Positions 1-48,261 of a DNA stretch of 48,261 nucleotides are shown here, one piece after another. Position 1 is the first letter of the stretch. Each line of letters begins with the position of its first letter. The DNA comes from a virus (lineage: Duplodnaviria; Heunggongvirae; Uroviricota; Caudoviricetes): positions 1-48,261 of the IMG/VR virus record IMGVR_UViG_3300033068_001142. The stretch is one strand, 5' to 3'. The notes under the pieces were generated by a model. The model worked only from the letters and a program-made list of their open reading frames with translations, did not search any database and was not told where the DNA came from. The translations under genes were made by a program, and so were the position numbers.

Positions 1-501
1 GATGTATTGTACGTGAAGGATAGTGGTAATGGTGCATTGACTAAGGTAGTTCCTACTGATAGTCAAGTTAAATTGCCAGTAGCTATTGTGATTAGTTCTC
101 ATGCGACTAATGGGACATTGTTTGTTAGAGTTAACAGTATTGATGAAAATCATGCTAAGGTAGAACTAGCTAGTAAAGTAGATAAGAATGCAGCTATTAC
201 TGGCGGTACTGCTACAAAGGTTACTTATGATGCTAAGGGGTTAGTTACTAGTGGTACTACGTTGGTAGCTAGTGATATACCTAGTTTGGATGTTAGTAAA
301 TTAACGACTGGTGTACTGCCTGTTGCTAGGGGAGGTACTGGGACTAGTACTTCTACTGGGTCAGGAAATGTAGTGTTGAGTGCTAGTCCCATATTTACAG
401 GAACGCCAGTTGCACCTACTGCTAGTGTTGGCACTAGTACAACACAAATAGCGACTACAGGGTATGTGGTTGCTGAGATAAATAAAATAGAGGAGTGGTA
501 A
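1..501 (+). CDS. Tail fibre protein, C-terminal part (reading frame open from base 1, so probably 5'-truncated by the window)
   Basis: Fibre-type repeats KVTYDAKGLVTSG, LPVARGGTG, SPIFTGTPVAPTA..TQIATTGYV; stop overlaps next start (TAATG at 499-503). Confidence 0.75.
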   Translation, partial: DVLYVKDSGNGALTKVVPTDSQVKLPVAIVISSHATNGTLFVRVNSIDENHAKVELASKVDKNAAITGGTATKVTYDAKGLVTSGTTLVASDIPSLDVSKLTTGVLPVARGGTGTSTSTGSGNVVLSASPIFTGTPVAPTASVGTSTTQIATTGYVVAEINKIEEW

Positions 502-3476
502 TGAGGATAAATAAACACGACACAAATGGAACAAAACCCTTACTAGGTAAGGGTGAGTTAGGGTATGATGACTACGCTGCAGGTGGTGATGTAGGTAGAG
601 TGTATGTTGGTACGGGAAGTGAGAATATAGCATTAGCAGAAAGGCTTGAGTCTAATATGATGACAAAAGCTCAATTTAATGCTTTAGCTGAAGAACGAAA
701 AGCTAATAGAGCGGGGAGTGGGTTTGATGAGTTTGGTAAGCACGCAGTTTCTACTAATAATTACCCTAACATAAATGAAGGTATGTTCGTTTCTGTTTTA
801 AATAATGCAATATACAACGGTAATATAAAACTCGGATACACCGGTGTAGATAATACAGGTGTGTCAAAAACAAATTATCCAATTACAAATGTTAATGGCG
901 TTAGACACAGAGTCGATAATGGTGGAGCATCTAATAATATAACACTACCCACAGCACCAAACATATACCCACACGATACAGTTCTAACAGCAGAACAAAT
1001 CAATAGTGGTGTAATAAAACACGCAGATGCTAGTAATAGTGGGTTGATTGTTAATGGTAAGTTTGATACGGACACGAGTGGGTGGAACAACCTATCAACT
1101 GGCACAGGTAGTATTTTGTATTCTGGCGGTAGAGTACTACTTTCTGGTGCGGATGGTTCTAACAGAGGTGCTATCTCTCAAGTGATACCCACTGTTATTG
1201 GTAAAAAATATACAGCAGAGCTTAACATAGAAATAGTTTCAGGTTCACTTAGTCTATTTGGTACATCAGTAGGCTCTGGTGGAGTAACCGCATCAAATGG
1301 TAGAAATACGTATGAATTTACAGCTATTAATGCTTCTACTACAATACTATTCTACACAAGCTCTGCTTCTGGCTCTGCATATATAGACAACATAGCAGTA
1401 TATCCAGCAGATGCAATATCAAGAAGTGATTTAGTATTCCTAGAATCTTGGCATGAAGATGTAAGTGAAAAGAACTTTGTATATCCATTAGGAAATGTAC
1501 AATATCTAGGTGCTAACACAGATGGTTTAACTGGAATTACTAATGGTAATTTTACTGGATTTGAAACTTACTCGTTGTTCGGTAATTGGCAATCACCAAG
1601 TTCACTAATTGGTAAAGGTTATGTATGGAGTTCATTATCAGAGGCTCAAAAGAAGGCGTTTATATCTAATCCTGATAATAATTGCTATTTAGATGGGGAT
1701 AAAGTTATTCAAGTTAGATATAGAATGAGGGTTATACAAGGTGCTAGGGATACTTGGGCTACTGTAGACCCTCAAATGCCGGGCTCGTTTGAAGCTATGA
1801 GTAGCGTACGACTAGAACTTGTTGTAGCCGCAAAAGGTAAAAGAACATCTATTAATGATTTAATCTCTAATGTGACCGGAAGTAACGACCATCAAGTTTT
1901 CTGGAATGATTCTAGTACTCTATCAGGTCTAATAAATAAGAGTACTGGGGCGTTTAGTATTCCCTATACAACTACTGGAATAGCTTACGAAGGTAAATGT
2001 TTTGCACTTCCAATCGCTCTTGCGCAAAAACGTAACCAGGGAATGTACCATAATGTATATAATCCAAATGGTACAAAAGTAGCTTCAGATGGATTAGATT
2101 GTTTTAAAACGGCAGTAAGTTTCACGAGCATTAGTGATTGTTTTGACTCAGCGAAATTATTAACAGCAAGTGGATATATTGGAAGTGCTAGTGGTAGACC
2201 AGACGGATTATTCTATGACCAAGTACACGAAAGTGATATTTTAGATTTAAGAAATAGTAGTAAGAAAGTAGAAGATTACAATAGGTTAATTGGTAGAGAG
2301 TTTAATAAACTTGTTGCTGGAACTACAAGAGGTAAAGAGGGTGAAAGTGATATTGTAATGATAAGAACTTTTACTAAGACAAGTACATTCGGGCAAGACA
2401 ATAATCGTTTTTATTTTGGAATATCATCTGCTATATATCCTCAACAATCATTTTCACTGACAGAAAGCAATAGCTATTATCTATTGGGGAGTAATGGAAG
2501 TGTTTACTCTGTAAACCAAATCATAAATCAAAGTGCAACGGGAACATTGTATGTACCTTTTGGGACAACACAAGTTTATGTCCCGATTGATGGTAAAAAT
2601 ACAGCAGGAACAATGAATACTTTGTTTCCAGACGGTACAACAATAACTGTAATTGTAGCAAAAAGAACTACTAGAACAAAGTCAAACACTTTGCTACATT
2701 GTGACATTATCGGTAATCCAACTAATTACCCAACAGCTTGGAAAGAAAGTGGAGTATTTGGAACACCTCTAATTGTTGCAGAAGACGGGACAAGTTTACT
2801 ACCGGATGGTGTGAGAGATACATTCAAGCTAAGTAGAAAAGCAAATGCTACACCTTTATTATGTTTAAGAAGTACAGATAATGGTGTAACTTGGACAAGT
2901 TTTACTCCAACATTTAGCACAACAACTAATGCAATAACTTTAACAGATGAACCTGCTAATAATTTGGTAATGGTTTATTATCAAACAAAAACAAGTATGG
3001 CTGTTCCAGTTGTTAATAGTGAAGTACTAGAAATAGGCGACGTATTTGCAACTAGTTATTCTTCTCGTAGCCCATTGGTTAGTTCTCTAATTGAAAAAGT
3101 ACCAACTTATCAAGCCGGTATAGCAGGTGTTGTTCCTACACAGATATTAGGAAAACCTACTAATTATATTTTTAATTACTTAAGTAAGATAGAGAACACA
3201 GATGGTTACAGAGACGTACCACAACATAAATCAACAACCTTAACTCCGGTAACAACACCATCTATTAAAGTATTCCCATACCTAACAAGATTAAATGGAA
3301 AAGCTTACTTGAATTTAGTGTTTAAAGAAATGAAACATAATGGTACTTCTTGGGGAGATTCAAATAAATTTGAAATTGTAGATAAAGTTTCTACTACTAC
3401 GGATAACAATGCACAAACAGTATTGATAGGGCAAAAAACAGTAGAGTTACCATATTTTATAGCAGGAGATGAATGA
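501..3476 (+). CDS. Large tail fibre/receptor-binding protein with a CBM-like domain
   Basis: About 991 aa from ATG 501 (TAATG overlap); Gly/Ser/Thr/Asn-rich; NGKFDTDTSGW carbohydrate-binding-like motif; followed by a chaperone-like gene. Confidence 0.7.
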   Translation: MRINKHDTNGTKPLLGKGELGYDDYAAGGDVGRVYVGTGSENIALAERLESNMMTKAQFNALAEERKANRAGSGFDEFGKHAVSTNNYPNINEGMFVSVLNNAIYNGNIKLGYTGVDNTGVSKTNYPITNVNGVRHRVDNGGASNNITLPTAPNIYPHDTVLTAEQINSGVIKHADASNSGLIVNGKFDTDTSGWNNLSTGTGSILYSGGRVLLSGADGSNRGAISQVIPTVIGKKYTAELNIEIVSGSLSLFGTSVGSGGVTASNGRNTYEFTAINASTTILFYTSSASGSAYIDNIAVYPADAISRSDLVFLESWHEDVSEKNFVYPLGNVQYLGANTDGLTGITNGNFTGFETYSLFGNWQSPSSLIGKGYVWSSLSEAQKKAFISNPDNNCYLDGDKVIQVRYRMRVIQGARDTWATVDPQMPGSFEAMSSVRLELVVAAKGKRTSINDLISNVTGSNDHQVFWNDSSTLSGLINKSTGAFSIPYTTTGIAYEGKCFALPIALAQKRNQGMYHNVYNPNGTKVASDGLDCFKTAVSFTSISDCFDSAKLLTASGYIGSASGRPDGLFYDQVHESDILDLRNSSKKVEDYNRLIGREFNKLVAGTTRGKEGESDIVMIRTFTKTSTFGQDNNRFYFGISSAIYPQQSFSLTESNSYYLLGSNGSVYSVNQIINQSATGTLYVPFGTTQVYVPIDGKNTAGTMNTLFPDGTTITVIVAKRTTRTKSNTLLHCDIIGNPTNYPTAWKESGVFGTPLIVAEDGTSLLPDGVRDTFKLSRKANATPLLCLRSTDNGVTWTSFTPTFSTTTNAITLTDEPANNLVMVYYQTKTSMAVPVVNSEVLEIGDVFATSYSSRSPLVSSLIEKVPTYQAGIAGVVPTQILGKPTNYIFNYLSKIENTDGYRDVPQHKSTTLTPVTTPSIKVFPYLTRLNGKAYLNLVFKEMKHNGTSWGDSNKFEIVDKVSTTTDNNAQTVLIGQKTVELPYFIAGDE

Positions 3477-3871
3477 TGTATAAAACAGAAGATGAACTAA
3501 GAGAGGTTATCTCTCTTGGTAAACCAGAAGAAGTAATTAATATATTTCTTGAATCGTATTTACAAGGATTAGAGTTTGAGAAATGGAAAGAAGATAAAGA
3601 CCTTGAAGCAACTGAAGAAATAGTCGTAGGGCAAGATGAAGATGGTAGTGATATTGTTGAAACTAGACTTGTAAATGTTTACGAGCCAATTGATGTATCT
3701 GAACAGATGAAGCAATGGAAACTAGATAACTACCAAATACTTAGACAACCCCTCTATCCAAATATGGCAGAGTATGTTGATGCAGTAGTTAAGGGTGATA
3801 TAGAAGCACAAGAAAGATACATAGCTAAATGTTTAGACATAAAAGCCCGTTATCCAAAGGAGATGCAATGA
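3473..3871 (+). CDS. Tail fibre assembly/chaperone-like protein
   Basis: C-terminal LRQPLYPNMAEYVDAV...IKARYPK pattern typical of fibre chaperones; directly downstream of the fibre gene. Confidence 0.6.
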   Translation: MMYKTEDELREVISLGKPEEVINIFLESYLQGLEFEKWKEDKDLEATEEIVVGQDEDGSDIVETRLVNVYEPIDVSEQMKQWKLDNYQILRQPLYPNMAEYVDAVVKGDIEAQERYIAKCLDIKARYPKEMQ

Positions 3872-4248
3872 AGTTAGAAGAATTTAATTTAAAGTATGTG
3901 TATAAAACTGATAAAGATAAATTTGGTTTCATTGAAGTTTGGGAGGTCCCTGAGCTTCAAGATGGGAAGTATTATGGAGATTGTGAAAGCTATTGTCTTT
4001 TTCTAAAAAAGAATGTACCTGAATTTAAGGATTGGGATTTATACTTCTGCAAGATTAATGGAAATGGACATTGTATTTTGTACAAAGATGAGAATGTTAT
4101 AGACTGCAATATCAAAAGTGTTGCTAGTTTTAGTAACTATGGTAAGATTTATAGAGTTAGTGAGTTTAGTAAATATAATAAATTTACTATAGTGTCAAAA
4201 CTGTTAGTGTCAAAGGTGGTGTTATGGTTTCGATCTTTGATAGATTAA
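3868..4248 (+). CDS. Transglutaminase-like cysteine protease (BTLCP/LapG-like)
   Basis: WEVPE..GDCESY, GHCIL and VID give a Cys-His-Asp triad spaced as in BTLCP (GDCEDY..HAVL..LDN); start at ATG 3868 after AAGGAG. Confidence 0.6.
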   Translation: MKLEEFNLKYVYKTDKDKFGFIEVWEVPELQDGKYYGDCESYCLFLKKNVPEFKDWDLYFCKINGNGHCILYKDENVIDCNIKSVASFSNYGKIYRVSEFSKYNKFTIVSKLLVSKVVLWFRSLID

Positions 4249-4469
4249 GTAGTATGCCGAAGGATAAGTTGTTACATAGCTTTTATGGTACATTAATGTA
4301 CGCTGTAATAGCATTGGTTGATGTTACATTAGCTTTTGGTGTTACAGTACTAGTTGCTATAAGTAAAGAAGTACATGACTTTAAAGTTAAGGGCGAGTTT
4401 AGCTTGATGGATATTGGAGCTACGATTGGATTAGCTTTGGTATTGTGGGTAGGTAGTATATGGGTTTAA
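4224..4469 (+). CDS. Small multi-TM membrane protein (VanZ-like DKxxH motif)
   Basis: DKLLHSFYG followed by about three hydrophobic segments. Confidence 0.55.
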   Translation: MVSIFDRLSSMPKDKLLHSFYGTLMYAVIALVDVTLAFGVTVLVAISKEVHDFKVKGEFSLMDIGATIGLALVLWVGSIWV

Positions 4470-5155
4470 TGGATAAAATTTGTGATATGTTCTCACCATT
4501 TAGTGTATCTAGGCAGAAGGATATGTTGGGAGTTGTTAACGATATCGCTAGTGATGTGGCTGCTATTAAAAACTTGAATGAGACTAGGATTAAGAAAGTT
4601 AGGGACTATAAGAAGCAATTGGGAGAGTTGGAAGCTAAGAGGAAGGAAGAGCAGAGGTTGTTTACTTCTGTTATTGACCACCTTGATGATATGGTTTGGG
4701 CTAAGGATAAATTTGGTAGGTACATTATGGCTAATAAAGCTTTTAGGGAGAAGTTCTGTTATGGGATGACTTGGGATGAGCTTAAGGGTAGAACTGATGT
4801 AGAAATAGCTACTGAGTTTAAGAGAAGAGTAGGTAATGATAACCATACGTTTGGTGAGGTTTGTGCTAACTCTGATGAAGTGATACTGAAGACTAATCAA
4901 GCAAGAGAGTTTTTAGAGTACGGTAATATTAATGGTAAGCTTGTTAAGTTGATTGTTAATAAGTCACCTGTATATGATGGGGATGGTGTGTTGTTTGCTA
5001 CTGCTGGTAGCGGTAGGGATGTTACGTGGTTACATGATAAATTGGAGAAAGCTTTGAACTTTTGTTCCTCGTGTAAAGATACTGAGTCATATGATGTGTT
5101 AGACCAGTTGTTTAAAGAAATAGAGTTTAAGGAAGGGGATCATGCAAGAGTTTGA
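4460..5155 (+). CDS. Stand-alone PAS-domain protein with N-terminal coiled coil
   Basis: SVIDHLDDMVWAKDKFGRYIMANKAF...ELKGRTD...NKSPVYDGDGVLFATAGSGRDVT is a canonical PAS/PAC signature; no kinase, GGDEF or HTH output domain. Confidence 0.85.
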   Translation: MGLMDKICDMFSPFSVSRQKDMLGVVNDIASDVAAIKNLNETRIKKVRDYKKQLGELEAKRKEEQRLFTSVIDHLDDMVWAKDKFGRYIMANKAFREKFCYGMTWDELKGRTDVEIATEFKRRVGNDNHTFGEVCANSDEVILKTNQAREFLEYGNINGKLVKLIVNKSPVYDGDGVLFATAGSGRDVTWLHDKLEKALNFCSSCKDTESYDVLDQLFKEIEFKEGDHARV

Positions 5156-5471
5156 TGGTAGAATAGTTGAGTATAGAGTTGAGCAGCTAGAGAAACAGAA
5201 TAGCAAGATTGTTGATACTGTTGAAAAAGTGGCTGAAAATAATGATAAGATGTTTACTAGTATTGAGTTGATTAAGCAGAGAATTGGAATCTACTTGATA
5301 ATAGGAGGTTTGATTTACAATACTGCGTTGGCTTTAGCTTTACACTTTTTAGGTAATGATGAAAAGTATAATGAGAATGATAAGAGAATGTACTACGAAA
5401 GTAGGGTTCAGGAGTCTGAGACTATTAAGCAGCTAAGAGACGAAATAGCTAGATTAAAGGCTGGAAGATGA
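5142..5471 (+). CDS. Single-TM coiled-coil protein (holin/antiholin or hemolysin XhlA-like)
   Basis: YRVEQLEK coiled coil, one TM (IGIYLIIGGLIYNTALALALHFL), lysis-cassette position. Confidence 0.5.
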   Translation: MQEFDGRIVEYRVEQLEKQNSKIVDTVEKVAENNDKMFTSIELIKQRIGIYLIIGGLIYNTALALALHFLGNDEKYNENDKRMYYESRVQESETIKQLRDEIARLKAGR

Positions 5472-5535
5472 GTAAGGCGTTAAGGCTTACTCTTCAGCTG
5501 GTAGAGGCTATTAGGGCAGAGGATATTAAAAGGAG

Positions 5536-5754
5536 TTGTTAGTGAGAAGGTTTATAGAATGGTTAGAAGCTGACAAGAAAAGAACTAGGAAGGTACTAGC
5601 TTTGTTTACTGCTGCTACTTGGTTGCTAGCTATTATGTGTAGTTATGGTATGCTTGTGTGGGGGTTTAGTACTATTGAAATTTTGAGTCTTGTTACAGCA
5701 CAGTTTGCTGCTGTTATCGGGTTTTACATGGTTAGTAATGCGGAGAGTGATTAA
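5536..5754 (+). CDS. Putative class II holin (2 TM)
   Basis: Basic N-terminus (KKRTRK) and two TM helices; AGGAG at 5531 with TTG 5536 or GTG 5542 start; upstream of spanins and endolysin. Confidence 0.6.
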   Translation: MLVRRFIEWLEADKKRTRKVLALFTAATWLLAIMCSYGMLVWGFSTIEILSLVTAQFAAVIGFYMVSNAESD

Positions 5755-6107
5755 TGGTTGAGAAAATATTGTATGGTGTAGTAGTTGCTATGGGTATTAC
5801 CATTGTAGGTATGTGGATTGATAATACTAGGTTAGAAGGTAAAGTTAGTAGTTTGAATGTTGATTTAGTGGTTAGTAAAACTAATGAGCTTACGTTGGGT
5901 AGTGTAATTAAAAGACAGAATGATGCTATTAGTGAGTTTGAGGTTGATAAAGCTAAAAGAGAGCAGGAATATACTGAGTTGTTAAGTCAGCCTGAAAAGG
6001 TTAGGTTTGAGAAGGTGTATGTTAAGGTTCCAAGTATAGAGGTGAAAAGTGATGAATGTAAAGATATTAAAAAGCTTATTGATGATATTCGTAATGCTGG
6101 TTATTAG
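5754..6107 (+). CDS. i-spanin (Rz-like)
   Basis: N-terminal TM then coiled coil; overlapped by a lipoprotein gene. Confidence 0.75.
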   Translation: MVEKILYGVVVAMGITIVGMWIDNTRLEGKVSSLNVDLVVSKTNELTLGSVIKRQNDAISEFEVDKAKREQEYTELLSQPEKVRFEKVYVKVPSIEVKSDECKDIKKLIDDIRNAGY

Positions 6108-6279
6108 TGGATGTACTGAGAAGGTGTTTGTTGATAGGCCGGTAGAAGTTAAAGTTCCTGTTAAGTGTAAAGTTCCTGAGGTCAAATGTTTTCCTAGGCA
6201 AAATACTTACACTGAAGAGATTAAGGAGTTGAGGATGTGTGTTGAGAGACATAAACAAGCAGCGGAGGTATGTAAGTAA
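6052..6279 (+). CDS. o-spanin lipoprotein (Rz1-like)
   Basis: Signal peptide with lipobox ISG-C; VPVKCKVPEVKC Pro/Cys motif; overlaps the i-spanin 3' end; GAGGTG RBS. Confidence 0.8.
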   Translation: MNVKILKSLLMIFVMLVISGCTEKVFVDRPVEVKVPVKCKVPEVKCFPRQNTYTEEIKELRMCVERHKQAAEVCK

Positions 6280-6833
6280 TGGCAGATATTAGAGTTGCGT
6301 TTGATAAGATGCTGAAGTTGGAATTTAATAGTCCAGCTAATGCTTTACACTTTAATGAGGGAGAGAATGGGTATACCTTTATGGGAATATATGAGTATGC
6401 TCATCCTATGTGGAGTGGTTGGGAAATAGTGCATGCGGTGTTAGCTAAGGAGAAGAGTTTAGCTAAAGCTAGTGTGGTACTGTATTTTAATACAGAGTTG
6501 AAAAATGCTGTTTTGGAGTTTTACAAGAAAAGCTTTTGGGATAAGATGAGGCTTAGTGAAGTTAGGTCACAGAATACCGCTGAAGAGGTGTTTGTTTTTG
6601 GGGTTAATGCAGGAATCAGTAAGGCAATCAAGTTAGCACAGAAGGTAGTTGGGGTTAGTGTTGATGGTGTTATTGGTAGTAAGACTTTAGAGGCACTGAA
6701 CAAGTTTGATGAAGTTGAGTTTAGTGCTAGGTATGATGTGGAAGAGATTAAGTACTATGAAGGATTAGTTGCTGGTAATAGTAACTTTAGGAAGTATCTG
6801 ACTGGATGGAAAAATAGGGCAGTAGCGATTTAA
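6279..6833 (+). CDS. Endolysin, glycosyl hydrolase 108 / TtsA-like with C-terminal peptidoglycan-binding domain
   Basis: LEF..N.GENGYTFMGIY, FVFGVNAG..AIKLAQKVVGVSVDGVIGSKTL, YLTGWKNR. Confidence 0.85.
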   Translation: MADIRVAFDKMLKLEFNSPANALHFNEGENGYTFMGIYEYAHPMWSGWEIVHAVLAKEKSLAKASVVLYFNTELKNAVLEFYKKSFWDKMRLSEVRSQNTAEEVFVFGVNAGISKAIKLAQKVVGVSVDGVIGSKTLEALNKFDEVEFSARYDVEEIKYYEGLVAGNSNFRKYLTGWKNRAVAI

Positions 6834-6863
6834 GCTAAGGTTAAAGTCTATTGAGGTATAATA
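6829..6863 (+). promoter_or_regulatory. Predicted host sigma70-type late promoter upstream of portal
   Basis: TATAAT at 6857-6862 with upstream TTAAG/TTAAAG tracts, in an intergenic gap. Confidence 0.55.
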
Positions 6864-6888
6864 GAGGTAAATTAAAATAGGACGTGTA

Positions 6889-8904
6889 ATGAAGATAAAT
6901 AAAAAGCAAATATTAGACGCCTTGAAAGCTGACTTAAAAGCATCTGATCAAATGAGGTTGGAGTGGTTTAATAAGATACAGGAGTGGAAGAACGAGACTA
7001 GTGGACAGCCTTATGGTAATGAGGTTAATGGTAAGTCTAGGATTGTTAGTAAAGACATAAAGAAACAACTAGAATGGATGTTACCTACTCTAGCTGATCC
7101 TTTTTTGAGTACTCCTGATATTATTAAATGTAACCCTATTACGTATGAGGATGTTGAAGCAGCTAGGCAAAATGAGATTTTGTTAAATACTCAATTTTGT
7201 AGAAAGTTTCCAAGGTATAATTTTATTATGAAGAGTTTGAAGGTCTTAGCTACTGAAGGTACGTTAGTTGTTCAGACTGGTTGGGATTATGAAGATGCTG
7301 AAATTGAGACAATGGTGGAGACTGTTGTTAGTGATGGGATTACTGGTGAAGAGTTTATTACTTTAGCTAAGCAAGTAAATACGGTGGTTAAGAAGAATCA
7401 ACCTACTGCTGTTGTTTGTAGGAATGAGGATATCTTTATGGATCCTACTTGTATGGATGATATTGATAAGTGTCAGTTTGTAATACACAGGTATGAGACT
7501 GACTTAAGTACTTTAAAGTCTGATGGTAGATATAAGAACTTAGATAAAATTACAGCTGAAGGTCATAATAGGGATTATGGGTTTTACCCTGAAGATAAGA
7601 CTTACTTTAACTTTGCTGATGATGCTAGAAAGAAGCTAGTTGTTTATGAGTATTGGGGTAACTATGATGTTAATGATGATGGAATTGCTGAACCAATTGT
7701 ATGTGCATGGGTTGGTAATACTATTATTAGGTTACAGAGTAATCCGTATCCAGATAAGAAGCCACCGTTTATAATTGTACCGTTTAATGCTGTACCGTTT
7801 CAAATGCACGGAGAAAGCTTAGCTTCAGTAATAGGTGATAATCAGAAAGTTAAAACAGCTATTATTAGAGGTGTAATTGACAATATGGCTCAAAGTAATA
7901 ATGGTCAGATTGGTCTTAAGAAAGGTGCTTTAGATATGGCTAATAGGAAGAAGTTCCTAGCTGGTAAGAATTTTGAGTATAATGGAATGCCTAGTGACTT
8001 TTGGCAGGGTAGTTATAATCAAATACCTGGAAGTGCTTTTGATATGTTGAGTATTATGAATAATGAGATTGAAAGTCAAACTGGAGTTAAGAGCTTTAGT
8101 GGTGGGATTAATGCTAGTGCTTTAGGCAGTACGGCGACTGGTGCTAGAGGAGCTTTAGATGCTACTGCAACTAGGAGAATGAGCTTAGTTAGAAATGTGG
8201 CTGAGAACTTGATTAAACCGTTAATGAGAAAGTGGATGGCTTACAACTCAGAGTTTTTAGAGGAAGAAGAGGTTATTAGAATAACTAACGATGAGTTTGT
8301 CCCTATTAGGAGAGACGATTTAGATGGGAATATTGATATTGATATTAGTATCAGTACTGCTGAGGATAATAGTGCAAAAGCACAAGAGTTGAGCTTCTTG
8401 TTACAGACTATGGGACCTAATCAAGACTTTGAGTTGAATAAGATGTTAATGGCAGAAATTGCTAGATTAAGTAGAATGCCGCAGCTAGAAAAACAGATTA
8501 AAGCATTCCAACCACAACCAGACCCAATGGCTGAACAGTTGAAACAGGTTGAGATGATGAAGCTTCAATTAGAGATTGAGCTGATGAAGGCTGAGATTAG
8601 AGATAAGAATGCTAGAGCAGGTGAGAATGAAATTGATGCTCAAGTAAAATTGGCTAAAGCTAAAGTGGAAGAAGCTAAGGCTAGAAAGCTTGGAAGTGAA
8701 GCTGATAACATGGATTTAGATTTCCTTATGAAAAATGAAGGTGCTGATAAAGTGGATAATTCAGAGAGTGAGTTTGCTAAGTATATGTTAGATAGAGAGT
8801 ATAAGCTTGAAGATGATGAGTTTAATAGACGGCATGAGTTAGATAAGTTAGCTTTAAAAGGTATGATGGATATGGAAAAAACTAGAAAAGTTGGAGGTAA
8901 GTAA
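6889..8904 (+). CDS. Portal protein (N4 gp59-like)
   Basis: LKADL..W..GKSRIVSKDIKKQLEW..L.DPFL..P.TYED..ARQNE.LLN.QF matches the recalled N4 portal N-terminus; 671 aa. Confidence 0.92.
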   Translation: MKINKKQILDALKADLKASDQMRLEWFNKIQEWKNETSGQPYGNEVNGKSRIVSKDIKKQLEWMLPTLADPFLSTPDIIKCNPITYEDVEAARQNEILLNTQFCRKFPRYNFIMKSLKVLATEGTLVVQTGWDYEDAEIETMVETVVSDGITGEEFITLAKQVNTVVKKNQPTAVVCRNEDIFMDPTCMDDIDKCQFVIHRYETDLSTLKSDGRYKNLDKITAEGHNRDYGFYPEDKTYFNFADDARKKLVVYEYWGNYDVNDDGIAEPIVCAWVGNTIIRLQSNPYPDKKPPFIIVPFNAVPFQMHGESLASVIGDNQKVKTAIIRGVIDNMAQSNNGQIGLKKGALDMANRKKFLAGKNFEYNGMPSDFWQGSYNQIPGSAFDMLSIMNNEIESQTGVKSFSGGINASALGSTATGARGALDATATRRMSLVRNVAENLIKPLMRKWMAYNSEFLEEEEVIRITNDEFVPIRRDDLDGNIDIDISISTAEDNSAKAQELSFLLQTMGPNQDFELNKMLMAEIARLSRMPQLEKQIKAFQPQPDPMAEQLKQVEMMKLQLEIELMKAEIRDKNARAGENEIDAQVKLAKAKVEEAKARKLGSEADNMDLDFLMKNEGADKVDNSESEFAKYMLDREYKLEDDEFNRRHELDKLALKGMMDMEKTRKVGGK

Positions 8905-9227
8905 TGGGATATATTGAAGAGTTAGCAGCTAGAGAAGCTGCTAGACAAGAGGCGAATAGAGGTAAGCAGTTTGAAGCTAGTAGGGTGTTGAACCAAGGAA
9001 ATCCAGGGTTAGCTGCTATGTCAGTTAATGGCTACTCTCAAGATGGTTTAAGTGATAGAGATGCTATGATGATGGCTCAGCAAAATGCTATTAAGGAGAG
9101 AGCTTACTTAAGAGATTTGGAAGCTATGAGAAATGCTAAGGTGAATAATAGTAAAATTGACCCTAGCTACTGGGATGCTGCACAACGTTCTAGTGACTAT
9201 GAGTTAGCTCAGAGGTACGGGAGATGA
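8904..9227 (+). CDS. Hypothetical protein with GLAAMS motif
   Basis: 107-aa ORF coupled by TAATG overlap; Cys-free. Confidence 0.7.
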   Translation: MGYIEELAAREAARQEANRGKQFEASRVLNQGNPGLAAMSVNGYSQDGLSDRDAMMMAQQNAIKERAYLRDLEAMRNAKVNNSKIDPSYWDAAQRSSDYELAQRYGR

Positions 9228-9445
9228 ATGAGAAAGGATTAGCAGCAATGTCTGCACCTTCTCAGATAACTGTTGAGCAAGTAGTTGATATGTTAATGAA
9301 AGGTATAACACCTGATGAGATTATGGCTAAAGGTGTTGATGTTGAAGTAATTGAAGAAGCTATTGAGTTTTTGATGTCTGAGCAAGAGCCTGTTAAGCAG
9401 GAAGGTGGGTTAGCATCAATGGTTACTGCAGGTGGTAATATCTAA
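9224..9445 (+). CDS. Hypothetical acidic protein with GLAAMS and GLASM motifs
   Basis: 73-aa ORF with ATGA overlap. Confidence 0.7.
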   Translation: MNEKGLAAMSAPSQITVEQVVDMLMKGITPDEIMAKGVDVEVIEEAIEFLMSEQEPVKQEGGLASMVTAGGNI

Positions 9446-9579
9446 TGGAAGGGTTAGCGGCTCAAGCAGTTAGCAATATGTATGGTAATGGTGAAGGTCA
9501 GACTGTTAAGCATTACTATGGTGGTGCTAGTATTGGTAAACAAGAGAAAAAGAAAATTAAGAAGAAAAAGGAAAAGTAA
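9445..9579 (+). CDS. Small basic protein, 44 aa, not in the ORF track (MEGLAAQAVSNMYG...KQEKKKIKKKKEK)
   Basis: Read by hand; TAATG overlaps at both ends. Confidence 0.7.
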   Translation: MEGLAAQAVSNMYGNGEGQTVKHYYGGASIGKQEKKKIKKKKEK

Positions 9580-9974
9580 TGGCTGGATTAGCGAATAGTG
9601 TAAGTGGAAAAAGTGGTATGGAAGATGTGGCAAAGTTAATAGGTACGTTGTTTATGAGTAGAACTTACTCACATATGGCGCACTTAAAGACTGGTAGTTT
9701 TGCTCAACATAAGGCATTGAATGAGTTTTACGACGGGATTGTTGATTTAACTGATGACTTAGCAGAAGCATCTCAAGGGTTGTTTGGCAAGTTAGATGTT
9801 CCGTATATTAATTTAATGGGTAATATAAATGACCCTATTGGAGGTATGCAAGCTCACCTTAAGGCTGTTGAGAAATTAGCTATGAGTTGTGAAGAGGAGT
9901 ATTTAAAAAATATTTTTCAAGAGATTCAAGCGCTGTATAGAAAGACTATTTATTTATTAACGGAGTTATCATAA
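9579..9974 (+). CDS. Dps/ferritin-like four-helix protein (DUF5856-type)
   Basis: SHMAHLKTGSFAQHKALNEFYDGIVDLTDDLAE resembles the Dps H..HW..G..F..H..FEE.Y......D..AE pattern. Confidence 0.7.
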   Translation: MAGLANSVSGKSGMEDVAKLIGTLFMSRTYSHMAHLKTGSFAQHKALNEFYDGIVDLTDDLAEASQGLFGKLDVPYINLMGNINDPIGGMQAHLKAVEKLAMSCEEEYLKNIFQEIQALYRKTIYLLTELS

Positions 9975-10000
9975 TGGGTTGTAAGCCAAAGAAAAAATAA
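9974..10000 (+). CDS. 8-aa mini-ORF MGCKPKKK
   Basis: Exactly fills the gap between two genes, with TAATG overlaps at both ends. Confidence 0.45.
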   Translation: MGCKPKKK

Positions 10001-10179
10001 TGGAAAAGCCTAAGATTAAGATTAAAGAAGTTAACAAAGGCAAGTTTGCAGAGTACTGTAAGAGAAAGGGTTATGAAGGTGTTACTAGTAAGTGTGAGGA
10101 AGAAGGACTTGCTAGTAGGCTTTCAGGAGTTAGGAAGATGGCTCAATTTAGTAAAAACTCTAAAGAGTGGAATGATTAA
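10000..10179 (+). CDS. Small basic protein, 59 aa (MEKPKIKIKEVNKGKFAEYCKRKGY...WND); replaces the shadow ORF 10046-10228
   Basis: Read by hand; TAATG-coupled start; NKGKF..YCKRKGY..C..G pattern of a small phage protein family. Confidence 0.7.
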   Translation: MEKPKIKIKEVNKGKFAEYCKRKGYEGVTSKCEEEGLASRLSGVRKMAQFSKNSKEWND

Positions 10180-10183
10180 GATT

Positions 10184-10209
10184 CTTTTAAGTAACAATAC
10201 TGTACAATC
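10184..10209 (+). promoter_or_regulatory. Predicted late promoter upstream of the head genes
   Basis: TTTTAAGT then TACAAT at 10203-10208; AGGAGG RBS before ATG 10270. Confidence 0.45.
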
Positions 10210-10269
10210 CCTTAATAAGAATAGCTAACAAACGCTAATTCTAATAAATCAATAACTAGGAGGACTCAA

Positions 10270-10605
10270 ATGATGAGTAACCAAACAGCTGATATGGGAT
10301 TAACAGCAACAGAAATTAAGGAATATAACTACTGGGTAGGTATGAGACAGGCATTAGATAGATTAGAAGCTAATCCTGATTTTCAGAAAATTATCTTAGA
10401 AGGTTATTTTAGAGATAAAGCAGTTAACGGAGTTAGTTTATTAGCTTCACCGTTAGTTAAAAGAAACGGGTCAAGAGGTGATGTTTTCGAATCATTAGTT
10501 GCAATTAGTCAATTGCAAGATTACTTTATTACTATTAGAGATATGGGTGCAGAAGATACTGCTAATGATGAAGAAGATGAATCTGTAGACGAGATTGAAG
10601 GGTAA
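10270..10605 (+). CDS. N4 gp58-like protein
   Basis: ALDRLEANPDFQKIILEGYF motif; N4 order portal-gp58-gp57-MCP. Confidence 0.75.
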   Translation: MMSNQTADMGLTATEIKEYNYWVGMRQALDRLEANPDFQKIILEGYFRDKAVNGVSLLASPLVKRNGSRGDVFESLVAISQLQDYFITIRDMGAEDTANDEEDESVDEIEG

Positions 10606-10610
10606 GTATA

Positions 10611-11777
10611 ATGACTGAAGATCAATTATACAACCTTTCTGACGAAGAAGCAGAAAGAATGTTCCAAGAGGCAAGAGCCTCTATGGATAGTCCTGTTACC
10701 GGGATTGAAGAAGAGTATGTAGATAATCTACCAGATGAGATTGAAGAGTTAGAGCCGGAACAACCTGATGAGTTAGTGGATTCCGATGATGACTTAGATA
10801 TAGTTGATGATGTTACAGTATCAGATGGCTCAGATACAGACAACAATAAGCTTGACGAAGATATTGATGATGTTGAAGAACAACCAAAAGATGATGAAAT
10901 TGATGATACACTGGAAGAAATTACTGAAGTACAAAAGTTAAAAGTTAGAGCTAATGGTCAAGAGTATGAGTTCACGCCGAGAGAAATGGAAGAGATGTTT
11001 CCTAAGATCTTTGGACAAGCCTTAGATTATACTAAAAAGACGCAAGCAATTAAACCATGGAGAAAAACCATAGATGCTATTGAACAAGCCAAGCTTAGCC
11101 ATGATGATATTAACTTAGCAATTGATGTACTTAAAGGTGATAAAAATGCTATTACAGAAATTATCAAGAGAAATGGAATCGATACGTTAGACCTTGATAC
11201 TGAGAATAGTAAATACATACCAAAAGATTATGGTAGGGATGAAACTACTTTAAATATTAAAGAGGTAGTTGAAAAGATTAGTGCCGATAGAGAGTATGAA
11301 ACTACTCAAAGAATTCTATCAAAAGATTGGGACGAGAATAGCTTTAAAGAATTCACTAAAGATCCTTCGTTAATTGAAGCTTTACATATAGACGTAAAAA
11401 CAGGTACGTACTCAAAAGTACAACCAATAGCAGAAAAGATTAAAGTTTTTGACGGTGCACGCAAGACTGACTTAGAGTATTACAAGTTAGCGGCGAAGGA
11501 ACTAGCTAGAGAAGAGGCTGAGAATTACCGTAGAGTAGAAGCTCTAGAGGCACAAAAATTAGCTAGAGAAGCTAAGTTAGCTAAGCAACAAGAGATTGAG
11601 AGAGTAAAAGCTAAGCAAGCTCAGCAGACAGCTGTAAGAGAAAAAGCGGAAGTAAGAAAGGCTGCAGCTCCGACTAAGTCGAATGCTGGAACAAAAAAAT
11701 CTGTTACTGATTATTTAGATGAGTCTGAAGAGGCTTATGATGATTGGTATAAGAAAAACGTACTAGACAAGATGTAG
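10611..11777 (+). CDS. N4 gp57-like protein (scaffold-like)
   Basis: Very acidic N-terminus, KVRANGQEY..ALDYTKKTQAIKP, coiled-coil C-terminus ending KAAAPTKS; directly before MCP. Confidence 0.8.
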   Translation: MTEDQLYNLSDEEAERMFQEARASMDSPVTGIEEEYVDNLPDEIEELEPEQPDELVDSDDDLDIVDDVTVSDGSDTDNNKLDEDIDDVEEQPKDDEIDDTLEEITEVQKLKVRANGQEYEFTPREMEEMFPKIFGQALDYTKKTQAIKPWRKTIDAIEQAKLSHDDINLAIDVLKGDKNAITEIIKRNGIDTLDLDTENSKYIPKDYGRDETTLNIKEVVEKISADREYETTQRILSKDWDENSFKEFTKDPSLIEALHIDVKTGTYSKVQPIAEKIKVFDGARKTDLEYYKLAAKELAREEAENYRRVEALEAQKLAREAKLAKQQEIERVKAKQAQQTAVREKAEVRKAAAPTKSNAGTKKSVTDYLDESEEAYDDWYKKNVLDKM

Positions 11778-11814
11778 TCTAGTACAAATCAAAAATTGAA
11801 GGGAAATTAAAAAT

Positions 11815-12999
11815 ATGGCAGTAACTAACGTTTATGGAAACGGATTAAATTCAACAGCTGGTGCAAACACGGTCGTACATTATTACGATAGAGCAGGTAT
11901 TAAAGCAGCTAATAGAAAAAATGTATATGGGCAATTTGTATCAAGAAAAGAAATGCCTTCTAAAATGGGTAAAACGTTTAAGATTTCAAAATTCTTACAC
12001 ATGTATGATAGAGCATTAAATGATGCTGACTTTGCAGCAAAAGGATATATGACAGCAAGAACTGCTGATGAAGTTTCAACAGCTTTAACTAATGCGTCTT
12101 TAGCTGAAGGTGCTGGTGCAGTTAACAAAAGATCGTTACAAAAAATTACAGTTGAGACATCAGTAGCTAGATATGGTGAAATGATTGACTATACTGATGA
12201 AGTTGAGTTATTCTCTGAAGATTACATTCAAGTTAAGTATAGAGAAGAGTTAGGGGAATTAGCTAATTCAAGATATGAAGATTTATTACAGTTAGATATG
12301 TTAGGAACTGGTACAGTAATGTATTCAGGTGCTGCTACATCTAAAGCTACGATTGGAGCTTCAATTGCTACTGATGGTTCTGACGATGATGAGTGGAAAG
12401 TATCTTACGATTTAATCAGAAAATCAGTAAGAAAATTAGTTAGAAATAGAGCTAAGAAAAACACATCAATTGTTGAAGGTTCAGTGAAAATTGGAACTAG
12501 ACCAATTGCAGCATCTTACTATGCTATTATTGATTCTGATGTTAAGACAGATTTAGAAAACTTAACAAGAGGTTCTTCTTATGAGAAAGAGTTTGTATTT
12601 ACTCCATTAGAAAAATACGGTAATGCTAAAGAGGCTGCTGAAGGTGAAGTTGGTGCAATGTACCAAGTAAGATTCATTGAGTCTGAAGCTGCAGTTGTTT
12701 ATGCTGGAAAAGGTGCTACAGTACCTGCTGGATACAATGGAACATTAGCTTACACTGGAACAATTGGTGCTGGTGCTAAGTTTGACGTACATGCAATTTT
12801 ATTCCCGACTGAAGGTTCATTTGCAACTGTTGGTTTAAAAGGGCAAGGGAAAATTAAATTTAATGCACAAGATCCATCAAAAATTGAGTTAATCAATCCA
12901 TACGGAACACAAGGGTTCTTCTCTTACAACTTCTGGTATGCAGGGATTATCTTAGAAGAAGAGAAACTGTTAGCTGTATACTGTGCAGCAAGCAAGTAA
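11815..12999 (+). CDS. Major capsid protein (N4 gp56 family)
   Basis: YDRAGI..YGQF..MPSKMGKTFKI..DR..D, KIGTRPI..Y, GEVG..RFI, DP..NPYGTQGF motifs; strongly biased codons. Confidence 0.92.
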   Translation: MAVTNVYGNGLNSTAGANTVVHYYDRAGIKAANRKNVYGQFVSRKEMPSKMGKTFKISKFLHMYDRALNDADFAAKGYMTARTADEVSTALTNASLAEGAGAVNKRSLQKITVETSVARYGEMIDYTDEVELFSEDYIQVKYREELGELANSRYEDLLQLDMLGTGTVMYSGAATSKATIGASIATDGSDDDEWKVSYDLIRKSVRKLVRNRAKKNTSIVEGSVKIGTRPIAASYYAIIDSDVKTDLENLTRGSSYEKEFVFTPLEKYGNAKEAAEGEVGAMYQVRFIESEAAVVYAGKGATVPAGYNGTLAYTGTIGAGAKFDVHAILFPTEGSFATVGLKGQGKIKFNAQDPSKIELINPYGTQGFFSYNFWYAGIILEEEKLLAVYCAASK

Positions 13000-13007
13000 C
13001 CTTAGGT

Positions 13008-13051
13008 AGAGTTGGCTTTAAGCCTTCTCTAACTAAACTTATTATATAATA
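13008..13051 (+). promoter_or_regulatory. Imperfect hairpin after MCP followed by a -10 box for the gp55-like gene
   Basis: AGAG-TT-GGCT/AGCC-TT-CTCT inverted repeat; TATAAT at 13045-13050. Confidence 0.45.
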
Positions 13052-13080
13052 ACACTAAACAACCATAAAGGAATTAGAAA

Positions 13081-13593
13081 ATGACAAAAACATTAGAAGA
13101 ATTAAAACAAGAAGCTAAGGATTTAGGTATCAAATTTGTACCAAATATATCAGCTGAGAAGTTAGCTATCAAAATAGAAGAGTTTTACGAATCACAAGAG
13201 ACTTCTGACAAAGAAATCTTAGAAGCTGCGGTTGAAGCTAAAGAAAAATCAGAAGAGAAATCTGCTGTGAGTGGTAAAACTGGAGCAGTAGAAAAAGCAA
13301 GAATTGCGGAAGAGTACGCTAGAAAGACTAGAATTATTACTATTATTGATAATGATCAAAGAGTAAATAATCAAACTACGGTGGCTACTGTTAACTGTTC
13401 AAACATGTACTTTGATTTAGGTACTGCACACATTCCATTGAATGTTCCAGTTGAAGTTAAACAAGGGCATATCGACGTATTAAAAGGTGTTGAGATTCCT
13501 CAGCATGTAAAAGACCCAGTGTCTGGGCTTCATAGAGTTAATATTAGACCACGTTATACGATATCGTACGAAGATATTAAAACTGGTGAATAA
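13081..13593 (+). CDS. N4 gp55-like protein
   Basis: LKQEAKDLGIKFVPNISAEKL N-terminus; position after MCP. Confidence 0.75.
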   Translation: MTKTLEELKQEAKDLGIKFVPNISAEKLAIKIEEFYESQETSDKEILEAAVEAKEKSEEKSAVSGKTGAVEKARIAEEYARKTRIITIIDNDQRVNNQTTVATVNCSNMYFDLGTAHIPLNVPVEVKQGHIDVLKGVEIPQHVKDPVSGLHRVNIRPRYTISYEDIKTGE

Positions 13594-13599
13594 GCTAAT

Positions 13600-13637
13600 A
13601 AGCCCTCGCTACAGAAATGTGGTTGAGGGCTTTTTTA
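13600..13637 (+). terminator. Rho-independent terminator
   Basis: AAGCCCTC...GAAA loop...GAGGGCTT followed by a T run. Confidence 0.85.
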
Positions 13638-13669
13638 TTATCTAAAAATAAAAGTAAAAAGGAATTACT

Positions 13670-14122
13670 ATGACAACAATAACGGTTGAAGATTTAACTA
13701 ATAGCACTAGTGTGAGTGGAGGTAGCAGCAATGGTACTGGAACATTTGACAAATTAATGAATACTATTAATTTACACCTCAATGACCAATACCAAAGTGG
13801 TAGGTTAAAAGGTACGGATTACGCTAATGTACTACTTGGAAGTATACAGCATGCAATTTCACAAAGTTTACAATTTACGTTACAGAAACAGTTGACGTCA
13901 GCTCAGGTGGATCTAGCTATTAAGGATTTAGAAATTAAACAGTATGAACTAGATAATCTATTACCATTACAAAAAAGTAAAGGTGAAGAGGATATAAAGT
14001 TAGTTTACGTTACAAGAGTAGGAAAAGATAAAGAAGTTGCTGGAATGGGATTGGACTTAGTTATTAAAGGTAACAATGATACTCCACCAAACACGTATAC
14101 ACCTAAGTATGAGGTAATATAA
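13670..14122 (+). CDS. N4 gp54-like protein (short paralog 1)
   Basis: NGTGTFDKLM..I.LHL..QY..GRLKGTDYA motif. Confidence 0.7.
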   Translation: MTTITVEDLTNSTSVSGGSSNGTGTFDKLMNTINLHLNDQYQSGRLKGTDYANVLLGSIQHAISQSLQFTLQKQLTSAQVDLAIKDLEIKQYELDNLLPLQKSKGEEDIKLVYVTRVGKDKEVAGMGLDLVIKGNNDTPPNTYTPKYEVI

Positions 14123-14478
14123 TGGCTAGTAAGTTTATAATAAGTAAGGGTATGAGTAATGAGTTTATTATTACGATTAAGCAGGATGGTACTACATTAC
14201 CAATGGTAATTGACGCTGGGGATACTTTTGTTAGTAAGTTGTTTAAGATGAGTGATGGAAGTGTTGTGGCTACATTAGCTACTACTGTTGAAGATGCTAG
14301 TAATGGTAGGATTAAAATTGTTATTAGTGATAAGGTGGTTAATGGGCTAGATATTGAGCGAGGTGACAAAGCTGATTACTATTATGCTAAACCGTTGTAT
14401 AGATTAGCTATTGACTGTAATACGTTGAATAACGGTAAGTTTGTTGCTAAAGTTGATAAGGTGTACGTAGAATGGTAG
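14122..14478 (+). CDS. Tail/baseplate adaptor-like beta protein (BppU N-terminal-like)
   Basis: beta-rich; VEDASNGRIKIVISD pattern; precedes the giant tail protein. Confidence 0.4.
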   Translation: MASKFIISKGMSNEFIITIKQDGTTLPMVIDAGDTFVSKLFKMSDGSVVATLATTVEDASNGRIKIVISDKVVNGLDIERGDKADYYYAKPLYRLAIDCNTLNNGKFVAKVDKVYVEW

Positions 14479-17400
14479 AAATAACGAATGAGAATGGTAT
14501 TGAGGTTATAGTTAGTGATCCCAGTATAGAGGCTGATGTTGTTAATCTGAATGAGTTAGACATTAGGGTATCTAAGAAAGAGTATACGATTGTTGGTGAT
14601 GATATATATATACCTAAGCTGTATGATGATGCACCGGAGTGGATGAAGAACTTAGTTCAGATAGTAGTAGATGTTAGTCTGGAAACTGGTAATACTGATT
14701 TGATTAATCAGTTGAATAGTGTGTTGAGTGAGTTTGCTACACAGTATGTACCGTTAAACCAGTATACTCAAAGTATATTAGATTTAAGCAATGAGGATAC
14801 ACGAATTAATGCTGTAATAGAAACTCTGAATAGTAACTATAATGATGGCATTAGTGAGGCTAATGCACAGATAATTGGATTACAATTGACTAAAGCTAGT
14901 AAGACTGAAGTTGTTGCTCAAGTGCTTCAGACTATATCTGCAGAATTACAGAATGATGAGAGTAATTTAGGTGCAGTAGTAGCTAGGTTGGATCAGGCTA
15001 TCGCTGATGAGAGTAGTGCAAGAGCTATGAGTTTTGAAACTGTAATGGCTAGTATGGAAAGCTTGGATGGCACTGTTAGTGGTGAGGCAAGTGCTACTAG
15101 TAAGTTGTATGCGTATGTTGGGTATGAGAGGGATGGAAGTACTACTGGTACTGGTCTGTTAGCTGATGTGCAAATACTACAAAAACAGAATGATGGGGTG
15201 ATTGAAACATATACTGGAACATACGATGTAATGATAGGTATAGAAGATCCGAACAATAACACAGACAATGACCAACTAGATGCTACAAAAGAACCATATG
15301 CTAGCTGGATAGCAGAAGATACATTAAATGGAAATAACGCTGTTAGATCTTCACATACTGGAGATGTTTTTATAAAATACTCTACTTCTGAGTTCGGGTA
15401 TAAAACATATATAAGAGCATATAAGTTTATAAGAACAATACCAGATGCGACTAGTCCTTACTCAACTGACCTAGAAGGATTTACATGGGCGGTTATTAGT
15501 GATACAGATGCACAAAATGCCTATATTGCAGCATTGAATGCATTGGATTTGGCTGATGACAAGAGAAGAGTATATGTCGGTTTAGGGACGACAACTACAC
15601 CAAGTGTGCCTTATGATCAAGGTGACTTATGGTTGATAGATGCTGCTAGAACTGTAAATGGGTATGCGTGTAAAGTAGGTGATATATTAAGATGTCTTGA
15701 GAGTAAAGGTAAAGTAGCTACATACGAAGAGAATGACTGGGTATTAACTAGTAGTTATGCAAATGCTGTAGCTGCTGAGGCTGCTGCGCTTGAAACATGG
15801 AAGAATACAACGTATGCAAGTACTATAGCAACTATACAGACACAAGTGGATGGTAAAGCAGAGACGTTCTACCAAAGCAGTATACCTACTGGTAGGATAA
15901 AATCTATTAATGTTCCTACTAACAGTACTTTGGATAAGTATGTTGGTGATCTATGGAAAAATACATACGTAGGTACTACCGGTGGGTATCTTGGAGATAA
16001 TACAGAGTATATATATACAAAAACTGCTAATGGTAGTAACTGGAACTACGATTGGACTAAGATGGAAGTTCCGGATATCGTGTTTGATACTATAGACACT
16101 AAGAAAAGTATTTATAGTGGTAATAGCCTCCCTGTAGCTGTATATCCTGATGTAATCGAGTTAAATGATATGTGGATAACCGGTGATACCCCTGTTGCTC
16201 CGTATGTAGCTAAAAGTATATATGTATGGTCTAAAACAGGTAGTAATCCGGATACGTTTAGATGGGTAATACCTGTTAAGTATACGGACGATACGGCGAC
16301 GGTTGCTCTGCAAACTGGGTTAGTTAATGGTACCGTGATAGTAAATTTAGCTAGTGCTACTATTGATGGAAGTAAAGCTTTAACTACGTATGTAGCAGAA
16401 GAAATTGATAAAGAAGTTGTTATATATAGCGGTACTAATCATGCGACACAAACTGGTATGAAATCTAATGATATTTATATAGAAAAAACTACAGCAGTAA
16501 GCTCTAGTGGTATAACTATAGATGTTGTTAATACATGGAAGTATAATGGTTCAGCTTGGGTTCAAATAGGTAACAATTCAAACCTTACTGCTCTTGCAGA
16601 TTTAACTGATGGGAAAAGAACTATATATAGTGGTACTTCACTTCCAATTAATTCAACATTGAATCCATTAAGACCTAATGATTTATTTATACCTACGAGT
16701 ACATTTGTAGCAAATACTATTACGTATACAGCTAATGAAATGTATAGATATAACGGAGTATCATGGGAGAAGGCAACTAGGTATGATGAGATAAAGTCCT
16801 TATTGCAAACACAAATAGATAATAAGATAGAGACTACTTATGGTGGAGCTACTCCGCCTTACGCAAATCGAACTAATGTAGCTAAAGATCCTAGAGGTGG
16901 TGACTATTGGTACTGTGATACTGATGGTGCCTACTTAAAAGGTAATGTCTATAAATATACTGAAACTGCTAACGGTAGTAATTTTAACTATACATGGACG
17001 TTGAGCTCTGATGTTTCTAAGGGTGCTTTTGACTTGGCTGACAAAAAAAGAATAATTTTTGGAAATGCTGGCAATAGTGTACCAACCTTGGGGGAAGGAC
17101 TTGCGCTAGCTGATATATGGATACCTTCATCTGACGGTAGTATATATTTATCAGGTAAGGTTTATAAGTGTACAAATTTAAATCCAATAGCATTCGTAGA
17201 GGTTGACTACACAAATGATGAAGTTGTTAATGGTATAATAAGTGGTACTACTCCTCTTGACCCTAACACCATAACTATCGGAAACATAAATACTACATTC
17301 TTAGAGTACATTACTGCTGAGATTGATGGGAAAGTTGGAGTGTATAGTGGTGAAACTGCACCTGTTAACGGCCAACCATCCGGTGTAGCTGTTAATGATA

Positions 17401-20400
17401 TATATTTATGGTTTACTACCGCAAGTAAAGTATTAGCTAATGGTACTACTCAAGTATACGATATTACTAGAACATATAAGTATTCTGGTACTGTATGGAA
17501 TGAGATAACTACAGATAGTAACATCGTTGCCCTAGCAGATTTGGCTGATGGAAAAAGAACTGTTTTTAGTGGAAATACAGTGCCTGTTGGTTCTGTTGAC
17601 CGAGATATATGGATACCTAGTGCTGATGTTAGTATAACTACAAGTGCTATGTGTTCAGTTGCTAACGGTACTTGGAATGGTACTTCATGCAGTGTCTCAA
17701 AATATTATCAAGGAGAAGTTTATCAATTTAGTGCTACGGGTAAATGGATAGTGGCTACAAAATACACAGCAAATCTAGAAGCTGTAAGAACTAACTTACA
17801 AGGTCAGTTGGATGGTAAGGTAGAAACATACTATCAAGCTACAGTTCCTACTGGAATGACAGCTCTTAATAACGGAGACTATTGGTACTGTACTGCTGAT
17901 GTTAGTACCTACAAAAAAGGTAAAGTGTATAAGTATGTACATGCTACTACTTCGTGGGCTGAGACTGCAGACGTTAGTAGATATGCGTTTGATGTTGCAG
18001 ATGGTAAAGCTGCTATATTTTCTAGTACTAATCTTCCTACGTCAGGGTACAAAATAAATGATATGCTAATTGTAGTAGGGTCGTTTAATAATGGTACTAC
18101 AACCTTTGCTGATGGGGTTGTGCTTTCATCTACGGCTAATAGGACTTCTGGATTTACTCCTGCTGATTGGGTTAAAAAAATAAATGATACAGAAGACTTA
18201 GATGCGTTTGTTAGTGGTACATATACTCCTACAGTGACTAGTCTGCAAAATCAAGTAGATGGTAAAGTAGAAAGTTGGTTTCAGAATAGTACAAGTGATC
18301 CGAAAACTGCATGGACTGATGCAGCTACTAGAAGTAAGCACGATGGGGATTTATGGTATCAGTTAGACACTAATAGAAGTTACTGGTATAGTAGTAGTAC
18401 AAATGCGTGGAATTTGATTGATGATGAAAAAGCAATACAAGCATTAACTAATGCTGCTGCTGCTCAAACTTCAGCTAACAATGCACAGACTAGTGCTAAT
18501 ACTGCTAACAGTTTACTAGCGGATATAGCAAGTGATAACAAGTTAGTACCTTCTGAAAAAGTAGCTGTTAAGAAGGAGTGGGATATCATTCAAAGTGAGT
18601 ACACTAAGAACTGGGCACAGGGGAATGTTTATGGTGTTAGTACTAGTAGTTACACTAGTGCGTATAATTCATTGAGTGGGTACATAACACCGTTATTGAG
18701 TAGTTTGACTACTACTAGTGATATTGTTGGTACTACTTTTAGAAATATGTTTAAAGCGTACTATGATGCTAATGTTGATGTGCTAAATGCTGTGGCAAAT
18801 AAGATTAATGCTATTGCTGATGGTAAAATAACTAGTTACTATATTGATACTTTTAGCAGTTTACAAGCTTTAAGTAATGGTTGGACTACAGCTGAAAAGA
18901 CTAGTAATGTTGGGGATCTAGCTACTGTATGGAATGATAGTACGTTAGATAACAATGGGTTATGGAGATGGAATGGTACTAGCTGGGTTAGTGCTAGGGA
19001 TAAGAAGTTGGTGTCGATAGCTGGTGAAGTAACTAACTTGAGTACGGAGTTAAATAATGGTACTAACACTTGGGCAAGTGCTGATAGTGAGTTAGAGAAT
19101 AGCCTTAGGACAGAGATTAGTAGTGAAGGTGCTAGGGTAGAGAGTAAGTTTGCGTATAATAGTACGCTAGTGTTAAATGGAACATCTTATAGCAGTGGGT
19201 TTGGTATAGCAACTAGTTTGACAAGTGGTAGTGGTTTACCGACTGGTCAAAGTGAGTTTTGGATTAAGGCAGATAAGTTTAAGTTAATGAGTGCTGATGG
19301 AAGTAAGAAAAGTAGTTATAGTCCGTTTACTGTGGATAGTGTAACTGGGGAGATTAATTTTAATGGTAAGGTTAGCTTTAACAGTATCCCAAGATCACCA
19401 ACAAACATAATAGCTGAAACGTGGTCTGAAGGTAATGGATCTACACCATTATATAATATTGTTGGCTCATCTTATGAGAATGCCAGAATTTACATGAATA
19501 ATCCTAGTGGTCAGTTATCTGTTGTTTGGGCATGTATAGCTGATGGAACTGGAAACTCTGATGGTGGGTGGGATACTGTACCATTTCAAATAGATAGGAC
19601 AAAAACTTATAGGTTTTCTGTGTTCATTAAGACGAATCAAGCTAATGGTTCAAGTTATTTAGGGTGCGGTCCTAATACTGTTACAACTTTAAACAGCAGT
19701 ACAAAAGATGGAAACCCTTACTTTTGGTATGGTGACTTGCCTTCACAGAATGAGTGGTATCTACTAGTAGGGTATGTATACCCTAGTGGTAAAACTGGAT
19801 TAGTATCAAATGGTGGTATATATAGCTGTACAAATGGAAGAAAAGTAGCTAACACAACTGACTTCAATTGGGCTGCCGATGCTGTTAATAGTAATCATAG
19901 ATGCTACTTATACTATAGTGATTCACAGTTTACTAGGCAGTTTATGTATGACCCTAGAGTTGAGATGGTTGACGGTAATGAGCCATCTATACTTGATATG
20001 ATAAATACAACTAATGTTGGATATTCTCCAAGTGAGGTTGTGAGCTCTATTAACGGAGGACAGACTACAACGATTGATGGTGGTAAGATTACTACTGGGA
20101 GTATAACTGCATCACAAATAAATACGGTTGGGCTAATAGCTGAAAACATAAGTGCAAACGAAATAGTTGGAAAAACCATGACTGGAAGTATAATAAATGG
20201 TGCTTCAATAAATGGATCAGTTATAAAAACTAGCTATCTCGATCTAGACGGTGATTTAGAAGTACTAACGGACTACCACTTATGCACTTCTCAGTCACAA
20301 TTAGATGCGTTACTAACTTCTGGGGGTGACGGACGACTTGTAGGTTTTAACGATAAAGTTGAAAATGGTGGAGATGCTATCTTCATGGAAGCATCTAACG

Positions 20401-21083
20401 AATATAGGATACCAACACTTAGTTCTATATCTGAGCCTATTCAAACTTATACTGGAAAAGGTACAAAGACGTTAGTAGGTAGTATATTTCCTTACAATTA
20501 TACAACAGCTAATAGTAACCTTAAATCAAGAAAGAAACGGCCAACTATTACTGTTACTAATACCAGTGTGATATATTCTTCAAATAGTCTAGGACCTAAT
20601 GCGTACCTTGACTATAACGGTGGATACTACCCCCTTCTGCCTAATACACCAAACTTTGGCAATGGGAATGGGACATTAGTTGAGATATGGTTTGGAGGTG
20701 TTCTTCTTGTTAGGTTTGGGTCATACTATCCGTATGATATTACTCATAGATGTTATGTGTATGACGCGCTAACCCAGACTTATGTTGATGGAGGCATATA
20801 CCTTACATACAGCCCAGGTAGTTTAGATAAAACGCTTACATTAACTACATCTACTTTCGATGTAAAACTACATTATACAAGGGAGTATTCACAGTATTGT
20901 GATGGTGAGGGATGCTACTCTAGTTCAGGAGGTAGTTTAACATTATCTTTGCTTTCAAAATCATTTGTACTACCATTTGACTTTACATTTGGTAATTTAG
21001 AGATAAGAAGTATCTACTCATCTAATGAGGCAGATTTCAATTTAACAATTCCGTCTGGAATTATTATTAATAATATGATATAG
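14472..21083 (+). CDS. Giant repeat-built tail fibre/tail-tip protein (2203 aa)
   Basis: About 14 DGK-type repeats with P....GD(L/Y)W; DUF1983-like FWIKADKF..PFTVD..GEI segment; CBM-like C-terminal domains. Confidence 0.75.
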   Translation: MVEITNENGIEVIVSDPSIEADVVNLNELDIRVSKKEYTIVGDDIYIPKLYDDAPEWMKNLVQIVVDVSLETGNTDLINQLNSVLSEFATQYVPLNQYTQSILDLSNEDTRINAVIETLNSNYNDGISEANAQIIGLQLTKASKTEVVAQVLQTISAELQNDESNLGAVVARLDQAIADESSARAMSFETVMASMESLDGTVSGEASATSKLYAYVGYERDGSTTGTGLLADVQILQKQNDGVIETYTGTYDVMIGIEDPNNNTDNDQLDATKEPYASWIAEDTLNGNNAVRSSHTGDVFIKYSTSEFGYKTYIRAYKFIRTIPDATSPYSTDLEGFTWAVISDTDAQNAYIAALNALDLADDKRRVYVGLGTTTTPSVPYDQGDLWLIDAARTVNGYACKVGDILRCLESKGKVATYEENDWVLTSSYANAVAAEAAALETWKNTTYASTIATIQTQVDGKAETFYQSSIPTGRIKSINVPTNSTLDKYVGDLWKNTYVGTTGGYLGDNTEYIYTKTANGSNWNYDWTKMEVPDIVFDTIDTKKSIYSGNSLPVAVYPDVIELNDMWITGDTPVAPYVAKSIYVWSKTGSNPDTFRWVIPVKYTDDTATVALQTGLVNGTVIVNLASATIDGSKALTTYVAEEIDKEVVIYSGTNHATQTGMKSNDIYIEKTTAVSSSGITIDVVNTWKYNGSAWVQIGNNSNLTALADLTDGKRTIYSGTSLPINSTLNPLRPNDLFIPTSTFVANTITYTANEMYRYNGVSWEKATRYDEIKSLLQTQIDNKIETTYGGATPPYANRTNVAKDPRGGDYWYCDTDGAYLKGNVYKYTETANGSNFNYTWTLSSDVSKGAFDLADKKRIIFGNAGNSVPTLGEGLALADIWIPSSDGSIYLSGKVYKCTNLNPIAFVEVDYTNDEVVNGIISGTTPLDPNTITIGNINTTFLEYITAEIDGKVGVYSGETAPVNGQPSGVAVNDIYLWFTTASKVLANGTTQVYDITRTYKYSGTVWNEITTDSNIVALADLADGKRTVFSGNTVPVGSVDRDIWIPSADVSITTSAMCSVANGTWNGTSCSVSKYYQGEVYQFSATGKWIVATKYTANLEAVRTNLQGQLDGKVETYYQATVPTGMTALNNGDYWYCTADVSTYKKGKVYKYVHATTSWAETADVSRYAFDVADGKAAIFSSTNLPTSGYKINDMLIVVGSFNNGTTTFADGVVLSSTANRTSGFTPADWVKKINDTEDLDAFVSGTYTPTVTSLQNQVDGKVESWFQNSTSDPKTAWTDAATRSKHDGDLWYQLDTNRSYWYSSSTNAWNLIDDEKAIQALTNAAAAQTSANNAQTSANTANSLLADIASDNKLVPSEKVAVKKEWDIIQSEYTKNWAQGNVYGVSTSSYTSAYNSLSGYITPLLSSLTTTSDIVGTTFRNMFKAYYDANVDVLNAVANKINAIADGKITSYYIDTFSSLQALSNGWTTAEKTSNVGDLATVWNDSTLDNNGLWRWNGTSWVSARDKKLVSIAGEVTNLSTELNNGTNTWASADSELENSLRTEISSEGARVESKFAYNSTLVLNGTSYSSGFGIATSLTSGSGLPTGQSEFWIKADKFKLMSADGSKKSSYSPFTVDSVTGEINFNGKVSFNSIPRSPTNIIAETWSEGNGSTPLYNIVGSSYENARIYMNNPSGQLSVVWACIADGTGNSDGGWDTVPFQIDRTKTYRFSVFIKTNQANGSSYLGCGPNTVTTLNSSTKDGNPYFWYGDLPSQNEWYLLVGYVYPSGKTGLVSNGGIYSCTNGRKVANTTDFNWAADAVNSNHRCYLYYSDSQFTRQFMYDPRVEMVDGNEPSILDMINTTNVGYSPSEVVSSINGGQTTTIDGGKITTGSITASQINTVGLIAENISANEIVGKTMTGSIINGASINGSVIKTSYLDLDGDLEVLTDYHLCTSQSQLDALLTSGGDGRLVGFNDKVENGGDAIFMEASNEYRIPTLSSISEPIQTYTGKGTKTLVGSIFPYNYTTANSNLKSRKKRPTITVTNTSVIYSSNSLGPNAYLDYNGGYYPLLPNTPNFGNGNGTLVEIWFGGVLLVRFGSYYPYDITHRCYVYDALTQTYVDGGIYLTYSPGSLDKTLTLTTSTFDVKLHYTREYSQYCDGEGCYSSSGGSLTLSLLSKSFVLPFDFTFGNLEIRSIYSSNEADFNLTIPSGIIINNMI

Positions 21084-21091
21084 GATGTGTT

Positions 21092-21538
21092 ATGCTTGTA
21101 GTAATTGATATTAAAACAAAAGAAATAATGAGAGTAATAGTGGATACTGAAGAGTATAAAGTAATTGACTTCTATAACAATGGTAGAATCTTAGGAGAAA
21201 TCTTAGACCCTGTGATTGGTATGGCTATTGTTGATGGTAAAAATAAATTAGTATTTAGAAAGATATCAGATGATGAGTTTAAAGAAGGCACTTATAAGTT
21301 TTTCAAGGAAGTAAGAGATATTCTGGTACTAGTTATAAAGGTAAACTATAACGGTGATGTATATCAAGGTGACGAGGTAAGTCAGAGTAGAATGAGTAGA
21401 GCTGTCTTAAGTATGACACCAGAAGATACCATACGATGGAAGACTGCTGATAATAAGGAGGTAGTACTAACAAGAAGTGACCTATCAGAAATACTTAGGT
21501 TAGCTGGACAAGAACAAACTAGACTGTGGTTTGAGTAA
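21092..21538 (+). CDS. Tail fibre assembly protein (DUF4376-like)
   Basis: YQGDEVSQSRM..RWKTADN..LT..L motif. Confidence 0.7.
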   Translation: MLVVIDIKTKEIMRVIVDTEEYKVIDFYNNGRILGEILDPVIGMAIVDGKNKLVFRKISDDEFKEGTYKFFKEVRDILVLVIKVNYNGDVYQGDEVSQSRMSRAVLSMTPEDTIRWKTADNKEVVLTRSDLSEILRLAGQEQTRLWFE

Positions 21539-21553
21539 TAAAATGGAGAATAG

Positions 21554-21661
21554 ATGGCAATAAACGTAAACACACTTGTTCCGGCAAGTTTGAAATCAAA
21601 AAATGTAGCTACTGAAGAATACGTTGATACCTCTTCTCTTTTGTACAATTGCGGTATCTAA
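21554..21661 (+). pseudogene. 35-aa probable remnant of a tail fibre gene
   Basis: GGAG RBS and ATG; MAINVNTLVPASLKSKNVATEEYVDTS contains the fibre A-T-x-x-Y-V-D motif, then stops abruptly. Confidence 0.45.
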
Positions 21662-21676
21662 ATATTTGACAGACGT

Positions 21677-21698
21677 TACTAAGTAATATGCTAAAGTT
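21677..21698 (+). promoter_or_regulatory. Predicted extended -10 promoter
   Basis: TACTAAGTAATATGCTAAAGT; same architecture as 24223-24247. Confidence 0.45.
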
Positions 21699-21728
21699 AA
21701 CACGTAACTAAAATAAAAAAGGAAATAA

Positions 21729-22583
21729 ATGGCAACGATTTTAATAGAAACAGACTTAGACGTAGTCGATAAACAGCGTCGGTTGGTTGAAGAGGCTTTA
21801 GGGCCTGATGGTGTGTATATTAGAATGAAAAACACGTTAGAGGATTTACTTGATAGAGGTGAGATTAAGGGAACTGATAGGGCTAAGGTAGTGGCTGAGA
21901 CCATTGCCGGTATGGCTGGACAGATTACAGCTACGTGTATTAGTGGTGGTTTACAGTGGGCTAGTCAAGAGAAAGAGTTAGCTTTTAAAAAGTTAGAGCT
22001 AGAGAAGCAGCTGGATATCCTAGATCAGAATAAGTTGTTGGTAGCTAATCAAGTTAGTGACAGTTTAGCTAGTAGGCAAGTTAGGCAGGCTCAATTAAGA
22101 AGGGAGTATGGAACTCCAACGTTAGATGGTGCTGGAAATGTTGTTGGATTAGCTAATGATGGTAAGGAGTATTACAGTACGTTGAATATACAAGCTGATA
22201 CTGCTAATAAAGGGATTCAAGGACAAGTGTTGACAGCTCAGAAAGAGAGTACGTATGCACAAACACATAAGATAGTGGCTGATACGTTTGTTAATCATGG
22301 AGTGTTTACATGGACAGGGTTAACAGGTACGGGGATGACTGGAGTAGTTAAGACAAGTACTGGGTATACTACGTTAAGTGACATTCAGAAACAAGTTGCT
22401 GCTGAACAGGCTAAGGGGTATTCTTACAATGCGTGGGCTAATGTAGCTAGTGCTAGTGGTGGTATGATTGGAACGTTGATTGCAGCAGAGATTCCAAACT
22501 TAGATCCTACGTTGTACTTGAATACGTGGAAGACAGCAGTAGATAAGATTAACGGTGTATCAGCTCCAAGTATTACGATATGA
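21729..22583 (+). CDS. N4 gp54-like protein (paralog 2, 284 aa)
   Basis: DGVYIRMKNTL..LDRGEIKGTDRAKV parallels GTFDKLMNTI..SGRLKGTDYANV; C-terminal EQAKGY motif. Confidence 0.6.
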   Translation: MATILIETDLDVVDKQRRLVEEALGPDGVYIRMKNTLEDLLDRGEIKGTDRAKVVAETIAGMAGQITATCISGGLQWASQEKELAFKKLELEKQLDILDQNKLLVANQVSDSLASRQVRQAQLRREYGTPTLDGAGNVVGLANDGKEYYSTLNIQADTANKGIQGQVLTAQKESTYAQTHKIVADTFVNHGVFTWTGLTGTGMTGVVKTSTGYTTLSDIQKQVAAEQAKGYSYNAWANVASASGGMIGTLIAAEIPNLDPTLYLNTWKTAVDKINGVSAPSITI

Positions 22584-24217
22584 AGTTAAATATAGACTTT
22601 TTTGCTACTGTCAAGAATGACATGTTAGCTATAAAGAAGTTTAAGAATAGACTAAAGAAGTACTGGGGTACTGAGGTGATTGATGGGGTAGAAGTGTTTA
22701 GTAAATACTTTTACCTTTATCCTAGGGACTTGAATAGTAAAGAAGCTTCTACAGTGTTGAAGATGATAGGTGCTTGGAATAGTGTGGTTAATGCTGATTT
22801 TGGTGGTGTTGAGAGTTATTACTTGTACTTGAATGCTGATAAGTGGACTGGGCAGAGTGAGTTAGTGTGGGATGTACTGATTGATAAGATTGAAGAGTTT
22901 GTGCCGATAGGTGAAAAGTTTGAGGTTAACATTAACTTTACGGAAGATACTAAAGAAAATGTATATGCTGGATACACTAAAGAACAATTGTTAGAGTATG
23001 TTGATAATAACTATGATAGGATTGTTGATACTATGTGGATTGAAGCTAGAGCTAGTTCTTTGACGTTAGAGGGTGTTGGTAAGTATGTGTTACTTGATGA
23101 TGGTACTATCTTTAATGTTAGTGTTAAGGATTGTAGAATTATGCCTAAGTTGGTTAGGGAGAGTGAAAAATCGGACCATTACGTAACTACGTTGAGTCTG
23201 CAGCTAGAAGTTAGTAGAAAGAGTGCTATTAGTGAGAGTTCAGCGTTTATACAAGGTATTAAGAGAGAAACGAGTGAAGCTGAGATTAGGAAACTAAGGG
23301 AAGTTCAAGATCAAGATTTGCCTACTGATGGCGGGTGGTTTGGTAGAGTTAGGAGAGGTAAGACTGATGATTTTTGGTACAAGGGACAGCTAAGAGTTCA
23401 GACTGCTGACAGTTATTACTTGAATAGGAATAGGTTTATTGATTTGTTTACTAGAAGTTTGGATACTGGATATACTCAGAAAAAAACCAAGTGGTGGAAA
23501 GAGATTCTTGGAGTTGTGATAATATTCATTGCTATTATATTAGCTATACCATCTGGTGGGACTAGTCTGAGCTTAGTTACATTAGGATTGTACCTTGGAA
23601 TTGCTACGTTGATAATGACTGCTATACAGTACTCGATGGCTAGGGATGGAGACGTTGCTGGTGCTGAGACTATGGGTAAGTGGATTAAGGTTGGGCAAGT
23701 GTTGAGTGTTGCAGCAGGGATAGCGTCTGTAATAGAAAACATTGCTAAGAATGGGTTGATGGCTACAATAATGGCAGGTGGACAAGAAGCTGGTATGCAA
23801 GTGACTCAGACTACTGTGTTGGAAGCTACTACTGCTGGAATGAGCACTGAATTAGGTACGGTTGTTGGTAATGAAGTAGCTGTGACTACAACTGCCTCTG
23901 CTGGTACAAGTTACATTAGTTTGTTTAGTAAGGCAGCTCAGGTGTTGGACAGCATTGTTAGTTTTAGGGAAAAGATGAAGGTTGAGAAGTTTGAGGCTGA
24001 GAGACGTTCGATAATGGAGGAGACTAAGCAGGCTGAGGATGAGTTAGCTCAATTGTATGACAAAGAATTGCATATTGGTATCGAGGATATTAGGATGTAT
24101 ACAAATCCGTTAAAGATGGAAAATTTACAATTTGAAGTTGATTACTTGTACGAGCCTACTAAGTATAACATTGGTAGACCAAGTTTTGTGCCGATTGGGC
24201 TGAATGAGATAAGTTAA
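22580..24217 (+). CDS. N4 gp53-like membrane-spanning virion protein
   Basis: KKTKWWKEILGVVIIFIAIILAIPSGG plus further hydrophobic helices; position before gp52/51/50-like genes. Confidence 0.6.
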   Translation: MKLNIDFFATVKNDMLAIKKFKNRLKKYWGTEVIDGVEVFSKYFYLYPRDLNSKEASTVLKMIGAWNSVVNADFGGVESYYLYLNADKWTGQSELVWDVLIDKIEEFVPIGEKFEVNINFTEDTKENVYAGYTKEQLLEYVDNNYDRIVDTMWIEARASSLTLEGVGKYVLLDDGTIFNVSVKDCRIMPKLVRESEKSDHYVTTLSLQLEVSRKSAISESSAFIQGIKRETSEAEIRKLREVQDQDLPTDGGWFGRVRRGKTDDFWYKGQLRVQTADSYYLNRNRFIDLFTRSLDTGYTQKKTKWWKEILGVVIIFIAIILAIPSGGTSLSLVTLGLYLGIATLIMTAIQYSMARDGDVAGAETMGKWIKVGQVLSVAAGIASVIENIAKNGLMATIMAGGQEAGMQVTQTTVLEATTAGMSTELGTVVGNEVAVTTTASAGTSYISLFSKAAQVLDSIVSFREKMKVEKFEAERRSIMEETKQAEDELAQLYDKELHIGIEDIRMYTNPLKMENLQFEVDYLYEPTKYNIGRPSFVPIGLNEIS

Positions 24218-24222
24218 GTGTG

Positions 24223-24247
24223 TACTAAGCAAAAATATGGTATATTA
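24223..24247 (+). promoter_or_regulatory. Predicted extended -10 promoter
   Basis: TACTAAGCAAAAATATGGTATATT (TGn-TATATT). Confidence 0.5.
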
Positions 24248-24266
24248 GAAATAAAAAGGAGAGAAA

Positions 24267-24602
24267 GTGCCGGAATTTAATTTAAGTGATTACATGAAAA
24301 TGAAAAAGGATTATGATGATCAATCTGCGTTGTGGGGATTGACAACCAATAAAGGACTGTCAGATATGAGTCAGGTAATGCCGTATTTTGGGACAGGTTA
24401 CGAAATAGGGAGTAGTCTATTTGGCGATAAAAAAGAAGACCGTAAGTTAAATAGGAATATTATGAAAGAGAACTTAGGTATGTTGAAAGAGCAGAGAGCA
24501 GCTAACCAAGAAATGCTAGGAAATAAGAGAAAGTTTAATGAGAATTGGGCTAATGCTAGTAATGGGTTAGCGGCTAGAGCAACAGAAGGTACAATAGTAT
24601 GA
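24267..24602 (+). CDS. N4 gp52-like small ejection protein
   Basis: GTG start after AAGGAG; Cys-free; ends NASNGLAARA; synteny. Confidence 0.55.
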   Translation: MPEFNLSDYMKMKKDYDDQSALWGLTTNKGLSDMSQVMPYFGTGYEIGSSLFGDKKEDRKLNRNIMKENLGMLKEQRAANQEMLGNKRKFNENWANASNGLAARATEGTIV

Positions 24603-26038
24603 TAGGAAATACTAGGTTTAAACCAGACTATAGTCAGGGACGTCCATATGATTACAATACGCAAAGTATTGGAGATATGCTGCTAGAAGCTGGTAAAATT
24701 ATGGGACAAAACTACCAGACTGGACTGGATAGAGCTGAGAGAGCTTATGAAGCAGAACAAAAAGCAAAACAGTATAACATAGAATTAGGGTTTAAGCAGA
24801 GAGCTGAGGATAGAGAAGTTGCTAAAGAGAATAGGGATAGACTTAAAGAGCAGTTTCAAGCTGATGCTGTTAGTGCTACTTTATATCCTAGTAGGTTTAA
24901 GGAAAGCAAATTAGCTGGAGAAAGAAGTGCATTAGAAGCGTCAATAGCAGGACTTCCACAAACAGAGAGGGAGGCTATACTGAAACAGTATAATCCAACT
25001 GTTAGTGGTAATCAGTGGGTGAGTAGTACATTAGCTAGTCCATATGTTAATCAAGCGGATTTAGTTAAAGCTAAGAGTGCTGACATGGAAATTAAGATTA
25101 AAGACCCAAATAGTGCTGAGTTTAAGGCATTACAAGATGCTGAGTTAGAATTAGCTAAAAGGAAAAATGCGATTGATGTATCTGGAAAGTTGGCTGTGCT
25201 AAATGCACAAAATGCCTTAGAGGAATCTAAAGAAAGGAAGAAAGAGGCTGGATTGAGAGATACGTACTCAGCGTTGATTACACCGACTACAAAAACTGTT
25301 GTGGCTAATGAGGAAGACATTAAAAATGCAAAGGTAACTCAAGACAATATAATGAAATTACAAGAAAAATATGGTGATAAGGTATTAGAGTTTTACGAAA
25401 AGAACCCTAGAGCTCAAAGCCTACCTGATAGCACAGCAGCTAGAACATATGCTAGAAATAGGTTAGGATTAAAGGAAGATCCGGTACTGAATACACTACC
25501 TGCCGAGAGGTTTGAGGAAGTTCCGAAAACTAGAGAGGAGTATATAAAGGATGTGTTTAGCAAAGTTAATCCAATAAAAGTTGGAGCAAGTGGGTTACAA
25601 ACGATAAATCAAAGAGTATCAGACCTGTATAAAGAAGATCCAAAGAAAATTGAAGAACGTAAAAAGGTAGCAGGATATACAGAACTGCTAAAAGGTATGA
25701 AAGTTGATGTACCTAGTACTGCTGACTCTAGTGTGCTTAAGAACCTGTACGAAAATGAAGTAGATAAGAGAAAAGAGGGATCAGGTGGATCTACTAAATA
25801 TGGACCAGGACCAAAAACACTTAACATGCTGAATACACTTGATATCGACACTGTTGGTATAGTTGGTGGTAATGATCAAAAGAAGATTATGGATATAGCA
25901 AGAGAGTATAAGATTACTGATGATGAACTAGCTAACATAATTTCAGCAGCTGATGCTGAAGGTATAACACCTGTAAGTAGTGGTACTGTAAGAGACGAAG
26001 TAATACAGTACATAAAAGATAACTACAAGAAAAAATAA
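24599..26038 (+). CDS. N4 gp51-like ejection protein
   Basis: 479 aa, helical, no Cys; immediately before the vRNAP. Confidence 0.55.
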   Translation: MIGNTRFKPDYSQGRPYDYNTQSIGDMLLEAGKIMGQNYQTGLDRAERAYEAEQKAKQYNIELGFKQRAEDREVAKENRDRLKEQFQADAVSATLYPSRFKESKLAGERSALEASIAGLPQTEREAILKQYNPTVSGNQWVSSTLASPYVNQADLVKAKSADMEIKIKDPNSAEFKALQDAELELAKRKNAIDVSGKLAVLNAQNALEESKERKKEAGLRDTYSALITPTTKTVVANEEDIKNAKVTQDNIMKLQEKYGDKVLEFYEKNPRAQSLPDSTAARTYARNRLGLKEDPVLNTLPAERFEEVPKTREEYIKDVFSKVNPIKVGASGLQTINQRVSDLYKEDPKKIEERKKVAGYTELLKGMKVDVPSTADSSVLKNLYENEVDKRKEGSGGSTKYGPGPKTLNMLNTLDIDTVGIVGGNDQKKIMDIAREYKITDDELANIISAADAEGITPVSSGTVRDEVIQYIKDNYKKK

Positions 26039-26051
26039 CTATTTAATACAA

Positions 26052-26076
26052 CATAAAGGTACTATGTAGTATAATG
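26052..26076 (+). promoter_or_regulatory. Predicted promoter for the vRNAP gene
   Basis: TAAAGG..TGTAG-TATAAT (26070-26075); AGGAGG RBS before ATG 26108. Confidence 0.55.
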
Positions 26077-26107
26077 TAAAAAATTATACATTCATAGGAG
26101 GGCCTTT

Positions 26108-29100
26108 ATGGCTGACATATATAAAGAACTACTTAACACAGCTGCGTTAATGGATACTGACCCTACACCAGCTGATACAATTGCATTAAAGGCAATGACG
26201 TTAGAACAAAATAAACAATCAAAATTAAAAGCCTTAGGTGGGCTAAATCAAGGAAGTAACTTGAGTGAGAGTTACAGTTTGACTCCGCAAGGAAACCTTG
26301 AGTATAATAAAAATAAAATATGGAATGATGCTACCTCTGCGGAAGTACAAGGAATGTTAGGTGAAGCTGCAAGTAAATACCAAATATATCAAGATAATGG
26401 TAAATGGTTTCAAGGAACTGGTACTGATAAGAAAGAGTATACTGGAAATTTCAGTGATACACAGAGAGCATATATGTACGGTACAAAGGAAGACCCAAAT
26501 GCCGTAAAGTTTGGACTAGCTAGAGGTGATCTACCAAGCTCAGATTACAGGTATCTACCAGAACAAGCTACAAAAGAGGGTTATAGTACTGGAAAACGAG
26601 GCTACGGATGGGATGCAGGTGAACAAGGTGTAGACTTAGATAAAAAGTACATGGATATGGTATTGCCTAAAGATGTGGCTATCGCATTAGAAGGAGCAAT
26701 ACATGGAAGAACAAAAGCACTAGAGAATAGGGTGTACCCTAACATGCTTAGTGATAAAGGTGAGATAGGATCTGGAGCAAGTGAGTACTATACAAGTGCA
26801 GAAGGTATGTTAGGAAATACACAAGGATTAACTGCACAGGAGTTAAGTGTAGGGCAAGGTAAACTAGGAGAATATAGAAAAATTGTCCCAGTTGATGAGT
26901 ATGTTAGGCCTGACCTTAGCGGTGCTACCGACCTTGAATCATATAGCAAGTCTGGGAGTAAGTTGTCTTACGAGGATTGGGCTAACAGAGGTGATCAAAG
27001 AGATTCGGATGGTATTGATGCTTTACAGGTAGGTGCTGCAAGATGGTGGGGTAAAACTCAAGAAGCTGCAGGAGAATTGCTGAAAAGCTTAGCTGAACAA
27101 GATAAAGAATTTCTGGGAAAAGAAGATGCTAGGCTTAAAGAAAAATACAACGAGAAGGTATCTGAGTTTAGGAAATCATTTAACGAGGGGATTAAAGAGG
27201 CTGGTGAGTATCTGACTAAAAGAGGAGAATTCGTTAAGGATAATGCTTCAGAATATTACGGTTACAACGATGCGGGAAGTAAGACAGCTAAAGCAGTATG
27301 GGGCGAACTGAAACAAGGGAATGTGGTTAAGGCACTAGAGAATGTAAGTACAGAAGGTGTACTTGGGTTAGTGGCTGAATCACTACCAGAAAGGGCTATG
27401 TACTATAGCCCAACTACGTTGTTAACATCGTACGCAGGAAATGTAGCAGAAGCTAAGAAAGAGGCTGAAAAGATTGCGGGTGGTGAGATAAGTACTGGAA
27501 GAATGTCAGCTATACTGATTGGGGAAGGGTTGAGCATTGCATTGGATAAAGCAGTGTTTGATGGAATTATCTCACCTGCAAAAGCTGGGGATGTGATTGA
27601 AAAAGCTGCGGAGAAGTTAGCAGGGACAGTACCAAATGTGTTGTTGAGTGCATCGGTTAAATATGCAACAGATAAAGTTACAAGAGTTGCAGGAGCAGTT
27701 GCAGCTGAAGGTACACAAGAGGTGTTACAAGAAGGGCAAAGAATTGCAACTACACAACTTGGACAAAAAGACGTACTGACAGAAGAGAACTTAGATAGAC
27801 TAGGGGAGTCGCTAGTTGGTGGTGGATTAGCAGGTGGAGCTATGAGAGGAGGAGTTGAGACAATATCAACTGCTGGTGATGTGTTGAGAGGACCTTCAAG
27901 TGAACTACAAGCTAAAAGACTAGAAGAGCTAAAAAGTAAAACTAAGGAAGAAGTAAAGAATAACATGGAGTCTAGCTTGGATATGACTGGGTCAGTTGAG
28001 TTAGGTGAAGCAGATAGAGAAGTTGAAAGCACACTCGGAGTGGATTCAGTTAGCAGAATGTACAATGATTCAAGTAACGTAGATGAGATGTTAGCTAAGA
28101 TGAATGAAGCTAAGAAACAAATCTTGGCAGATGTGTATGAGTATGATGAAGCTACAGATAAATTTACAGGAGTGAAGGATGTTAGCAAGCTTGACAAGGT
28201 AGAAAAATGGTTTGAAGACTATGGGACTTTCCAAGCAGATGTGACAGGTAAAATACCTGAGAATATTCAAGATGAGATTGACCATATAAAGAAAGCCAAT
28301 CAAACATTTAAGACAGCTGAGACTGTCGGGGAAAGTGTTACGGGTATGGTTAAAGATAAGTTAGGGACTATGGAAGGACTTAGCGAAGAAGAGAAGATAA
28401 GTAATATAAATAAGCAAATCGATGATGTGATTAATACGTATAAGTTTGACGAAAAAGTACCTGGAGCTAAGGCAGCAATAACAAGAAAAGTTATGCAAGC
28501 ATATGAGCTATCAGGAATGGCAGGACTAGGAAATGGGATTAACCTTGAGATAGATAAAGATGTGTTAGAGAGTCAAGTTAAAGAAACGGCAGGAATTAAA
28601 GCTGGAACAACTGGACAAAGACTTACAAGTAGAGACGGAAAAGTAGTTGAAGTTGGAAGTGTAGCGAATGAAGAGTTGATGGGTATGTTGAGTGGAGAAG
28701 GTACAAGCTTCCCAGCAGATCACCCAAATACAAAATTCAGAAATACAGTGGTTAAGAAATTAGACCCACAAGAAGCGTTTAACGTTACAAGTGCATTGAC
28801 TGAAGTTGGAAGTAAAATGAATGAAGCTGCGGATAGAAATATCGGAGAAGCTGGAAGATACTTCAAAGGAGGGGATGTAAAGGGTAACATGGTTAGACTT
28901 ATGACTGTGGTAGCTAACGCAATTAACAGTCAAGTTGAGTCAGATACAGACTTAAGGTCGAATACAACTGGAAGTGATAGCTCATTAAGGTCTGGAGAGT
29001 ATTGGGCAGGATTGAACAATGTGTTGGAGCAAGCAGGTAAAGATTACGCAAGTACATATGGGTTAAGATTGACTGGAAAAGATAAGGTTGCATTAGCTAA

Positions 29101-32100
29101 AGCACATAGAGATTTAGGGAGGTTTGGAGTTAAACTGTTAGAAGATGCAGGTATGGTTGAGATTACGAATGACAACATGTGGTCGATAGCAGGTGAGACT
29201 GTAGGAGCTGACGGTAGGCAAATATCAACGCTGAATACGAAAGGTGTAAGAGTATCAAAAGGTAAAGATACACTAACAGATGAAAATGTGACATTGGTTA
29301 TGGATAAAGGTATCAGACTGGTTGACAGTATCAAAGAAGTAGGTGCAAGACCTGACAATGAGCCAGTGAGTAGGTATGGAGATGCGATTAAGAGAGTAGC
29401 TAAAGTGATGTTACCTAATGCAAATAGGGTGCCAGCGACTGAGTATGTTGACAGCAACATCAAACACGATGAAGATATAGAGATTGATGAGATTACAACT
29501 GAAATATTGAAAAGAAAAATGAAGACTCCATTTAAAATGAAAGGTGGAGTATTTGGAAAAGTGTTAGAGTATATAAGAGGTATAAACGATAAGGATGAGT
29601 TAAGAGCTGAGATTAAAAAGTCGGCAGAATTAAGAAGATTCCTTGGGCTAGAGGAAAGTGGGAGTGAGCTGTTGAAAGTGAATGACAAGGGAAGTACGAT
29701 GAGCAAGTTTGACAACTTGGTTGGAATACTGGATAACTTGGATACACTTAGCAATCCAGAAGGTGTATATTACACATTCCAAGTGGATATAAATGACAGA
29801 TTTACGGTTAGAGAAACAATAGCGAATTACCAAAGTGACAAAGTATATGCAAGAGCACTGATGGCAATTGGTGCATATAGAACTAAGACTAAAGAAGGTA
29901 AAGATATATTGGTATACAGCTTAGCTGATGAGTTAAAGTCTAAAGATGATAAAGAAATGAGCGATTTAGAAGCTGTGCTAAAATATGCAGATATATATAA
30001 ACAGATTGAAGAATTAGCGAATGGAGACACTAGAAATCTGATTGAGATTATAGCAAATACAGCTAAAGAAGGAAAAGCTTTAGCACACTTAAAAGGATTA
30101 GGGGGAATTAGAATCTTGAGTTTACTTGAGGGAGCTAAGGACATACAAAAAGCTATGAAACCAGATGGAACGTTAGGAGATGTGGTTACAGAGTATATAC
30201 CAGAGAAAGATGCAAGTGCGTCTGGAGTATTTAACGTTACGATGAATATCGCAGGTAGAAATAAAGAGTTTTCGAAACAAAGGTTGATGGAGCTTGGAGT
30301 TACATTTGGTGATGAAGGAGCTAAAGAGACGAGAGATGCGTATAAGATATTGGGTGACTTGATTAAGAAGATGTTAGATAAGACTGTTGAGGTTGATGAG
30401 AGTATCGGATTACCAAAAGGTGGTGAAGATCTGATTGCGGTAAGAAGAATAAACGATGCATTAGCTGATGACAAGTTGATGAGACAACTGGCTAAATATC
30501 CGATTATGACTTGGTTTTACTCAGCAAGAGAGAAATCGATTAAAGAGAACTTGACTAGCGAGATGACGCAAGTATTGGTGGAAAGAGCGTTAGAAGGTGA
30601 CACTGGGGTGTTGAAGTACCTGTCGGATGTAATGGGTAGAGAAATTACAGCAGATAACGTTAAGTATATCAAGAAGGGTGACAAAGACCACAAAGCACTG
30701 AGAAAAGAATTGAATAAGATTGGTAGTGTATATTACAGCTACCTACAAGAAGCGTTTCCAGAGGTACAAGAGACTAAAGATGAAATGGCTGAATACTTTG
30801 AGTTTCTGACTAAGAACAGTGTGATTGACGGTAAGGATTACTGGGAAGGTAGAGTAAGAACTGGGCTTGGAGCTGTGCATGGTACGAATACAACAATGAG
30901 TCTATATAAGTGGAAAAATCAAGCAATTGATATGAGTGAGCAAGAAAAGATAGATAGAGGATTAGCTACAAAAGATGAAGCTGCATCACTGATTACAGTT
31001 AGAAATAGAATGCCAAATGAGACATCACTGATGGCACTGTTAGCTCACAATGCGGATGCTGCAGAAGCAGCGGCAATGTTGGATGGAGTAAGTGACGGTG
31101 TTGCAGTACAGTCGAAACATGATGGATTTAGCAGTAGCCCAGATGAGTTGATTAAAGGTCAAAAGAAGGCTGAAAAAGCTGCGAAAGAAGTGGCGTTGAA
31201 GTATGACTTCATCGAGGAAATGGCATGGACTATGGAACAAACAGCGAATAGAATGGAAGAGGCATTAGCAGATGCAACGCCTGAAGTTAAGAAAAAGCTG
31301 GAAGTAGCGATGAAGAAGTTAGATGACAAAGTAGCAGCGATAAGAGAAAAGAATAAGCCGAGACTAGAAGCTAAAGCTGAATTGCTGAAAGATGCTGAAA
31401 CAAGCCTGTTTGGAAAAGAAGGGTATGTGAAGCAAGAAGAAGAAGTTGCGGTTGAGGAAGAAGTAAAAACACCAGAAGCTGTGAAAGAAGAAGCAGTTGA
31501 AAAGGTATATGAGAATATATTGGATGTGATTACAGATATGGATACAGCAGATGAGAGAAAAGTAGATATCTTAGCTAACAAAGACAATGTGAAGATTGTG
31601 ACTGTGAATGCGGAAGTTGAGGCGATGTTACGTAAAAAAGGTAACAAAAGTATCAATGAGTTTCTGAAAAATGGTGGATCGTTTACGTATAACGGGACGG
31701 TGTATATCGGTAAGAAACTGATGAAAGGTATCGATGAGGTTAGTGGTAAGAGAGTTACGGCTGAGCAGATACTGGATACGGTAGCACATGAAATTGAACA
31801 TGCAGTAGCAGATAAGTATATAAGCAAAGAGCATAAGGGTGAGATTAAAGCTGAGTATGATAAGATTGTGAGTATATTAGAGAAAGCGAGTATGAGTGAG
31901 AGGGTGCCAAGAATGTCTCCAAGGGCTAGAAGCAGAATGGAGTATGTGATTGACATGACGTTAGCTGGGAATAAGATGCAAGCAGTGAAAGAGCTTGTGG
32001 CAATGGGTAGAGAGGATACAGTGTTTGCTGAAGTTATGGAGAATCTGAATAAGATGGCTGGAATACAAGGAAACTTTGTGGAAAGAGTGATTAAGAAGAT

Positions 32101-32476
32101 TTGGAATAAGGTTCAGGAGCTGATGGCTAAGACTCCAGTTAAGGAATTGCTGAAAAATACGGATGTGTATAGCTTAGGAATTGCAATAAGAAGTATACAA
32201 GATAAGGCTAGAGGTATTGAAAATAAAGGAATTGGTAAGGCAAATGCTGGTACAATTGCAGATAAATATCCAAACCCGTTTGATGAAGATTTCGTGAGTG
32301 GGTTAATGGAAAATAAAGTAGAGTCTAAGCAAGAAGAAGCTATACTACAAAAAGAAGATAGTGCTTTAATCGATGAAGCAGTAACTACTATTAATAAGCT
32401 TATAGATAATGGTTCTGGAAAAGCTTATAAAAAGTTATTAGAAGCAATAATAAAAGATATAGAAGGATGTAAATAA
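26108..32476 (+). CDS. Virion-encapsidated single-subunit RNA polymerase, N-terminal plus catalytic part (N4 gp50-like), with zincin HExxH
   Basis: DINDRF..NYQSDK (DxRGR/NPQ-like, about aa 1226), motif A EKDASASG (about 1368), motif B RQLAKYPIMTWFY (R-x3-K-x7-Y, about 1459), motif C KHDGF (about 1672), TVAHEIEH..VKELVAM. Confidence 0.88.
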   Translation: MADIYKELLNTAALMDTDPTPADTIALKAMTLEQNKQSKLKALGGLNQGSNLSESYSLTPQGNLEYNKNKIWNDATSAEVQGMLGEAASKYQIYQDNGKWFQGTGTDKKEYTGNFSDTQRAYMYGTKEDPNAVKFGLARGDLPSSDYRYLPEQATKEGYSTGKRGYGWDAGEQGVDLDKKYMDMVLPKDVAIALEGAIHGRTKALENRVYPNMLSDKGEIGSGASEYYTSAEGMLGNTQGLTAQELSVGQGKLGEYRKIVPVDEYVRPDLSGATDLESYSKSGSKLSYEDWANRGDQRDSDGIDALQVGAARWWGKTQEAAGELLKSLAEQDKEFLGKEDARLKEKYNEKVSEFRKSFNEGIKEAGEYLTKRGEFVKDNASEYYGYNDAGSKTAKAVWGELKQGNVVKALENVSTEGVLGLVAESLPERAMYYSPTTLLTSYAGNVAEAKKEAEKIAGGEISTGRMSAILIGEGLSIALDKAVFDGIISPAKAGDVIEKAAEKLAGTVPNVLLSASVKYATDKVTRVAGAVAAEGTQEVLQEGQRIATTQLGQKDVLTEENLDRLGESLVGGGLAGGAMRGGVETISTAGDVLRGPSSELQAKRLEELKSKTKEEVKNNMESSLDMTGSVELGEADREVESTLGVDSVSRMYNDSSNVDEMLAKMNEAKKQILADVYEYDEATDKFTGVKDVSKLDKVEKWFEDYGTFQADVTGKIPENIQDEIDHIKKANQTFKTAETVGESVTGMVKDKLGTMEGLSEEEKISNINKQIDDVINTYKFDEKVPGAKAAITRKVMQAYELSGMAGLGNGINLEIDKDVLESQVKETAGIKAGTTGQRLTSRDGKVVEVGSVANEELMGMLSGEGTSFPADHPNTKFRNTVVKKLDPQEAFNVTSALTEVGSKMNEAADRNIGEAGRYFKGGDVKGNMVRLMTVVANAINSQVESDTDLRSNTTGSDSSLRSGEYWAGLNNVLEQAGKDYASTYGLRLTGKDKVALAKAHRDLGRFGVKLLEDAGMVEITNDNMWSIAGETVGADGRQISTLNTKGVRVSKGKDTLTDENVTLVMDKGIRLVDSIKEVGARPDNEPVSRYGDAIKRVAKVMLPNANRVPATEYVDSNIKHDEDIEIDEITTEILKRKMKTPFKMKGGVFGKVLEYIRGINDKDELRAEIKKSAELRRFLGLEESGSELLKVNDKGSTMSKFDNLVGILDNLDTLSNPEGVYYTFQVDINDRFTVRETIANYQSDKVYARALMAIGAYRTKTKEGKDILVYSLADELKSKDDKEMSDLEAVLKYADIYKQIEELANGDTRNLIEIIANTAKEGKALAHLKGLGGIRILSLLEGAKDIQKAMKPDGTLGDVVTEYIPEKDASASGVFNVTMNIAGRNKEFSKQRLMELGVTFGDEGAKETRDAYKILGDLIKKMLDKTVEVDESIGLPKGGEDLIAVRRINDALADDKLMRQLAKYPIMTWFYSAREKSIKENLTSEMTQVLVERALEGDTGVLKYLSDVMGREITADNVKYIKKGDKDHKALRKELNKIGSVYYSYLQEAFPEVQETKDEMAEYFEFLTKNSVIDGKDYWEGRVRTGLGAVHGTNTTMSLYKWKNQAIDMSEQEKIDRGLATKDEAASLITVRNRMPNETSLMALLAHNADAAEAAAMLDGVSDGVAVQSKHDGFSSSPDELIKGQKKAEKAAKEVALKYDFIEEMAWTMEQTANRMEEALADATPEVKKKLEVAMKKLDDKVAAIREKNKPRLEAKAELLKDAETSLFGKEGYVKQEEEVAVEEEVKTPEAVKEEAVEKVYENILDVITDMDTADERKVDILANKDNVKIVTVNAEVEAMLRKKGNKSINEFLKNGGSFTYNGTVYIGKKLMKGIDEVSGKRVTAEQILDTVAHEIEHAVADKYISKEHKGEIKAEYDKIVSILEKASMSERVPRMSPRARSRMEYVIDMTLAGNKMQAVKELVAMGREDTVFAEVMENLNKMAGIQGNFVERVIKKIWNKVQELMAKTPVKELLKNTDVYSLGIAIRSIQDKARGIENKGIGKANAGTIADKYPNPFDEDFVSGLMENKVESKQEEAILQKEDSALIDEAVTTINKLIDNGSGKAYKKLLEAIIKDIEGCK

Positions 32477-35400
32477 TGAAGTGTAAAATAGGTGAAGCAA
32501 TAGAAAAAATAGAGAATCTTATTGATAAACCAGCTATTAAAAACTCTGCTGATACTCTAGCAGAACTAGAAAGAGTTAAGAGATTCCTTAACTCAGCTAG
32601 GGAGATAAAAATGTCTAAAATACAAAGTAGCACATCTCCAGAATTTATTGAGTTTCAAAAAGAAAATAATAATGAGTATGATTCTGAACTTGATACAAGT
32701 ATAGCTAATAAGTTAAAATCTATATACAAAGACATAGAAGTAATTTACTTGAGTGGTCAGAATGAAATGAGAGCTGTACTAGAAGAGCTTGGTGGAGATA
32801 TAGCTTTATTTCAGCTATCTAAAAAAAGAAAAGAGGAATTTGAGAAGAAGTTAAGAAAAGCTAGGCCAGAATTAGATAATACTAGTTTAGATAAAATACT
32901 TAGTAGTATTGAAGAGTTTAGCGAGACTGAAGCAAATGGTAATGAAAAGTTGATGAAAAAACTAGAGTTATTGGCTCTACATTGGACAATCAAAGGTAAC
33001 GTGATTCTTCCTGAAGACAGTGAAAAGGTCATGTCAGCTTTAAAAATAGCAGATAAAAATAAATTTGATCCATTTAACTATGATAGCCCAAATGATATAA
33101 ATAATGCATTTAGTCCTATAAGTGAAAAAGAATCTACTATAGATCCAGACACTTTTCTTAATAAAGGTTTTAGCAATAAACGTGAAATAGGTAATGGAGT
33201 AGTTACCTATGACGTTGCTAATACTGAAACTGGAAGAGAATCTTCTAGAAAAATAATGGATAGTCACTATGATACTAACTTTAATCCTTGGTGTTTATTG
33301 TTTAGGGATAGCTATGGTCTCACAGAAAATAGTAGTAAAATGTGGTATGAGCAATACCCTGGAAATAAAAAGATAGCTTTTAAAGATGGTAAATTGATCT
33401 CGTTTTATGGTGGTGATAAGTGGTGGGATATCCACGATGCTCCTCATAAAGGAATACCTATCATAAATAGAGGAAAATTTATAGAAGGGGAAAATAGGGT
33501 TAGAGAGTCTTCTATTGTCGATGAAAATGATGCTAATAAAGTTATAGCTGTAAATGGTTATGAACTAGGTGTTAATAAACCTGGAAATGAGTATAAAAAA
33601 TGGGATAAAGATAAAAATCTTTTATTACATATTACAAAAGATGGTACAAAAATAGCAACAGATTTTGATGGTAAAATCTCTACATTGTATCCTGATGGTT
33701 CTGGTATTATAGTATTTTCTAACGGTAAGATCCATAAAAAAGTTTTAAAGGACGGTTCTTTCACAACTTGGAATGAAGATGGTAATGTAATAGCTGAGTA
33801 CAAAGTTGAAAAAGGCTATACTAAATGGTTTAGTAATGGTACTATAAAAGAGACTGGTGATTCCCCATACTCTGATAATAACGTAAAAATATATTATGAA
33901 GATGGTTCCTTATATGAGGAAAAAATAGATTATACCACTTATAAGAGATATGATAAAAAAGGTTTTTTAGTTGATGTTTCGTATCCAAATAAATATAGAT
34001 TGAATGGATTGGACTATTTGGGGAGTGTATCCTATAACTCAGAAAATACTGAAAAAACTATTATTGTGGATTATTCTGAAAGAAAGTTTGATAAGTATAT
34101 TCAAAAAACAGTTGTTAGTAAAGATGGTACAATAAAAATATATAAAAAAAATTCTGATGATAAAGTAGATGAAATAATATACCCTGATGGCAGTGCAGAG
34201 ATGTATGACACTAGAGGAAGAATAATTCAAACTATTAGTAAAGACGGTGAAATTGAAGTTAAAAAATATGGTATTCTTGATAATATTAAAAGTTTTATTG
34301 GTTTTCAAAAAACGGATGATATAATAAAAGGGGCTGCTGTAATTAATAAGAAAAAAATACTTATTGATATTGAAAATAGATCTACAGATACATTAGCTCA
34401 TGAGTATGCACATTTTTATATAGCTGCATTCAGAGATACACCGATAGTTCAAGAAGCTATAAAGAAATGGGGTAATGAAGAAGCTTTAGTACAGGCTATT
34501 GGGGAGCAGGTAGTTAAGCAAAAAGGTGAAGTTTATAACTGGTGGAAACAGTTTAGTAAATGGATAAAAGACTTATTTGGTAGCCTAAATAAAGCCACTA
34601 AGGAAGAACTTGTTCAATTATTAACTGATGCGTTTTTAACAAATAGAGATATTAGTGCTGAGACTAAGATGAACGATGACGGAAGTATCACAGTAGCGAC
34701 ATTGGACGGTGTATATACGTTTGAGAATGGAAGTGAAAATAGCAGAAATACGTACAAAGGTAAGAGTGTTAGCATGCCGATTATGAAAGACATTGAGATG
34801 CAAGCTAGCGCTGAACTGAGTGGATTTACAGTTCCGTTTAACGTGTTATCGAGTCAAGCGAATAAGTGGGCAAGTGACTACCTAGTGGTTGGACTATCAG
34901 AAAAAGCTGGAGGTGTGTTAAAGCCATTGGTGATGAAAGCACATGCAAAAGCTAAGCAGAAGAACAGTATGTATAGAAAGACTGTGAATTTGATAGCAGA
35001 AGGGTATAGGGATTCAGAATTGCTGGCTAAGATAAGAGTGATGTTGAAAGTAACTGGAGATATCGATGACAAAAAATTAGCAGAAGTGATGACAGTGGCA
35101 TATAACAACGCTAGAATGACTAAAGAGGTGTTGGATACGAAATTGCCTGAATTGGATAAGTGGATAAAAAGAGAGTTGAGAGATGCTAAAGATAGGAAGA
35201 ATCTGAATGACATATTTGGAAGAAGTGGATTTATGCATTTGATGGACAATCCAGATGTGATTGGAGCACTGTACAGTGGAGAGACAGATGTAGATAAGCT
35301 GATAGCGAAGATACCTGCAAGTAAGTTACAGATGGAAGAAGCTGAAGCACTAAAAGAATATCTGATAGAAGGTAAAGTTAGCAATACTGGAAGAACAAAC

Positions 35401-37587
35401 GGAAATGGAAGTAAGACGGTAGAACAACTTGCAGCTCTGTTAGCTTTGAAGGATGAAGGACGTATGGATACGTTAGTTAAACTAAGAAGTAAGCATTTGG
35501 ATCTGTATGAAGAGATGCTGATGTTAAGTGGGATGGTTAAGAGCTTGCATGAAGTGGTGTATAGCGGAAGAAGAAACGCTGTAGGAACTGGAAGTGGAAG
35601 AGTATATACAGGGTATGACAGTCACGGAATGATGGATGTATATGAAGGAACTCACGAGTATAAATATGTGACTAAAGAAGAGCTGAATGGGGTGTTGAAG
35701 GATCCAAGATGGAAAGTGATTAGAACACCAGAGAAAGATGTGATTGGGATTGTAGCGAGAGAGAGTTTGAATAGCTACCAAGAAGGTATCGGATTAGACA
35801 AAGATGTGATTAGAAATGGGATTGCATTGGACAAGGATTTCGTGGAAAGTAACGTGTTAGGAAAAGGTGCAGAATGGTTAGCTAAGAATAACATCGTGTC
35901 AGATACAGATAACGGATATACGAGATATAGGGTGGTGCTAACAGCTGAAGAAAGAAGTGCGAATGGGTATATGGATAACGTTGCACATACGCTGTACAGA
36001 ACATGGGTACATAACGCACAAGTAGTGGAAATGCAAACGGTACAAGGAATTGTGACTGAAAGTATGACAGCACAAGGTGAGACTGGATTAAAGGATATGG
36101 AAGCTACGATAAAAAGAAATAACATGGTTGATGCAGATAGAAGGAGAGAGGTTAAACCGTTTCTGGATATGGAGATTAGCTATGAAGAAATGAAAGAGAA
36201 ATATCCGGAAGTATATAAGAGGTATACACCTGTGAAAAATATAAGCAACTATGCCGATATGAGAAGAAAAGTTACATATGTAAGAAAAGATATGGAAGAT
36301 ATATTGATTGGGTATAGTACTGGAAGTATATTCAAGGATGATAGCACGTTTGGAGTTGGATTACAGAGAATAGAGACAGTGTATAAGCAGTTGGTTCAGA
36401 TGTTGAAGTTGAAATTGGTGGTTGCAAATCCAGCTAAGTTAGCGATGGATACATTGAGTAACACAACGTTGCTGATGTCGATGGATGTAGGAATTGACGA
36501 GATTGCAAAAGGATTCCCAAAAGCACTGAAGTATGCAAATGAGATGAGTGGGATTGAGAGTAGGTTAGTGGTTGCGAAGATTGGATTAGCAAGAGCAGAA
36601 GCTACAGGAAAAGATACAAGAAAAGCTAAAGCAGAAGTTGAAGCAGTGATGAAAGAAATGGAAAGACATCCGTTTTACCCAGCGATTAAGAATGGATTTA
36701 TCCAGTCACAGGGTACAAGCATGTTGGTAAAAGAATATGACACGATTTCAGGGCTACAGAAGACGATTGACGATGTGGTTAAGATGGTTGTGGCAGATGA
36801 GAAAGGAAATCCAAATAAAATGCATGCTGCATTGGTGTGGATGATGAATGCAGGATTTGGGATAGATGATATATTGAATAGCGTTAGCAATATGAGTAAA
36901 GTTAAAGGAACAACATTTGGAGAAGAACTTGAAGGAATTGCAAAAAGACTAGAAGAGAAGAAAGGGAAGGATGTAATCCGAGCAGAAGAGAAGAGACTTG
37001 GAAGAAAACTGACAGAAGATGAAATTAGGGAGATTGAAAAGGATGCCGACACAGTAAGATATGTTAGCGAATTCATTGCAGCACCTAGTTCCGAGTTGGT
37101 TAGACAAGGGTCACGTGTGATGCAAATGGCAGATATAATGTCTAGATGGACGATGTATACGCATGAGATGAGTAAAGGATTGAAAGAGATTGGGTATACA
37201 TATGAGAATGAGTATAAGGCGCAACAGGATATCAAAGCAGGTAAGCTGGACAAAGCTAAGTACGATAAGATAGAATCTGATGCAGCGATTAAGGCACTGG
37301 ATACGTTTATAGATTATAGGATGAATATGCCTAGAGAGGTTAAGATGTTGAGTGATTTAGGAGTGCTGATGTTTCCAGCGTTCTGGATACGAGCACAGAA
37401 AGTGATATATAACTTAGCTAAGTACCATCCAGTGAATGCAGGGGCAGGGCTACTGCTTACAGATATGTTAGGGTTGAATGGTGCATCGATTGTGGATGCT
37501 AACTTTGTGAATAAGATGATGAATGGGACATTGGTACAAGGGGGACAGAATGTCTTAGACCCTGGTACTGTCATCCTCGGATTGTAG
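32476..37587 (+). CDS. vRNAP C-terminal-region homolog as a separate gene, with a polyvalent-type insert (zincin, PWCL domain, MORN-like repeats)
   Basis: C-terminal LKLVVANPAKL..LSN, QMADIMSRW.MY.H and FIDY..MLSDLGV.MF..FWIR..V resemble the recalled N4 gp50 C-terminus; TLAHEYAH..EEALV. Confidence 0.7.
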   Translation: MKCKIGEAIEKIENLIDKPAIKNSADTLAELERVKRFLNSAREIKMSKIQSSTSPEFIEFQKENNNEYDSELDTSIANKLKSIYKDIEVIYLSGQNEMRAVLEELGGDIALFQLSKKRKEEFEKKLRKARPELDNTSLDKILSSIEEFSETEANGNEKLMKKLELLALHWTIKGNVILPEDSEKVMSALKIADKNKFDPFNYDSPNDINNAFSPISEKESTIDPDTFLNKGFSNKREIGNGVVTYDVANTETGRESSRKIMDSHYDTNFNPWCLLFRDSYGLTENSSKMWYEQYPGNKKIAFKDGKLISFYGGDKWWDIHDAPHKGIPIINRGKFIEGENRVRESSIVDENDANKVIAVNGYELGVNKPGNEYKKWDKDKNLLLHITKDGTKIATDFDGKISTLYPDGSGIIVFSNGKIHKKVLKDGSFTTWNEDGNVIAEYKVEKGYTKWFSNGTIKETGDSPYSDNNVKIYYEDGSLYEEKIDYTTYKRYDKKGFLVDVSYPNKYRLNGLDYLGSVSYNSENTEKTIIVDYSERKFDKYIQKTVVSKDGTIKIYKKNSDDKVDEIIYPDGSAEMYDTRGRIIQTISKDGEIEVKKYGILDNIKSFIGFQKTDDIIKGAAVINKKKILIDIENRSTDTLAHEYAHFYIAAFRDTPIVQEAIKKWGNEEALVQAIGEQVVKQKGEVYNWWKQFSKWIKDLFGSLNKATKEELVQLLTDAFLTNRDISAETKMNDDGSITVATLDGVYTFENGSENSRNTYKGKSVSMPIMKDIEMQASAELSGFTVPFNVLSSQANKWASDYLVVGLSEKAGGVLKPLVMKAHAKAKQKNSMYRKTVNLIAEGYRDSELLAKIRVMLKVTGDIDDKKLAEVMTVAYNNARMTKEVLDTKLPELDKWIKRELRDAKDRKNLNDIFGRSGFMHLMDNPDVIGALYSGETDVDKLIAKIPASKLQMEEAEALKEYLIEGKVSNTGRTNGNGSKTVEQLAALLALKDEGRMDTLVKLRSKHLDLYEEMLMLSGMVKSLHEVVYSGRRNAVGTGSGRVYTGYDSHGMMDVYEGTHEYKYVTKEELNGVLKDPRWKVIRTPEKDVIGIVARESLNSYQEGIGLDKDVIRNGIALDKDFVESNVLGKGAEWLAKNNIVSDTDNGYTRYRVVLTAEERSANGYMDNVAHTLYRTWVHNAQVVEMQTVQGIVTESMTAQGETGLKDMEATIKRNNMVDADRRREVKPFLDMEISYEEMKEKYPEVYKRYTPVKNISNYADMRRKVTYVRKDMEDILIGYSTGSIFKDDSTFGVGLQRIETVYKQLVQMLKLKLVVANPAKLAMDTLSNTTLLMSMDVGIDEIAKGFPKALKYANEMSGIESRLVVAKIGLARAEATGKDTRKAKAEVEAVMKEMERHPFYPAIKNGFIQSQGTSMLVKEYDTISGLQKTIDDVVKMVVADEKGNPNKMHAALVWMMNAGFGIDDILNSVSNMSKVKGTTFGEELEGIAKRLEEKKGKDVIRAEEKRLGRKLTEDEIREIEKDADTVRYVSEFIAAPSSELVRQGSRVMQMADIMSRWTMYTHEMSKGLKEIGYTYENEYKAQQDIKAGKLDKAKYDKIESDAAIKALDTFIDYRMNMPREVKMLSDLGVLMFPAFWIRAQKVIYNLAKYHPVNAGAGLLLTDMLGLNGASIVDANFVNKMMNGTLVQGGQNVLDPGTVILGL

Positions 37588-37710
37588 GGTTTGAGTTACG
37601 TGGTAAATCACGTAACCAACTAAGGCGATTACAAGTACCCAAAAAGATACATATGCTACCACTAAGATTAACAAGATTGTTACAGTATGTAAAAGTGCTT
37701 TAAAATTCAT
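37555..37710 (-). CDS. Small membrane protein, 51 aa, not in the ORF track; overlaps the 3' end of the 1703-aa gene
   Basis: Read by hand: MNFKALLHTVTILLILVVAYVSFWVLVIALVGYVIYHVTQTLQSEDDSTRV; ATGA overlap with the upstream gene. Confidence 0.65.
   Translation of the reverse strand: MNFKALLHTVTILLILVVAYVSFWVLVIALVGYVIYHVTQTLQSEDDSTRV
37591..37619. terminator. Hairpin at the convergence of the two transcription blocks
   Basis: TTG-A-GTTACGTG GTAAAT CACGTAAC-CAA; no clear U-tract. Confidence 0.4.
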
Positions 37711-37928
37711 ATGTTAAACTTTGGTGGTGAAAAGTATAAGAATAGGGAAACTAAGGCTGAGGTAATAGTTCCAACTACTAGTGCGCCGTATGAGCCACTA
37801 AATAGTAACATTACAATAACTAGGAGGAATAGGTCGAGGGATGCGTCAGCGTATCTAGCTCGATCAAACTTCCATTTAATGAAAGCGATATTGAAAAAAG
37901 TTACAATACCTATAATTAAAAATTCCAT
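37707..37928 (-). CDS. Small multi-TM membrane protein, 73 aa; likely true start at 37928
   Basis: AAAGGAG RBS before MEFLIIGIV; hydrophobic helices. Confidence 0.7.
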   Translation of the reverse strand: MEFLIIGIVTFFNIAFIKWKFDRARYADASLDLFLLVIVMLLFSGSYGALVVGTITSALVSLFLYFSPPKFNI

Positions 37929-37953
37929 AAAAACTCCTTTAGTAAGTATATTA

Positions 37954-37973
37954 GAACACTCCGAAGAGTGCTC
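37954..37973 (-). promoter_or_regulatory. cUUCGg tetraloop hairpin (terminator or mRNA stabiliser)
   Basis: Minus strand GAGCACTC-TTCG-GAGTGTTC, intergenic. Confidence 0.65.
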
Positions 37974-37981
37974 CGATATGC

Positions 37982-38212
37982 TTATTTGTCTACTACAGTT
38001 AGACCGATAAATGATAGTACTATAGTAAGTACTCCTCCAAAAAACAGCTTTAACCAAAGTGAGAAAGCTGACCAACATGCTACGGAAAATAAAGTCCCAA
38101 CAGCTCCCCATAAATACAGTCCATAACCAACACTAGTTACTGTTGATAGTACCATAGTTACAGCTGATACATAAATTAGTACCATAAATAATAATGCTAG
38201 GATTCGTTTCAT
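37982..38212 (-). CDS. Small membrane protein
   Basis: 76 aa, almost fully hydrophobic; ATGA overlap. Confidence 0.65.
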   Translation of the reverse strand: MKRILALLFMVLIYVSAVTMVLSTVTSVGYGLYLWGAVGTLFSVACWSAFSLWLKLFFGGVLTIVLSFIGLTVVDK

Positions 38213-38664
38213 TTGATAACTCTTTCGTTAAGAATTTGTTGTAGTTCGTGTTCTGGTCCTACAAAATTAGCAGGTTTTGTTAGTTTTCCATGCTCATCTT
38301 TAGGCATTGACAGTTTTTGTAAGTTGGCTTTAGTAACTACTGAGATTGCTCTTTGGATTTGTTCTACGTTTAAACCTAATTTTGCTATAGAGCCGACTGC
38401 AAAGACAATTGCATCAATTGCTTTGTCGAGTCTGTCTACGTCAGTTATTTCAAAATCAACTTCGGAATCTCTTTGCATCCAAGACACAATTGCTCTAGAA
38501 GTGTTTTTAGGTCCATCAAATGATAAAGTCAAATTCCTTGCTGGTGGTTTAAAACCTTCAAGTGCTTCCTCGATTTGGAAAGACGACTCAAGAAAATCGT
38601 CATAACCCTTCTCTAACAAACCTGCTTGCTTGTTGAAGTCGTAAATTTCAGTTACAAAGTTCAT
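38209..38664 (-). CDS. MazG-like / PRA-PH-type NTP pyrophosphohydrolase
   Basis: DFN....IEEALE..D.LDKAIDAIVFAVG..V.KANLQK..GKL.KP. Confidence 0.75.
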   Translation of the reverse strand: MNFVTEIYDFNKQAGLLEKGYDDFLESSFQIEEALEGFKPPARNLTLSFDGPKNTSRAIVSWMQRDSEVDFEITDVDRLDKAIDAIVFAVGSIAKLGLNVEQIQRAISVVTKANLQKLSMPKDEHGKLTKPANFVGPEHELQQILNERVIK

Positions 38665-38667
38665 CTG

Positions 38668-39018
38668 TTACCTCATTGGTATAAATAGTTTTGCTATGGT
38701 TCCAACTAGTGACCATAGTTCATTTTTTGCATTGTTTAAAGCTACTGTTTTACCAATTGATGCAACGTCATTTGTAACGTCAAGTACTTGAGCTTTACCA
38801 AGTACTTCGTGCCCTGTTGGCAAAGTTATTACACAAACTCTCATGTTGTCAGTCAGGTGGTAGTGTGTTACCTCTGAGGTATCTAACAAGTTGTATATGA
38901 AGTTTGGACTAATCTTGTTGTTGTTAGTTTTTAATTCATTTTCAATAGAGGCAATTAAGGTATATGCTGGTGACGACGGTTGTTGTGGCATAAAGTCATA
39001 AATGGTTGTTTGTTTCAT
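38668..39018 (-). CDS. N4 gp49 / Sf6 gp66 family protein
   Basis: VCVITLPTGHEVLGKA....IGKTVALNNA.NELWSLVG. Confidence 0.75.
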   Translation of the reverse strand: MKQTTIYDFMPQQPSSPAYTLIASIENELKTNNNKISPNFIYNLLDTSEVTHYHLTDNMRVCVITLPTGHEVLGKAQVLDVTNDVASIGKTVALNNAKNELWSLVGTIAKLFIPMR

Positions 39019-39046
39019 TCTTGTCCTTTTATTGTTACGGGTTTAT

Positions 39047-39116
39047 GTATGTGCTTCTACTACACACCGTAAGGTGTAGTGACCGGTGGGGAAAGGTCCG
39101 GATATCCCACACATAC
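39047..39116 (-). ncRNA. Candidate structured RNA (closing stem, hairpin, pseudoknot)
   Basis: GTATGTG/CACATAC closing stem; ACTAC-ACC/GGT-GTAGT hairpin; interlocked GTGGG/CCCAC and GACC/GGTC; GC-rich relative to flanks. Confidence 0.4.
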
Positions 39117-39361
39117 TACGAATTGCTTAACATATCTTGAGATAAAATATCCCAAAACCTATTTTCAATAGCAGCTACCATTTTGGAATACTCTAATGGG
39201 TATAGTTTTTGGTAATCTGTTGAAGTTATTTCAATACCAATGTTACTATCATACATAATGTAACTACCGTCTTCAGTAGGATAGGTAGGACCACCATTAG
39301 CGTACTTTTTATAAATCCTAGCAAGTACCCCCTGCTGTTTTTTAGTGAACATATAACCCAT
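39116..39361 (-). CDS. Hypothetical protein
   Basis: 81-aa ORF in the operon; start uncertain. Confidence 0.6.
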   Translation of the reverse strand: MGYMFTKKQQGVLARIYKKYANGGPTYPTEDGSYIMYDSNIGIEITSTDYQKLYPLEYSKMVAAIENRFWDILSQDMLSNS

Positions 39362-39370
39362 ACGACTAGG

Positions 39371-40750
39371 CTATTTACTAAAAATTTTTTCAGCCCATTC
39401 TGTGATTGGACCTCTAAGAACTTTGTTTAGCTCACCTGCAAATAGACGAACACCGTCATGGGTCGTCTTTGTTGCTTTTAATAGCATTGCTAGTGAGTTG
39501 ATGTACTTGTTGGTGTACATGTTATCAATTTGACGATTAGAGCCAATGCAAACTGCCATACAGTCTTTGTCAAGACGAGATAAGATTAGTTGTCCAGTTG
39601 AAGCTGAACAGTTTTGGATTTCGTCCACTATTACAACTGCATTAGAAATAGTACGTCCTCGCATCTCACCTACCCACATGGTTTGGATGTTGTGTTTTGC
39701 GATTAACTCTTCGACTTTAGCTGTTATTGCTTCTTCAGTAATTTGAGTAGCTTGAGCTTTTGTTTTATTAGAGTTGGACTTTGTTAGTTCAGTACGAGCT
39801 ATGAAGTGTAGTGAGTCGTGAAGTGGGTGGTTATAGATCTTGAACTTTTCTTCAAGGCCTGGTAAGAATCCAACCTCTTCACCTTTAGCTGTTGATTCAA
39901 TTGAGTTACGAATGTAAACAATTGAGCCGAATTTCTTTTTCGCTACTAGCCTGATGGCTGTTGATAGAGCTAACAGGGTTTTACCTGACCCCGCTTTGGC
40001 GTCTATGGTAATGATGTCTGAGTAGCCAGAAATCATTGCGTTAACGAAGAACTTTTGTTCACGGTTTAATGGTTTGATTGTTTGTCTTCCTAAGTCTGCT
40101 TCGTCAATGAAGTAGAGATGAGAGTTTGCTACATAGCAAAGAATCTCTTGACCAGTCTGACTATCTTGAATTGTATAAGAAAAGTTGTCAGGTTGATGGT
40201 CAGGGTCTACTTCAATGATTGGTTTGCCGTTTAAGTTTTTAGCGTCATCTACTATTAAGTGTTTATGGAAAGAGTAGTCTAGCTCGGAAGACTTACCTAC
40301 TAACGATTCTGCTGGTAGGTCAATGCTTAATGCCCTAGTTCTACACATTATGTCTAGTGAGACTACTACAGCTGGAGAAACCTTAGTGTGGTAGTCTAGT
40401 GCTAGTTCTAGTATCTTTCTGTCATTTAGTATGTTTGTTGCTACTGTTGTAGATTCACACTTGTAATCTTTTTTTGAGATGATTGATAGAGGGATGCCTA
40501 GGGATTCGATGTTAGTAGTGATTATTGTTAAATCAGATACTGTTGTACGAGAGACTATTGTTGATTCCTCTAGTAACCTTGCAAATTGTCTTGCGTTGTA
40601 GTTGATGTCATCGAAGCCTGACTTTTTTGAGTCAAGTTCGTCAATAACAATTTCTGGAATAACTAATTTGTTACTACCATTGTCGTAGAGTTTGATTAAA
40701 TTATCAGGACTGTCTAAGATAATGTTAGTATCTAATATGTAAGTTTTCAT
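39371..40750 (-). CDS. phoH: PIN-PhoH fusion (PhoH2-like)
   Basis: N-terminal PIN (YILDTNI..IPEIVIDELD..ND..I); AKAGSGKT Walker A; GFLPG; MRGRTI; DEIQN. Confidence 0.9.
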   Translation of the reverse strand: MKTYILDTNIILDSPDNLIKLYDNGSNKLVIPEIVIDELDSKKSGFDDINYNARQFARLLEESTIVSRTTVSDLTIITTNIESLGIPLSIISKKDYKCESTTVATNILNDRKILELALDYHTKVSPAVVVSLDIMCRTRALSIDLPAESLVGKSSELDYSFHKHLIVDDAKNLNGKPIIEVDPDHQPDNFSYTIQDSQTGQEILCYVANSHLYFIDEADLGRQTIKPLNREQKFFVNAMISGYSDIITIDAKAGSGKTLLALSTAIRLVAKKKFGSIVYIRNSIESTAKGEEVGFLPGLEEKFKIYNHPLHDSLHFIARTELTKSNSNKTKAQATQITEEAITAKVEELIAKHNIQTMWVGEMRGRTISNAVVIVDEIQNCSASTGQLILSRLDKDCMAVCIGSNRQIDNMYTNKYINSLAMLLKATKTTHDGVRLFAGELNKVLRGPITEWAEKIFSK

Positions 40751-40760
40751 ATTAAGTCCT

Positions 40761-41402
40761 TTATGATTTTTTAGGTCTACCTCTTCTTTTTACTTCAGCA
40801 ACTTGTGCCGGTGTCTCAAAAGGTGTTGTTTCTTCTAACAATGCTTTACGTCTAGCCCATCTTCTGATAACCTCTTCACTGTTCATCCATAAGTCTTGTC
40901 CGTCTATAACAGAATTCATTTCTTTTTCTGTTAAGAAATTTTTATAGAAAAACCTAAAGTCCTTTTCAGTATTCAAGTCTGTAAAGGTTTGGTAAGCTTT
41001 TAGCTCATGGGCTTTACCTGAAAGACCGCTCGCACTATAGTTGTGTATCATGAATGATAAGTGATCAGATACTATTAGTTCGTCACATGAAAGTGCGATG
41101 ATAGTTCCAGCTGATGCCACTGTTCCAGTTAAGTAGGCTACTGTTTTAGCTTTTGCGTTTTTAATGGCATCTACTAACATCATTGCTGAGTGTAAGTAGC
41201 CTCCTGGAGTGTTTAGGTGAAGTGTTACAGTTGCTTCTGCTGGTGCGTGTTTAAGTCTGTAACATAGTTCGTTGTATGTGAATGCTTCATCTATTTGGTC
41301 TGAGATGTAAGCAGTAACATCACCTGAGTCTGTAGTAATTATAGGAACGGCATTATCCCAAATTGAATGTTTTGGGGCTGTGAATAAGTCTTCTAAGTTC
41401 AT
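40761..41402 (-). CDS. clpP: ClpP-like serine protease subunit
   Basis: LNTPGG, VASAG (Ser), FMIH (His), QDLWM (Asp). Confidence 0.85.
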   Translation of the reverse strand: MNLEDLFTAPKHSIWDNAVPIITTDSGDVTAYISDQIDEAFTYNELCYRLKHAPAEATVTLHLNTPGGYLHSAMMLVDAIKNAKAKTVAYLTGTVASAGTIIALSCDELIVSDHLSFMIHNYSASGLSGKAHELKAYQTFTDLNTEKDFRFFYKNFLTEKEMNSVIDGQDLWMNSEEVIRRWARRKALLEETTPFETPAQVAEVKRRGRPKKS

Positions 41403-41746
41403 TGTGTATCCTTTTTAGTTGTTGTTAAGTAGTGGAGAAAAGCTACGTTTGTTAGGGCATGTGATAGGTGGTGTAAGCCAGATTCAGGGTCATGTGATTC
41501 ACCTGATCGATAGGCTTGCAAGTGTCTGTACAGTGCGTCTAAGTAACGTTGCTCTCCGTTTTCCACTAGCTGCCAGTTATTTGGGGCATATTTACTTGCT
41601 CCAAAGCTAAGTACCTCTGCAAGCGCTTGAGTTGTCTCTACTGGAATCAGTGAGTACTGAAGTTTACCAGTGTCAAACTTCAAGCCAGTTGCAGGCGATT
41701 TTTGAGAAACGTAGTTTTCAGGGTTTCCAAGTATTATGTCAGTCAT
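41399..41746 (-). CDS. dATP/dGTP diphosphohydrolase domain protein (DUF5664)
   Basis: GLKFDTGK..YSLIP..AEVL.FGA.KY..NNW..LDA..RH..DPESGLHHLSHA. Confidence 0.85.
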   Translation of the reverse strand: MTDIILGNPENYVSQKSPATGLKFDTGKLQYSLIPVETTQALAEVLSFGASKYAPNNWQLVENGEQRYLDALYRHLQAYRSGESHDPESGLHHLSHALTNVAFLHYLTTTKKDTQ

Positions 41747-41882
41747 CTATTATTACCACTTCCTTTGATAGAGAGTCTAACCAGTTGTACTGGTCATCGT
41801 AGTACATCTGTAGAAGAGTTTTTTGATCAACTGAGTCACAAAGTGAATCAGCTAATCGGTCTATTAGTTCGTATCTAGTCAT
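41739..41882 (-). CDS. Small acidic hypothetical protein, 47 aa, not in the ORF track
   Basis: Read by hand: MTRYELIDRLADSLCDSVDQKTLLQMYYDDQYNWLDSLSKEVVIIDD; AAAGGA RBS; overlaps both neighbours. Confidence 0.55.
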   Translation of the reverse strand: MTRYELIDRLADSLCDSVDQKTLLQMYYDDQYNWLDSLSKEVVIIDD

Positions 41883-42546
41883 TTTTGGTTCCTTTCATAG
41901 CTTCAGCAACATTTTCATAGTTGTGTTCCAAATTATTATCCTTTACGTATTGTTTATAGCTCTGAGAAGCTTCTTCTGCCGTAAGAAAAGTGCCTAAATA
42001 GGTTCTTTTTCCATTTACAGCTATGTTTGCTTCCCATCCTTGTTTAGATTTGTTAAAACTTACACCTCTATGTCCTGACTTATTGTTAGATCTTAAAGGT
42101 CTAGTATTTTGAGATTGAACTGATGGAGTAGTAAACCTACAGTTATCAGGAGAGTAGTCTTTATCAACATCTATACGGTCAATAGTAAGACCTTCTTCCC
42201 ACCCATTTTGTAGTGCCCAGTTAAAGAACGTTTCTCTACTGTTTCTCCATTCTTCACATACCTTAATACCACGTCCTCCATAGTCAGAATAAAACTCTGT
42301 TTTAGGGTTTTCACATCTCTGTACCATATTATTTATTGTGTTGTTTAAAGGATGCTTCCTCATTCCATGTTTTTTAGCTCTTAGTTTTGAGGCACACGAA
42401 TTGCATCTTTCTTGATTTCTAGCTTTGACAGTTTCAGTCCTAGCTTCGAAATGTCCCTTACAATCACTACACTCGTAAACCCCTATACGTTTTTTAGTTT
42501 TATCAGAGACCTGTACCATACCCAAGTTTTTAATTAGTTTCATCAT
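41875..42546 (-). mobile_element. Free-standing HNH homing endonuclease with C-terminal AP2 domain
   Basis: M.QRC..YGGRGI.VC.EW..TIDRID..YSPDNCR; NKSGHRGVSF..W.A.I..YLG.F; own promoter; base skew differs from flanks. Confidence 0.85.
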
Positions 42547-42575
42547 ATGTTTCCTTTTTACTTATTTTATAAAGT

Positions 42576-42606
42576 AATTATAGCATACTCAAACTGAAAT
42601 ATTACT
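42576..42606 (-). promoter_or_regulatory. Extended -10 promoter for the HNH gene
   Basis: TGCTATAAT on the minus strand (TATAAT at 42582-42577). Confidence 0.65.
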
Positions 42607-43535
42607 TATTCAGTCTCAGTATGTATTAAAGCATACATAGCCTGGGCTGTTTGTTGTATTTCACGCTGTGCTGTTTTATGGAGCCTAAGAATAAAGAAGT
42701 TATCTAACTGAGTAGGTTGGAATGCTCCCCAAATAGTAGTCATCATAGCTTGTGGTAAGATACGTCTAGCTTCCTCAGGTTTGATACCTGACTCGATGGC
42801 AGCGTCGTACGCTCTTAGGCATCCTCCAATAACGTCATTAATAATAGATTCATCAAAAGGCCAGTCAAGTTCTAAAGATGACATCTTCTCACTAATGTAA
42901 AAATCAAATGGTTGTTTCTTACCACTAACGTATCTACGAGATAGTTCTTGCCAAGAACATCTATGTCTAACCATTTGGGCACGAGTTGATAAATCTACAT
43001 TGAATAGGAAGACTTTGAAGTTGTCTCTGATGATTTGAATTTCCTCATCGGAAGTGTTCAAGTAGTTCAGAGACTCTTCAGAGCCAACGTCAGCGATTAA
43101 AGCTCGAAGGTTTGTTAGAAGGTAAGAACTTGCACCTGCATGGATAAATTCTCCAAATTTAATTACATTTTGAGTATGTGGTGCTCTAGTACCTTCTGCT
43201 ATATGTTTAGCAAGCACTGACCTAGTTATCTCAACAATTTGTGGTATTGATAAAAGAACTGGTACAAACTCGTAGCTTGATGACGGAAGGCCAGCAGCCT
43301 CTGCCTGTAAACGGTTGAATAAGTTGATAGACGAAAGTGCCTTGGGATTACCATAACAAATACTAGCTACTTTAGTTACAAAGTATACTCTTGCTTCATA
43401 AGAACTATTAGCTAAGGAGAAATCCCAAGCTTCCACTGAACCGCATCCCTCTGTTAGAACGCTGTTAACTCTTCTTAGTGGTTCAGTAGGCCAAGAAGGG
43501 TCACACTCTACGTGTGTTAGTTTTTCATCTGTCAT
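42606..43535 (-). CDS. thyX: Flavin-dependent thymidylate synthase
   Basis: RHRCSWQELSRRY ThyX motif; G..PEEARRILP; R...AQREI. Confidence 0.88.
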   Translation of the reverse strand: MTDEKLTHVECDPSWPTEPLRRVNSVLTEGCGSVEAWDFSLANSSYEARVYFVTKVASICYGNPKALSSINLFNRLQAEAAGLPSSSYEFVPVLLSIPQIVEITRSVLAKHIAEGTRAPHTQNVIKFGEFIHAGASSYLLTNLRALIADVGSEESLNYLNTSDEEIQIIRDNFKVFLFNVDLSTRAQMVRHRCSWQELSRRYVSGKKQPFDFYISEKMSSLELDWPFDESIINDVIGGCLRAYDAAIESGIKPEEARRILPQAMMTTIWGAFQPTQLDNFFILRLHKTAQREIQQTAQAMYALIHTETE

Positions 43536-43548
43536 TGTTTATTCCTTG

Positions 43549-44643
43549 TTATGGTAAAGTTTCCCACATTGCACTAGTCATGTCACGTTTAACTATTCCT
43601 AGTAAGTAGTTACCTGAAGTTTTTTCTTTTTGTGCTGTTTGAATACTTGATGGTCTTGTGTACTTGTTAGCCCATTTGCAAGGATTATCAAGTTTGTCTA
43701 CTATTGGAGGTTGTCCGATTGACGTCATTACAGAGTATAAGTTTGCAGTAACATACTGTTTTAATACTTTATTATTTACTCCCAGTAATTGAACATCATT
43801 TGAGTAGCAGTAGTCGATCCAATCAAAGTCTGCTGTTATAGCATCTTTGTATAGTTGATCAATAGTTTCAGAATGTTCAACAAATATGTAAGCCCAAGAT
43901 GGGTCTTTACGTAATCTATTTATTAAGTTAATTGTCATTGCATAATGACCTGATTCGTCTTGAGCAATTTTACTGATTATGTCGGCTGTAACAGAGTAAA
44001 TACCATTTTCTTTAAATGCAAATGAAGTTAGGAATGATGACTTAAACAGTACGGCTTCAAGGATATTAAGAGCTATTAAGGATTTAACTATTGAGACCTT
44101 GTGAAGTTCTCTACTGTAGTCCGGTGTATTAAGTATCATTTTAGCGTTATGTGTTACCGTATCTTCAAAACAAGCGACTATTGACTTAGCTCTAGCTATT
44201 ATAGCTGGATTTACCATTATATCATCAAAAATAGATTTAGCATCAACTGGCAGGCCTTTAAGTATATCCGCATAAGACTGTGAGTGGATATTTTCTTCAA
44301 AGAATGCGTGCTGAAACCACCAAGAGGCTAGCTGAGGATTAGTTGTGATTGGTATAAATACTTCTGCAACTGACCTAGCGGCCAATGAGTCTAGCAATGT
44401 TTGAAACTTTAAGTTCTTCATAAATAGTATGTTTAAAGACGGGTCATTAGCGATATAATCTTTACCATCCTTAGATGGAGAAAAGTCTCCTGAAAACCAA
44501 AGTTTACCGATAGCGTCTGCTGTCATTTTTGAAATATGTGATTCAATTGATAAGTCTAGTCTTGAGATGTTTCTTCCTTCACCAAGAAATAATGGTTCTT
44601 GAGTAAAATCAATTAAATTTGGATTAAATAAGTGATTAGACAT
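43549..44643 (-). CDS. nrdB: Ribonucleotide reductase class Ia beta subunit (likely start MSNHLF at 44643)
   Basis: LLDS, EENIHSQSY (radical Tyr), LEAVLF, QDESGH iron ligands. Confidence 0.92.
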   Translation of the reverse strand: MSNHLFNPNLIDFTQEPLFLGEGRNISRLDLSIESHISKMTADAIGKLWFSGDFSPSKDGKDYIANDPSLNILFMKNLKFQTLLDSLAARSVAEVFIPITTNPQLASWWFQHAFFEENIHSQSYADILKGLPVDAKSIFDDIMVNPAIIARAKSIVACFEDTVTHNAKMILNTPDYSRELHKVSIVKSLIALNILEAVLFKSSFLTSFAFKENGIYSVTADIISKIAQDESGHYAMTINLINRLRKDPSWAYIFVEHSETIDQLYKDAITADFDWIDYCYSNDVQLLGVNNKVLKQYVTANLYSVMTSIGQPPIVDKLDNPCKWANKYTRPSSIQTAQKEKTSGNYLLGIVKRDMTSAMWETLP

Positions 44644-46849
44644 TACATCCACCTCCTGCACAAGATTCCGCTAAATCATCAACCTCATCAGGCAACTTAG
44701 TGTTTTGATAATACCGAGTCTTTACACCGTAATATTTAGCAAAGAATAAGTCTGAGATTACTTCTGAAGATAAAACTTTACCGCCATGCCATTCAGGATT
44801 GTAGAAAGTGTTTGCTGAAATTCCTTTATCGATCCATTTTTGAGTAATGGCTACGTGCTTTAAGAAATTTTTGTTAATATTGTAATCATAAGCGAAGTCA
44901 TACTTGTCTGCTAAACGGGTAGCTTCTGGTGCAAATTGCTTGTAGTTTCGTCCAGACTTGTCTTTTATAGTTAAAAGTTTTCTAATAGGTTCTAGAGAAG
45001 TAGTTTGATTTGATGGGCCAGCTGACGTTTCAGCTGGAGGAACCATCATTAATCCTACATTGTACATACCGTAAATTTTAATTTCATTGTATAATGAATT
45101 CCAATCACAATGTAGTGTAGGATCTACTAGTTCATCAACCGTTTTTTTGTAACGATTAATTGGTAATAGTTTGTAATGAAGCTCAAACCCAGGAGCTGCC
45201 CCTAACTCTTTAGCTAACTCTGTTGAAACTTTATGGCAGTTAAAAGAGAAATGCTCCATCCATTCATTATGGGCATCTAGTGCAGCCTGTTGACCGTACC
45301 TCCAACCGTTATTCGCTAACCAATAAGCATGGTTAGATATCCCTAAGCCTATGTCTCTATACGTTTTTACGTACGAGTTTGCTTGTGGTGTAGGGTGTAC
45401 TTGACGCTGCATAATATGTGATTGCGCTCTTACTAGTAAGTTTGCTATGTGAGGTATTTTACTGATAGGTACAGTACCTTGATTAGCATTAGCTAAAAGA
45501 CAAACTCCTATATCTGGTCTAGTTTTATGGGTTGGGTCTAATGGAAGAGTCCCTGTCATGTATTCTACACAAATGTTAGATTGTGTTATAGGTCTTGTAA
45601 TGTGTGAATTACTGTTCATTTCGTCTATGTTAACTATGTAATATGATGACGTTTCGGTAGACTCTACAGTTATTAGGCGTTCCCAGAAATCTTGAGCATC
45701 AACTTGAGATGTATATAGTTCGGCAGCTTCACACTCTTCATAGTGTTTAGTAAAAGCTGCTACATCAGATGAATGAAAAAGTTCATATAACTTTGGAGCT
45801 TTACGTACTGAGAATAGTGAAATTACCCCACCTGATTTAGCTCTATCGTAAGCTAGTTGATTTAGTTTGATGCCGTAAGATAAGTCATTGATACGATCTT
45901 CAACAGGCATACGAGGAGACTTTAGTGCAAAAATTGATTCAATTTCAGGGTCAAAGAAGTTTACATAACCAGTTGCAGAGCCACGTCTACCATTTTGAGA
46001 AGCTTTACTAATAGTGGAATCAATTGATTTTAGCATAGGGATTTTACCTGAGTGGGTAATTAGTCCGTTTTTTACTTTATCTCCGATTGAGGATATATCT
46101 GAAATGTCAACCCCAACTCCAGCAGAAGCTACAGTATGTTTTAGTAAAGCTAAGTCACCTTCCCCCCAAGACTCTATAGAGTCACCTACTCTGAAAGTAA
46201 TGCAAGAAGCATAATCTGTTGAGTTGGTTCTAAGAGCTCTCATTTCAGGTGATGGTAGAGTTATATCATAAGTCGATAAAGCATTATAAAAATCAATGAT
46301 TAGTTTAGTTTTATCTTTATGGTAATCTCTGAAAATGTCAATAGCAATTGCCATAAACATAAATTGAGGGGTTTCTTTATCACATACTCCATAACCTTTT
46401 ATCAAAGCATCTAGCCCAGAAGATGTAAAAGTAAAATCTCGAGAGTGGTCAATAGTCTGTTCTAAGGCATGGTAGTCTATGTCTTGATTAAGCAGGTTAG
46501 CGGAGTAGTGTCCGTCTTGTACACGTTTTTCTAAAAACTCTATAAGGCTTATTGGGTGTATAGAATTAAATACTTTTTTATAAAGTTTTTGTAATTTTAA
46601 GTTTCTAGCCACTTGATCATAGTTGATGTTTCGTAGGTCAGCTAAGTCGTCACAAGTTTTTATGAATATGTCAGTTATGTACGAAGTTTTAATACCATCG
46701 AAAAAATGTAGTTTTGACTGCATTATGATGTCAGATACTGATACATTTAAGATTCCTTCAGTAGCCCATTCAAGACTTGCAGTTGGTTTAGTAAGATCTA
46801 ATGCCTCTAGTAATCCGTTATGTTTAAGAACATTTACAGTACTACTCAT
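44636..46849 (-). CDS. nrdA: Ribonucleotide reductase class Ia alpha subunit
   Basis: ATP-cone-like N-terminus; ASC, SNICVE, VCLL cysteines; PPAETS; TRYY; C-terminal CAGGGC. Confidence 0.95.
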   Translation of the reverse strand: MSSTVNVLKHNGLLEALDLTKPTASLEWATEGILNVSVSDIIMQSKLHFFDGIKTSYITDIFIKTCDDLADLRNINYDQVARNLKLQKLYKKVFNSIHPISLIEFLEKRVQDGHYSANLLNQDIDYHALEQTIDHSRDFTFTSSGLDALIKGYGVCDKETPQFMFMAIAIDIFRDYHKDKTKLIIDFYNALSTYDITLPSPEMRALRTNSTDYASCITFRVGDSIESWGEGDLALLKHTVASAGVGVDISDISSIGDKVKNGLITHSGKIPMLKSIDSTISKASQNGRRGSATGYVNFFDPEIESIFALKSPRMPVEDRINDLSYGIKLNQLAYDRAKSGGVISLFSVRKAPKLYELFHSSDVAAFTKHYEECEAAELYTSQVDAQDFWERLITVESTETSSYYIVNIDEMNSNSHITRPITQSNICVEYMTGTLPLDPTHKTRPDIGVCLLANANQGTVPISKIPHIANLLVRAQSHIMQRQVHPTPQANSYVKTYRDIGLGISNHAYWLANNGWRYGQQAALDAHNEWMEHFSFNCHKVSTELAKELGAAPGFELHYKLLPINRYKKTVDELVDPTLHCDWNSLYNEIKIYGMYNVGLMMVPPAETSAGPSNQTTSLEPIRKLLTIKDKSGRNYKQFAPEATRLADKYDFAYDYNINKNFLKHVAITQKWIDKGISANTFYNPEWHGGKVLSSEVISDLFFAKYYGVKTRYYQNTKLPDEVDDLAESCAGGGCNV

Positions 46850-46903
46850 GGTAGGGCCTTAAAATTGATAAGGTTTTTACTTTCATTATATGAGTATTCT
46901 CCT

Positions 46904-47296
46904 TTATGCTGGTAAAATTGTTATGATAACTCGTGGGTTATCAATGTCTTGAGATACTACTTCCCATGATGATGAGAGGTGGTATTTACAGTTGTCGTCA
47001 GTAATTATAGCTGCTTTTTTGAAAGCATCTAGTGAGATTTTTTCTGTAAGGGCTATAATGTTAGACGGGTCGGAAATTGGGTTTTTGTAGTACAGCTGGT
47101 AGTGTACCTTGAATAGCGTTAAAGGCAATTCAAACGGTGTTACCTGGTTTAGTACTAGTTCGGTAAACTCACGTTTCCATGCTGCTTGATCGTAAGGATT
47201 AGCATTACGAAACCAGTTCATCCCTACTAGTATGGGTTTACTAGATTTAGCCTTGTGGGTTTTAGTCCAGTAAATTGGTAGGGATATGGTTAGCAT
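46904..47296 (-). CDS. rusA: RusA-like Holliday junction resolvase
   Basis: DPSNII..EK..LDA....II.DDN..NPRV. Confidence 0.7.
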   Translation of the reverse strand: MLTISLPIYWTKTHKAKSSKPILVGMNWFRNANPYDQAAWKREFTELVLNQVTPFELPLTLFKVHYQLYYKNPISDPSNIIALTEKISLDAFKKAAIITDDNCKYHLSSSWEVVSQDIDNPRVIITILPA

Positions 47297-47553
47297 TACT
47301 TGCTAGCTTTTACTGCAGTTTTGAATTCTGTGAAAGCTGTGAATTTTGGTTTTAATGTACCATCTTGTTTTTCGAATGGTGCAATTTTACCAAAACCTGG
47401 AATGCTAATTGCGTTACCAGCGATTACTTCTGTTTTGATTAAGTTGAAGAAATCTTCAATAAATTCAATTGTTGCTTTTTTAGTTGCTGTTGAGAAAGCA
47501 TCCATTAATTGTAATTTTTCTGCTAATTCTTTTTTGTTGATTGTGTTTGCCAT
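47296..47553 (-). CDS. HU/IHF-family DNA-binding protein with shortened beta-arm
   Basis: INKKELAEKL..I.IPGFGK..KPKF...FK.AVK. Confidence 0.85.
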   Translation of the reverse strand: MANTINKKELAEKLQLMDAFSTATKKATIEFIEDFFNLIKTEVIAGNAISIPGFGKIAPFEKQDGTLKPKFTAFTEFKTAVKASK

Positions 47554-47618
47554 GTAGGACTCCTTGTAAGTGTGATATGTGTAGTGCTAGGCACTGGAAA
47601 GTACAGCTATAAAAGTGG

Positions 47619-47645
47619 ATGTACTTACCAGTACATAGGTACTGG
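47619..47645. promoter_or_regulatory. Two overlapping, mutually exclusive 7-bp hairpins upstream of HU
   Basis: ATGTACT-TACC-AGTACAT (47619-47636) and CCAGTAC-ATAG-GTACTGG (47628-47645). Confidence 0.45.
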
Positions 47646-47648
47646 GGG

Positions 47649-48209
47649 TCAATGTTTAATAAAGTATACTCCATTGGATTGGGCTTGTTTGGACATACAG
47701 TGTGTGCATGACTGACCGCAAGTAGCTCCAATGTGGGACGGGCAAATGAAAGCACCTGAAGGAGCTTCTTCAAGTTTACCGTAGTTAAGCTTGCCGAAGT
47801 GTAAAGAGTTGATTAGAATGAAGTTAGGGAGAGAGGCTAACTTAGAAAAATCAAACTCACGTAAACGCTTCGTATAAGCATAGAATACGATGGACGGAAA
47901 AGATTCAACAATGACTTGCCAAGAGTCTATGTATGATTGTGAATAGAACTCAGAACTGGCATGTACCCTAAAGTATTTAGGCGGTTTACGTAATGCCCTA
48001 AGTTCTGCTATTATACGTGAAGAGAAATCAGGCTGCAATGATGCTTGGTAACGAGCCTCTCTGGCTTTACGTACGTTAGGCCATCTAGTTTCTTCTCTTC
48101 TAGCGTAGCAGCCTGGGCAAATTCTGCCACATTGAAGCTTAGTAGCTGGCATATTCCACATATACATGTTGTGAAGTTTAGAGTTTCCTGGTTGAATTAG
48201 TCTTTGCAT
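47649..48209 (-). CDS. Gene product 88-like protein (Cys-cluster, radical-SAM-like)
   Basis: WNMPA..CGRICPGCYA (CxxxCxxC), FRVH.S.EFYS.Y..W, FYAYTKR, C-terminal CP..C..C..C. Confidence 0.7.
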   Translation of the reverse strand: MQRLIQPGNSKLHNMYMWNMPATKLQCGRICPGCYARREETRWPNVRKAREARYQASLQPDFSSRIIAELRALRKPPKYFRVHASSEFYSQSYIDSWQVIVESFPSIVFYAYTKRLREFDFSKLASLPNFILINSLHFGKLNYGKLEEAPSGAFICPSHIGATCGQSCTHCMSKQAQSNGVYFIKH

Positions 48210-48261
48210 TATAGTCCTTGTAGTGTATAGATTATTTTTCCTTAAGTATTTTACGTACCTT

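Follow-up and report, generated by a model that had tools for sequence, protein, structure and literature searches.

Does a PAS sensor encoded among the lysis genes of a bacteriophage take part in deciding when the host cell is lysed? Lysis timing determines the burst size and fitness of a phage, and to our knowledge almost nothing is known about condition-dependent lysis timing beyond lysis inhibition of the T4 type and, now, that of N4. The question is raised by a gene at positions 4460 to 5155 of a 48,261-nucleotide stretch of viral DNA (hereafter the window), for which an original prediction, made from the letters of the sequence, had proposed a stand-alone PAS sensor that might tie lysis to the state of the cell.

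The window, 48 kb long, represents the left part of the genome of an N4-like podovirus. Its portal protein shares 65% identity with its counterpart in Alteromonas phage vB_AmaP_AD45-P1, annotated as 'N4 gp59-like', and about 40% with the portals of Pseudomonas N4-like phages, and giant virion proteins are encoded downstream of the portal gene. The 205-kb record from which the window is taken (G000) contains two N4-like units that have diverged from each other. DNA near-identical to the window is present in wastewater and freshwater metagenomes, and in one wastewater run (X6) the region is carried on a 90.8-kb contig. Among 50,697 GenBank phage records, no match was found either by blastn with positions 3400-7000 or by tblastn with the PAS protein and with the 109-residue protein encoded immediately downstream of it, which we refer to as the partner.

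The PAS gene and its neighbours

The PAS gene lies in a compact run of genes that ends at the portal gene and comprises the following features.

4224 to 4469, plus strand: small membrane protein of 81 aa with two to three hydrophobic segments (transmembrane segments at residues 20-48 and 59-77)
4460 to 5155, plus strand: stand-alone PAS protein of 231 aa (ATG at 4460, stop codon at 5153-5155)
4505 to 4678, plus strand: N-terminal helix of the PAS protein in the AlphaFold2 model, residues 16-73 (58 residues)
4691 to 5020, plus strand: PAS core, residues 78-187, with two C-terminal helices after the core
4841 to 4876, plus strand: motif NHTFGEVCANSD of the PAS fold, located in its E-alpha/F-alpha region (residues 128-139)
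5063 to 5074, plus strand: CSSC, residues 202-205, after the PAS core
5142 to 5471, plus strand: partner, a single-pass membrane protein of 109 aa whose gene overlaps the PAS gene by 14 nt
5468 to 5542, plus strand: remnant, 24 aa long, of a conserved ORF of 41 aa with the ending ...T[FY]xxxC
5536 to 5754, plus strand: class-II holin-like protein of 72 aa with two transmembrane domains (TMDs), the positional counterpart of N4 gp62
5754 to 6107, plus strand: i-spanin-type protein of 117 aa, an N-terminal TMD followed by a coiled coil
6049 to 6279, plus strand: o-spanin-type lipoprotein of 76 aa, overlapping the i-spanin gene, with the lipobox LVISGC (PHROG 456, Rz-like spanin, E 0.004)
6279 to 6833, plus strand: endolysin with GH108 and PG_binding_3 domains (Pfam; PHROG 315, E 2.7e-26)
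6889 to 8904, plus strand: portal gene of the N4 type, which bounds the cassette downstream

The neighbours that the original prediction had named, namely a small membrane protein, a transmembrane coiled-coil protein, a holin-like protein, spanins and an endolysin, were all recovered from TMD, lipobox, Pfam and PHROG evidence. The translational coupling that it had placed between the small membrane protein and the transmembrane coiled-coil gene agrees with the overlaps of the PAS ORF, which amount to 10 nt with the upstream 81-aa ORF (4224-4469) and 14 nt with the downstream 109-aa ORF (5142-5471); the latter is preceded by the Shine-Dalgarno-like run AAGGAAGGGG. Homologues of the 81-aa protein (33-56%) were identified in L016, L022, L023, L046 and the second unit of G000, and its relatives stand upstream of the PAS gene in some lineages only, not being conserved in L001, L004 or L008. 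The 72-aa protein has a homologue in L008 that is 64% identical. In the window, the 41-aa ORF has suffered a 51-nt in-frame deletion. A full-length copy occurs in L011, and others are found on contigs from runs X4 and X6, these contigs having extra letters at 5526-5543. The window endolysin carries no N-terminal SAR or signal segment.

A promoter and terminator scan of positions 3300-7000 gave counts equal to those of shuffled sequence, and no internal signals are claimed. Contigs of run X4 that cover the PAS gene were considered as evidence of transcription and rejected, as X4 is labelled metatranscriptomic but is identical to X5, which is probably DNA; contigs from libraries bearing this label are unable to show transcription.

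The assignment of the 231-aa protein to the PAS fold comes from several sources. It matches Pfam PAS_4 (PF08448) over residues 73-189 with E=6e-8 and 33.3 bits against a cut-off of 23.1, and NCBIfam TIGR00229 'PAS S-box' with 31 bits against a cut-off of 22.9. The AlphaFold2 model, from an alignment of 69 relatives, has a mean pLDDT of 86.6 and shows the strands of the PAS core at residues 78-83, 88-91, 149-157, 160-172 and 178-187, with helices in between, followed by C-terminal helices at 189-201 and 209-221. When this model was compared with the PDB using Foldseek, the top matches were all PAS domains (DosP, the BvgS PAS, short LOV and NifL), each with a probability of 1.00; a profile search of the PAS alignment (A1) against PDB sequences returned nothing at E 0.001 or better. 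Pfam revealed no second domain or output domain in the protein, and the claim of a PAS/PAC domain lacking an output is thereby confirmed. No cofactor signature of the LOV or haem c type is recognisable: the GXNCRFLQ flavin-adduct motif is absent from the translated sequence, and the structural matches to LOV domains are only 14-18% identical.

More than 546 relatives of the PAS protein (clusters at 90% identity, 210-250 aa) were found in metagenomes, all of them PAS_4 proteins and all unnamed, and PHROGs holds no family for either the PAS protein or the partner. The dN/dS of the PAS gene is approximately 0.1 (0.08-0.2 against close and distant relatives), similar to the values for the endolysin and portal genes, and marks the PAS gene as real and subject to purifying selection. 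Two members of the family, P0150 and P0214, possess N-terminal TMDs of their own, which suggests, independently of gene order, that the family is associated with the membrane.

The PAS-partner pair and its linkage to lysis genes

The partner is predicted to begin with a cytoplasmic helix of about 47 residues, which contains an EYRVxQLEK motif (family alignments A2/A4), and to continue with a TMD at about residues 48-70 and a C-terminal helix of 40 residues. Its AlphaFold2 model comprises one helix at residues 3-71 and another at 78-107; a second assignment puts the TMD at residues 48-66, with one coiled coil before it and another after it. In 40 of the 42 IMG/VR loci, a single-TMD ORF directly follows the PAS gene with a gap of -32 to +16 nt, and every locus examined from NCBI, ENA and Logan showed the same arrangement; it is kept even where the PAS protein is only 28-40% identical to the query. 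Across loci the partners measure 63-138 aa and have one TMD preceded by a helical segment of 40-65 residues, with a [W/E]xYRxxxLE motif in this segment and TK right before the TMD as recurrent features. Those of the window clade carry the extra 40-residue C-terminal helix, marked by a YSE.EK..YYE.R motif; outside this clade partners are strictly tail-anchored, and most distant partners measure 63-93 aa. This diversity is drawn from the loci themselves, the word-based homologue search with the partner having yielded only 4 close relatives, and a protein atlas search for it turned up nothing beyond unnamed clusters and a DUF7201 lead whose score was too low to be useful.

The similarity matrices of PAS protein and partner are correlated across 18 non-redundant loci (Spearman 0.65), whereas the same comparison with the portal as a control gave a rho of 0.11 for PAS and portal and 0.03 for partner and portal. 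The two units of G000 differ in the same respect: identity between their flanking genes is 57-81%, but only 35% between their PAS proteins, and the two partners are of different types. By these comparisons the PAS gene and the partner gene form a conserved two-gene module with one evolutionary history, which differs from that of the portal. The predicted tie between the PAS gene and the adjacent transmembrane coiled-coil gene is therefore borne out both by their coupling and by their co-variation.

Within 0-3 genes of the pair lies a peptidoglycan hydrolase whose family varies from one locus to the next. GH108, Amidase_2, CHAP, Peptidase_M15_3, Peptidase_M15_4 and Phage_lysozyme domains were all identified beside it, as was DUF5675 in the same slot, and the endolysin family has changed at least six times. 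The spanins also vary in position, following the pair in the window, L008 and L029 and preceding it in L026, L038 and L048. The 90.8-kb wastewater contig reaches 85% identity or more to the window only at 4460-6864, a block that opens with the start codon of the PAS gene and closes 31 nt beyond the stop codon of the endolysin gene, and because the match is confined to this block we regard the PAS-to-endolysin segment as one mosaic unit. In four distant loci (L025, L027, L039 and L040) there is no recognisable lysis gene beside the pair; Pfam searches of the large ORFs downstream of distant loci were uninformative as to the type of phage, except for a family-B DNA polymerase in L039. Linkage of PAS homologues to lysis genes is thus seen in a pair that persists beside at least six hydrolase families and moves as a mosaic block. 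Gene position, coupling and co-inheritance support the PAS gene as a member of the lysis cassette.

Origin of the PAS domain and its putative pocket

An exhaustive profile-free search with the PAS protein returned 6,244 proteins at E 0.001 or better, and the best matches outside phages were multi-PAS sensor proteins. Phage and bacterial PAS domains have a set of motifs in common (DM.WAKD, GRY..AN.A, HTFGE.C.[ND]SD, E.GN..GK and GRD.T) and are 35-48% identical over the core and the linker helix that precedes it. A motif scan of 185,579 species genomes gave 528 hits, the best 80 of which fall mainly in Campylobacterota (Sulfurimonas, Sulfuricurvum, Arcobacter/Aliarcobacter and Poseidonibacter); Bacteroidales, Cloacimonadota, Chloroflexota and more are also represented among these 80. 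The bacterial carriers of the HTFGE.C.[ND]S module are proteins of 373-1528 aa with HisKA/HATPase or GGDEF outputs, whereas the phage PAS proteins are 190-260 aa long, output-less and followed by the gene for a tail-anchored membrane protein. The only small stand-alone versions in bacterial 'genomes' (L053-L055 and L070) have the tail-anchored partner as well, and look like phage contigs binned into metagenome-assembled genomes. Judged by its sequence, the PAS core belongs to the bacterial HTFGE.C.[ND]S sensor subfamily of histidine kinases and diguanylate cyclases, and the parts of the protein that are specific to the phage family are its C-terminal tail (F.EGDH) and its N-terminal segment.

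The motif NHTFGEVCANSD is nearly invariant in the phage family and common to the bacterial sensor PAS subfamily of histidine kinase and GGDEF proteins. In alignment A1, T130, G132 and D139 are invariant, and H129 and C135 are conserved at 90% or more. PAS domains usually hold their cofactors in the E-alpha/F-alpha region, as in FixL, DosP and PYP, and since the near-invariant His129 and Cys135 fall in this region, the phage PAS appears to have retained a putative ligand site. The conservation suggests the region of the H129/C135 motif as a candidate site for a ligand or cofactor. With the pocket motif and core residues kept as in bacterial sensors, and with a dN/dS of 0.1, the phage PAS sensor is likely functional.

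A second feature highlighted in the original prediction, the C-terminal CSSC, fared less well. It is present at residues 202-205, but it is only semi-conserved: the cysteine pair takes the form CxxC in 37 of the 120 best homologues and CxC in most others, and is missing in some (e.g. P0004). The near relatives of the window PAS have CxxC, and the second PAS of G000 has CNGC. As it is not conserved across the PAS family, CSSC was rejected as a defining redox motif.

Proposed action on lysis and comparison with known systems

We propose that the PAS protein is a cytoplasmic sensor which, as one half of a module with its membrane partner, tunes the timing of lysis to a cellular signal, a reading to which we would give slightly less than an even chance. 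The PAS protein and the partner would be produced together late in infection, in keeping with the observed coupling and co-inheritance of their genes. The PAS protein, probably a dimer formed via its 58-residue N-terminal helix, may then dock on the cytoplasmic helix of the partner, and the state of the pocket with its H129/C135 motif would lead to restraint or release of hole formation by the holin-type proteins. We guess that the signal read by the pocket would be redox, O2 or a small metabolite; lysis time, and hence burst size, would in turn track a physiological or superinfection cue. The PAS protein would therefore act as a sensor-bearing cytoplasmic antiholin or holin regulator, comparable to T4 RIII acting on holin T and to the factor postulated for N4 gp63. 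We infer the holin-type role of the partner by analogy, as similarity of its sequence to characterised holins or antiholins is undetectable. A more specific form of the proposal, in which the PAS protein would be the founding signal-sensing cytoplasmic antiholin, binding a gp63-type holin helix and gating holes by a redox, O2 or metabolite cue that a pocket taken over from host sensor kinases would read, with a small Cys-terminal peptide in some lineages making up a three-part switch, is conceivable but doubtful.

Many PAS domains serve as dimerisation modules, and the PAS protein might likewise be a ligand-independent scaffold that dimerises or chaperones the partner, with effects on the assembly, stability or stoichiometry of a holin complex and no coupling to a signal. 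The PAS-partner module and the link to the membrane would fit such a role equally, as would the lack of a recognisable cofactor motif. However, the HTFGE.C.[ND]S motif is near-invariant among phage proteins that are otherwise 28-50% identical, and a pure scaffold would have no need of it; we consider this explanation unlikely.

The pair could also be a membrane-tethered module unrelated to hole formation, concerned with superinfection exclusion, counter-defence or control of the host envelope, that rides in the late operon. Late operons of phages do carry accessory genes, the function of the pair is deduced from its position, and L025, L027, L039 and L040 have it without a recognisable lysis gene alongside. 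That the pair nevertheless stays with lysis genes over at least six endolysin replacements and the reordering of the spanins, as one mosaic block, argues otherwise, as do the lack of any PADLOC match and a partner that matches the N4 pinholin in position and topology, and we judge a role outside lysis to be quite improbable. A role as a decoy, in which the PAS protein would form heterodimers with same-subfamily PAS kinases or diguanylate cyclases of the host and thereby block or hijack host signalling, is very unlikely, for although the 35-48% identity of the protein to bacterial histidine kinase and GGDEF PAS modules, linker helix included, and the predominance of Campylobacterota, the suspected host group, among the best 80 of the 528 genome matches would accord with this, it leaves the coupling to a membrane protein and the site inside the lysis cassette unexplained, the gene lies in a late operon whereas the host take-over functions of N4-like phages are early, and the C-terminal tail (F.EGDH) and N-terminal segment are specific to the phage family.

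If the PAS protein does tune lysis to a cellular signal, a ligand-sensing domain wired into a lysis cassette would represent a new viral readout of host physiology at the last step of infection. A previously undescribed control of lysis timing would then be widespread in N4-like and other aquatic phages, the family being large: its sequence clusters number more than 500 and come from aquatic samples that include wastewater and freshwater. The pair would also offer a natural model for the cytoplasmic inhibitor of the N4 pinholin gp63 that is being sought, with a candidate mechanism that is open to testing, and so compact a combination of sensor and membrane effector might be of use in building inducible lysis switches.

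N4 itself provides the closest genomic comparison. Its genes are ordered gp63, gp62, the SAR endolysin gp61, the spanins gp60/60a and the portal; the 110-aa pinholin gp63 has a single TMD and a long N-terminal helix in the cytoplasm, and lysis is regulated by gp62, which has two TMDs (Awuah et al., bioRxiv 10.1101/2025.11.12.688109). Rapid-lysis mutations are clustered beside the TMD of gp63, and lysis inhibition has been proposed to act on the cytoplasmic region of gp63 via an unidentified factor (bioRxiv 10.1101/2025.11.12.688109). The window phage is of the same lineage, with an N4-type portal and a virion RNA polymerase. In both phages the cassette is placed between the tail genes and the portal, and both encode a single-TMD protein of about 110 aa, its long N-terminal helix in the cytoplasm, with the gene for a small two-TMD protein next in order. 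The differences are that the PAS gene is absent from N4; that the window partner has an extra 40-residue C-terminal helix, whereas most distant partners are tail-anchored like gp63; and that the window endolysin is a soluble GH108 enzyme rather than of the SAR type, with the order of endolysin and spanins differing as well. Because the window endolysin is soluble, the N4 pinholin model is not directly transferable.

At the level of sequence, BLASTP of the 109-aa partner against N4 gp63 gave an E of 0.1, which is not significant, and hhalign of 38 partners against 121 gp63 relatives gave a probability of 44% over only 28 coiled-coil columns; similarity between the 72-aa protein and gp62 was not found. 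On position and topology, the 109-aa and 72-aa proteins are analogues of gp63 and gp62, not members of their families. AD45-P1 has no PAS gene, yet an unannotated gp63-like tail-anchored protein, gp016, is encoded before its portal. N4 and AD45-P1 are the closest cultured relatives of the window phage and lyse their hosts without a PAS gene; because they have only the tail-anchored protein, this protein would be a general lysis component and the PAS protein an add-on in a subset of lineages.

In T4, lysis inhibition involves the holin T together with the antiholins RI, which is periplasmic, and RIII, which is cytoplasmic. We propose RIII and holin T as the nearest mechanistic analogue of the action suggested for the PAS protein and its partner, by virtue of a single-pass holin whose cytoplasmic N-terminus is bound by a small cytoplasmic protein and of a lysis delay that depends on a signal. 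RIII, however, has neither a PAS fold nor a ligand pocket and is not homologous to the window PAS, the signal in T4 is superinfection, sensed by RI in the periplasm, and the T4 genes are neither adjacent nor coupled.

The short LOV proteins PpSB1-LOV and MrLOVe resemble the window PAS in architecture, being effector-less proteins made up of an N-terminal helix, a PAS core and a C-terminal helix, and short LOV and other stand-alone PAS proteins signal via protein-protein contacts. The window PAS differs from them in lacking GXNCRFLQ, in its much longer N-terminal helix (58 residues) and in its genomic context.

Full-text literature searches for PAS domains in connection with lysis cassettes, holins, antiholins, N4-like phages or Schitoviridae returned nothing relevant, in agreement with the earlier statement that no characterised lysis cassette with a PAS sensor was known. 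The only characterised phage PAS sensor that we found in the literature is VqmA-Phage of vibriophage VP882, a quorum-sensing receptor that combines a PAS domain with a DNA-binding domain (PMC8284805). As with the window protein, a phage-encoded PAS sensor has been captured from a host-type receptor, and in VP882 the killing of the host is made dependent on a small molecule, as proposed here. VqmA-Phage, however, works through a DNA-binding output and controls, at the level of transcription, the switch from lysogeny to lysis in a temperate phage, whereas the window PAS has no output domain, is encoded in the lysis cassette of an N4-like phage of the virulent type and is paired with a membrane protein. 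What is new here is the split form, with a soluble PAS protein and a tail-anchored partner, together with its N4-like setting and its connection to the gp63 paradigm.

A small cysteine-terminal ORF beside the partner gene

In about ten lineages, a short, conserved ORF encoding 41-44 aa lies immediately 3′ of the gene for the single-pass membrane partner of the PAS protein, and has Cys as its last residue in every copy (...T[FY]xxxC). Its copies are found at the following positions:

5468-5542, window, small Cys-terminal ORF, 24 aa left
7009-7134, L011, small Cys-terminal ORF, full length
3099-3224, L008, small Cys-terminal ORF
6808-6933, L033, small Cys-terminal ORF
4508-4633, L026, small Cys-terminal ORF
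772-906, L135, small Cys-terminal ORF
L036, L037, L041 and L042, further loci with the small Cys-terminal ORF

The window copy has been shortened by a 51-nt in-frame deletion, whereas the ORF is full length in L011 and in contigs of sequencing runs X4 and X6. At locus L135, the ORF immediately follows a gene encoding a TMD-fused PAS protein. The small ORF may encode a third component of the PAS/partner module.

Boundaries and upstream neighbour of the PAS-to-endolysin block

Similarity to the window drops at 4452 or 4460 in contigs of three runs (X4, X5 and X6). In the X4 and X5 contigs, which are identical and may represent one data set, it ends at both positions, and in the X6 contig it ends at 4460 and also at 6864. 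Window positions 4452-4460 and 6864 are recombination boundaries that enclose the PAS-to-endolysin block.

Two genes 5′ of the PAS gene lies the following ORF:

3829-4248, window, 139-aa protein

This protein has a weak, below-cut-off match to the BTLCP family of transglutaminase-like cysteine proteases (E 0.002), and is kept 5′ of the PAS gene at 43-58% in L014, L016, L020, L022-L024 and the second N4-like unit of G000, the 205-kb virus record that contains the window.

Related cassettes and other settings of the PAS unit

This second unit is diverged and carries its own cassette (L136, G000:C1:105620-110805), which encodes a PAS protein of 211 aa (35% identical to that of the window), a tail-anchored partner of 89 aa, a two-TMD protein of 172 aa, and a GH108 endolysin and portal at 57% and 77%, respectively, relative to the window. 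G000 is probably two related phage genomes merged by assembly rather than a single 205-kb genome.

Contigs of ~100 kb filed as Candidatus Shapirobacteria or Falkowbacteria (L053 and L054, JAEHHB010000038.1 and JAEHGX010000003.1, together with L001-L003) contain a block of tail-fibre, PAS, lysis and SU10/N4-type portal genes, and appear to be N4-like phage sequences that were grouped with CPR genomes during binning.

At L040:5977-7187, two PAS genes lie on either side of a tail-anchored partner, the upstream one encoding 166 aa and the downstream one 147 aa with a match to PAS/PAS_9. A distant PAS and partner locus (L039:9890-11416) has a family-B DNA polymerase a few genes away; the module is therefore also present in non-N4-like phages, and is not confined to N4-like phages. 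Outside phage proteins, P0195, a metagenomic membrane histidine-kinase-like protein of 552 aa, has a phage-type PAS unit at its C-terminus that includes the CxxC...Y.F.EEE tail, and thus this tail is not exclusive to phage PAS proteins.

A protein with the layout of the N4 pinholin

Alteromonas phage AD45-P1 encodes a 110-aa protein that adjoins the portal gene on its upstream side:

6626-6958, L010, AD45-P1 gp016, annotated as a hypothetical protein

It has a C-terminal TMD after a long coiled-coil N-terminus, the same layout as the N4 pinholin gp63, and its annotation carries no lysis-gene label.

Follow-up and report, generated by a model that had tools for sequence, protein, structure and literature searches.

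A predicted N4-type virion RNA polymerase encoded as two polypeptides, with a putative cargo cassette at the cut, in a wastewater phage

Results

Two adjacent genes were analyzed in the window, the whole stretch of 48,261 nt from the virus record IMGVR_UViG_3300033068_001142. All features given below lie on the + strand. ORF1 (P0001, 26108..32476) codes for 2122 aa with an N-terminal domain, an RNA polymerase, an acidic linker and an HExxH subdomain. ORF2 (P0002, 32476..37587) codes for 1703 aa, in which a putative cargo cassette is fused to the remaining gp50-like C-terminal domain. The junction (32464..32484) consists of AGGA, TGT (Cys2121 of ORF1), AAA, TAATG, AAG and TGT (Cys3 of ORF2). 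The final A of the ORF1 stop TAA (32474-32476) is the first base of the ORF2 ATG (32476-32478), and the Shine-Dalgarno-like AGGA (32464-32467) is located 8 nt upstream of this ATG. ORF2 would be translated independently, from the AGGA site and the ATG overlapping the ORF1 stop. The original prediction had described TAATG-coupled ORFs of 2122 and 1703 aa; both were found exactly as given there.

The N-terminal domain of ORF1 (residues 1-840, 26108..28627) is followed by the polymerase domain (residues 847-1774, 28646..31429). The AF2 model of residues 840-1790 (pLDDT 86, pTM 0.82) predicts a T7-like single-subunit RNA polymerase fold for this domain. In the comparison with the N4 mini-vRNAP, which had been proposed for this region, Foldseek returned the N4 mini-vRNAP (2PO4, E 3e-14) together with N4 gp50 as top matches, to E 6e-12; mitochondrial and T7 RNAPs ranked after the N4 entries. 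VIA gave Z-scores of 13-20 against N4, T7 and mitochondrial RNAPs alike. The longest alignment, 765 residues, was obtained with N4 (Z 16.9), where the domain was aligned with gp50 residues 1041-2063. Judged by the structural Z-score, the modelled domain does not stand nearer to N4 than to T7 or mitochondrial RNAPs. It is the flanking domains and the sequence links that tie it to N4.

The T7-superfamily motifs had all been placed in the 2122-aa ORF and were located there: the catalytic Asp of motif A, D1368 (30209..30211, sequence DASASG), motif B from K1463 to Y1471-S1472 (30494..30523) and motif C, H1671-D1672 (31118..31123). In 21 homologues with 32-91% overall identity, D1368, K1463, Y1471, H1671 and D1672 never vary, and S1472 is retained in 90% or more. 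BLASTP pairs motifs A, B and C with those of the protein annotated as vRNAP in Alteromonas phage PT11-V19 (E 2e-8). The YS reported for motif B, instead of the YG of T7 and N4, is present as Y1471-S1472, and the equivalent of T/DxxGR is DINDR. From the Asp of motif A to the Lys of motif B 95 residues were counted, and from this Lys to the Asp of motif C 209, compared to 111 and 281 in N4 gp50 (NC_008720). The earlier estimates of about 91 and 213 here, and about 107 and 285 in N4, were approximately right.

Pfam, PHROGs and PDB sequence searches with ORF1 alone gave nothing useful for the polymerase, and N4 was not recovered with a 21-sequence HMM of the ORF1 family against PDB sequences. PF00940 was touched by just two of the 21 ORF1 homologues, at E 2.9e-5. 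A crAss-type two-barrel virion RNAP, suspected from the giant ORFs and the low GC, was ruled out by the T7-like fold and the motifs. In a crude search that covered the initial ~98 kb of this record, neither 14-nt words nor identical GC-containing hairpins (N4-style promoters) repeated at least three times were detected; degenerate hairpin promoters may escape such a search.

The polymerase is followed by an acidic linker (ORF1 residues 1775-1800, 31430..31507), where the pLDDT drops under 50 (model residues 935-951). This linker is the positional counterpart of the N4 RNAP-to-CTD linker, gp50 2102-2123 (PMC13434306), and is unsplit here. Further downstream lies the invariant zincin-like motif HEIEH (residues 1894-1898, 31787..31801). 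N4 gp50 has its sole HExxH at residue 2228, and hhalign of the ORF1 tail profile with gp50 2100-2700 paired the two motifs, at a probability of 4% and E 0.01, which is not significant. The equivalence of both HExxH subdomains rests on position. The cut is not at the border of mini-vRNAP and C-terminal domain, but ~320 residues inside the C-terminal domain as defined for N4, after the HExxH subdomain, which in N4 likewise opens the C-terminal domain.

Residues 730-1703 of ORF2 (34663..37587) are homologous to the C-terminal domain of N4 gp50, by sequence and by structure. The domain matched phrog_2206 (E 1.3e-19) and, in tblastn, the vRNAPs of Alteromonas phages (E 1e-41 and 6e-47); its Foldseek match was 9PNR (E 2.2e-7). 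VIA placed the C-domain model 130-929 on gp50 2716-3448 with Z 14.1. The resemblance of the 1703-aa ORF to the gp50 C-terminus, as originally claimed, thus holds for residues 730-1703, but not for the first ~720, which are foreign.

These residues belong to a low-GC cassette of 2324 bp (32315..34638), delimited by comparison with a 95-96% identical relative, in which 251 bp stand in its place and the second protein has ~1055 residues. The cassette codes for the final ~53 residues of ORF1, for the junction and for ORF2 residues 1 to ~721. It contains a cassette domain (ORF2 residues ~60-330, 32653..33465) with an invariant Cys273 in NPWCLL and a conserved His264, a MORN/Tcp10-like beta-repeat region with weak Pfam matches (~380-600, 33613..34275) and an HExxH module (608-730, 34297..34665) with HEYAH at 642. 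With Pfam only sub-threshold matches to Tcp10_C and MORN_2 were obtained for the ORF2 cassette itself; P0107, a homologue, matched MORN_2 at E 6.5e-41. An ESM Atlas feature search with cassette residues 60-330 gave no usable match. The HExxH module is 55-77% identical to a module of ~70 polyvalent-type giant proteins.

Phages and conjugative elements encode polyvalent proteins, which were reportedly described by Iyer et al. in 2017. The HExxH module, the MORN repeats and the NPWCLL domain of the cassette also occur in giant multi-domain proteins, which carry ART-PolyVal, NADAR, SprT-like and helicase modules. In contrast to these, the modules in ORF2 are joined in frame to a vRNAP C-domain, and no Pfam polyvalent-protein family was above threshold on the window's own protein. 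The first ~720 residues of ORF2, missing from the 95-96% identical relative, are a foreign cassette of polyvalent-protein modules, most probably acquired horizontally.

The position of the stop is conserved. All 21 ORF1 homologues have a length of 2028-2173 aa and end at the same Cys, and in more than 40 relatives, down to ~30% identity and with more distant lineages represented among them, the stop has the same position. In syntenic relatives, pairs of 2083 and 1058 aa and of 2127 and 1045 aa are separated by a spacer of 9-10 nt with GGAG or AGGA inside. An independent Logan contig (assembled, not raw reads) with a depth of ~159 is identical to window 32320-33100 and has no indel, so that no indel fusing the frames was seen across position 32470. 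Logan contigs of another run, likewise assembled, with 90-95% identity, span the junction and have no indel there. In the survey of split versus fused forms, which had also been suggested, split, unsplit and three-part forms were all present among the representatives.

Cysteines are rare in these proteins. ORF1 has a single Cys, the penultimate residue 2121; ORF2 has only Cys3 and Cys273, the latter invariant within the cargo domain. Together, the 3825 residues of both proteins contain three Cys, of which two lie at the junction and the third in the cassette; N4 gp50 has none in 3500 residues. Among the representatives, a Cys at the C-terminal end was found in 27 of 28 N+RNAP pieces, with just two internal Cys in 59,634 residues, and a Cys at the N-terminal end in five of seven RNAP+C pieces. 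Twelve of 13 unsplit proteins are entirely Cys-free. In the three-part split L009 all four facing ends carry a Cys and the outer ends do not. The terminal Cys is located 0-4 residues from the end and encoded by TGT or TGC. Since both codons are used and the distance is variable, selection on the protein is indicated. A complex predicted for ORF1 1800-2122 and ORF2 1-330 had a score of 0.01, with poorly folded chains.

Discussion

As a whole, the data are best explained by an N4-type virion RNA polymerase that is genuinely made as two polypeptides in a wastewater phage, and we hold this to be highly probable. The split into two polypeptides, as originally predicted, is borne out by the stop conserved in more than 40 relatives and by the contig across the junction without indel. 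It is not new in kind, because a two-polypeptide vRNAP was shown for the AltAD45 phages in 2013 by Garcia-Heredia et al. (PMC3821669). There the stop codon was re-sequenced by PCR, and gel bands of 270 and 175 kDa were observed (PMC3821669). What differs here is the cut site beyond the HExxH subdomain, together with the cassette at the junction.

The distribution of the cysteines raises the question of how the pieces are held together. In the virion, Cys2121 of the first piece may be joined to Cys3 of the second by an end-to-end disulfide; in our judgement the chances for this bond are balanced. Phage assembly takes place in the reducing cytoplasm; therefore any oxidation must come later. Tentatively, and with a probability slightly below even, a more general reading is put forward from the sequences: split ejected proteins would be rejoined head to tail by disulfides linking a C-terminal Cys to one at residue 3-6 of the following piece, and the cut site would dock free-standing cargo modules with the same terminal Cys, for insertion or fusion. 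As part of this reading, a module of the 961-aa type would have been fused to the C-domain in this window, with loss of the Cys pair at the fusion. Garcia-Heredia et al. took the AltAD45 cysteines to indicate that this protein is not injected (PMC3821669).

Alternatively, the split may be real without the junction cysteines joining the pieces. The cysteines could bind a metal, be attached to a different virion protein, or simply result from conserved junction DNA at which cassettes are exchanged, with the pieces associated non-covalently or acting independently. We regard this as less likely than not. The junction is a recombination site (cassette ends 32314/32315 and 34638/34639), and in ends of the type GCK-stop the Gly codon ahead of the Cys is also part of the AGGA ribosome-binding site. 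The Cys rule, however, is kept at three cut positions (between N-domain and RNAP, between RNAP and C-domain and inside the C-domain) and in stand-alone cassette proteins too, with a variable codon (TGT or TGC) at a variable distance from the end. Furthermore, the Cys is never on outer ends, and the pair is missing where pieces are fused, e.g. cassette and C-domain in ORF2.

Programmed recoding would yield one fused polypeptide, by a ribosomal hop as in T4 gene 60 between matching Cys/Lys codons or by a -1 frameshift. Matching codons do exist in the window, where TGT-AAA just upstream of the stop occurs again 14 nt on at ORF2 codons 3-4, and in relatives ending in IC-stop, with TGT immediately before the stop and a second TGT ~20 nt downstream. 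But no matching landing codon lies near the last sense codon in L010 (GCK-stop/MACE), at the second L009 junction (CEGK-stop/MAC), in AltAD45 (HCKQ-stop/MTIC) or in PT11-V19 (MCNGK-stop/MHKPNC), and the frame relation varies among lineages. An ATG at every junction and a Shine-Dalgarno-like site at most of them would be needless for a hop, and two separate bands were obtained from AltAD45 virions (PMC3821669). Recoding also gives no reason for the constant use of a Cys codon in otherwise Cys-free proteins; we consider it very improbable. A sequencing or assembly frameshift falsely dividing one ~3800-aa gene is practically negligible: the adjacent frames with a 1-base overlap are what a one-base error would give, and the AltAD45 counterpart region is marked 'potential frameshift' by NCBI, but the same conserved Cys precedes the stop in the more than 40 independently assembled relatives, to ~30% identity, the spacers differ (-1, 3, 7, 9 and 10 nt) and have a ribosome-binding site and ATG of their own, the separate contig (depth ~159) shows the same sequence, and for AltAD45 the re-sequenced stop and two polypeptides were reported (PMC3821669).

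For the two-piece polymerase with joining cysteines, the following course can be imagined. The first piece comprises the N-terminal domain, which is linked to injection in N4, the compact T7-like polymerase and the first CTD subdomain with HExxH. The second combines the acquired cargo cassette with the remaining C-terminal domain, whose N4 counterpart is linked to encapsidation. By analogy with N4, both pieces may be packaged in the capsid and ejected ahead of the DNA, and the first piece would transcribe early genes. Through the virion disulfide the two pieces would again make up a single linear thread able to traverse the tail; in the reducing cytoplasm this thread would be severed into separate enzymes. 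How N4-type vRNAPs, which are among the largest proteins injected by any virus, get through a tail channel of ~35 Å has yet to be explained (PMC13434306). In this clade the chain evidently tolerates cuts at several places while the system is kept, and the Cys at almost every cut end among the representatives found makes the picture of beads on a string directly testable. The cassette shows that a cut site can accept extra cargo, tying vRNAPs to polyvalent proteins.

The Alteromonas phages vB_AmaP_AD45-P1..P4 (ORF127/ORF126) share with this phage the adjacent co-oriented ORFs, N-domain and RNAP followed by the C-domain, a genome of ~100 kb, genes for a ClpP-like protease, RusA and ribonucleotide reductase nearby, and a Cys on both cut ends (HCKQ-stop/MTIC). 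The start of the AltAD45-P1 first piece is 32-35% identical over ~220-300 N-terminal residues (ORF1 28-245, E 1e-23 to 1e-29). Similarity outside the N-terminus is marginal, and the AltAD45 C-piece matches ORF2 weakly (E 3e-4). AltAD45 is cut ~165 residues past motif C, at the counterpart of the N4 RNAP/CTD linker, whereas the cut here lies ~450 residues past it, beyond the HExxH. Neither AltAD45 piece has an HExxH, and the cassette is a further difference of this phage. PT11-V19 (vB_AmeP_PT11-V19, OP751378), which among cultured phages gives the best sequence match both for the polymerase core, at E 2e-8, and for the C-domain, at E 1e-41, is likewise split, into an 'RNA polymerase' of 1000 aa and 2082 aa, with a Cys on both cut ends (IMCNGK-stop/MHKPNC). 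In contrast to ORF1 and ORF2, its cut is at the other border, between N-domain and RNAP+C.

T7 and mitochondrial RNAPs have the same fold (VIA Z 17.9 for T7 1S76 and 19.6 for yeast Rpo41) and the same catalytic motifs, and the motif spacing here is close to T7. They are without giant flanking domains, virion packaging, HExxH or a gp50-like C-domain. N4 gp50 (3500 aa; 2PO4, 9PNQ, 9PNR) also has a T7-like polymerase between large N- and C-terminal domains, a single HExxH ~105-115 residues past the polymerase, a homologous C-terminal domain (Z 14.1) and a strong avoidance of cysteine. In both phages the gene closes the structural module and is preceded by small proteins that contain few cysteines or none. 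In contrast to the one polypeptide of N4, two are encoded here, with a ~720-residue cargo cassette and two junction cysteines, and the polymerase differs from N4 in motif spacing (95/209 versus 111/281), in YS for YG and in DINDR for T/DxxGR. The polymerase domain is also ~95 residues shorter (928 versus 1023). This compact and well predicted polymerase of ~930 residues may suit study as a convenient enzyme.

Gene pair and surroundings

The window phage carries a genuine, conserved two-polypeptide N4-type virion RNA polymerase (vRNAP), a kind known since 2013. The TAATG-coupled ORFs of the original prediction, ORF1 (26108-32476, plus strand, 2122 aa) and ORF2 (32476-37587, plus strand, 1703 aa), are both present. 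At the junction (GAA GGA TGT AAA TAATG AAG TGT) one A is common to the ORF1 stop and the ORF2 ATG, and an AGGA site is located 8 nt upstream of this ATG. The window corresponds to the initial 48 kb of a 205,076-bp IMG/VR record. In it, the pair stands last in a podovirus-like structural module (PHROG scans), preceded by the portal, the major head protein and a tail protein of 2203 aa; two proteins low in cysteine, 545 and 479 aa long, come directly before the pair. Downstream lies a reverse-strand block with PhoH, a ClpP-like protease, an HNH endonuclease, a ThyX-like thymidylate synthase, ribonucleotide reductase and RusA.

The tail protein (14472-21083) matches phrog_23593 at its N-terminus and has 15 cysteines, in contrast to the Cys-poor 545-aa, 479-aa and vRNAP proteins after it. 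The HNH endonuclease gene (41875-42546, minus strand) is situated between the genes for the ThyX-like enzyme (42606-43535) and a dATP/dGTP-pyrophosphohydrolase-like protein (41399-41746); the relatives L004 and L005 have no HNH-sized gene at the matching position.

Domains of ORF1 and ORF2

With sequence libraries alone, ORF1 was not recognised as an RNA polymerase. The T7-superfamily catalytic motifs were located in it as predicted (D1368 in DASASG, K1463 to Y1471-S1472, H1671-D1672), and the catalytic residues are invariant in the alignment of the 21 homologues found (2028-2173 aa). In BLASTP, residues 1192-1705 match the vRNAP annotated in Alteromonas phage PT11-V19 at each motif (E 2e-8). 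An AlphaFold2 model of residues 840-1790 from the 21-homologue alignment reached pLDDT 86 and pTM 0.82. Foldseek placed N4 mini-vRNAP (2PO4, E 3e-14) first, together with 2025 cryo-EM entries of N4 gp50, followed by mitochondrial and T7 RNAPs. In VIA-align, Z was 13-20 for N4, mitochondrial and T7 RNAPs alike, and structure alone did not show a special closeness to N4; the longest alignment was that with N4 (765 residues, model 8-935 on gp50 1041-2063). Because of these matches, a T7-like single-subunit RNA polymerase fold is predicted with certainty for this domain. The D(A)-K(B)-D(C) spacing of 95/209 is tighter than in N4 (111/281, from NC_008720), as had been estimated (about 91 and 213 vs about 107 and 285), and the domain is ~95 residues shorter than that of N4.

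The proposed resemblance of ORF2 to the gp50 C-terminus holds for residues 730-1703, which are gp50-like, but not for the first ~721 residues, which are encoded by a cassette. The end of ORF2 is matched by phrog_2206 'virion RNA polymerase' (E 1.3e-19), and in tblastn ORF2 matched two Alteromonas phage vRNAPs over their last ~870 residues (E 1e-41 and 6e-47). For the structure model of residues 730-1703 (pLDDT 69), N4 gp50 (9PNR) was the only significant PDB match (Foldseek E 2.2e-7). VIA placed model residues 130-929 on gp50 2716-3448 with Z 14.1 over 473 residues; the next match had Z 7.2. Furthermore, ORF1 and ORF2 are bridged by single proteins in two unsplit metagenomic relatives (P0049, P0050).

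Junction cysteines and reality of the split

ORF1 contains a single Cys, residue 2121, while ORF2 contains Cys3 and Cys273 of its cargo domain; the outer ends of the pair are without Cys, as is the whole of the 479-aa protein upstream. All 21 close homologues of ORF1 end at the same conserved Cys. Cysteines were also tallied in representatives clustered at 50% identity. The more distant N-domain + RNAP pieces end at this Cys in 27 of 28 cases, the lone exception being a truncated fragment, and have only 2 internal Cys in 59,634 residues. Split and fused forms both exist: 13 representatives are unsplit, 12 of them without Cys. RNAP + C pieces carry Cys at residue 3-4 (5/7), and the one RNAP-only middle piece has Cys4 and Cys1250 of 1253; the piece before it ends in ECK and the following one begins MAC. 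In C pieces of about 1055 aa, the sole Cys is at residue 3-5; three apparent exceptions are gene calls from an internal Met just after it. N4 gp50 has no Cys (sequence checked, in agreement with the literature).

In L013 (12222-12260), P0035, P0039 and P0040, automatic annotation places the start of the second piece too late, at an internal Met (MLITAV...); the true start, MANxC, lies five codons before this Met and is preceded by a GGAG site. Database surveys that rely on such annotation would miss the junction cysteine.

The junction Cys codon is TGT or TGC and its distance from the protein end varies; selection therefore operates at the protein level. Read most simply, these sequences suggest that the junction cysteines would form an end-to-end disulfide, and the signature thus gives a concrete, testable prediction. 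Virion disulfides exist in crAss001 (PMC10172136); our literature search found no paper describing an end-to-end disulfide between split vRNAP pieces. Garcia-Heredia et al. noted cysteines in the protein of the AltAD45 phages, Alteromonas phages with split vRNAP, and concluded that it is not injected (PMC3821669). A non-linking role of the junction thiols is a real possibility, if not a probable one.

Syntenic contigs hold pairs of 2083 and 1058, 2127 and 1045, 2073 and ~1055, and 2087 and 1043 aa, with spacers of -1 to 10 nt, each with its own ribosome-binding site and ATG. Fusion of ORF1 and ORF2 into one polypeptide by a ribosomal hop or frameshift would fit the TGT-AAA repeat at the window junction, but is very improbable: some relatives' junctions lack a matching landing codon, ATG and ribosome-binding site are universal, and AltAD45 shows two bands. 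A sequencing frameshift, against which the original prediction had favoured a genuine split, is excluded for practical purposes by the conserved stop in relatives, by a Logan contig of another assembly (depth ~159) identical over 32320-33100 with no indel, by wastewater-run Logan contigs at 90-95% identity bridging the junction with no indel there, and by the AltAD45 phages, where the stop was checked by PCR re-sequencing and two polypeptides (270 and 175 kDa) were observed (PMC3821669).

Position of the cut

The N4 RNAP-to-CTD linker comprises residues 2102-2123 (PMC13434306). Its positional equivalent in ORF1, an acidic, low-confidence stretch at 1775-1800, is unbroken, and ORF1 extends ~320 residues further, through an invariant HEIEH at 1894. 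The only HExxH of N4 gp50 is at 2228, ~105 residues into the C-terminal domain, and in the DEV paper a putative zinc site is described at the corresponding position. Because ORF1 runs on past the linker equivalent and through HEIEH, the cut probably lies inside the N4-defined C-terminal domain, roughly at gp50 2400-2500; hhalign support for this position on gp50 was not significant. In contrast, the AltAD45 cut is at the linker, ~165 residues past motif C; in PT11-V19 and locus L008 it is at the N-domain/RNAP border, and locus L009 is cut at both borders. Since these sites differ, the family has been cut at three or more positions. Compared with known two-polypeptide vRNAPs, the window phage is distinct in its cut position and its cargo cassette.

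Cassette

The cassette (32315-34638, 2324 bp, GC about 31%) replaces 251 bp of the 95-96% identical contig L013, in which the second vRNAP protein is only about 1055 residues long. The final ~53 residues of ORF1, the junction and ORF2 up to residue ~721 are all encoded within the cassette. In a wastewater run, one contig diverges from the window precisely at 32314, where it runs on into the canonical junction (...VDPIC, stop, GGAG...ATG); thus, both forms circulate. The cassette borders fall at assembly-graph breaks: in the Logan run holding the window sequence, contigs end at 32309-32349 and a lower-depth second contig joins there.

A free-standing copy (P0103, 961 aa, 91% identical) begins MKCK and ends ACLK. 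Cassette relatives have Cys at the N-terminal end in 58/76 and at the C-terminal end in 44/76, with an internal Cys frequency of 0.045% vs 0.89% for the record's ORFs overall. The cassette's modules are a domain carrying an invariant NPWCLL cysteine, MORN-like repeats and an HExxH module (about 120 residues); they are found again in giant proteins of polyvalent type with ART-PolyVal, NADAR, SprT-like and helicase domains. The domain at 32653-33465 (ORF2 residues 60-330), without assigned function, has invariant W272-C273-L274 and conserved H264, W290, W316-W317 and D321 across 11 polyvalent-type proteins. C273 may be catalytic, because these proteins, otherwise free of Cys, retain no other internal cysteine.

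Composition of the record

The 205-kb record, labelled 'complete', has the appearance of two related phage genomes of ~98 and ~107 kb joined head to tail. Portals (77% identical), major head proteins (79%), ~990-aa proteins (58%) and ~520-aa proteins (59%) all occur as pairs in matching order, with about 98.5 kb between the copies, and 98120-98477 resembles the last 358 bp (85%). Logan contigs in the run that contains record sequence reach at most 99,354 bases. In the second unit, outside the window, a giant pair (record positions 125721-137508) consists of 2310 aa, ending IIECKE, and 1616 aa, starting MGC. An RNAP-core profile search found nothing in either protein; the pair may be a carrier of vRNAP type that lacks a polymerase or has one that has diverged beyond detection. 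Homology to vRNAP N-domains is seen at the head of its first piece, and weak homology to vRNAP C-domains at the tail of the second. Each piece has a single Cys, at the facing end.

Follow-up and report, generated by a model that had tools for sequence, protein, structure and literature searches.

The virion RNA polymerase (vRNAP) of phage N4, gp50, is a single chain of 3500 amino acids (aa) that contains no cysteine, and polymerases of this type are packaged in the virion and injected into the host. Cysteine is strongly suppressed in N4/Schitoviridae-type polymerases (PMC11445570). How a polymerase of at least 400 kDa passes through a phage tail of ~35 Å is an open question, for which a thread of "beads on a string" was proposed in a 2026 N4 structure paper, with two flexible linkers in gp50 at residues 907-1007 and 2102-2123 (PMC13434306). 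In the phage vB_AmaP_AD45-P1 (AD45-P1), the vRNAP consists of two polypeptides, ORF127 and ORF126; gels of virions showed both, one at 270 and the other at 175 kDa. That study noted cysteines, without giving their positions, and concluded that injection would not extend to the Cys-bearing piece (Garcia-Heredia et al. 2013, PMC3821669). Virion packaging has also been demonstrated by mass spectrometry for the crAss-like phages phi14:2 and crAss001, which belong to a different phage order from the N4-like loci and whose polymerase core is described as a different type, with the DFDxD catalytic motif of multisubunit RNA polymerases. The RNA-polymerase cargo proteins of crAss-like phages are thought to leave the virion partly unfolded, and ~6 copies of each RNAP-associated protein were suggested for crAss001 as one example compatible with the volume of the capsid (PMC10172136).

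Here, we analyzed a viral DNA stretch of 48,261 nucleotides (IMGVR_UViG_3300033068_001142), hereafter called the window. Like N4 and other Schitoviridae (e.g., DEV gp71), it encodes a giant polymerase after two small cysteine-free ORFs; unlike N4 gp50, this polymerase is broken at the gene level, with a lone cysteine at each broken end. The best explanation for the two ORFs is that they are consecutive pieces of an N4-type polymerase, which would be packaged in the virion and injected.

The two ORFs and their junction

Piece 1, the 2122-aa ORF of the split polymerase (positions 26108-32476; all features described are on the plus strand), is made up of an N-terminal region, a putative polymerase core, an HExxH region and a coupler tail. 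As the original prediction had stated, its single cysteine is the penultimate residue, Cys2121 (codon TGT, 32468-32470), within the C-terminal end ..IEGCK (..EGCK-stop). The stop codon TAA (32474-32476) shares position 32476 with the ATG (32476-32478) of piece 2, giving a TAATG stop/start overlap at 32474-32478. Piece 2, a 1703-aa ORF (32476-37587), starts with MKCK and, also in line with that prediction, contains only one further cysteine besides Cys3 (TGT, 32482-32484), namely Cys273 (33292-33294), which lies in the invariant NPWCLL motif of the middle module, inside the cassette described below. The two pieces together contain 3 cysteines per 3825 residues, compared with ~30 expected at the rate of the other ORFs (on average ~0.8% in the remaining ORFs of at least 150 aa in the window).

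The split is genuine and not an assembly error, because the identical TAATG junction was present in two independent assemblies (L001 and L002) and contigs of three further runs spanned it without an indel. At the junction, these three runs differed from the window solely by AAA>AGG (K2122R), and the codons of Cys2121 and Cys3 were unchanged in four runs. The hexamer TGTAAA occurs on either side of the window junction, 8 nt apart, and an AAA-to-AAA hop would reach the frame of ORF2, as might be expected if the cysteines had no function and were left over from the way the split arose, through duplication of TGTAAA or as the trace of an intein or mobile element, or if the ORFs were joined by frameshift or bypass. 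We consider this explanation very improbable. The repeat is peculiar to the window, since L001 and the three other runs read TGTAGG..TGTAAA, and the other junctions differ in sequence, frame and spacer. Neither cysteine has an intein-sized segment beside it, a relic would not be conserved in two phage orders and at identities as low as 24%, and the split polypeptides of AD45 are visible on gels (PMC3821669). A split intein was rejected, as the piece 1 cysteine lies 1-4 residues from the end, 2-6 residues precede that of piece 2, and a Pfam search revealed no Hint/intein domain. Programmed frameshifting or bypass was likewise rejected, the AAA/AAA match being confined to the window while frames and spacers vary among junctions; an RNA-level motif was also considered and rejected.

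The two upstream ORFs, of 111 aa (24267-24602) and 479 aa (24599-26038), were assigned to the positions of N4 gp52 and gp51, respectively, from gene order alone. Both are cysteine-free, as had been noted originally, and N4 gp50, gp51 and gp52 contain zero cysteines each, the first of these having also been part of the original prediction. The window thereby follows the cysteine suppression of N4-type ejection proteins, with the junction cysteines as the exception. On profile evidence, the C-terminal domain of piece 2 is assigned as a homologue of the vRNAP C-terminal (encapsidation) domain: phrog_2206 (virion RNA polymerase, C-terminal end) matched residues 1547-1686 of piece 2 (P0002) with an E value of 1.3e-19, the alignment covering positions 3272-3383 of the 3406 in the profile. 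A profile of the C-terminal domain recovered 503 relatives, proteins of 3000-3500 aa among them. BLASTP of P0001 (piece 1), P0002, P0003 and P0059 against N4 gp50 gave no significant match, and neither did the A1 profile of the C-terminal domain; therefore, the link to N4 rests on the PHROG profile and gene order. A Pfam search of piece 1 gave no family and that of piece 2 nothing above the cut-off, and neither a phage-collection DNA search nor a viral_contigs scan with P0002 yielded close relatives. Among the related proteins, P0046, a homologue of piece 1, bears PF00940, P0054 and P0056 bear PF21867, and residues 694-1795 of piece 1 align with the fused, cysteine-free P0059. We read the strings PEKDASASGVFN (residue 1365), RQLAKYPIMTWFYSA (residue 1459) and VQSKHDGF (residue 1667), located at 30200-31129, as candidate T7-type polymerase motifs; this assignment is our own, with no direct Pfam match. 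A zincin-like motif, HEIEH, is located at residues 1894-1898 of piece 1 (31787-31801).

Cysteine placement in split and fused relatives

The original prediction expected split orthologues to keep the terminal cysteines and fused ones to lose them, and both expectations were borne out. Paired cysteines were present at 15 of 15 inspected junctions from 11 N4-like loci, including the cultured Alteromonas phages AD45-P1 and PT11-V19, whichever domain boundary was split. Each of the 23 homologues of piece 1 (2028-2868 aa, 35-97% identity) had a cysteine within the last three residues, which was the sole cysteine in 20 of them, and 25 of the 28 cysteines in a set of 25 first pieces fell in the last three residues. 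Among 150 representatives of the C-terminal-domain relatives (50%-identity clusters matching the profile; 237,053 aa), 88 of 91 cysteines were at positions 3-7, the cysteine frequency elsewhere being 1.3e-5. These family-wide counts (25/28 and 88/91) rule out chance as the cause of the placement. Of 112 C-terminal pieces that are M-started and 800-2999 aa long, 85 carry the terminal cysteine and 27 are cysteine-free. Three of the cysteine-free pieces were checked, and two were truncated records; P0143 adjoins a scaffold gap and P0137 runs off the contig end. P0153, on the short contig L014, is split without a cysteine on either side, which could equally reflect an assembly indel in a fused gene. 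Since both TGT and TGC encode the junction cysteines, the flanking residues vary, and the junctions have spacers of 0-10 nt or overlaps, selection acts on the amino acid.

Two split positions were observed, one after about 1000 aa, as in PT11-V19 (..IMCNGK-stop/MHKPNC..) and L017 (..AKVC-stop/MPKC..), and one after about 2100-2500 aa, as in the window and AD45-P1. As judged from piece lengths only, without alignment, they recall the two linkers of N4 gp50. The AD45-P1 pieces end in ..SKHCKQ-stop and begin with MTICTNP.., each cysteine being the only one of its protein, so that AD45-P1, like the window, obeys the terminal-cysteine rule, although it has neither the middle cargo module nor the cassette swap of the window. 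Three-piece trains carry two cysteine pairs, and in the 11 N4-like loci, first pieces have no N-terminal and last pieces no C-terminal cysteine. The rule tracks the break rather than a domain.

The same three-car cysteine pattern was found in four crAss-like phages, whose cargo block (phi14:2 g067-g066-g065; crAss001 gp47, gp50 and gp49) consists of three giant virion proteins with cysteines at the facing ends. In phi14:2, g067 ends in ..NTIC-stop, g066 reads MACK..QECK-stop and g065 starts with MSCK. Certain crAss-like pieces have additional internal cysteines, and the C-terminal cysteine of crAss001 gp50 is 9 residues from the end. These terminal cysteines are unmentioned in the gp66 preprint and the crAss001 atlas, and our literature search found no paper describing the terminal-cysteine rule.

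Unsplit relatives were cysteine-free, namely N4 gp50, P0059 (3528 aa) and 13 more representatives of at least 2641 aa. In a tree of the C-terminal domain, built with FastTree only, the architectures required at least 11 changes, and cysteine-free fused proteins were placed next to Cys-bearing split ones with good support (e.g., 98 for P0059/P0060 and 99 for P0086/P0088). An independent-pairs test on this tree gave 3-4 pairs in the expected direction and 0 in the opposite (p ~0.125), too few pairs for significance. Taken together, the cysteine pattern is coupled to the split or fused state, conserved, and inherited in modules.

These data also bear on the possibility that the terminal cysteines act singly, by linking to another virion component, forming same-with-same dimers or sensing the reducing cytoplasm. 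Several copies per virion would make same-with-same pairs sterically possible, but the cysteines occur only at ends facing another piece and are absent from outer ends, from unsplit proteins and from the ORFs at the gp51/gp52 positions, while a partner-independent role should be seen in fused polymerases too. We therefore regard a lone-acting role as improbable, and the comparisons instead strongly support a functional pairing of the two junction cysteines.

Cassette exchange and coupler modules

The window junction lies within a 2325-bp cassette (32315-34639) that holds, besides the middle cargo module, a coupler tail and the stop/start overlap. The cassette is missing from the nearest relative, L011, in which 253 bp encode ..VDPIC-stop/MANRC.. 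instead; its flanks are 96% identical to L011, the cassette itself is 93-95% identical to L001, and loose ends occur at 32309 in three runs. The window junction is thus not the one that this lineage had ancestrally: the cassette took the place of an ancestral ..PIC-stop/MANRC.. junction, bringing its own tail-Cys/head-Cys pair along with the cargo module. Its coupler tail, KVESKQEE...LLEAIIKDIEGCK (residues 2070-2122 of piece 1; 32315-32473), is co-inherited with the downstream head.

Piece 2 is a natural in-frame fusion, in which the middle cargo module (residues 1 to ~722) is joined to the conserved C-terminal domain. Relatives encode this domain as separate proteins of 1057 aa; the body present here (34640-37587) corresponds to about residues 76-1057 of them, without the MANRC head, and from residue 84 on it shares 97% identity with P0003. 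Fusion at the downstream end of the cassette removed a second cysteine pair and its coupler, so that the predicted loss upon fusion is seen within the window as well. The middle module contains a second zincin-like motif, HEYAH, at residues 642-646 of piece 2 (34399-34413). Its NPWC domain (residues 185-345) gave an AlphaFold2 model with a pLDDT of 64, and a search of the AFDB clusters with this model returned no credible match (best E 0.06, TM at most 0.36). A NADAR-domain module in L006 is another possible cargo, like the NPWC/zincin module of the window.

The ~53-aa tail and the MKCK head occur together on two different upstream bodies, those of the window and L001. Between L022 and L001, the single long shared stretch is 366 bp across a junction, encoding a tail of 52 aa and, after 9 nt, a head of 66 aa; beyond it, only two small regions, of 55 and 86 bp, are similar. 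A coupler of this L022/L001 type is exactly what is missing in the window where the middle and C-terminal modules are fused. In this one measurable case, the coupler recombines as a unit that is made up of a tail of ~50 aa, the stop/start and a head of ~65 aa. It is conceivable, though we hold it somewhat doubtful, that the Cys ends are portable, matched couplers that dock and then bond covalently.

Possible covalent linkage of the chain ends

In the AB toxins, such as diphtheria toxin and the clostridial neurotoxins, one disulfide joins two chains through a narrow channel, and its reduction in the cytosol releases them. A toxin of this kind starts as one polypeptide and becomes two chains when a protease nicks it, and its disulfide lies away from the extreme ends; the likeness to the split polymerase is one of function, not of homology. 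As in this disulfide-tethered two-chain class, each chain of the split polymerase has a single pairable cysteine at the interface. Our best reading, which we consider fairly probable on comparative grounds, is that a head-to-tail disulfide restores the beads-on-a-string chain for passage through the tail. Cysteine is excluded from these proteins except at gene-level breaks, where portable coupler modules hold it, in the last 1-4 residues upstream and at positions 3-7 downstream. The pieces would be packaged together, and their terminal thiols would then form an inter-chain disulfide, giving a continuous chain that could be pulled through the ~35 Å tail and the ejectosome channel; the terminal position would avoid a bulky branch point, and host thiol reductants could cleave the link upon arrival of the chain in the cytoplasm. 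Assembly takes place in a reducing cytoplasm, and oxidation would therefore have to come in the capsid or after release. The conserved internal Cys273 of the middle module could scramble such a disulfide. Complex prediction for the tail of piece 1 (residues 2000-2122) and the head of piece 2 (residues 1-200) gave a score of 0.00, with both folds uncertain.

The sequence pattern is equally compatible with a disulfide, a metal bridge or another thiol link. In a metal clasp or cysteine switch, the terminal thiols would bind a metal, perhaps zinc held by the HExxH zincin-like domain nearby, to join the pieces and/or hold a peptidase latent until ejection. Unlike a disulfide, a metal link could form in the reducing cytoplasm. 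Many junctions have an HExxH motif 160-265 residues away, for example those of the window (residue 1894 of piece 1), L003, L004 and crAss001 gp47, and those where it is in the head, as in L001, L006, L008 and phi14:2 g065. We nevertheless judge such a clasp unlikely: two thiolates by themselves are a poor zinc site, both AD45-P1 pieces keep the cysteine pair without any HExxH, the motif is about 1086 residues off the junction in PT11-V19 and L017, and N4 gp50 has HELVH and no cysteine. A zincin with a cysteine switch was rejected as a class for the same lack of a constant association of HExxH with cysteine (AD45-P1, N4 gp50). Of the Cys2121-Cys3 disulfide, cleaved by reduction in the cytoplasm, that was originally proposed, the functional pairing is strongly supported by the comparative tests, while we infer the disulfide itself, the timing of its formation and its reduction after entry. 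A rule that is found in hundreds of related phages and is gone upon fusion suggests, rather than proves, an end-to-end disulfide for injection.

The beads-on-a-string idea has a natural test in phages whose thread is encoded piecewise, and the terminal-cysteine rule predicts that the string is restored covalently, at the chain ends. It reverses the published reading of AD45, in which the Cys-bearing piece is not injected, and provides a rule for annotation, whereby lone cysteines at facing ends mark consecutive cars of an ejection train, even where, as in crAss001, the genes are on opposite strands. Specific docking of the coupler modules, if it occurs, would account for the attachment of variable cargo enzymes to the polymerase, and the modules could serve as protein-ligation tags opened by reduction. 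If the couplers prove true, phages of at least two orders could cut, re-join and extend one injected protein thread and plug whole cargo enzymes into the train while retaining ordered ejection, and the coupling of trains at the protein level would be a general delivery route for megadalton cargo via a 35 Å channel.

A split polymerase with cysteines at the break

The two giant ORFs of the window, P0001 (26108-32476; 2122 aa) and the adjoining P0002 (32476-37587; 1703 aa), meet in a TAATG stop/start overlap. P0001 and P0002 appear to be successive pieces of an N4-type injected polymerase, because PHROG 2206 (virion RNA polymerase) was matched at its end by the last 140 residues of P0002 (E 1.3e-19), T7-type motif-like strings are present in P0001, P0001 homologues carry PF00940 or PF21867, and P0059, a single chain of 3528 aa with no Cys, aligned to both the P0001 core (31% identity) and the C-terminal domain (42%). 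Matches in cultured phages were weak and confined to Alteromonas podoviruses, and the window phage lies far from all cultured phages.

The original prediction was that lone cysteines at the split ends form an inter-chain disulfide, or a metal site, that serves as a redox-cleavable linker. The cysteines themselves were confirmed: P0001 has only one, residue 2121 of 2122 (..IEGCK*), P0002 has Cys3 (MKCK..) and Cys273 (NPWCLL), and the two ORFs directly upstream, placed as N4 gp52 and gp51, have none. The unsplit virion polymerase of coliphage N4, gp50, is Cys-free as had been stated, and so are N4 gp51 and gp52, while the remaining ORFs of the window average ~0.8% Cys. The same junction was found in two independent assemblies (L001, L002), and contigs of three further runs span it with no indels, the sole difference across these runs being AAA>AGG (K2122R), with both TGT codons kept; an assembly error does not account for the split. 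Elsewhere in the window, the only Cys of the major head protein (11815-12999; 394 aa) lies 5 residues before the C-terminus. The 2203-aa tail protein (phrog_23593; 14472-21083) has 15 Cys, sharply unlike the adjoining Cys-free giant proteins, as expected if Cys avoidance is limited to ejected proteins.

Conservation and pairing of the junction cysteines

All 23 P0001 homologues (35-97% identical, 2028-2868 aa) have a Cys in their last 3 residues; it is the sole Cys in 20 of them, and 16 of the 23 terminate in ..(I/L/M)C*. A C-terminal-domain profile was run against 1.84 billion cluster representatives, and Cys were counted in the best 150 relatives (237,053 residues). As many as 88 of the 91 Cys in these 150 proteins lie at positions 3-7, position 3 accounting for 44 and position 4 for 30. 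Within the same set, a Cys at positions 3-7 occurs in 56 of the 70 M-started proteins of 1500-2999 aa (as sole Cys in 54) and, as sole Cys, in 29 of the 42 M-started proteins of 800-1500 aa, and Cys is absent from all four proteins of at least 3000 aa and from ten of 2641-2931 aa. Of three Cys-free short proteins that were checked, two proved to be cut short, by a scaffold gap in one case and by the end of the contig in the other. The remaining one, on the 4.3-kb contig L014, either breaks the rule or comes from a fused gene with an indel: at 1-420, an upstream ORF ending ..RAQANV* overlaps an ORF starting MSEFTAIL by 8 nt, with no Cys in either, and this split could reflect an assembly indel. 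Gene callers often choose an internal Met (MLITAVP..) as the start of the C-terminal piece, missing the true MANRC start with its Cys (L011 12232-12247; P0016, P0019, P0020); therefore, database counts of "Cys-free" pieces are too high. The comparative predictions were all borne out, as split orthologues keep the terminal Cys and unsplit relatives (P0059, N4 gp50, proteins of at least 3000 aa) lack it.

Across 11 N4-like loci (window, L001, L003, L004, L006, L008, L009, L010, L016, L017, and L022), we inspected 15 junctions. All 15 pair an upstream Cys in the last 1-4 residues with a downstream Cys at position 3-6, and L011, the nearest relative of the window, obeys the rule after correction of its miscalled start to MANRC. 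In the N4-like loci, the N-terminal end of first pieces and the C-terminal end of last pieces are always free of Cys. An independent role for each junction Cys is weakened by this strict limitation to facing ends, and the Cys rule tracks the break, not any one domain. The Cys codon is TGT or TGC, the residues around it are variable, and the genes overlap or lie 0-10 nt apart; therefore, the constraint is on the amino acid. The chain is cut after ~1000 aa in the cultured Alteromonas phage PT11-V19 and in L017, and after ~2050-2500 aa in the window, the cultured AD45-P1, and many others; L001, L006, and L008 encode three-piece trains with two Cys pairs. The two cuts are reminiscent, in their positions, of the flexible linkers in N4 gp50, also two in number (residues 907-1007 and 2102-2123; PMC13434306); this likeness is one of piece lengths only, as N4 gp50 could not be aligned. 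Three architectures (fused proteins without Cys, Cys-bearing proteins of the C-terminal domain only, and Cys-bearing proteins of polymerase and C-terminal domain) were scored on a C-terminal-domain FastTree and required at least 11 changes, with fused Cys-free proteins adjoining split Cys-bearing ones at support of 98-99. A phylogenetically independent pairs test gave 3-4 pairs in the expected direction and none opposite, too few for significance.

Exchange of couplers and cargo modules

The L011 flanks are 96% identical to the window at the DNA level on both sides, and between them window 32315-34639 (2325 bp) stands in place of 253 bp encoding the ancestral junction ..VDPIC* / MANRCMLITAVP.. 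of L011. This cassette comprises a tail of 53 aa (KVESKQEE..IIKDIEGCK), the TAATG stop/start, and a middle module with the MKCK start, an invariant-NPWC domain, MORN-like repeats, and a HEYAH motif. Its tail and head follow a very different first piece in L001, and three runs have reads ending at 32309 that represent this alternative (L001-type) context. L001 encodes the middle module as a protein of its own (961 aa), ending ..KKACLK* and followed by MAECK... In L022, the tail/head pair of that middle-module/C-terminal-domain junction links the first piece straight to the C-terminal domain; L022 and L001 have just one long stretch in common, 366 bp over the junction (52-aa tail, 9 nt, 66-aa head); apart from it, they are similar in two patches of only 55 and 86 bp. 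Similarity between the window and L001 ends exactly at the start of this coupler (the Cys-bearing tail and head together), and the window C-terminal domain is without its first ~75 residues; the in-frame fusion within P0002 therefore amounts to losing an entire coupler, both Cys included. The swap, the common stretch, and the joint loss argue that couplers behave as units in gain, exchange, and loss. A short block, K[VE]ESKQEEAI, opens two different coupler types, with 85% identity across 55 nt (window 32309-32330; L022 7563-7617; L001 8016-8070); it may mark a site, at the left border of the tails, where both types recombine.

The middle pieces are variable multi-domain cargo proteins (window 32476-34639; L006 10001-12991). 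P0023 of L006 has a NADAR domain (46.8 bits, above the Pfam cut-off) preceding the NPWC/MORN/HEYAH module that the window also has. Delivery of a NADAR enzyme by injection would be consistent with an advance countermeasure against ADP-ribosylating defences. The NPWCLL motif is invariant in its domain (window 33030-33510; P0002 residues 185-345), and its Cys, the lone internal one in an otherwise Cys-free injected protein, is kept in P0010, P0023, P0024, and P0025 and may be catalytic. No fold match was found for an AlphaFold2 model of this domain (pLDDT 64). The separate middle protein of L001 has ~175 residues more than the window between the HEYAH motif and the EEALVQAIG block (L001 10187-10710), a further insertion point inside the zincin-like region.

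A putative disulfide between polymerase pieces

The same Cys pattern occurs in three RNA-polymerase cargo proteins of four crAss-like phages, whose catalytic core has, according to the literature, the DFDxD motif of multisubunit RNAPs. In phi14:2, g067 ends ..NTIC*, g066 reads MACK...QECK*, and g065 starts MSCK..; these are the only Cys of g066 and g065. In crAss001, gp47 ends ..LRCNS*, gp50 (MSKRC..) has a Cys 9 residues from its end and one internal Cys, and gp49 starts MAKKC..; DAC17 and cr111_1 are alike, with a few internal Cys. The crAss001 gp47 gene and the gp50 and gp49 genes lie on opposite strands (L018 1119-19723), and the Cys pattern still orders the proteins gp47 > gp50 > gp49, which is the order of the collinear phi14:2 g067-g066-g065.

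A putative head-to-tail inter-chain disulfide between the junction Cys is the best-supported reading and our leading, unproven hypothesis. A metal clasp or cysteine switch with a nearby HExxH domain is weakened from both directions, since AD45-P1 has the Cys and no HExxH, and N4 has HExxH and no Cys. A relic, a translational hop, and an intein were rejected as explanations of the junction Cys. Full-text literature yielded no paper on terminal cysteines or disulfides joining polymerase pieces; the AD45 paper remarked on cysteines and concluded that the Cys-bearing piece would not be injected (PMC3821669). Several published facts are consistent with an inter-chain disulfide that makes the pieces one thread: these ejection proteins are known to be depleted of Cys, a feature ascribed to the disulfide-forming periplasm that they cross (PMC11445570), both AD45 polymerase pieces are present in virions (PMC3821669), and crAss001 virions have disulfides, in the tail (PMC10172136). 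The N4 authors liken gp50 to a string of beads, one that has to thread a channel of ~35 A (PMC13434306). The terminal position of the Cys fits such threading, because a link at the chain ends would let a nearly linear chain pass and an internal link would create a bulky branch point. The junction disulfide would in this way restore one thread from separate pieces and lead to their ordered passage through the tail.

Follow-up and report, generated by a model that had tools for sequence, protein, structure and literature searches.

The segment from position 32,319 to 34,644 of the window (the whole 48,261-nucleotide stretch of Caudoviricetes DNA analysed here) is almost certainly a discrete and recent acquisition, in which a zincin metallopeptidase holds a complete two-part insert in one of its loops. 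The locus that received it is a multi-ORF virion RNA polymerase (vRNAP) locus of an N4-type phage. In this locus, the cassette replaced the native junction between the upstream (A) and C-terminal (C) ORFs; it supplied A with a different tail and introduced a stop/start junction, along with a middle module fused to C (Table 1). The best explanation, and probably the right one, is that the module is a slot-borne cargo that is ejected with the vRNAP and acts in the host, conceivably after excising itself. Polyvalent proteins are presumed to enter a new host ahead of any other protein of the phage or plasmid, and, to our knowledge, the role of their ubiquitous metallopeptidases is not settled.

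Table 1. Features of the cassette and of the flanking vRNAP ORFs, in window coordinates.
Feature	Position	Strand	Residues	Description
Native upstream vRNAP ORF (A)	26108..32318	+		Polymerase and its own HEIEH zincin; 97% nt identity to cassette-free L011
Whole transferred cassette	32319..34644	+		2326 nt; delimited by matches to relatives and GC
Cassette-borne tail of upstream vRNAP ORF	32319..32476	+		Last 52 codons; ends Gly-Cys-Lys-stop; 83-90% identity to L002_A/L006_A tails
Head of 1703-aa ORF	32476..32667	+	aa 1-64	Starts Met-Lys-Cys-Lys
Zincin N-piece	32668..32760	+	aa 65-95	N-terminal helix and strand beta1; from profile matches, model and pair prediction
N-side linker	32761..32814	+		Ends Ala-Leu-Phe-Gln (aa 110-113), first conserved hydrophobic-Gln motif
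Pro-Trp-Cys domain	32815..33468	+	aa 114-331	218 aa; helical bundle and alpha/beta subdomain; AF2 pLDDT 91
Beta-hairpin repeat array	33469..34296	+	aa 332-607	Resembles MORN_2, TCP10 G-box and Rhs repeats
C-side linker motif	34297..34308	+	aa 608-611	Ile-Gly-Phe-Gln, second conserved hydrophobic-Gln motif
Zincin core	34309..34665	+	aa 612-730	Strands beta2 and beta3, HEYAH helix, Glu helix (aa 668-677)
Native C-terminal vRNAP domain (C)	34666..37587	+		In-frame fusion to cassette; 96.7% identity to P0066 residues 84-1057

The locus and the transferred cassette

The C domain matches the virion RNA polymerase family phrog_2206 (positions 3272-3383 of the 3406-position profile, E = 4e-20) and, in tblastn, N4-like phages of Alteromonas at their 'RNA polymerase' (24% identity, E = 1e-41 to 6e-47), and this homology places the protein among the N4-type vRNAPs. 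A series of A, middle and C ORFs is also found in L002, L004, L006, L007 and L009, where the middle module is a separate ORF. In this phage, a single ORF of 1703 aa contains the zincin, the Pro-Trp-Cys domain, the repeat array and the vRNAP C-domain. The HEIEH zincin native to the upstream ORF belongs to a different clade from that of the cassette, with an hhalign probability of only 11.5% over the HExxH region.

The cassette stands out in its composition. Along the window, GC is 0.27-0.33 at about 32,200-34,600 and 0.36-0.43 on either side; for the cassette as delimited in Table 1, it is 0.299, as opposed to 0.394 and 0.397 for the vRNAP sequence on its two sides, which falls within the lowest 0.8% of equal-length windows of the 205-kb genome. 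The GC3 value is 0.19, with 0.31 and 0.38 in the flanks. The edges vary with the relative used for comparison, from 32,309 to 32,319 on the left and from 34,644 to 34,666 on the right. Both recombination junctions are in frame, with a microhomology of 7-15 nt only, and the reading frame is unbroken across the 2.3 kb.

The distribution of the cassette among relatives, all of which are, like this phage, uncultured metagenomic contigs, points to transfer. The closest ones (97%, 94% and 88% nt identity) lack it and have 251-253 nt in its place; in the cassette-free L005, L011 and L012, the match to the window runs up to 32,314-32,318 and resumes at 34,639-34,645. By contrast, the cassette is present, with 93% nt identity, in the distantly related vRNAP phage L002 (93-95% in the segments 32,309-34,476 and 34,476-34,666), whose A and C ORFs either have no match in this phage or do not exceed about 30% identity. 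Most of the listed members of the C ORF cluster are alleles of 1052 or 1057 aa, each on up to 15 contigs, and the fused 1703-aa allele is found, among the members listed, only in this genome. Thus, the preliminary description, which had seen an AT-rich, foreign block riding on the vRNAP machinery, holds in these respects, as the block lies within the vRNAP gene series and is covalently fused to the C-terminal vRNAP domain. Its view of an insertion into one protein stands for the insert nested in the zincin but not for the cassette as a whole, which, in addition, supplies the upstream ORF with its final 52 codons and carries the stop/start junction.

At this junction, the ATG of the 1703-aa ORF shares one base with the upstream TAA. 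Residues 2064-2122 of P0002 are 83-90% identical to the L002_A and L006_A tails, and elsewhere these two proteins either show no match or reach about 30% identity at the most. Among relatives, the upstream tail co-varies with the head of the ORF that follows, and the heads in the window and in L002 differ by 11 nonsynonymous changes and 1 synonymous change, which are small counts. The cassette-borne tail is possibly a docking element that is matched to the head of the next ORF. Searches of aa 1-760 against Pfam and PHROG (E <= 0.1-1) found no intein or homing-endonuclease family (Hint, HNH, LAGLIDADG or GIY-YIG).

A zincin split by a variable slot

The two zincin pieces are one domain, of the gluzincin type, split by an insert that is nested in the beta1-beta2 loop. 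They lie about 500-520 aa apart. In unsplit relatives, the N-piece motif directly adjoins the core, and the N-piece of this protein is matched by the profile of the unsplit zincins. When the profile is built from other family members only, its best match in the whole protein is at aa 69-84, with a score that is low (4-6 bits) but equalled by only 5 of 2000 shuffles (p ~0.0025).

Structure prediction agrees with this arrangement. In the model, helix 70-83 and strand 88-92 have a pLDDT of 88-91, and DSSP assigns, in addition to these two elements, strands at 608-613, 616-622 and 627-631 and helices at 639-651 and 656-665. With VIA-align, known zincin structures align across both pieces of the AF2 model of aa 60-760: PprI (8sln; Z 6.8, rmsd 3.4, 87 residues aligned, model range 12..623), lethal factor (1yqy; Z 6.7, rmsd 4.1, 116 aligned, model range 2..624), and PPEP-2 and PPEP-3 (Z 5.4, model ranges 9..624 and 8..624), the Z scores for the zincin fold (5.2-6.8) being 'middling' on the tool's own scale. 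When aa 60-116 and aa 600-740 were predicted as a pair, the score was 0.66 (best of three controls, 0.04), which passes a mark that 58 of 80 solved complexes, as well as 2 of 110 mismatched pairs, attain, although the pass may partly be memory of the fold, as zincin folds are in the PDB. The runs share at least 94% of contacts, with a partner pLDDT of at least 72, and the N-piece strand pairs with the core strand 625-637.

The core itself has the HExxH helix, the downstream Glu helix and the core fold of zincin-like metallopeptidases (MPTases), with modest Z values for the fold. Its HEYAH motif lies at aa 642-646 (nt 34,399-34,413), and the catalytic H, E and H, together with Gly-x-Glu-Glu...Gly-Glu (aa 666-677), are invariant in 53 sequences. 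The core shares 55-77% identity with over 60 polyvalent proteins, some of which have ART-PolyVal, NADAR or helicase domains. In Pfam, no MPTase-PolyVal model matches at E <= 1, SprT-like reaches 12.8 bits against a cut-off of 25.6, and the clade has no model of its own. An extra insert of 175 aa is present in L002 and L009, exactly between aa 667 and 668.

In this clade, 46 of the 50 sampled members are split at the same loop, which holds a whole effector unit, and their inserts fall into eight clusters; for instance, an ADP-ribosyltransferase, ART-PolyVal, lies within the slot insert of P0019. As the same split site hosts at least eight unrelated types of cargo, it looks like a plug-in slot for phage-injected proteins. 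These observations bear out what had been proposed from the letters of the DNA, namely, a second metallopeptidase split by about 500 aa (32,815-34,300; here, 32,815-34,296), a slot that varies between relatives, and an insert composed of an 'NPWCL' domain and MORN-like repeats.

The linkers around the slot are also conserved. A hydrophobic-Gln motif is found at the N flank in 45 of 46 split members and at the C flank in all 46, over a background of 0.27-0.34 per window of sequence, although family members are non-independent samples. The N-side linker has a pLDDT below 50 at model residues 49-53 (aa 108-112), and the C-side one of about 63. The Ala-Leu-Phe-Gln of the N side is a candidate cleavage site or hinge; alternatively, the conserved Gln might have a structural role, or all members might owe it to a single split ancestor.

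The two-part insert

The Pro-Trp-Cys domain, which forms the first part of the insert, is widespread, with 453 representative clusters in the protein library (E <= 0.001). In an alignment of 132 copies, Trp272 and Cys273 are invariant, and His264, Arg258, Glu180, Asp181 and Lys184 are nearly so. No fold match was found in the PDB, and no Pfam, PHROG, NCBIfam or PADLOC model matches the domain, so that these searches lend nothing to the antitoxin mimic or defence inhibitor surmised from the letters of the DNA. Among 100 occurrences, ART-PolyVal lies upstream in 18, LPD23 in 10 and LPD3 in 6; LPD1 and MuF_C also adjoin it. The unit formed by this domain and the repeats is common to hundreds of polyvalent proteins, many of which have no such zincin around it.

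The second part is a single-layer array of beta-hairpin repeats, and no other part varies as much between relatives of the cassette, with differences across P0003-P0006. Its Pfam matches (Tcp10_C, E = 2e-8; MORN_2, E = 0.009) are both under the cut-offs; in particular, MORN_2 (PF07661) scores 16.6 bits over aa 330-610, with a gathering threshold of 29.6. In 48 of 100 relatives, nevertheless, MORN_2 is significant downstream of the Pro-Trp-Cys domain (best E, 2e-47), and MORN_2 or LRR follows this domain in more than half of its occurrences. By structure, the array aligns with the CPAP G-box (4bxp; Z 11.1, 160 residues), and Foldseek gives matches to Rhs and OspA.

Proposed function and alternative explanations

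Delivery with the polymerase is likely, judging from the fusion to the vRNAP C-terminal domain; taken together with the work of Iyer et al. (PMC5512222), this covalent attachment means that the module is probably packaged and ejected with the polymerase. In the proposed mechanism, the module would be packaged in the virion and, just as infection begins, would enter the host along with the polymerase. The repeat array would bind a protein of the host or of a rival element, and the Pro-Trp-Cys domain would act on the bound protein, possibly via its conserved Cys and His; that Cys273 and His264 are catalytic is speculative, as the domain has no recognisable enzyme fold. The zincin would cut both flexible hydrophobic-Gln linkers, so that the cargo would be freed while the protease pieces stay together. 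Self-excision and the nature of the cargo target are guesses; what suggests autoproteolytic release is, at the level of sequence, the intact catalytic residues and the hydrophobic-Gln motifs in low-confidence linkers.

A more general proposal, which is tentative at best, is that the whole clade consists of self-excising cargo holders. These metallopeptidases would fold around the effector unit in their beta1-beta2 loop; after ejection, they would cut the Gln linkers and release the effector, their halves would stay assembled non-covalently, and the cassette would include a matched docking tail and head. Since it would travel with its own docking tail and head, which form a Cys-bearing junction, the cassette could be plugged into unrelated multi-ORF vRNAPs, with the polymerase pieces staying linked.

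It is also rather unlikely that the insert stays in place as a substrate-recruiting exosite, which steers the zincin to a host protein and whose exchange retargets the protease. The insert does occupy a loop in the sheet of the protease itself and has what appear to be protein-binding repeats, the frequency of MORN_2 or LRR and the invariant catalytic residues would fit, and N4 vRNAP is packaged unprocessed, so that MPTases on vRNAPs need not self-cleave (Iyer et al., PMC5512222). Nevertheless, some inserts are enzymes themselves, as in P0019, and the Pro-Trp-Cys and MORN unit occurs in hundreds of proteins without such a zincin; moreover, both linkers are predicted to be flexible and the Gln motif is kept.

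Another explanation, an improbable one, is that the module is a structural or ejection part of the virion, that is, an internal-protein extension of the vRNAP with no host-directed effector activity, in which the zincin serves for maturation within the capsid only. Against this, the nearest relatives (97% identity) manage without the module, and the same domains occur with ART, nuclease and NADAR in polyvalent proteins, although the module is found within the vRNAP ORF series in six lineages and its matches include single-layer beta-sheets of the kind found in tail and needle proteins, as well as a weak BFVD fold match to a PA5oct 'structural protein' (E = 3.6e-3, TM 0.37).

The cassette is very unlikely to be a neutral or selfish hitchhiker, spread by recombination between co-infecting phages and of no use here. 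A single carrier among the listed close-relative alleles, the short junction microhomology and a composition that is unadjusted to the host genome would be expected of one, but the frame is intact and both junctions keep it, and a comparison of the two copies, in the window and in L002, gives a dN/dS of 0.24 for the whole cassette and 0.11 for the Pro-Trp-Cys domain. Finally, the idea that the zincin is unsplit and that aa 65-113 are a chance look-alike, belonging to the linker or the Pro-Trp-Cys domain, draws on the low N-piece profile scores but is largely refuted and scarcely credible, as the N-piece adjoins the core in unsplit members and takes part in the pair prediction and fold alignments, while hundreds of proteins with no N-piece have a Pro-Trp-Cys domain that starts at the equivalent of about aa 110.

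Several consequences follow for the study of such proteins. The conserved linkers give precise candidate cleavage sites, which here are after Gln113 and Gln611, and a widespread domain is defined by its invariant Pro-Trp-Cys, by travelling with MORN_2 and by often following ADP-ribosyltransferases. In addition, phage genomes that are 97% identical and differ by the cassette are a natural plus/minus pair, and the cargo of injected proteins moves as an in-frame cassette between very different phages.

Comparison with known systems

The locus is a variation on the polyvalent-protein theme already known, in which unrelated domains, common to the polyvalent network, are joined in one polypeptide. 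According to Iyer, Burroughs, Anand, de Souza and Aravind (2017; PMC5512222), N4-type RNAPs are always fused to MPTases, for which autoproteolytic release was proposed, and HHpred linked the N4 MPTase to lethal factor. The vRNAP polyvalent proteins of that study resemble the present one in having a giant virion RNAP, at least one HExxH metallopeptidase and variable conflict domains. As in the polyvalent class generally, for which delivery with the DNA was proposed, there are domains common to ART-PolyVal, LPD3, LPD23, MuF_C and NADAR proteins. However, the variable inserts described there are confined to the stretch that separates the two C-terminal MPTase helices, whereas the effector units are here in the beta1-beta2 loop and are surrounded by conserved hydrophobic-Gln linkers. 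The Pro-Trp-Cys domain, in turn, matches no LPD model in Pfam, and the vRNAP is a series of two or three ORFs instead of one polypeptide.

Lethal factor, PPEP and PprI (1yqy, 6fpc, 9g0j and 8sln) have, like the cassette zincin, an N-terminal helix, a three-stranded sheet and an HExxH helix (Z 5.4-6.8), with no sequence similarity to it detectable; their structures have no 500-aa domain nested in the sheet. Immunity proteins with MORN_2 such as YwqK, which binds and neutralises the YwqJ deaminase toxin (10.64898/2026.09.29.755374), and the CPAP/TCP10 G-box also consist of beta-hairpin arrays, which are used there for protein binding. In contrast to these, the array is here the C-terminal half of a two-part unit that is embedded in a protease. 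By analogy only, the cassette may be compared to inteins, as an in-frame, self-contained element that might remove itself at the protein level; unlike in inteins, no ligation is expected, and the protease is here the domain that plays host, with the cargo as its guest.

Layout of the virion RNA polymerase locus

The window covers 48 kb at the start of a virus record of 205 kb. Its virion RNA polymerase (vRNAP) genes form two ORFs, the polymerase-bearing upstream ORF A and a second ORF of 1703 aa (see the table). The 3′ end of the second ORF, called C here, resembles N4-type virion RNA polymerases at their C-terminal end (phrog_2206, E=1e-19 to 4e-20). The nearest annotated phages to this ORF are Alteromonas N4-like ones, at 24% identity, and tblastn with its whole length finds just two distant Alteromonas N4-like phages, through the C domain, and one fecal phage contig, through its zincin metallopeptidase. 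ORF A has a zincin of its own, HEIEH, close to its C-terminus, for which hhalign detects no shared clade with the zincin of the second ORF (probability 11.5%).

Coordinates of the features discussed (nucleotides, unless marked aa)
Feature	Sequence	Position	Strand	Length and remarks
ORF A	window	26108..32476	+	2122 aa
Second ORF	window	32476..37587	+	1703 aa; one-base overlap with A
AT-rich block (cassette)	window	32319-34644		
Zincin N-piece	1703-aa ORF	aa 65-95		
Pro-Trp-Cys domain	1703-aa ORF	aa ~114-331		
Repeat array	1703-aa ORF	aa 332-607		
Zincin core	1703-aa ORF	aa 608-730		HEYAH at aa 642-646
ORF junction	window	32467-32484		
TGTAAA pair	window	32468-32487		
PhoH/PIN gene	window	39371-40750		459 aa
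PhoH/PIN counterpart	L012	12959-15315		called as 193 + 255 aa pieces
Extra segment in A tail	L011	7549-7903		~355 nt; versus window 32253-32259
ORF junctions	L002	8177-8195, 11060-11095		
175-aa insert	L002	10187-10710		in frame; P0003 aa 668-842
Protein P0004	L007	10001-12991		
Protein P0005	L004	1098-4463		
Other AT-rich region	whole genome (G000)	~190900-193000		outside the window

The part of the second ORF that precedes C is a module with homologues elsewhere. In five related metagenomic contigs (L002, L004, L006, L007 and L009), it stands alone as a middle ORF (773-1657 aa), with A (2300-2500 aa) on one side and C (1316-1670 aa) on the other, and these middle ORFs differ among lineages. 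For instance, P0004 carries a NADAR domain (E=5e-12) ahead of its nested zincin, and P0005 has about 450 uncharacterized residues downstream of it. In the window, the end of the module is fused in frame to C. In the related protein P0033 (2576 aa), an unsplit zincin of the same clade lies immediately upstream of a homologous C domain.

A transferred cassette

Across about 32200-34600, GC content drops from ~0.40 to 0.27-0.33. The preliminary description had pointed to a block more AT-rich than its flanks, and the numbers agree: GC is 0.299 in the block versus 0.394 and 0.397 in the vRNAP sequence on either side, the corresponding GC3 values are 0.19 versus 0.31 and 0.38, and only 0.8% of equal-sized windows of the genome are as AT-rich. 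The sole other region of the genome that is equally AT-rich (GC 0.289-0.299 in 2.3-kb windows) may be another foreign block. No match to the block was found by blastn in 50,697 phage genomes.

Close relatives of the window lack the block. L011 shares 97% identity with window positions 24769-32252 and 34639-39367 and has 251 nt in place of 32315-34638; the block is replaced in the same way in L012 (88-89% identity) and L005 (94%). In these three contigs, A terminates in Asp-Pro-Ile-Cys-stop and is followed by a separate C ORF of 1052/1057 aa, whose first ~77-83 residues are absent from the window. That C ORF belongs to a 35-member cluster at 90% identity; among the members listed, most are 1052 or 1057 aa long, found in up to 15 contigs each, and the sole 1703-aa one is the window's own. 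L002, by contrast with its barely alignable A and C ORFs, matches the window over 32309-34476 and 34476-34666 at 93-95% nucleotide identity. Thus, what is shared runs from the 52 codons that end A, across the stop/start junction, and through the first 723-730 codons of the second ORF. On this sequence comparison, the block is a transferred cassette.

The cassette ends lie in short stretches that the three sequence types have in common (GAAAATA at the left end, TTAGTGC..ACTA at the right end), which points to recombination guided by microhomology rather than by a site-specific element. A mobile intein or homing-endonuclease element is considered unlikely, as Pfam and PHROGs showed no such family in aa 1-760 of the second ORF and the microhomology at the junctions is only 7-15 nt. 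Because the GC content of the cassette is closer to that of L002 and L004 (about 0.33-0.35), and because it is absent from the closest relatives, the window lineage is taken to be the recipient. Between the window and L002 copies, dN/dS is 0.24 overall, 0.11 in the Pro-Trp-Cys domain, 0.20 in the zincin core, 0.21 in the N-piece and 0.31 in the repeats; the cassette is thus under constraint.

Other changes are seen nearby. A second indel lies just 5′ of the cassette site in the 97%-identical L011, where extra sequence in the tail brings A to 2190 aa versus 2122 aa, so that changes recur at the end of A. Farther downstream, the PhoH/PIN gene of the window has a counterpart in the 88%-identical L012 that is called as two pieces, with a NUMOD4/HNH_3 homing-endonuclease gene between them.

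A zincin split by a nested insert

The second ORF had been proposed to contain a second metallopeptidase split by an insert, and several lines of evidence uphold this. The zincin core shares 55-77% identity with over 60 polyvalent proteins, and its catalytic motif is intact; the H, E and H are invariant, as is Gly-x-Glu-Glu...Gly-Glu farther downstream. When a profile of aa 69-116 is built from the five cassette relatives, it matches a motif, [FY]-D-x-E-L...L-Y-P-E-I-K-L, that is strongly conserved and occurs in most of these core-bearing polyvalent proteins, invariably upstream of the core. This motif abuts the core directly in unsplit members (P0039, P0033, P0051, P0061, P0062 and P0063) and lies 200-900 aa upstream of it in the others. 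In the reverse direction, a profile built solely from unsplit members matches the window protein as two pieces, aa 65-95 and aa 593/608-728, and the top match in the 1703-aa protein of a profile of 41 N-pieces from non-cassette members is aa 69-84, with a score equaled by only 5 of 2000 shuffles.

Structural models agree with this arrangement. Pair prediction of aa 60-116 with aa 600-740 gives 0.66 versus 0.04 for the best of three controls, a pass that may in part reflect the presence of zincin folds in the PDB; the mark is attained by 58 of 80 solved complexes and by 2 of 110 mismatched pairs. Contact agreement between runs is at least 94% and partner pLDDT at least 72. In the predicted pair, aa 86-95 form a strand that pairs with aa 625-637, and the N-piece helix packs on the HExxH helix; what the model shows, and what is in question here, is that the two pieces together resemble a zincin. 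An AF2 model of aa 60-760 has a mean pLDDT of 82 (88-91 in the N-piece). A search of the PDB by sequence with the core profile found nothing. VIA-align gives modest but consistent zincin matches that span both pieces: PprI (8sln; Z 6.8, rmsd 3.4 Å, 87 aligned residues, model range 12..623), lethal factor (1yqy; Z 6.7, 4.1 Å, 116 residues, 2..624), PPEP-2 (6fpc; Z 5.4, 3.6 Å, 105 residues, 9..624) and PPEP-3 (9g0j; Z 5.4, 3.8 Å, 107 residues, 8..624). The N4 MPTase, too, was connected to zincins through lethal factor (Iyer et al., PMC5512222). The zincin is split by a nested insert, and the insertion point is the beta1-beta2 loop.

A variable slot with conserved glutamine linkers

The loop was expected to be a variable slot, and it is one. 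Among 50 classifiable family members, a biased sample because the search covered only proteins of 936-2981 aa, 46 are split, with inserts of 204-880 aa that fall into eight sequence clusters (sizes 23, 12, 3, 2, 2, 2, 1 and 1); the insert of P0019, for instance, includes ART-PolyVal. Whatever the insert, the N-side linker ends with hydrophobic-Gln (FNQ, MNQ, LFQ or LYQ) in 45 of the 46 split members, and a C-side hydrophobic-Gln (LLQ, FQ or YNQ) lies 6-9 residues ahead of beta2 in all 46. The background chance of such a motif is 0.27-0.34 per window, and unsplit members have neither. The window protein has Ala-Leu-Phe-Gln113, where the pLDDT of the model is below 50, and Ile-Gly-Phe-Gln611, where it is about 63; both stretches are of low confidence and lack regular structure. 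This fits linkers that would be exposed and recognized by something, most simply the protease itself. Conservation of the motifs could also reflect shared ancestry or a structural role.

The site between the C-terminal helices is used as well. In L002 and L009, an insert of 175 aa lies exactly between aa 667 and 668, that is, between the HExxH helix and the Glu helix. It has a Walker-A-like Ser-Gly-Thr-Gly-Lys-Ser and is identical in two otherwise different middle ORFs (P0003 and P0006); Pfam, PHROG, NCBIfam, PADLOC and PDB gave no match to it.

The Pro-Trp-Cys domain and its repeats

The insert of the window begins with the Pro-Trp-Cys domain, which is found in 453 representative clusters at E<=0.001 (340 at 1e-10), mostly within proteins of 1,000-7,000 aa and sometimes in 2-4 copies. 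Nearly all of these proteins lack a zincin of the cassette clade. Alignment of 132 copies shows Trp272 and Cys273 in every one, and Pro179, Glu180, Asp181, Lys184, Asp198, Arg258, His264 and Pro271 are at least 90% conserved; Cys273 is one of just three cysteines in the 3,825 residues of both ORFs. The AF2 model is confident (pLDDT 91) and consists of a helical bundle with an alpha/beta subdomain. Searches of the whole ORF and sub-regions against Pfam, PHROGs, NCBIfam and PADLOC gave no above-threshold match to the head, the N-piece or this domain. Its profile found nothing in the PDB by sequence, its best results with Foldseek against the PDB (E-value 0.31) and in a wide VIA-align search (Z 5.3, helical fragments) were taken as background, and BFVD returned only an uncharacterized homologue.

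The preliminary description of the insert as an NPWCL domain with MORN/YwqK-like repeats holds for the domain and for the hairpin repeats, but MORN_2, like Tcp10_C, is below threshold in the window copy. The array consists of beta-hairpin repeats, and its model matches the CPAP G-box (Z 11.1), with Foldseek matches to OspA and Rhs. In 100 occurrences of the domain outside the cassette group, the 330 aa downstream contain MORN_2 (48), Tcp10_C (6) or LRR_5 (4), and the 330 aa upstream contain ART-PolyVal (18), LPD23 (10), LPD3 (6) or LPD1 (3). The insert is thus a two-part unit of a kind standard in polyvalent proteins, in which an uncharacterized domain that may depend on Cys/His is joined to a putative protein-binding array. 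According to Pfam and NCBI annotation, the YwqK immunity protein is made of MORN_2 arrays. YwqK binds the YwqJ toxin (10.64898/2026.09.29.755374). By analogy, this offers a rationale, and only that, for an antitoxin-like idea of the insert.

Cysteines at the ORF junctions

Junctions were surveyed in the window and in L002, L004, L005, L006, L007, L009, L011 and L012. At all internal junctions of these multi-ORF vRNAP series, a cysteine lies 1-5 residues from the upstream C-terminus (GCK, GCR, ENC, KGC, CSKG, CLK, ECKE, GCNK, ECE, CEG or PIC) and another 2-5 residues from the downstream start (MKC, MAC, MGC, MAEC, MSKC, MGAC or MANRC). The outer ends of the series have no such cysteine, and A and the 1703-aa ORF have three altogether. 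Tail and head sequences co-vary, and the cassette brings its own tail/head pair, which suggests matched docking ends with a putative disulfide or metal link.

At the window junction, TGTAAA flanks the overlapping TAA/ATG on both sides (TGTAAATAATGAAGTGTAAA), an arrangement that resembles the take-off and landing codons of a ribosomal hop. A translational hop was rejected as a general explanation, since L002 has Arg-stop rather than Lys-stop and only the cysteines are shared elsewhere. The TGTAAA pair is probably a by-product of the Cys-Lys motifs.

Proposed mechanism and relation to known systems

Encapsidation of the N4 polymerase requires the region that includes the MPTase, and N4-type RNAPs always occur with MPTases (Iyer et al., PMC5512222). 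On these grounds, the module, being fused to the C domain, would be packaged and ejected with it. The repeat array would bind a target on which the Pro-Trp-Cys domain would act. The zincin may cut both Gln linkers and thereby free the Pro-Trp-Cys and repeat unit. The main alternative is that the insert remains attached and directs the protease to its substrate.

Polyvalent proteins borne on vRNAPs, with MPTases and swappable conflict domains, are a known theme (PMC5512222). In comparison with the literature searched, the multi-ORF vRNAP locus with a variable middle ORF appears to be new, as do the recognition of the Pro-Trp-Cys domain as a unit of its own with a very wide distribution and the documented presence/absence pair, along with a transfer between lineages that took in the ORF junction. 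The nested beta1-beta2 loop slot with conserved linkers likewise appears new: Iyer et al. (PMC5512222) describe variable inserts of MPTases only between two C-terminal helices, whereas the cassette zincin has a slot in the beta1-beta2 loop also.
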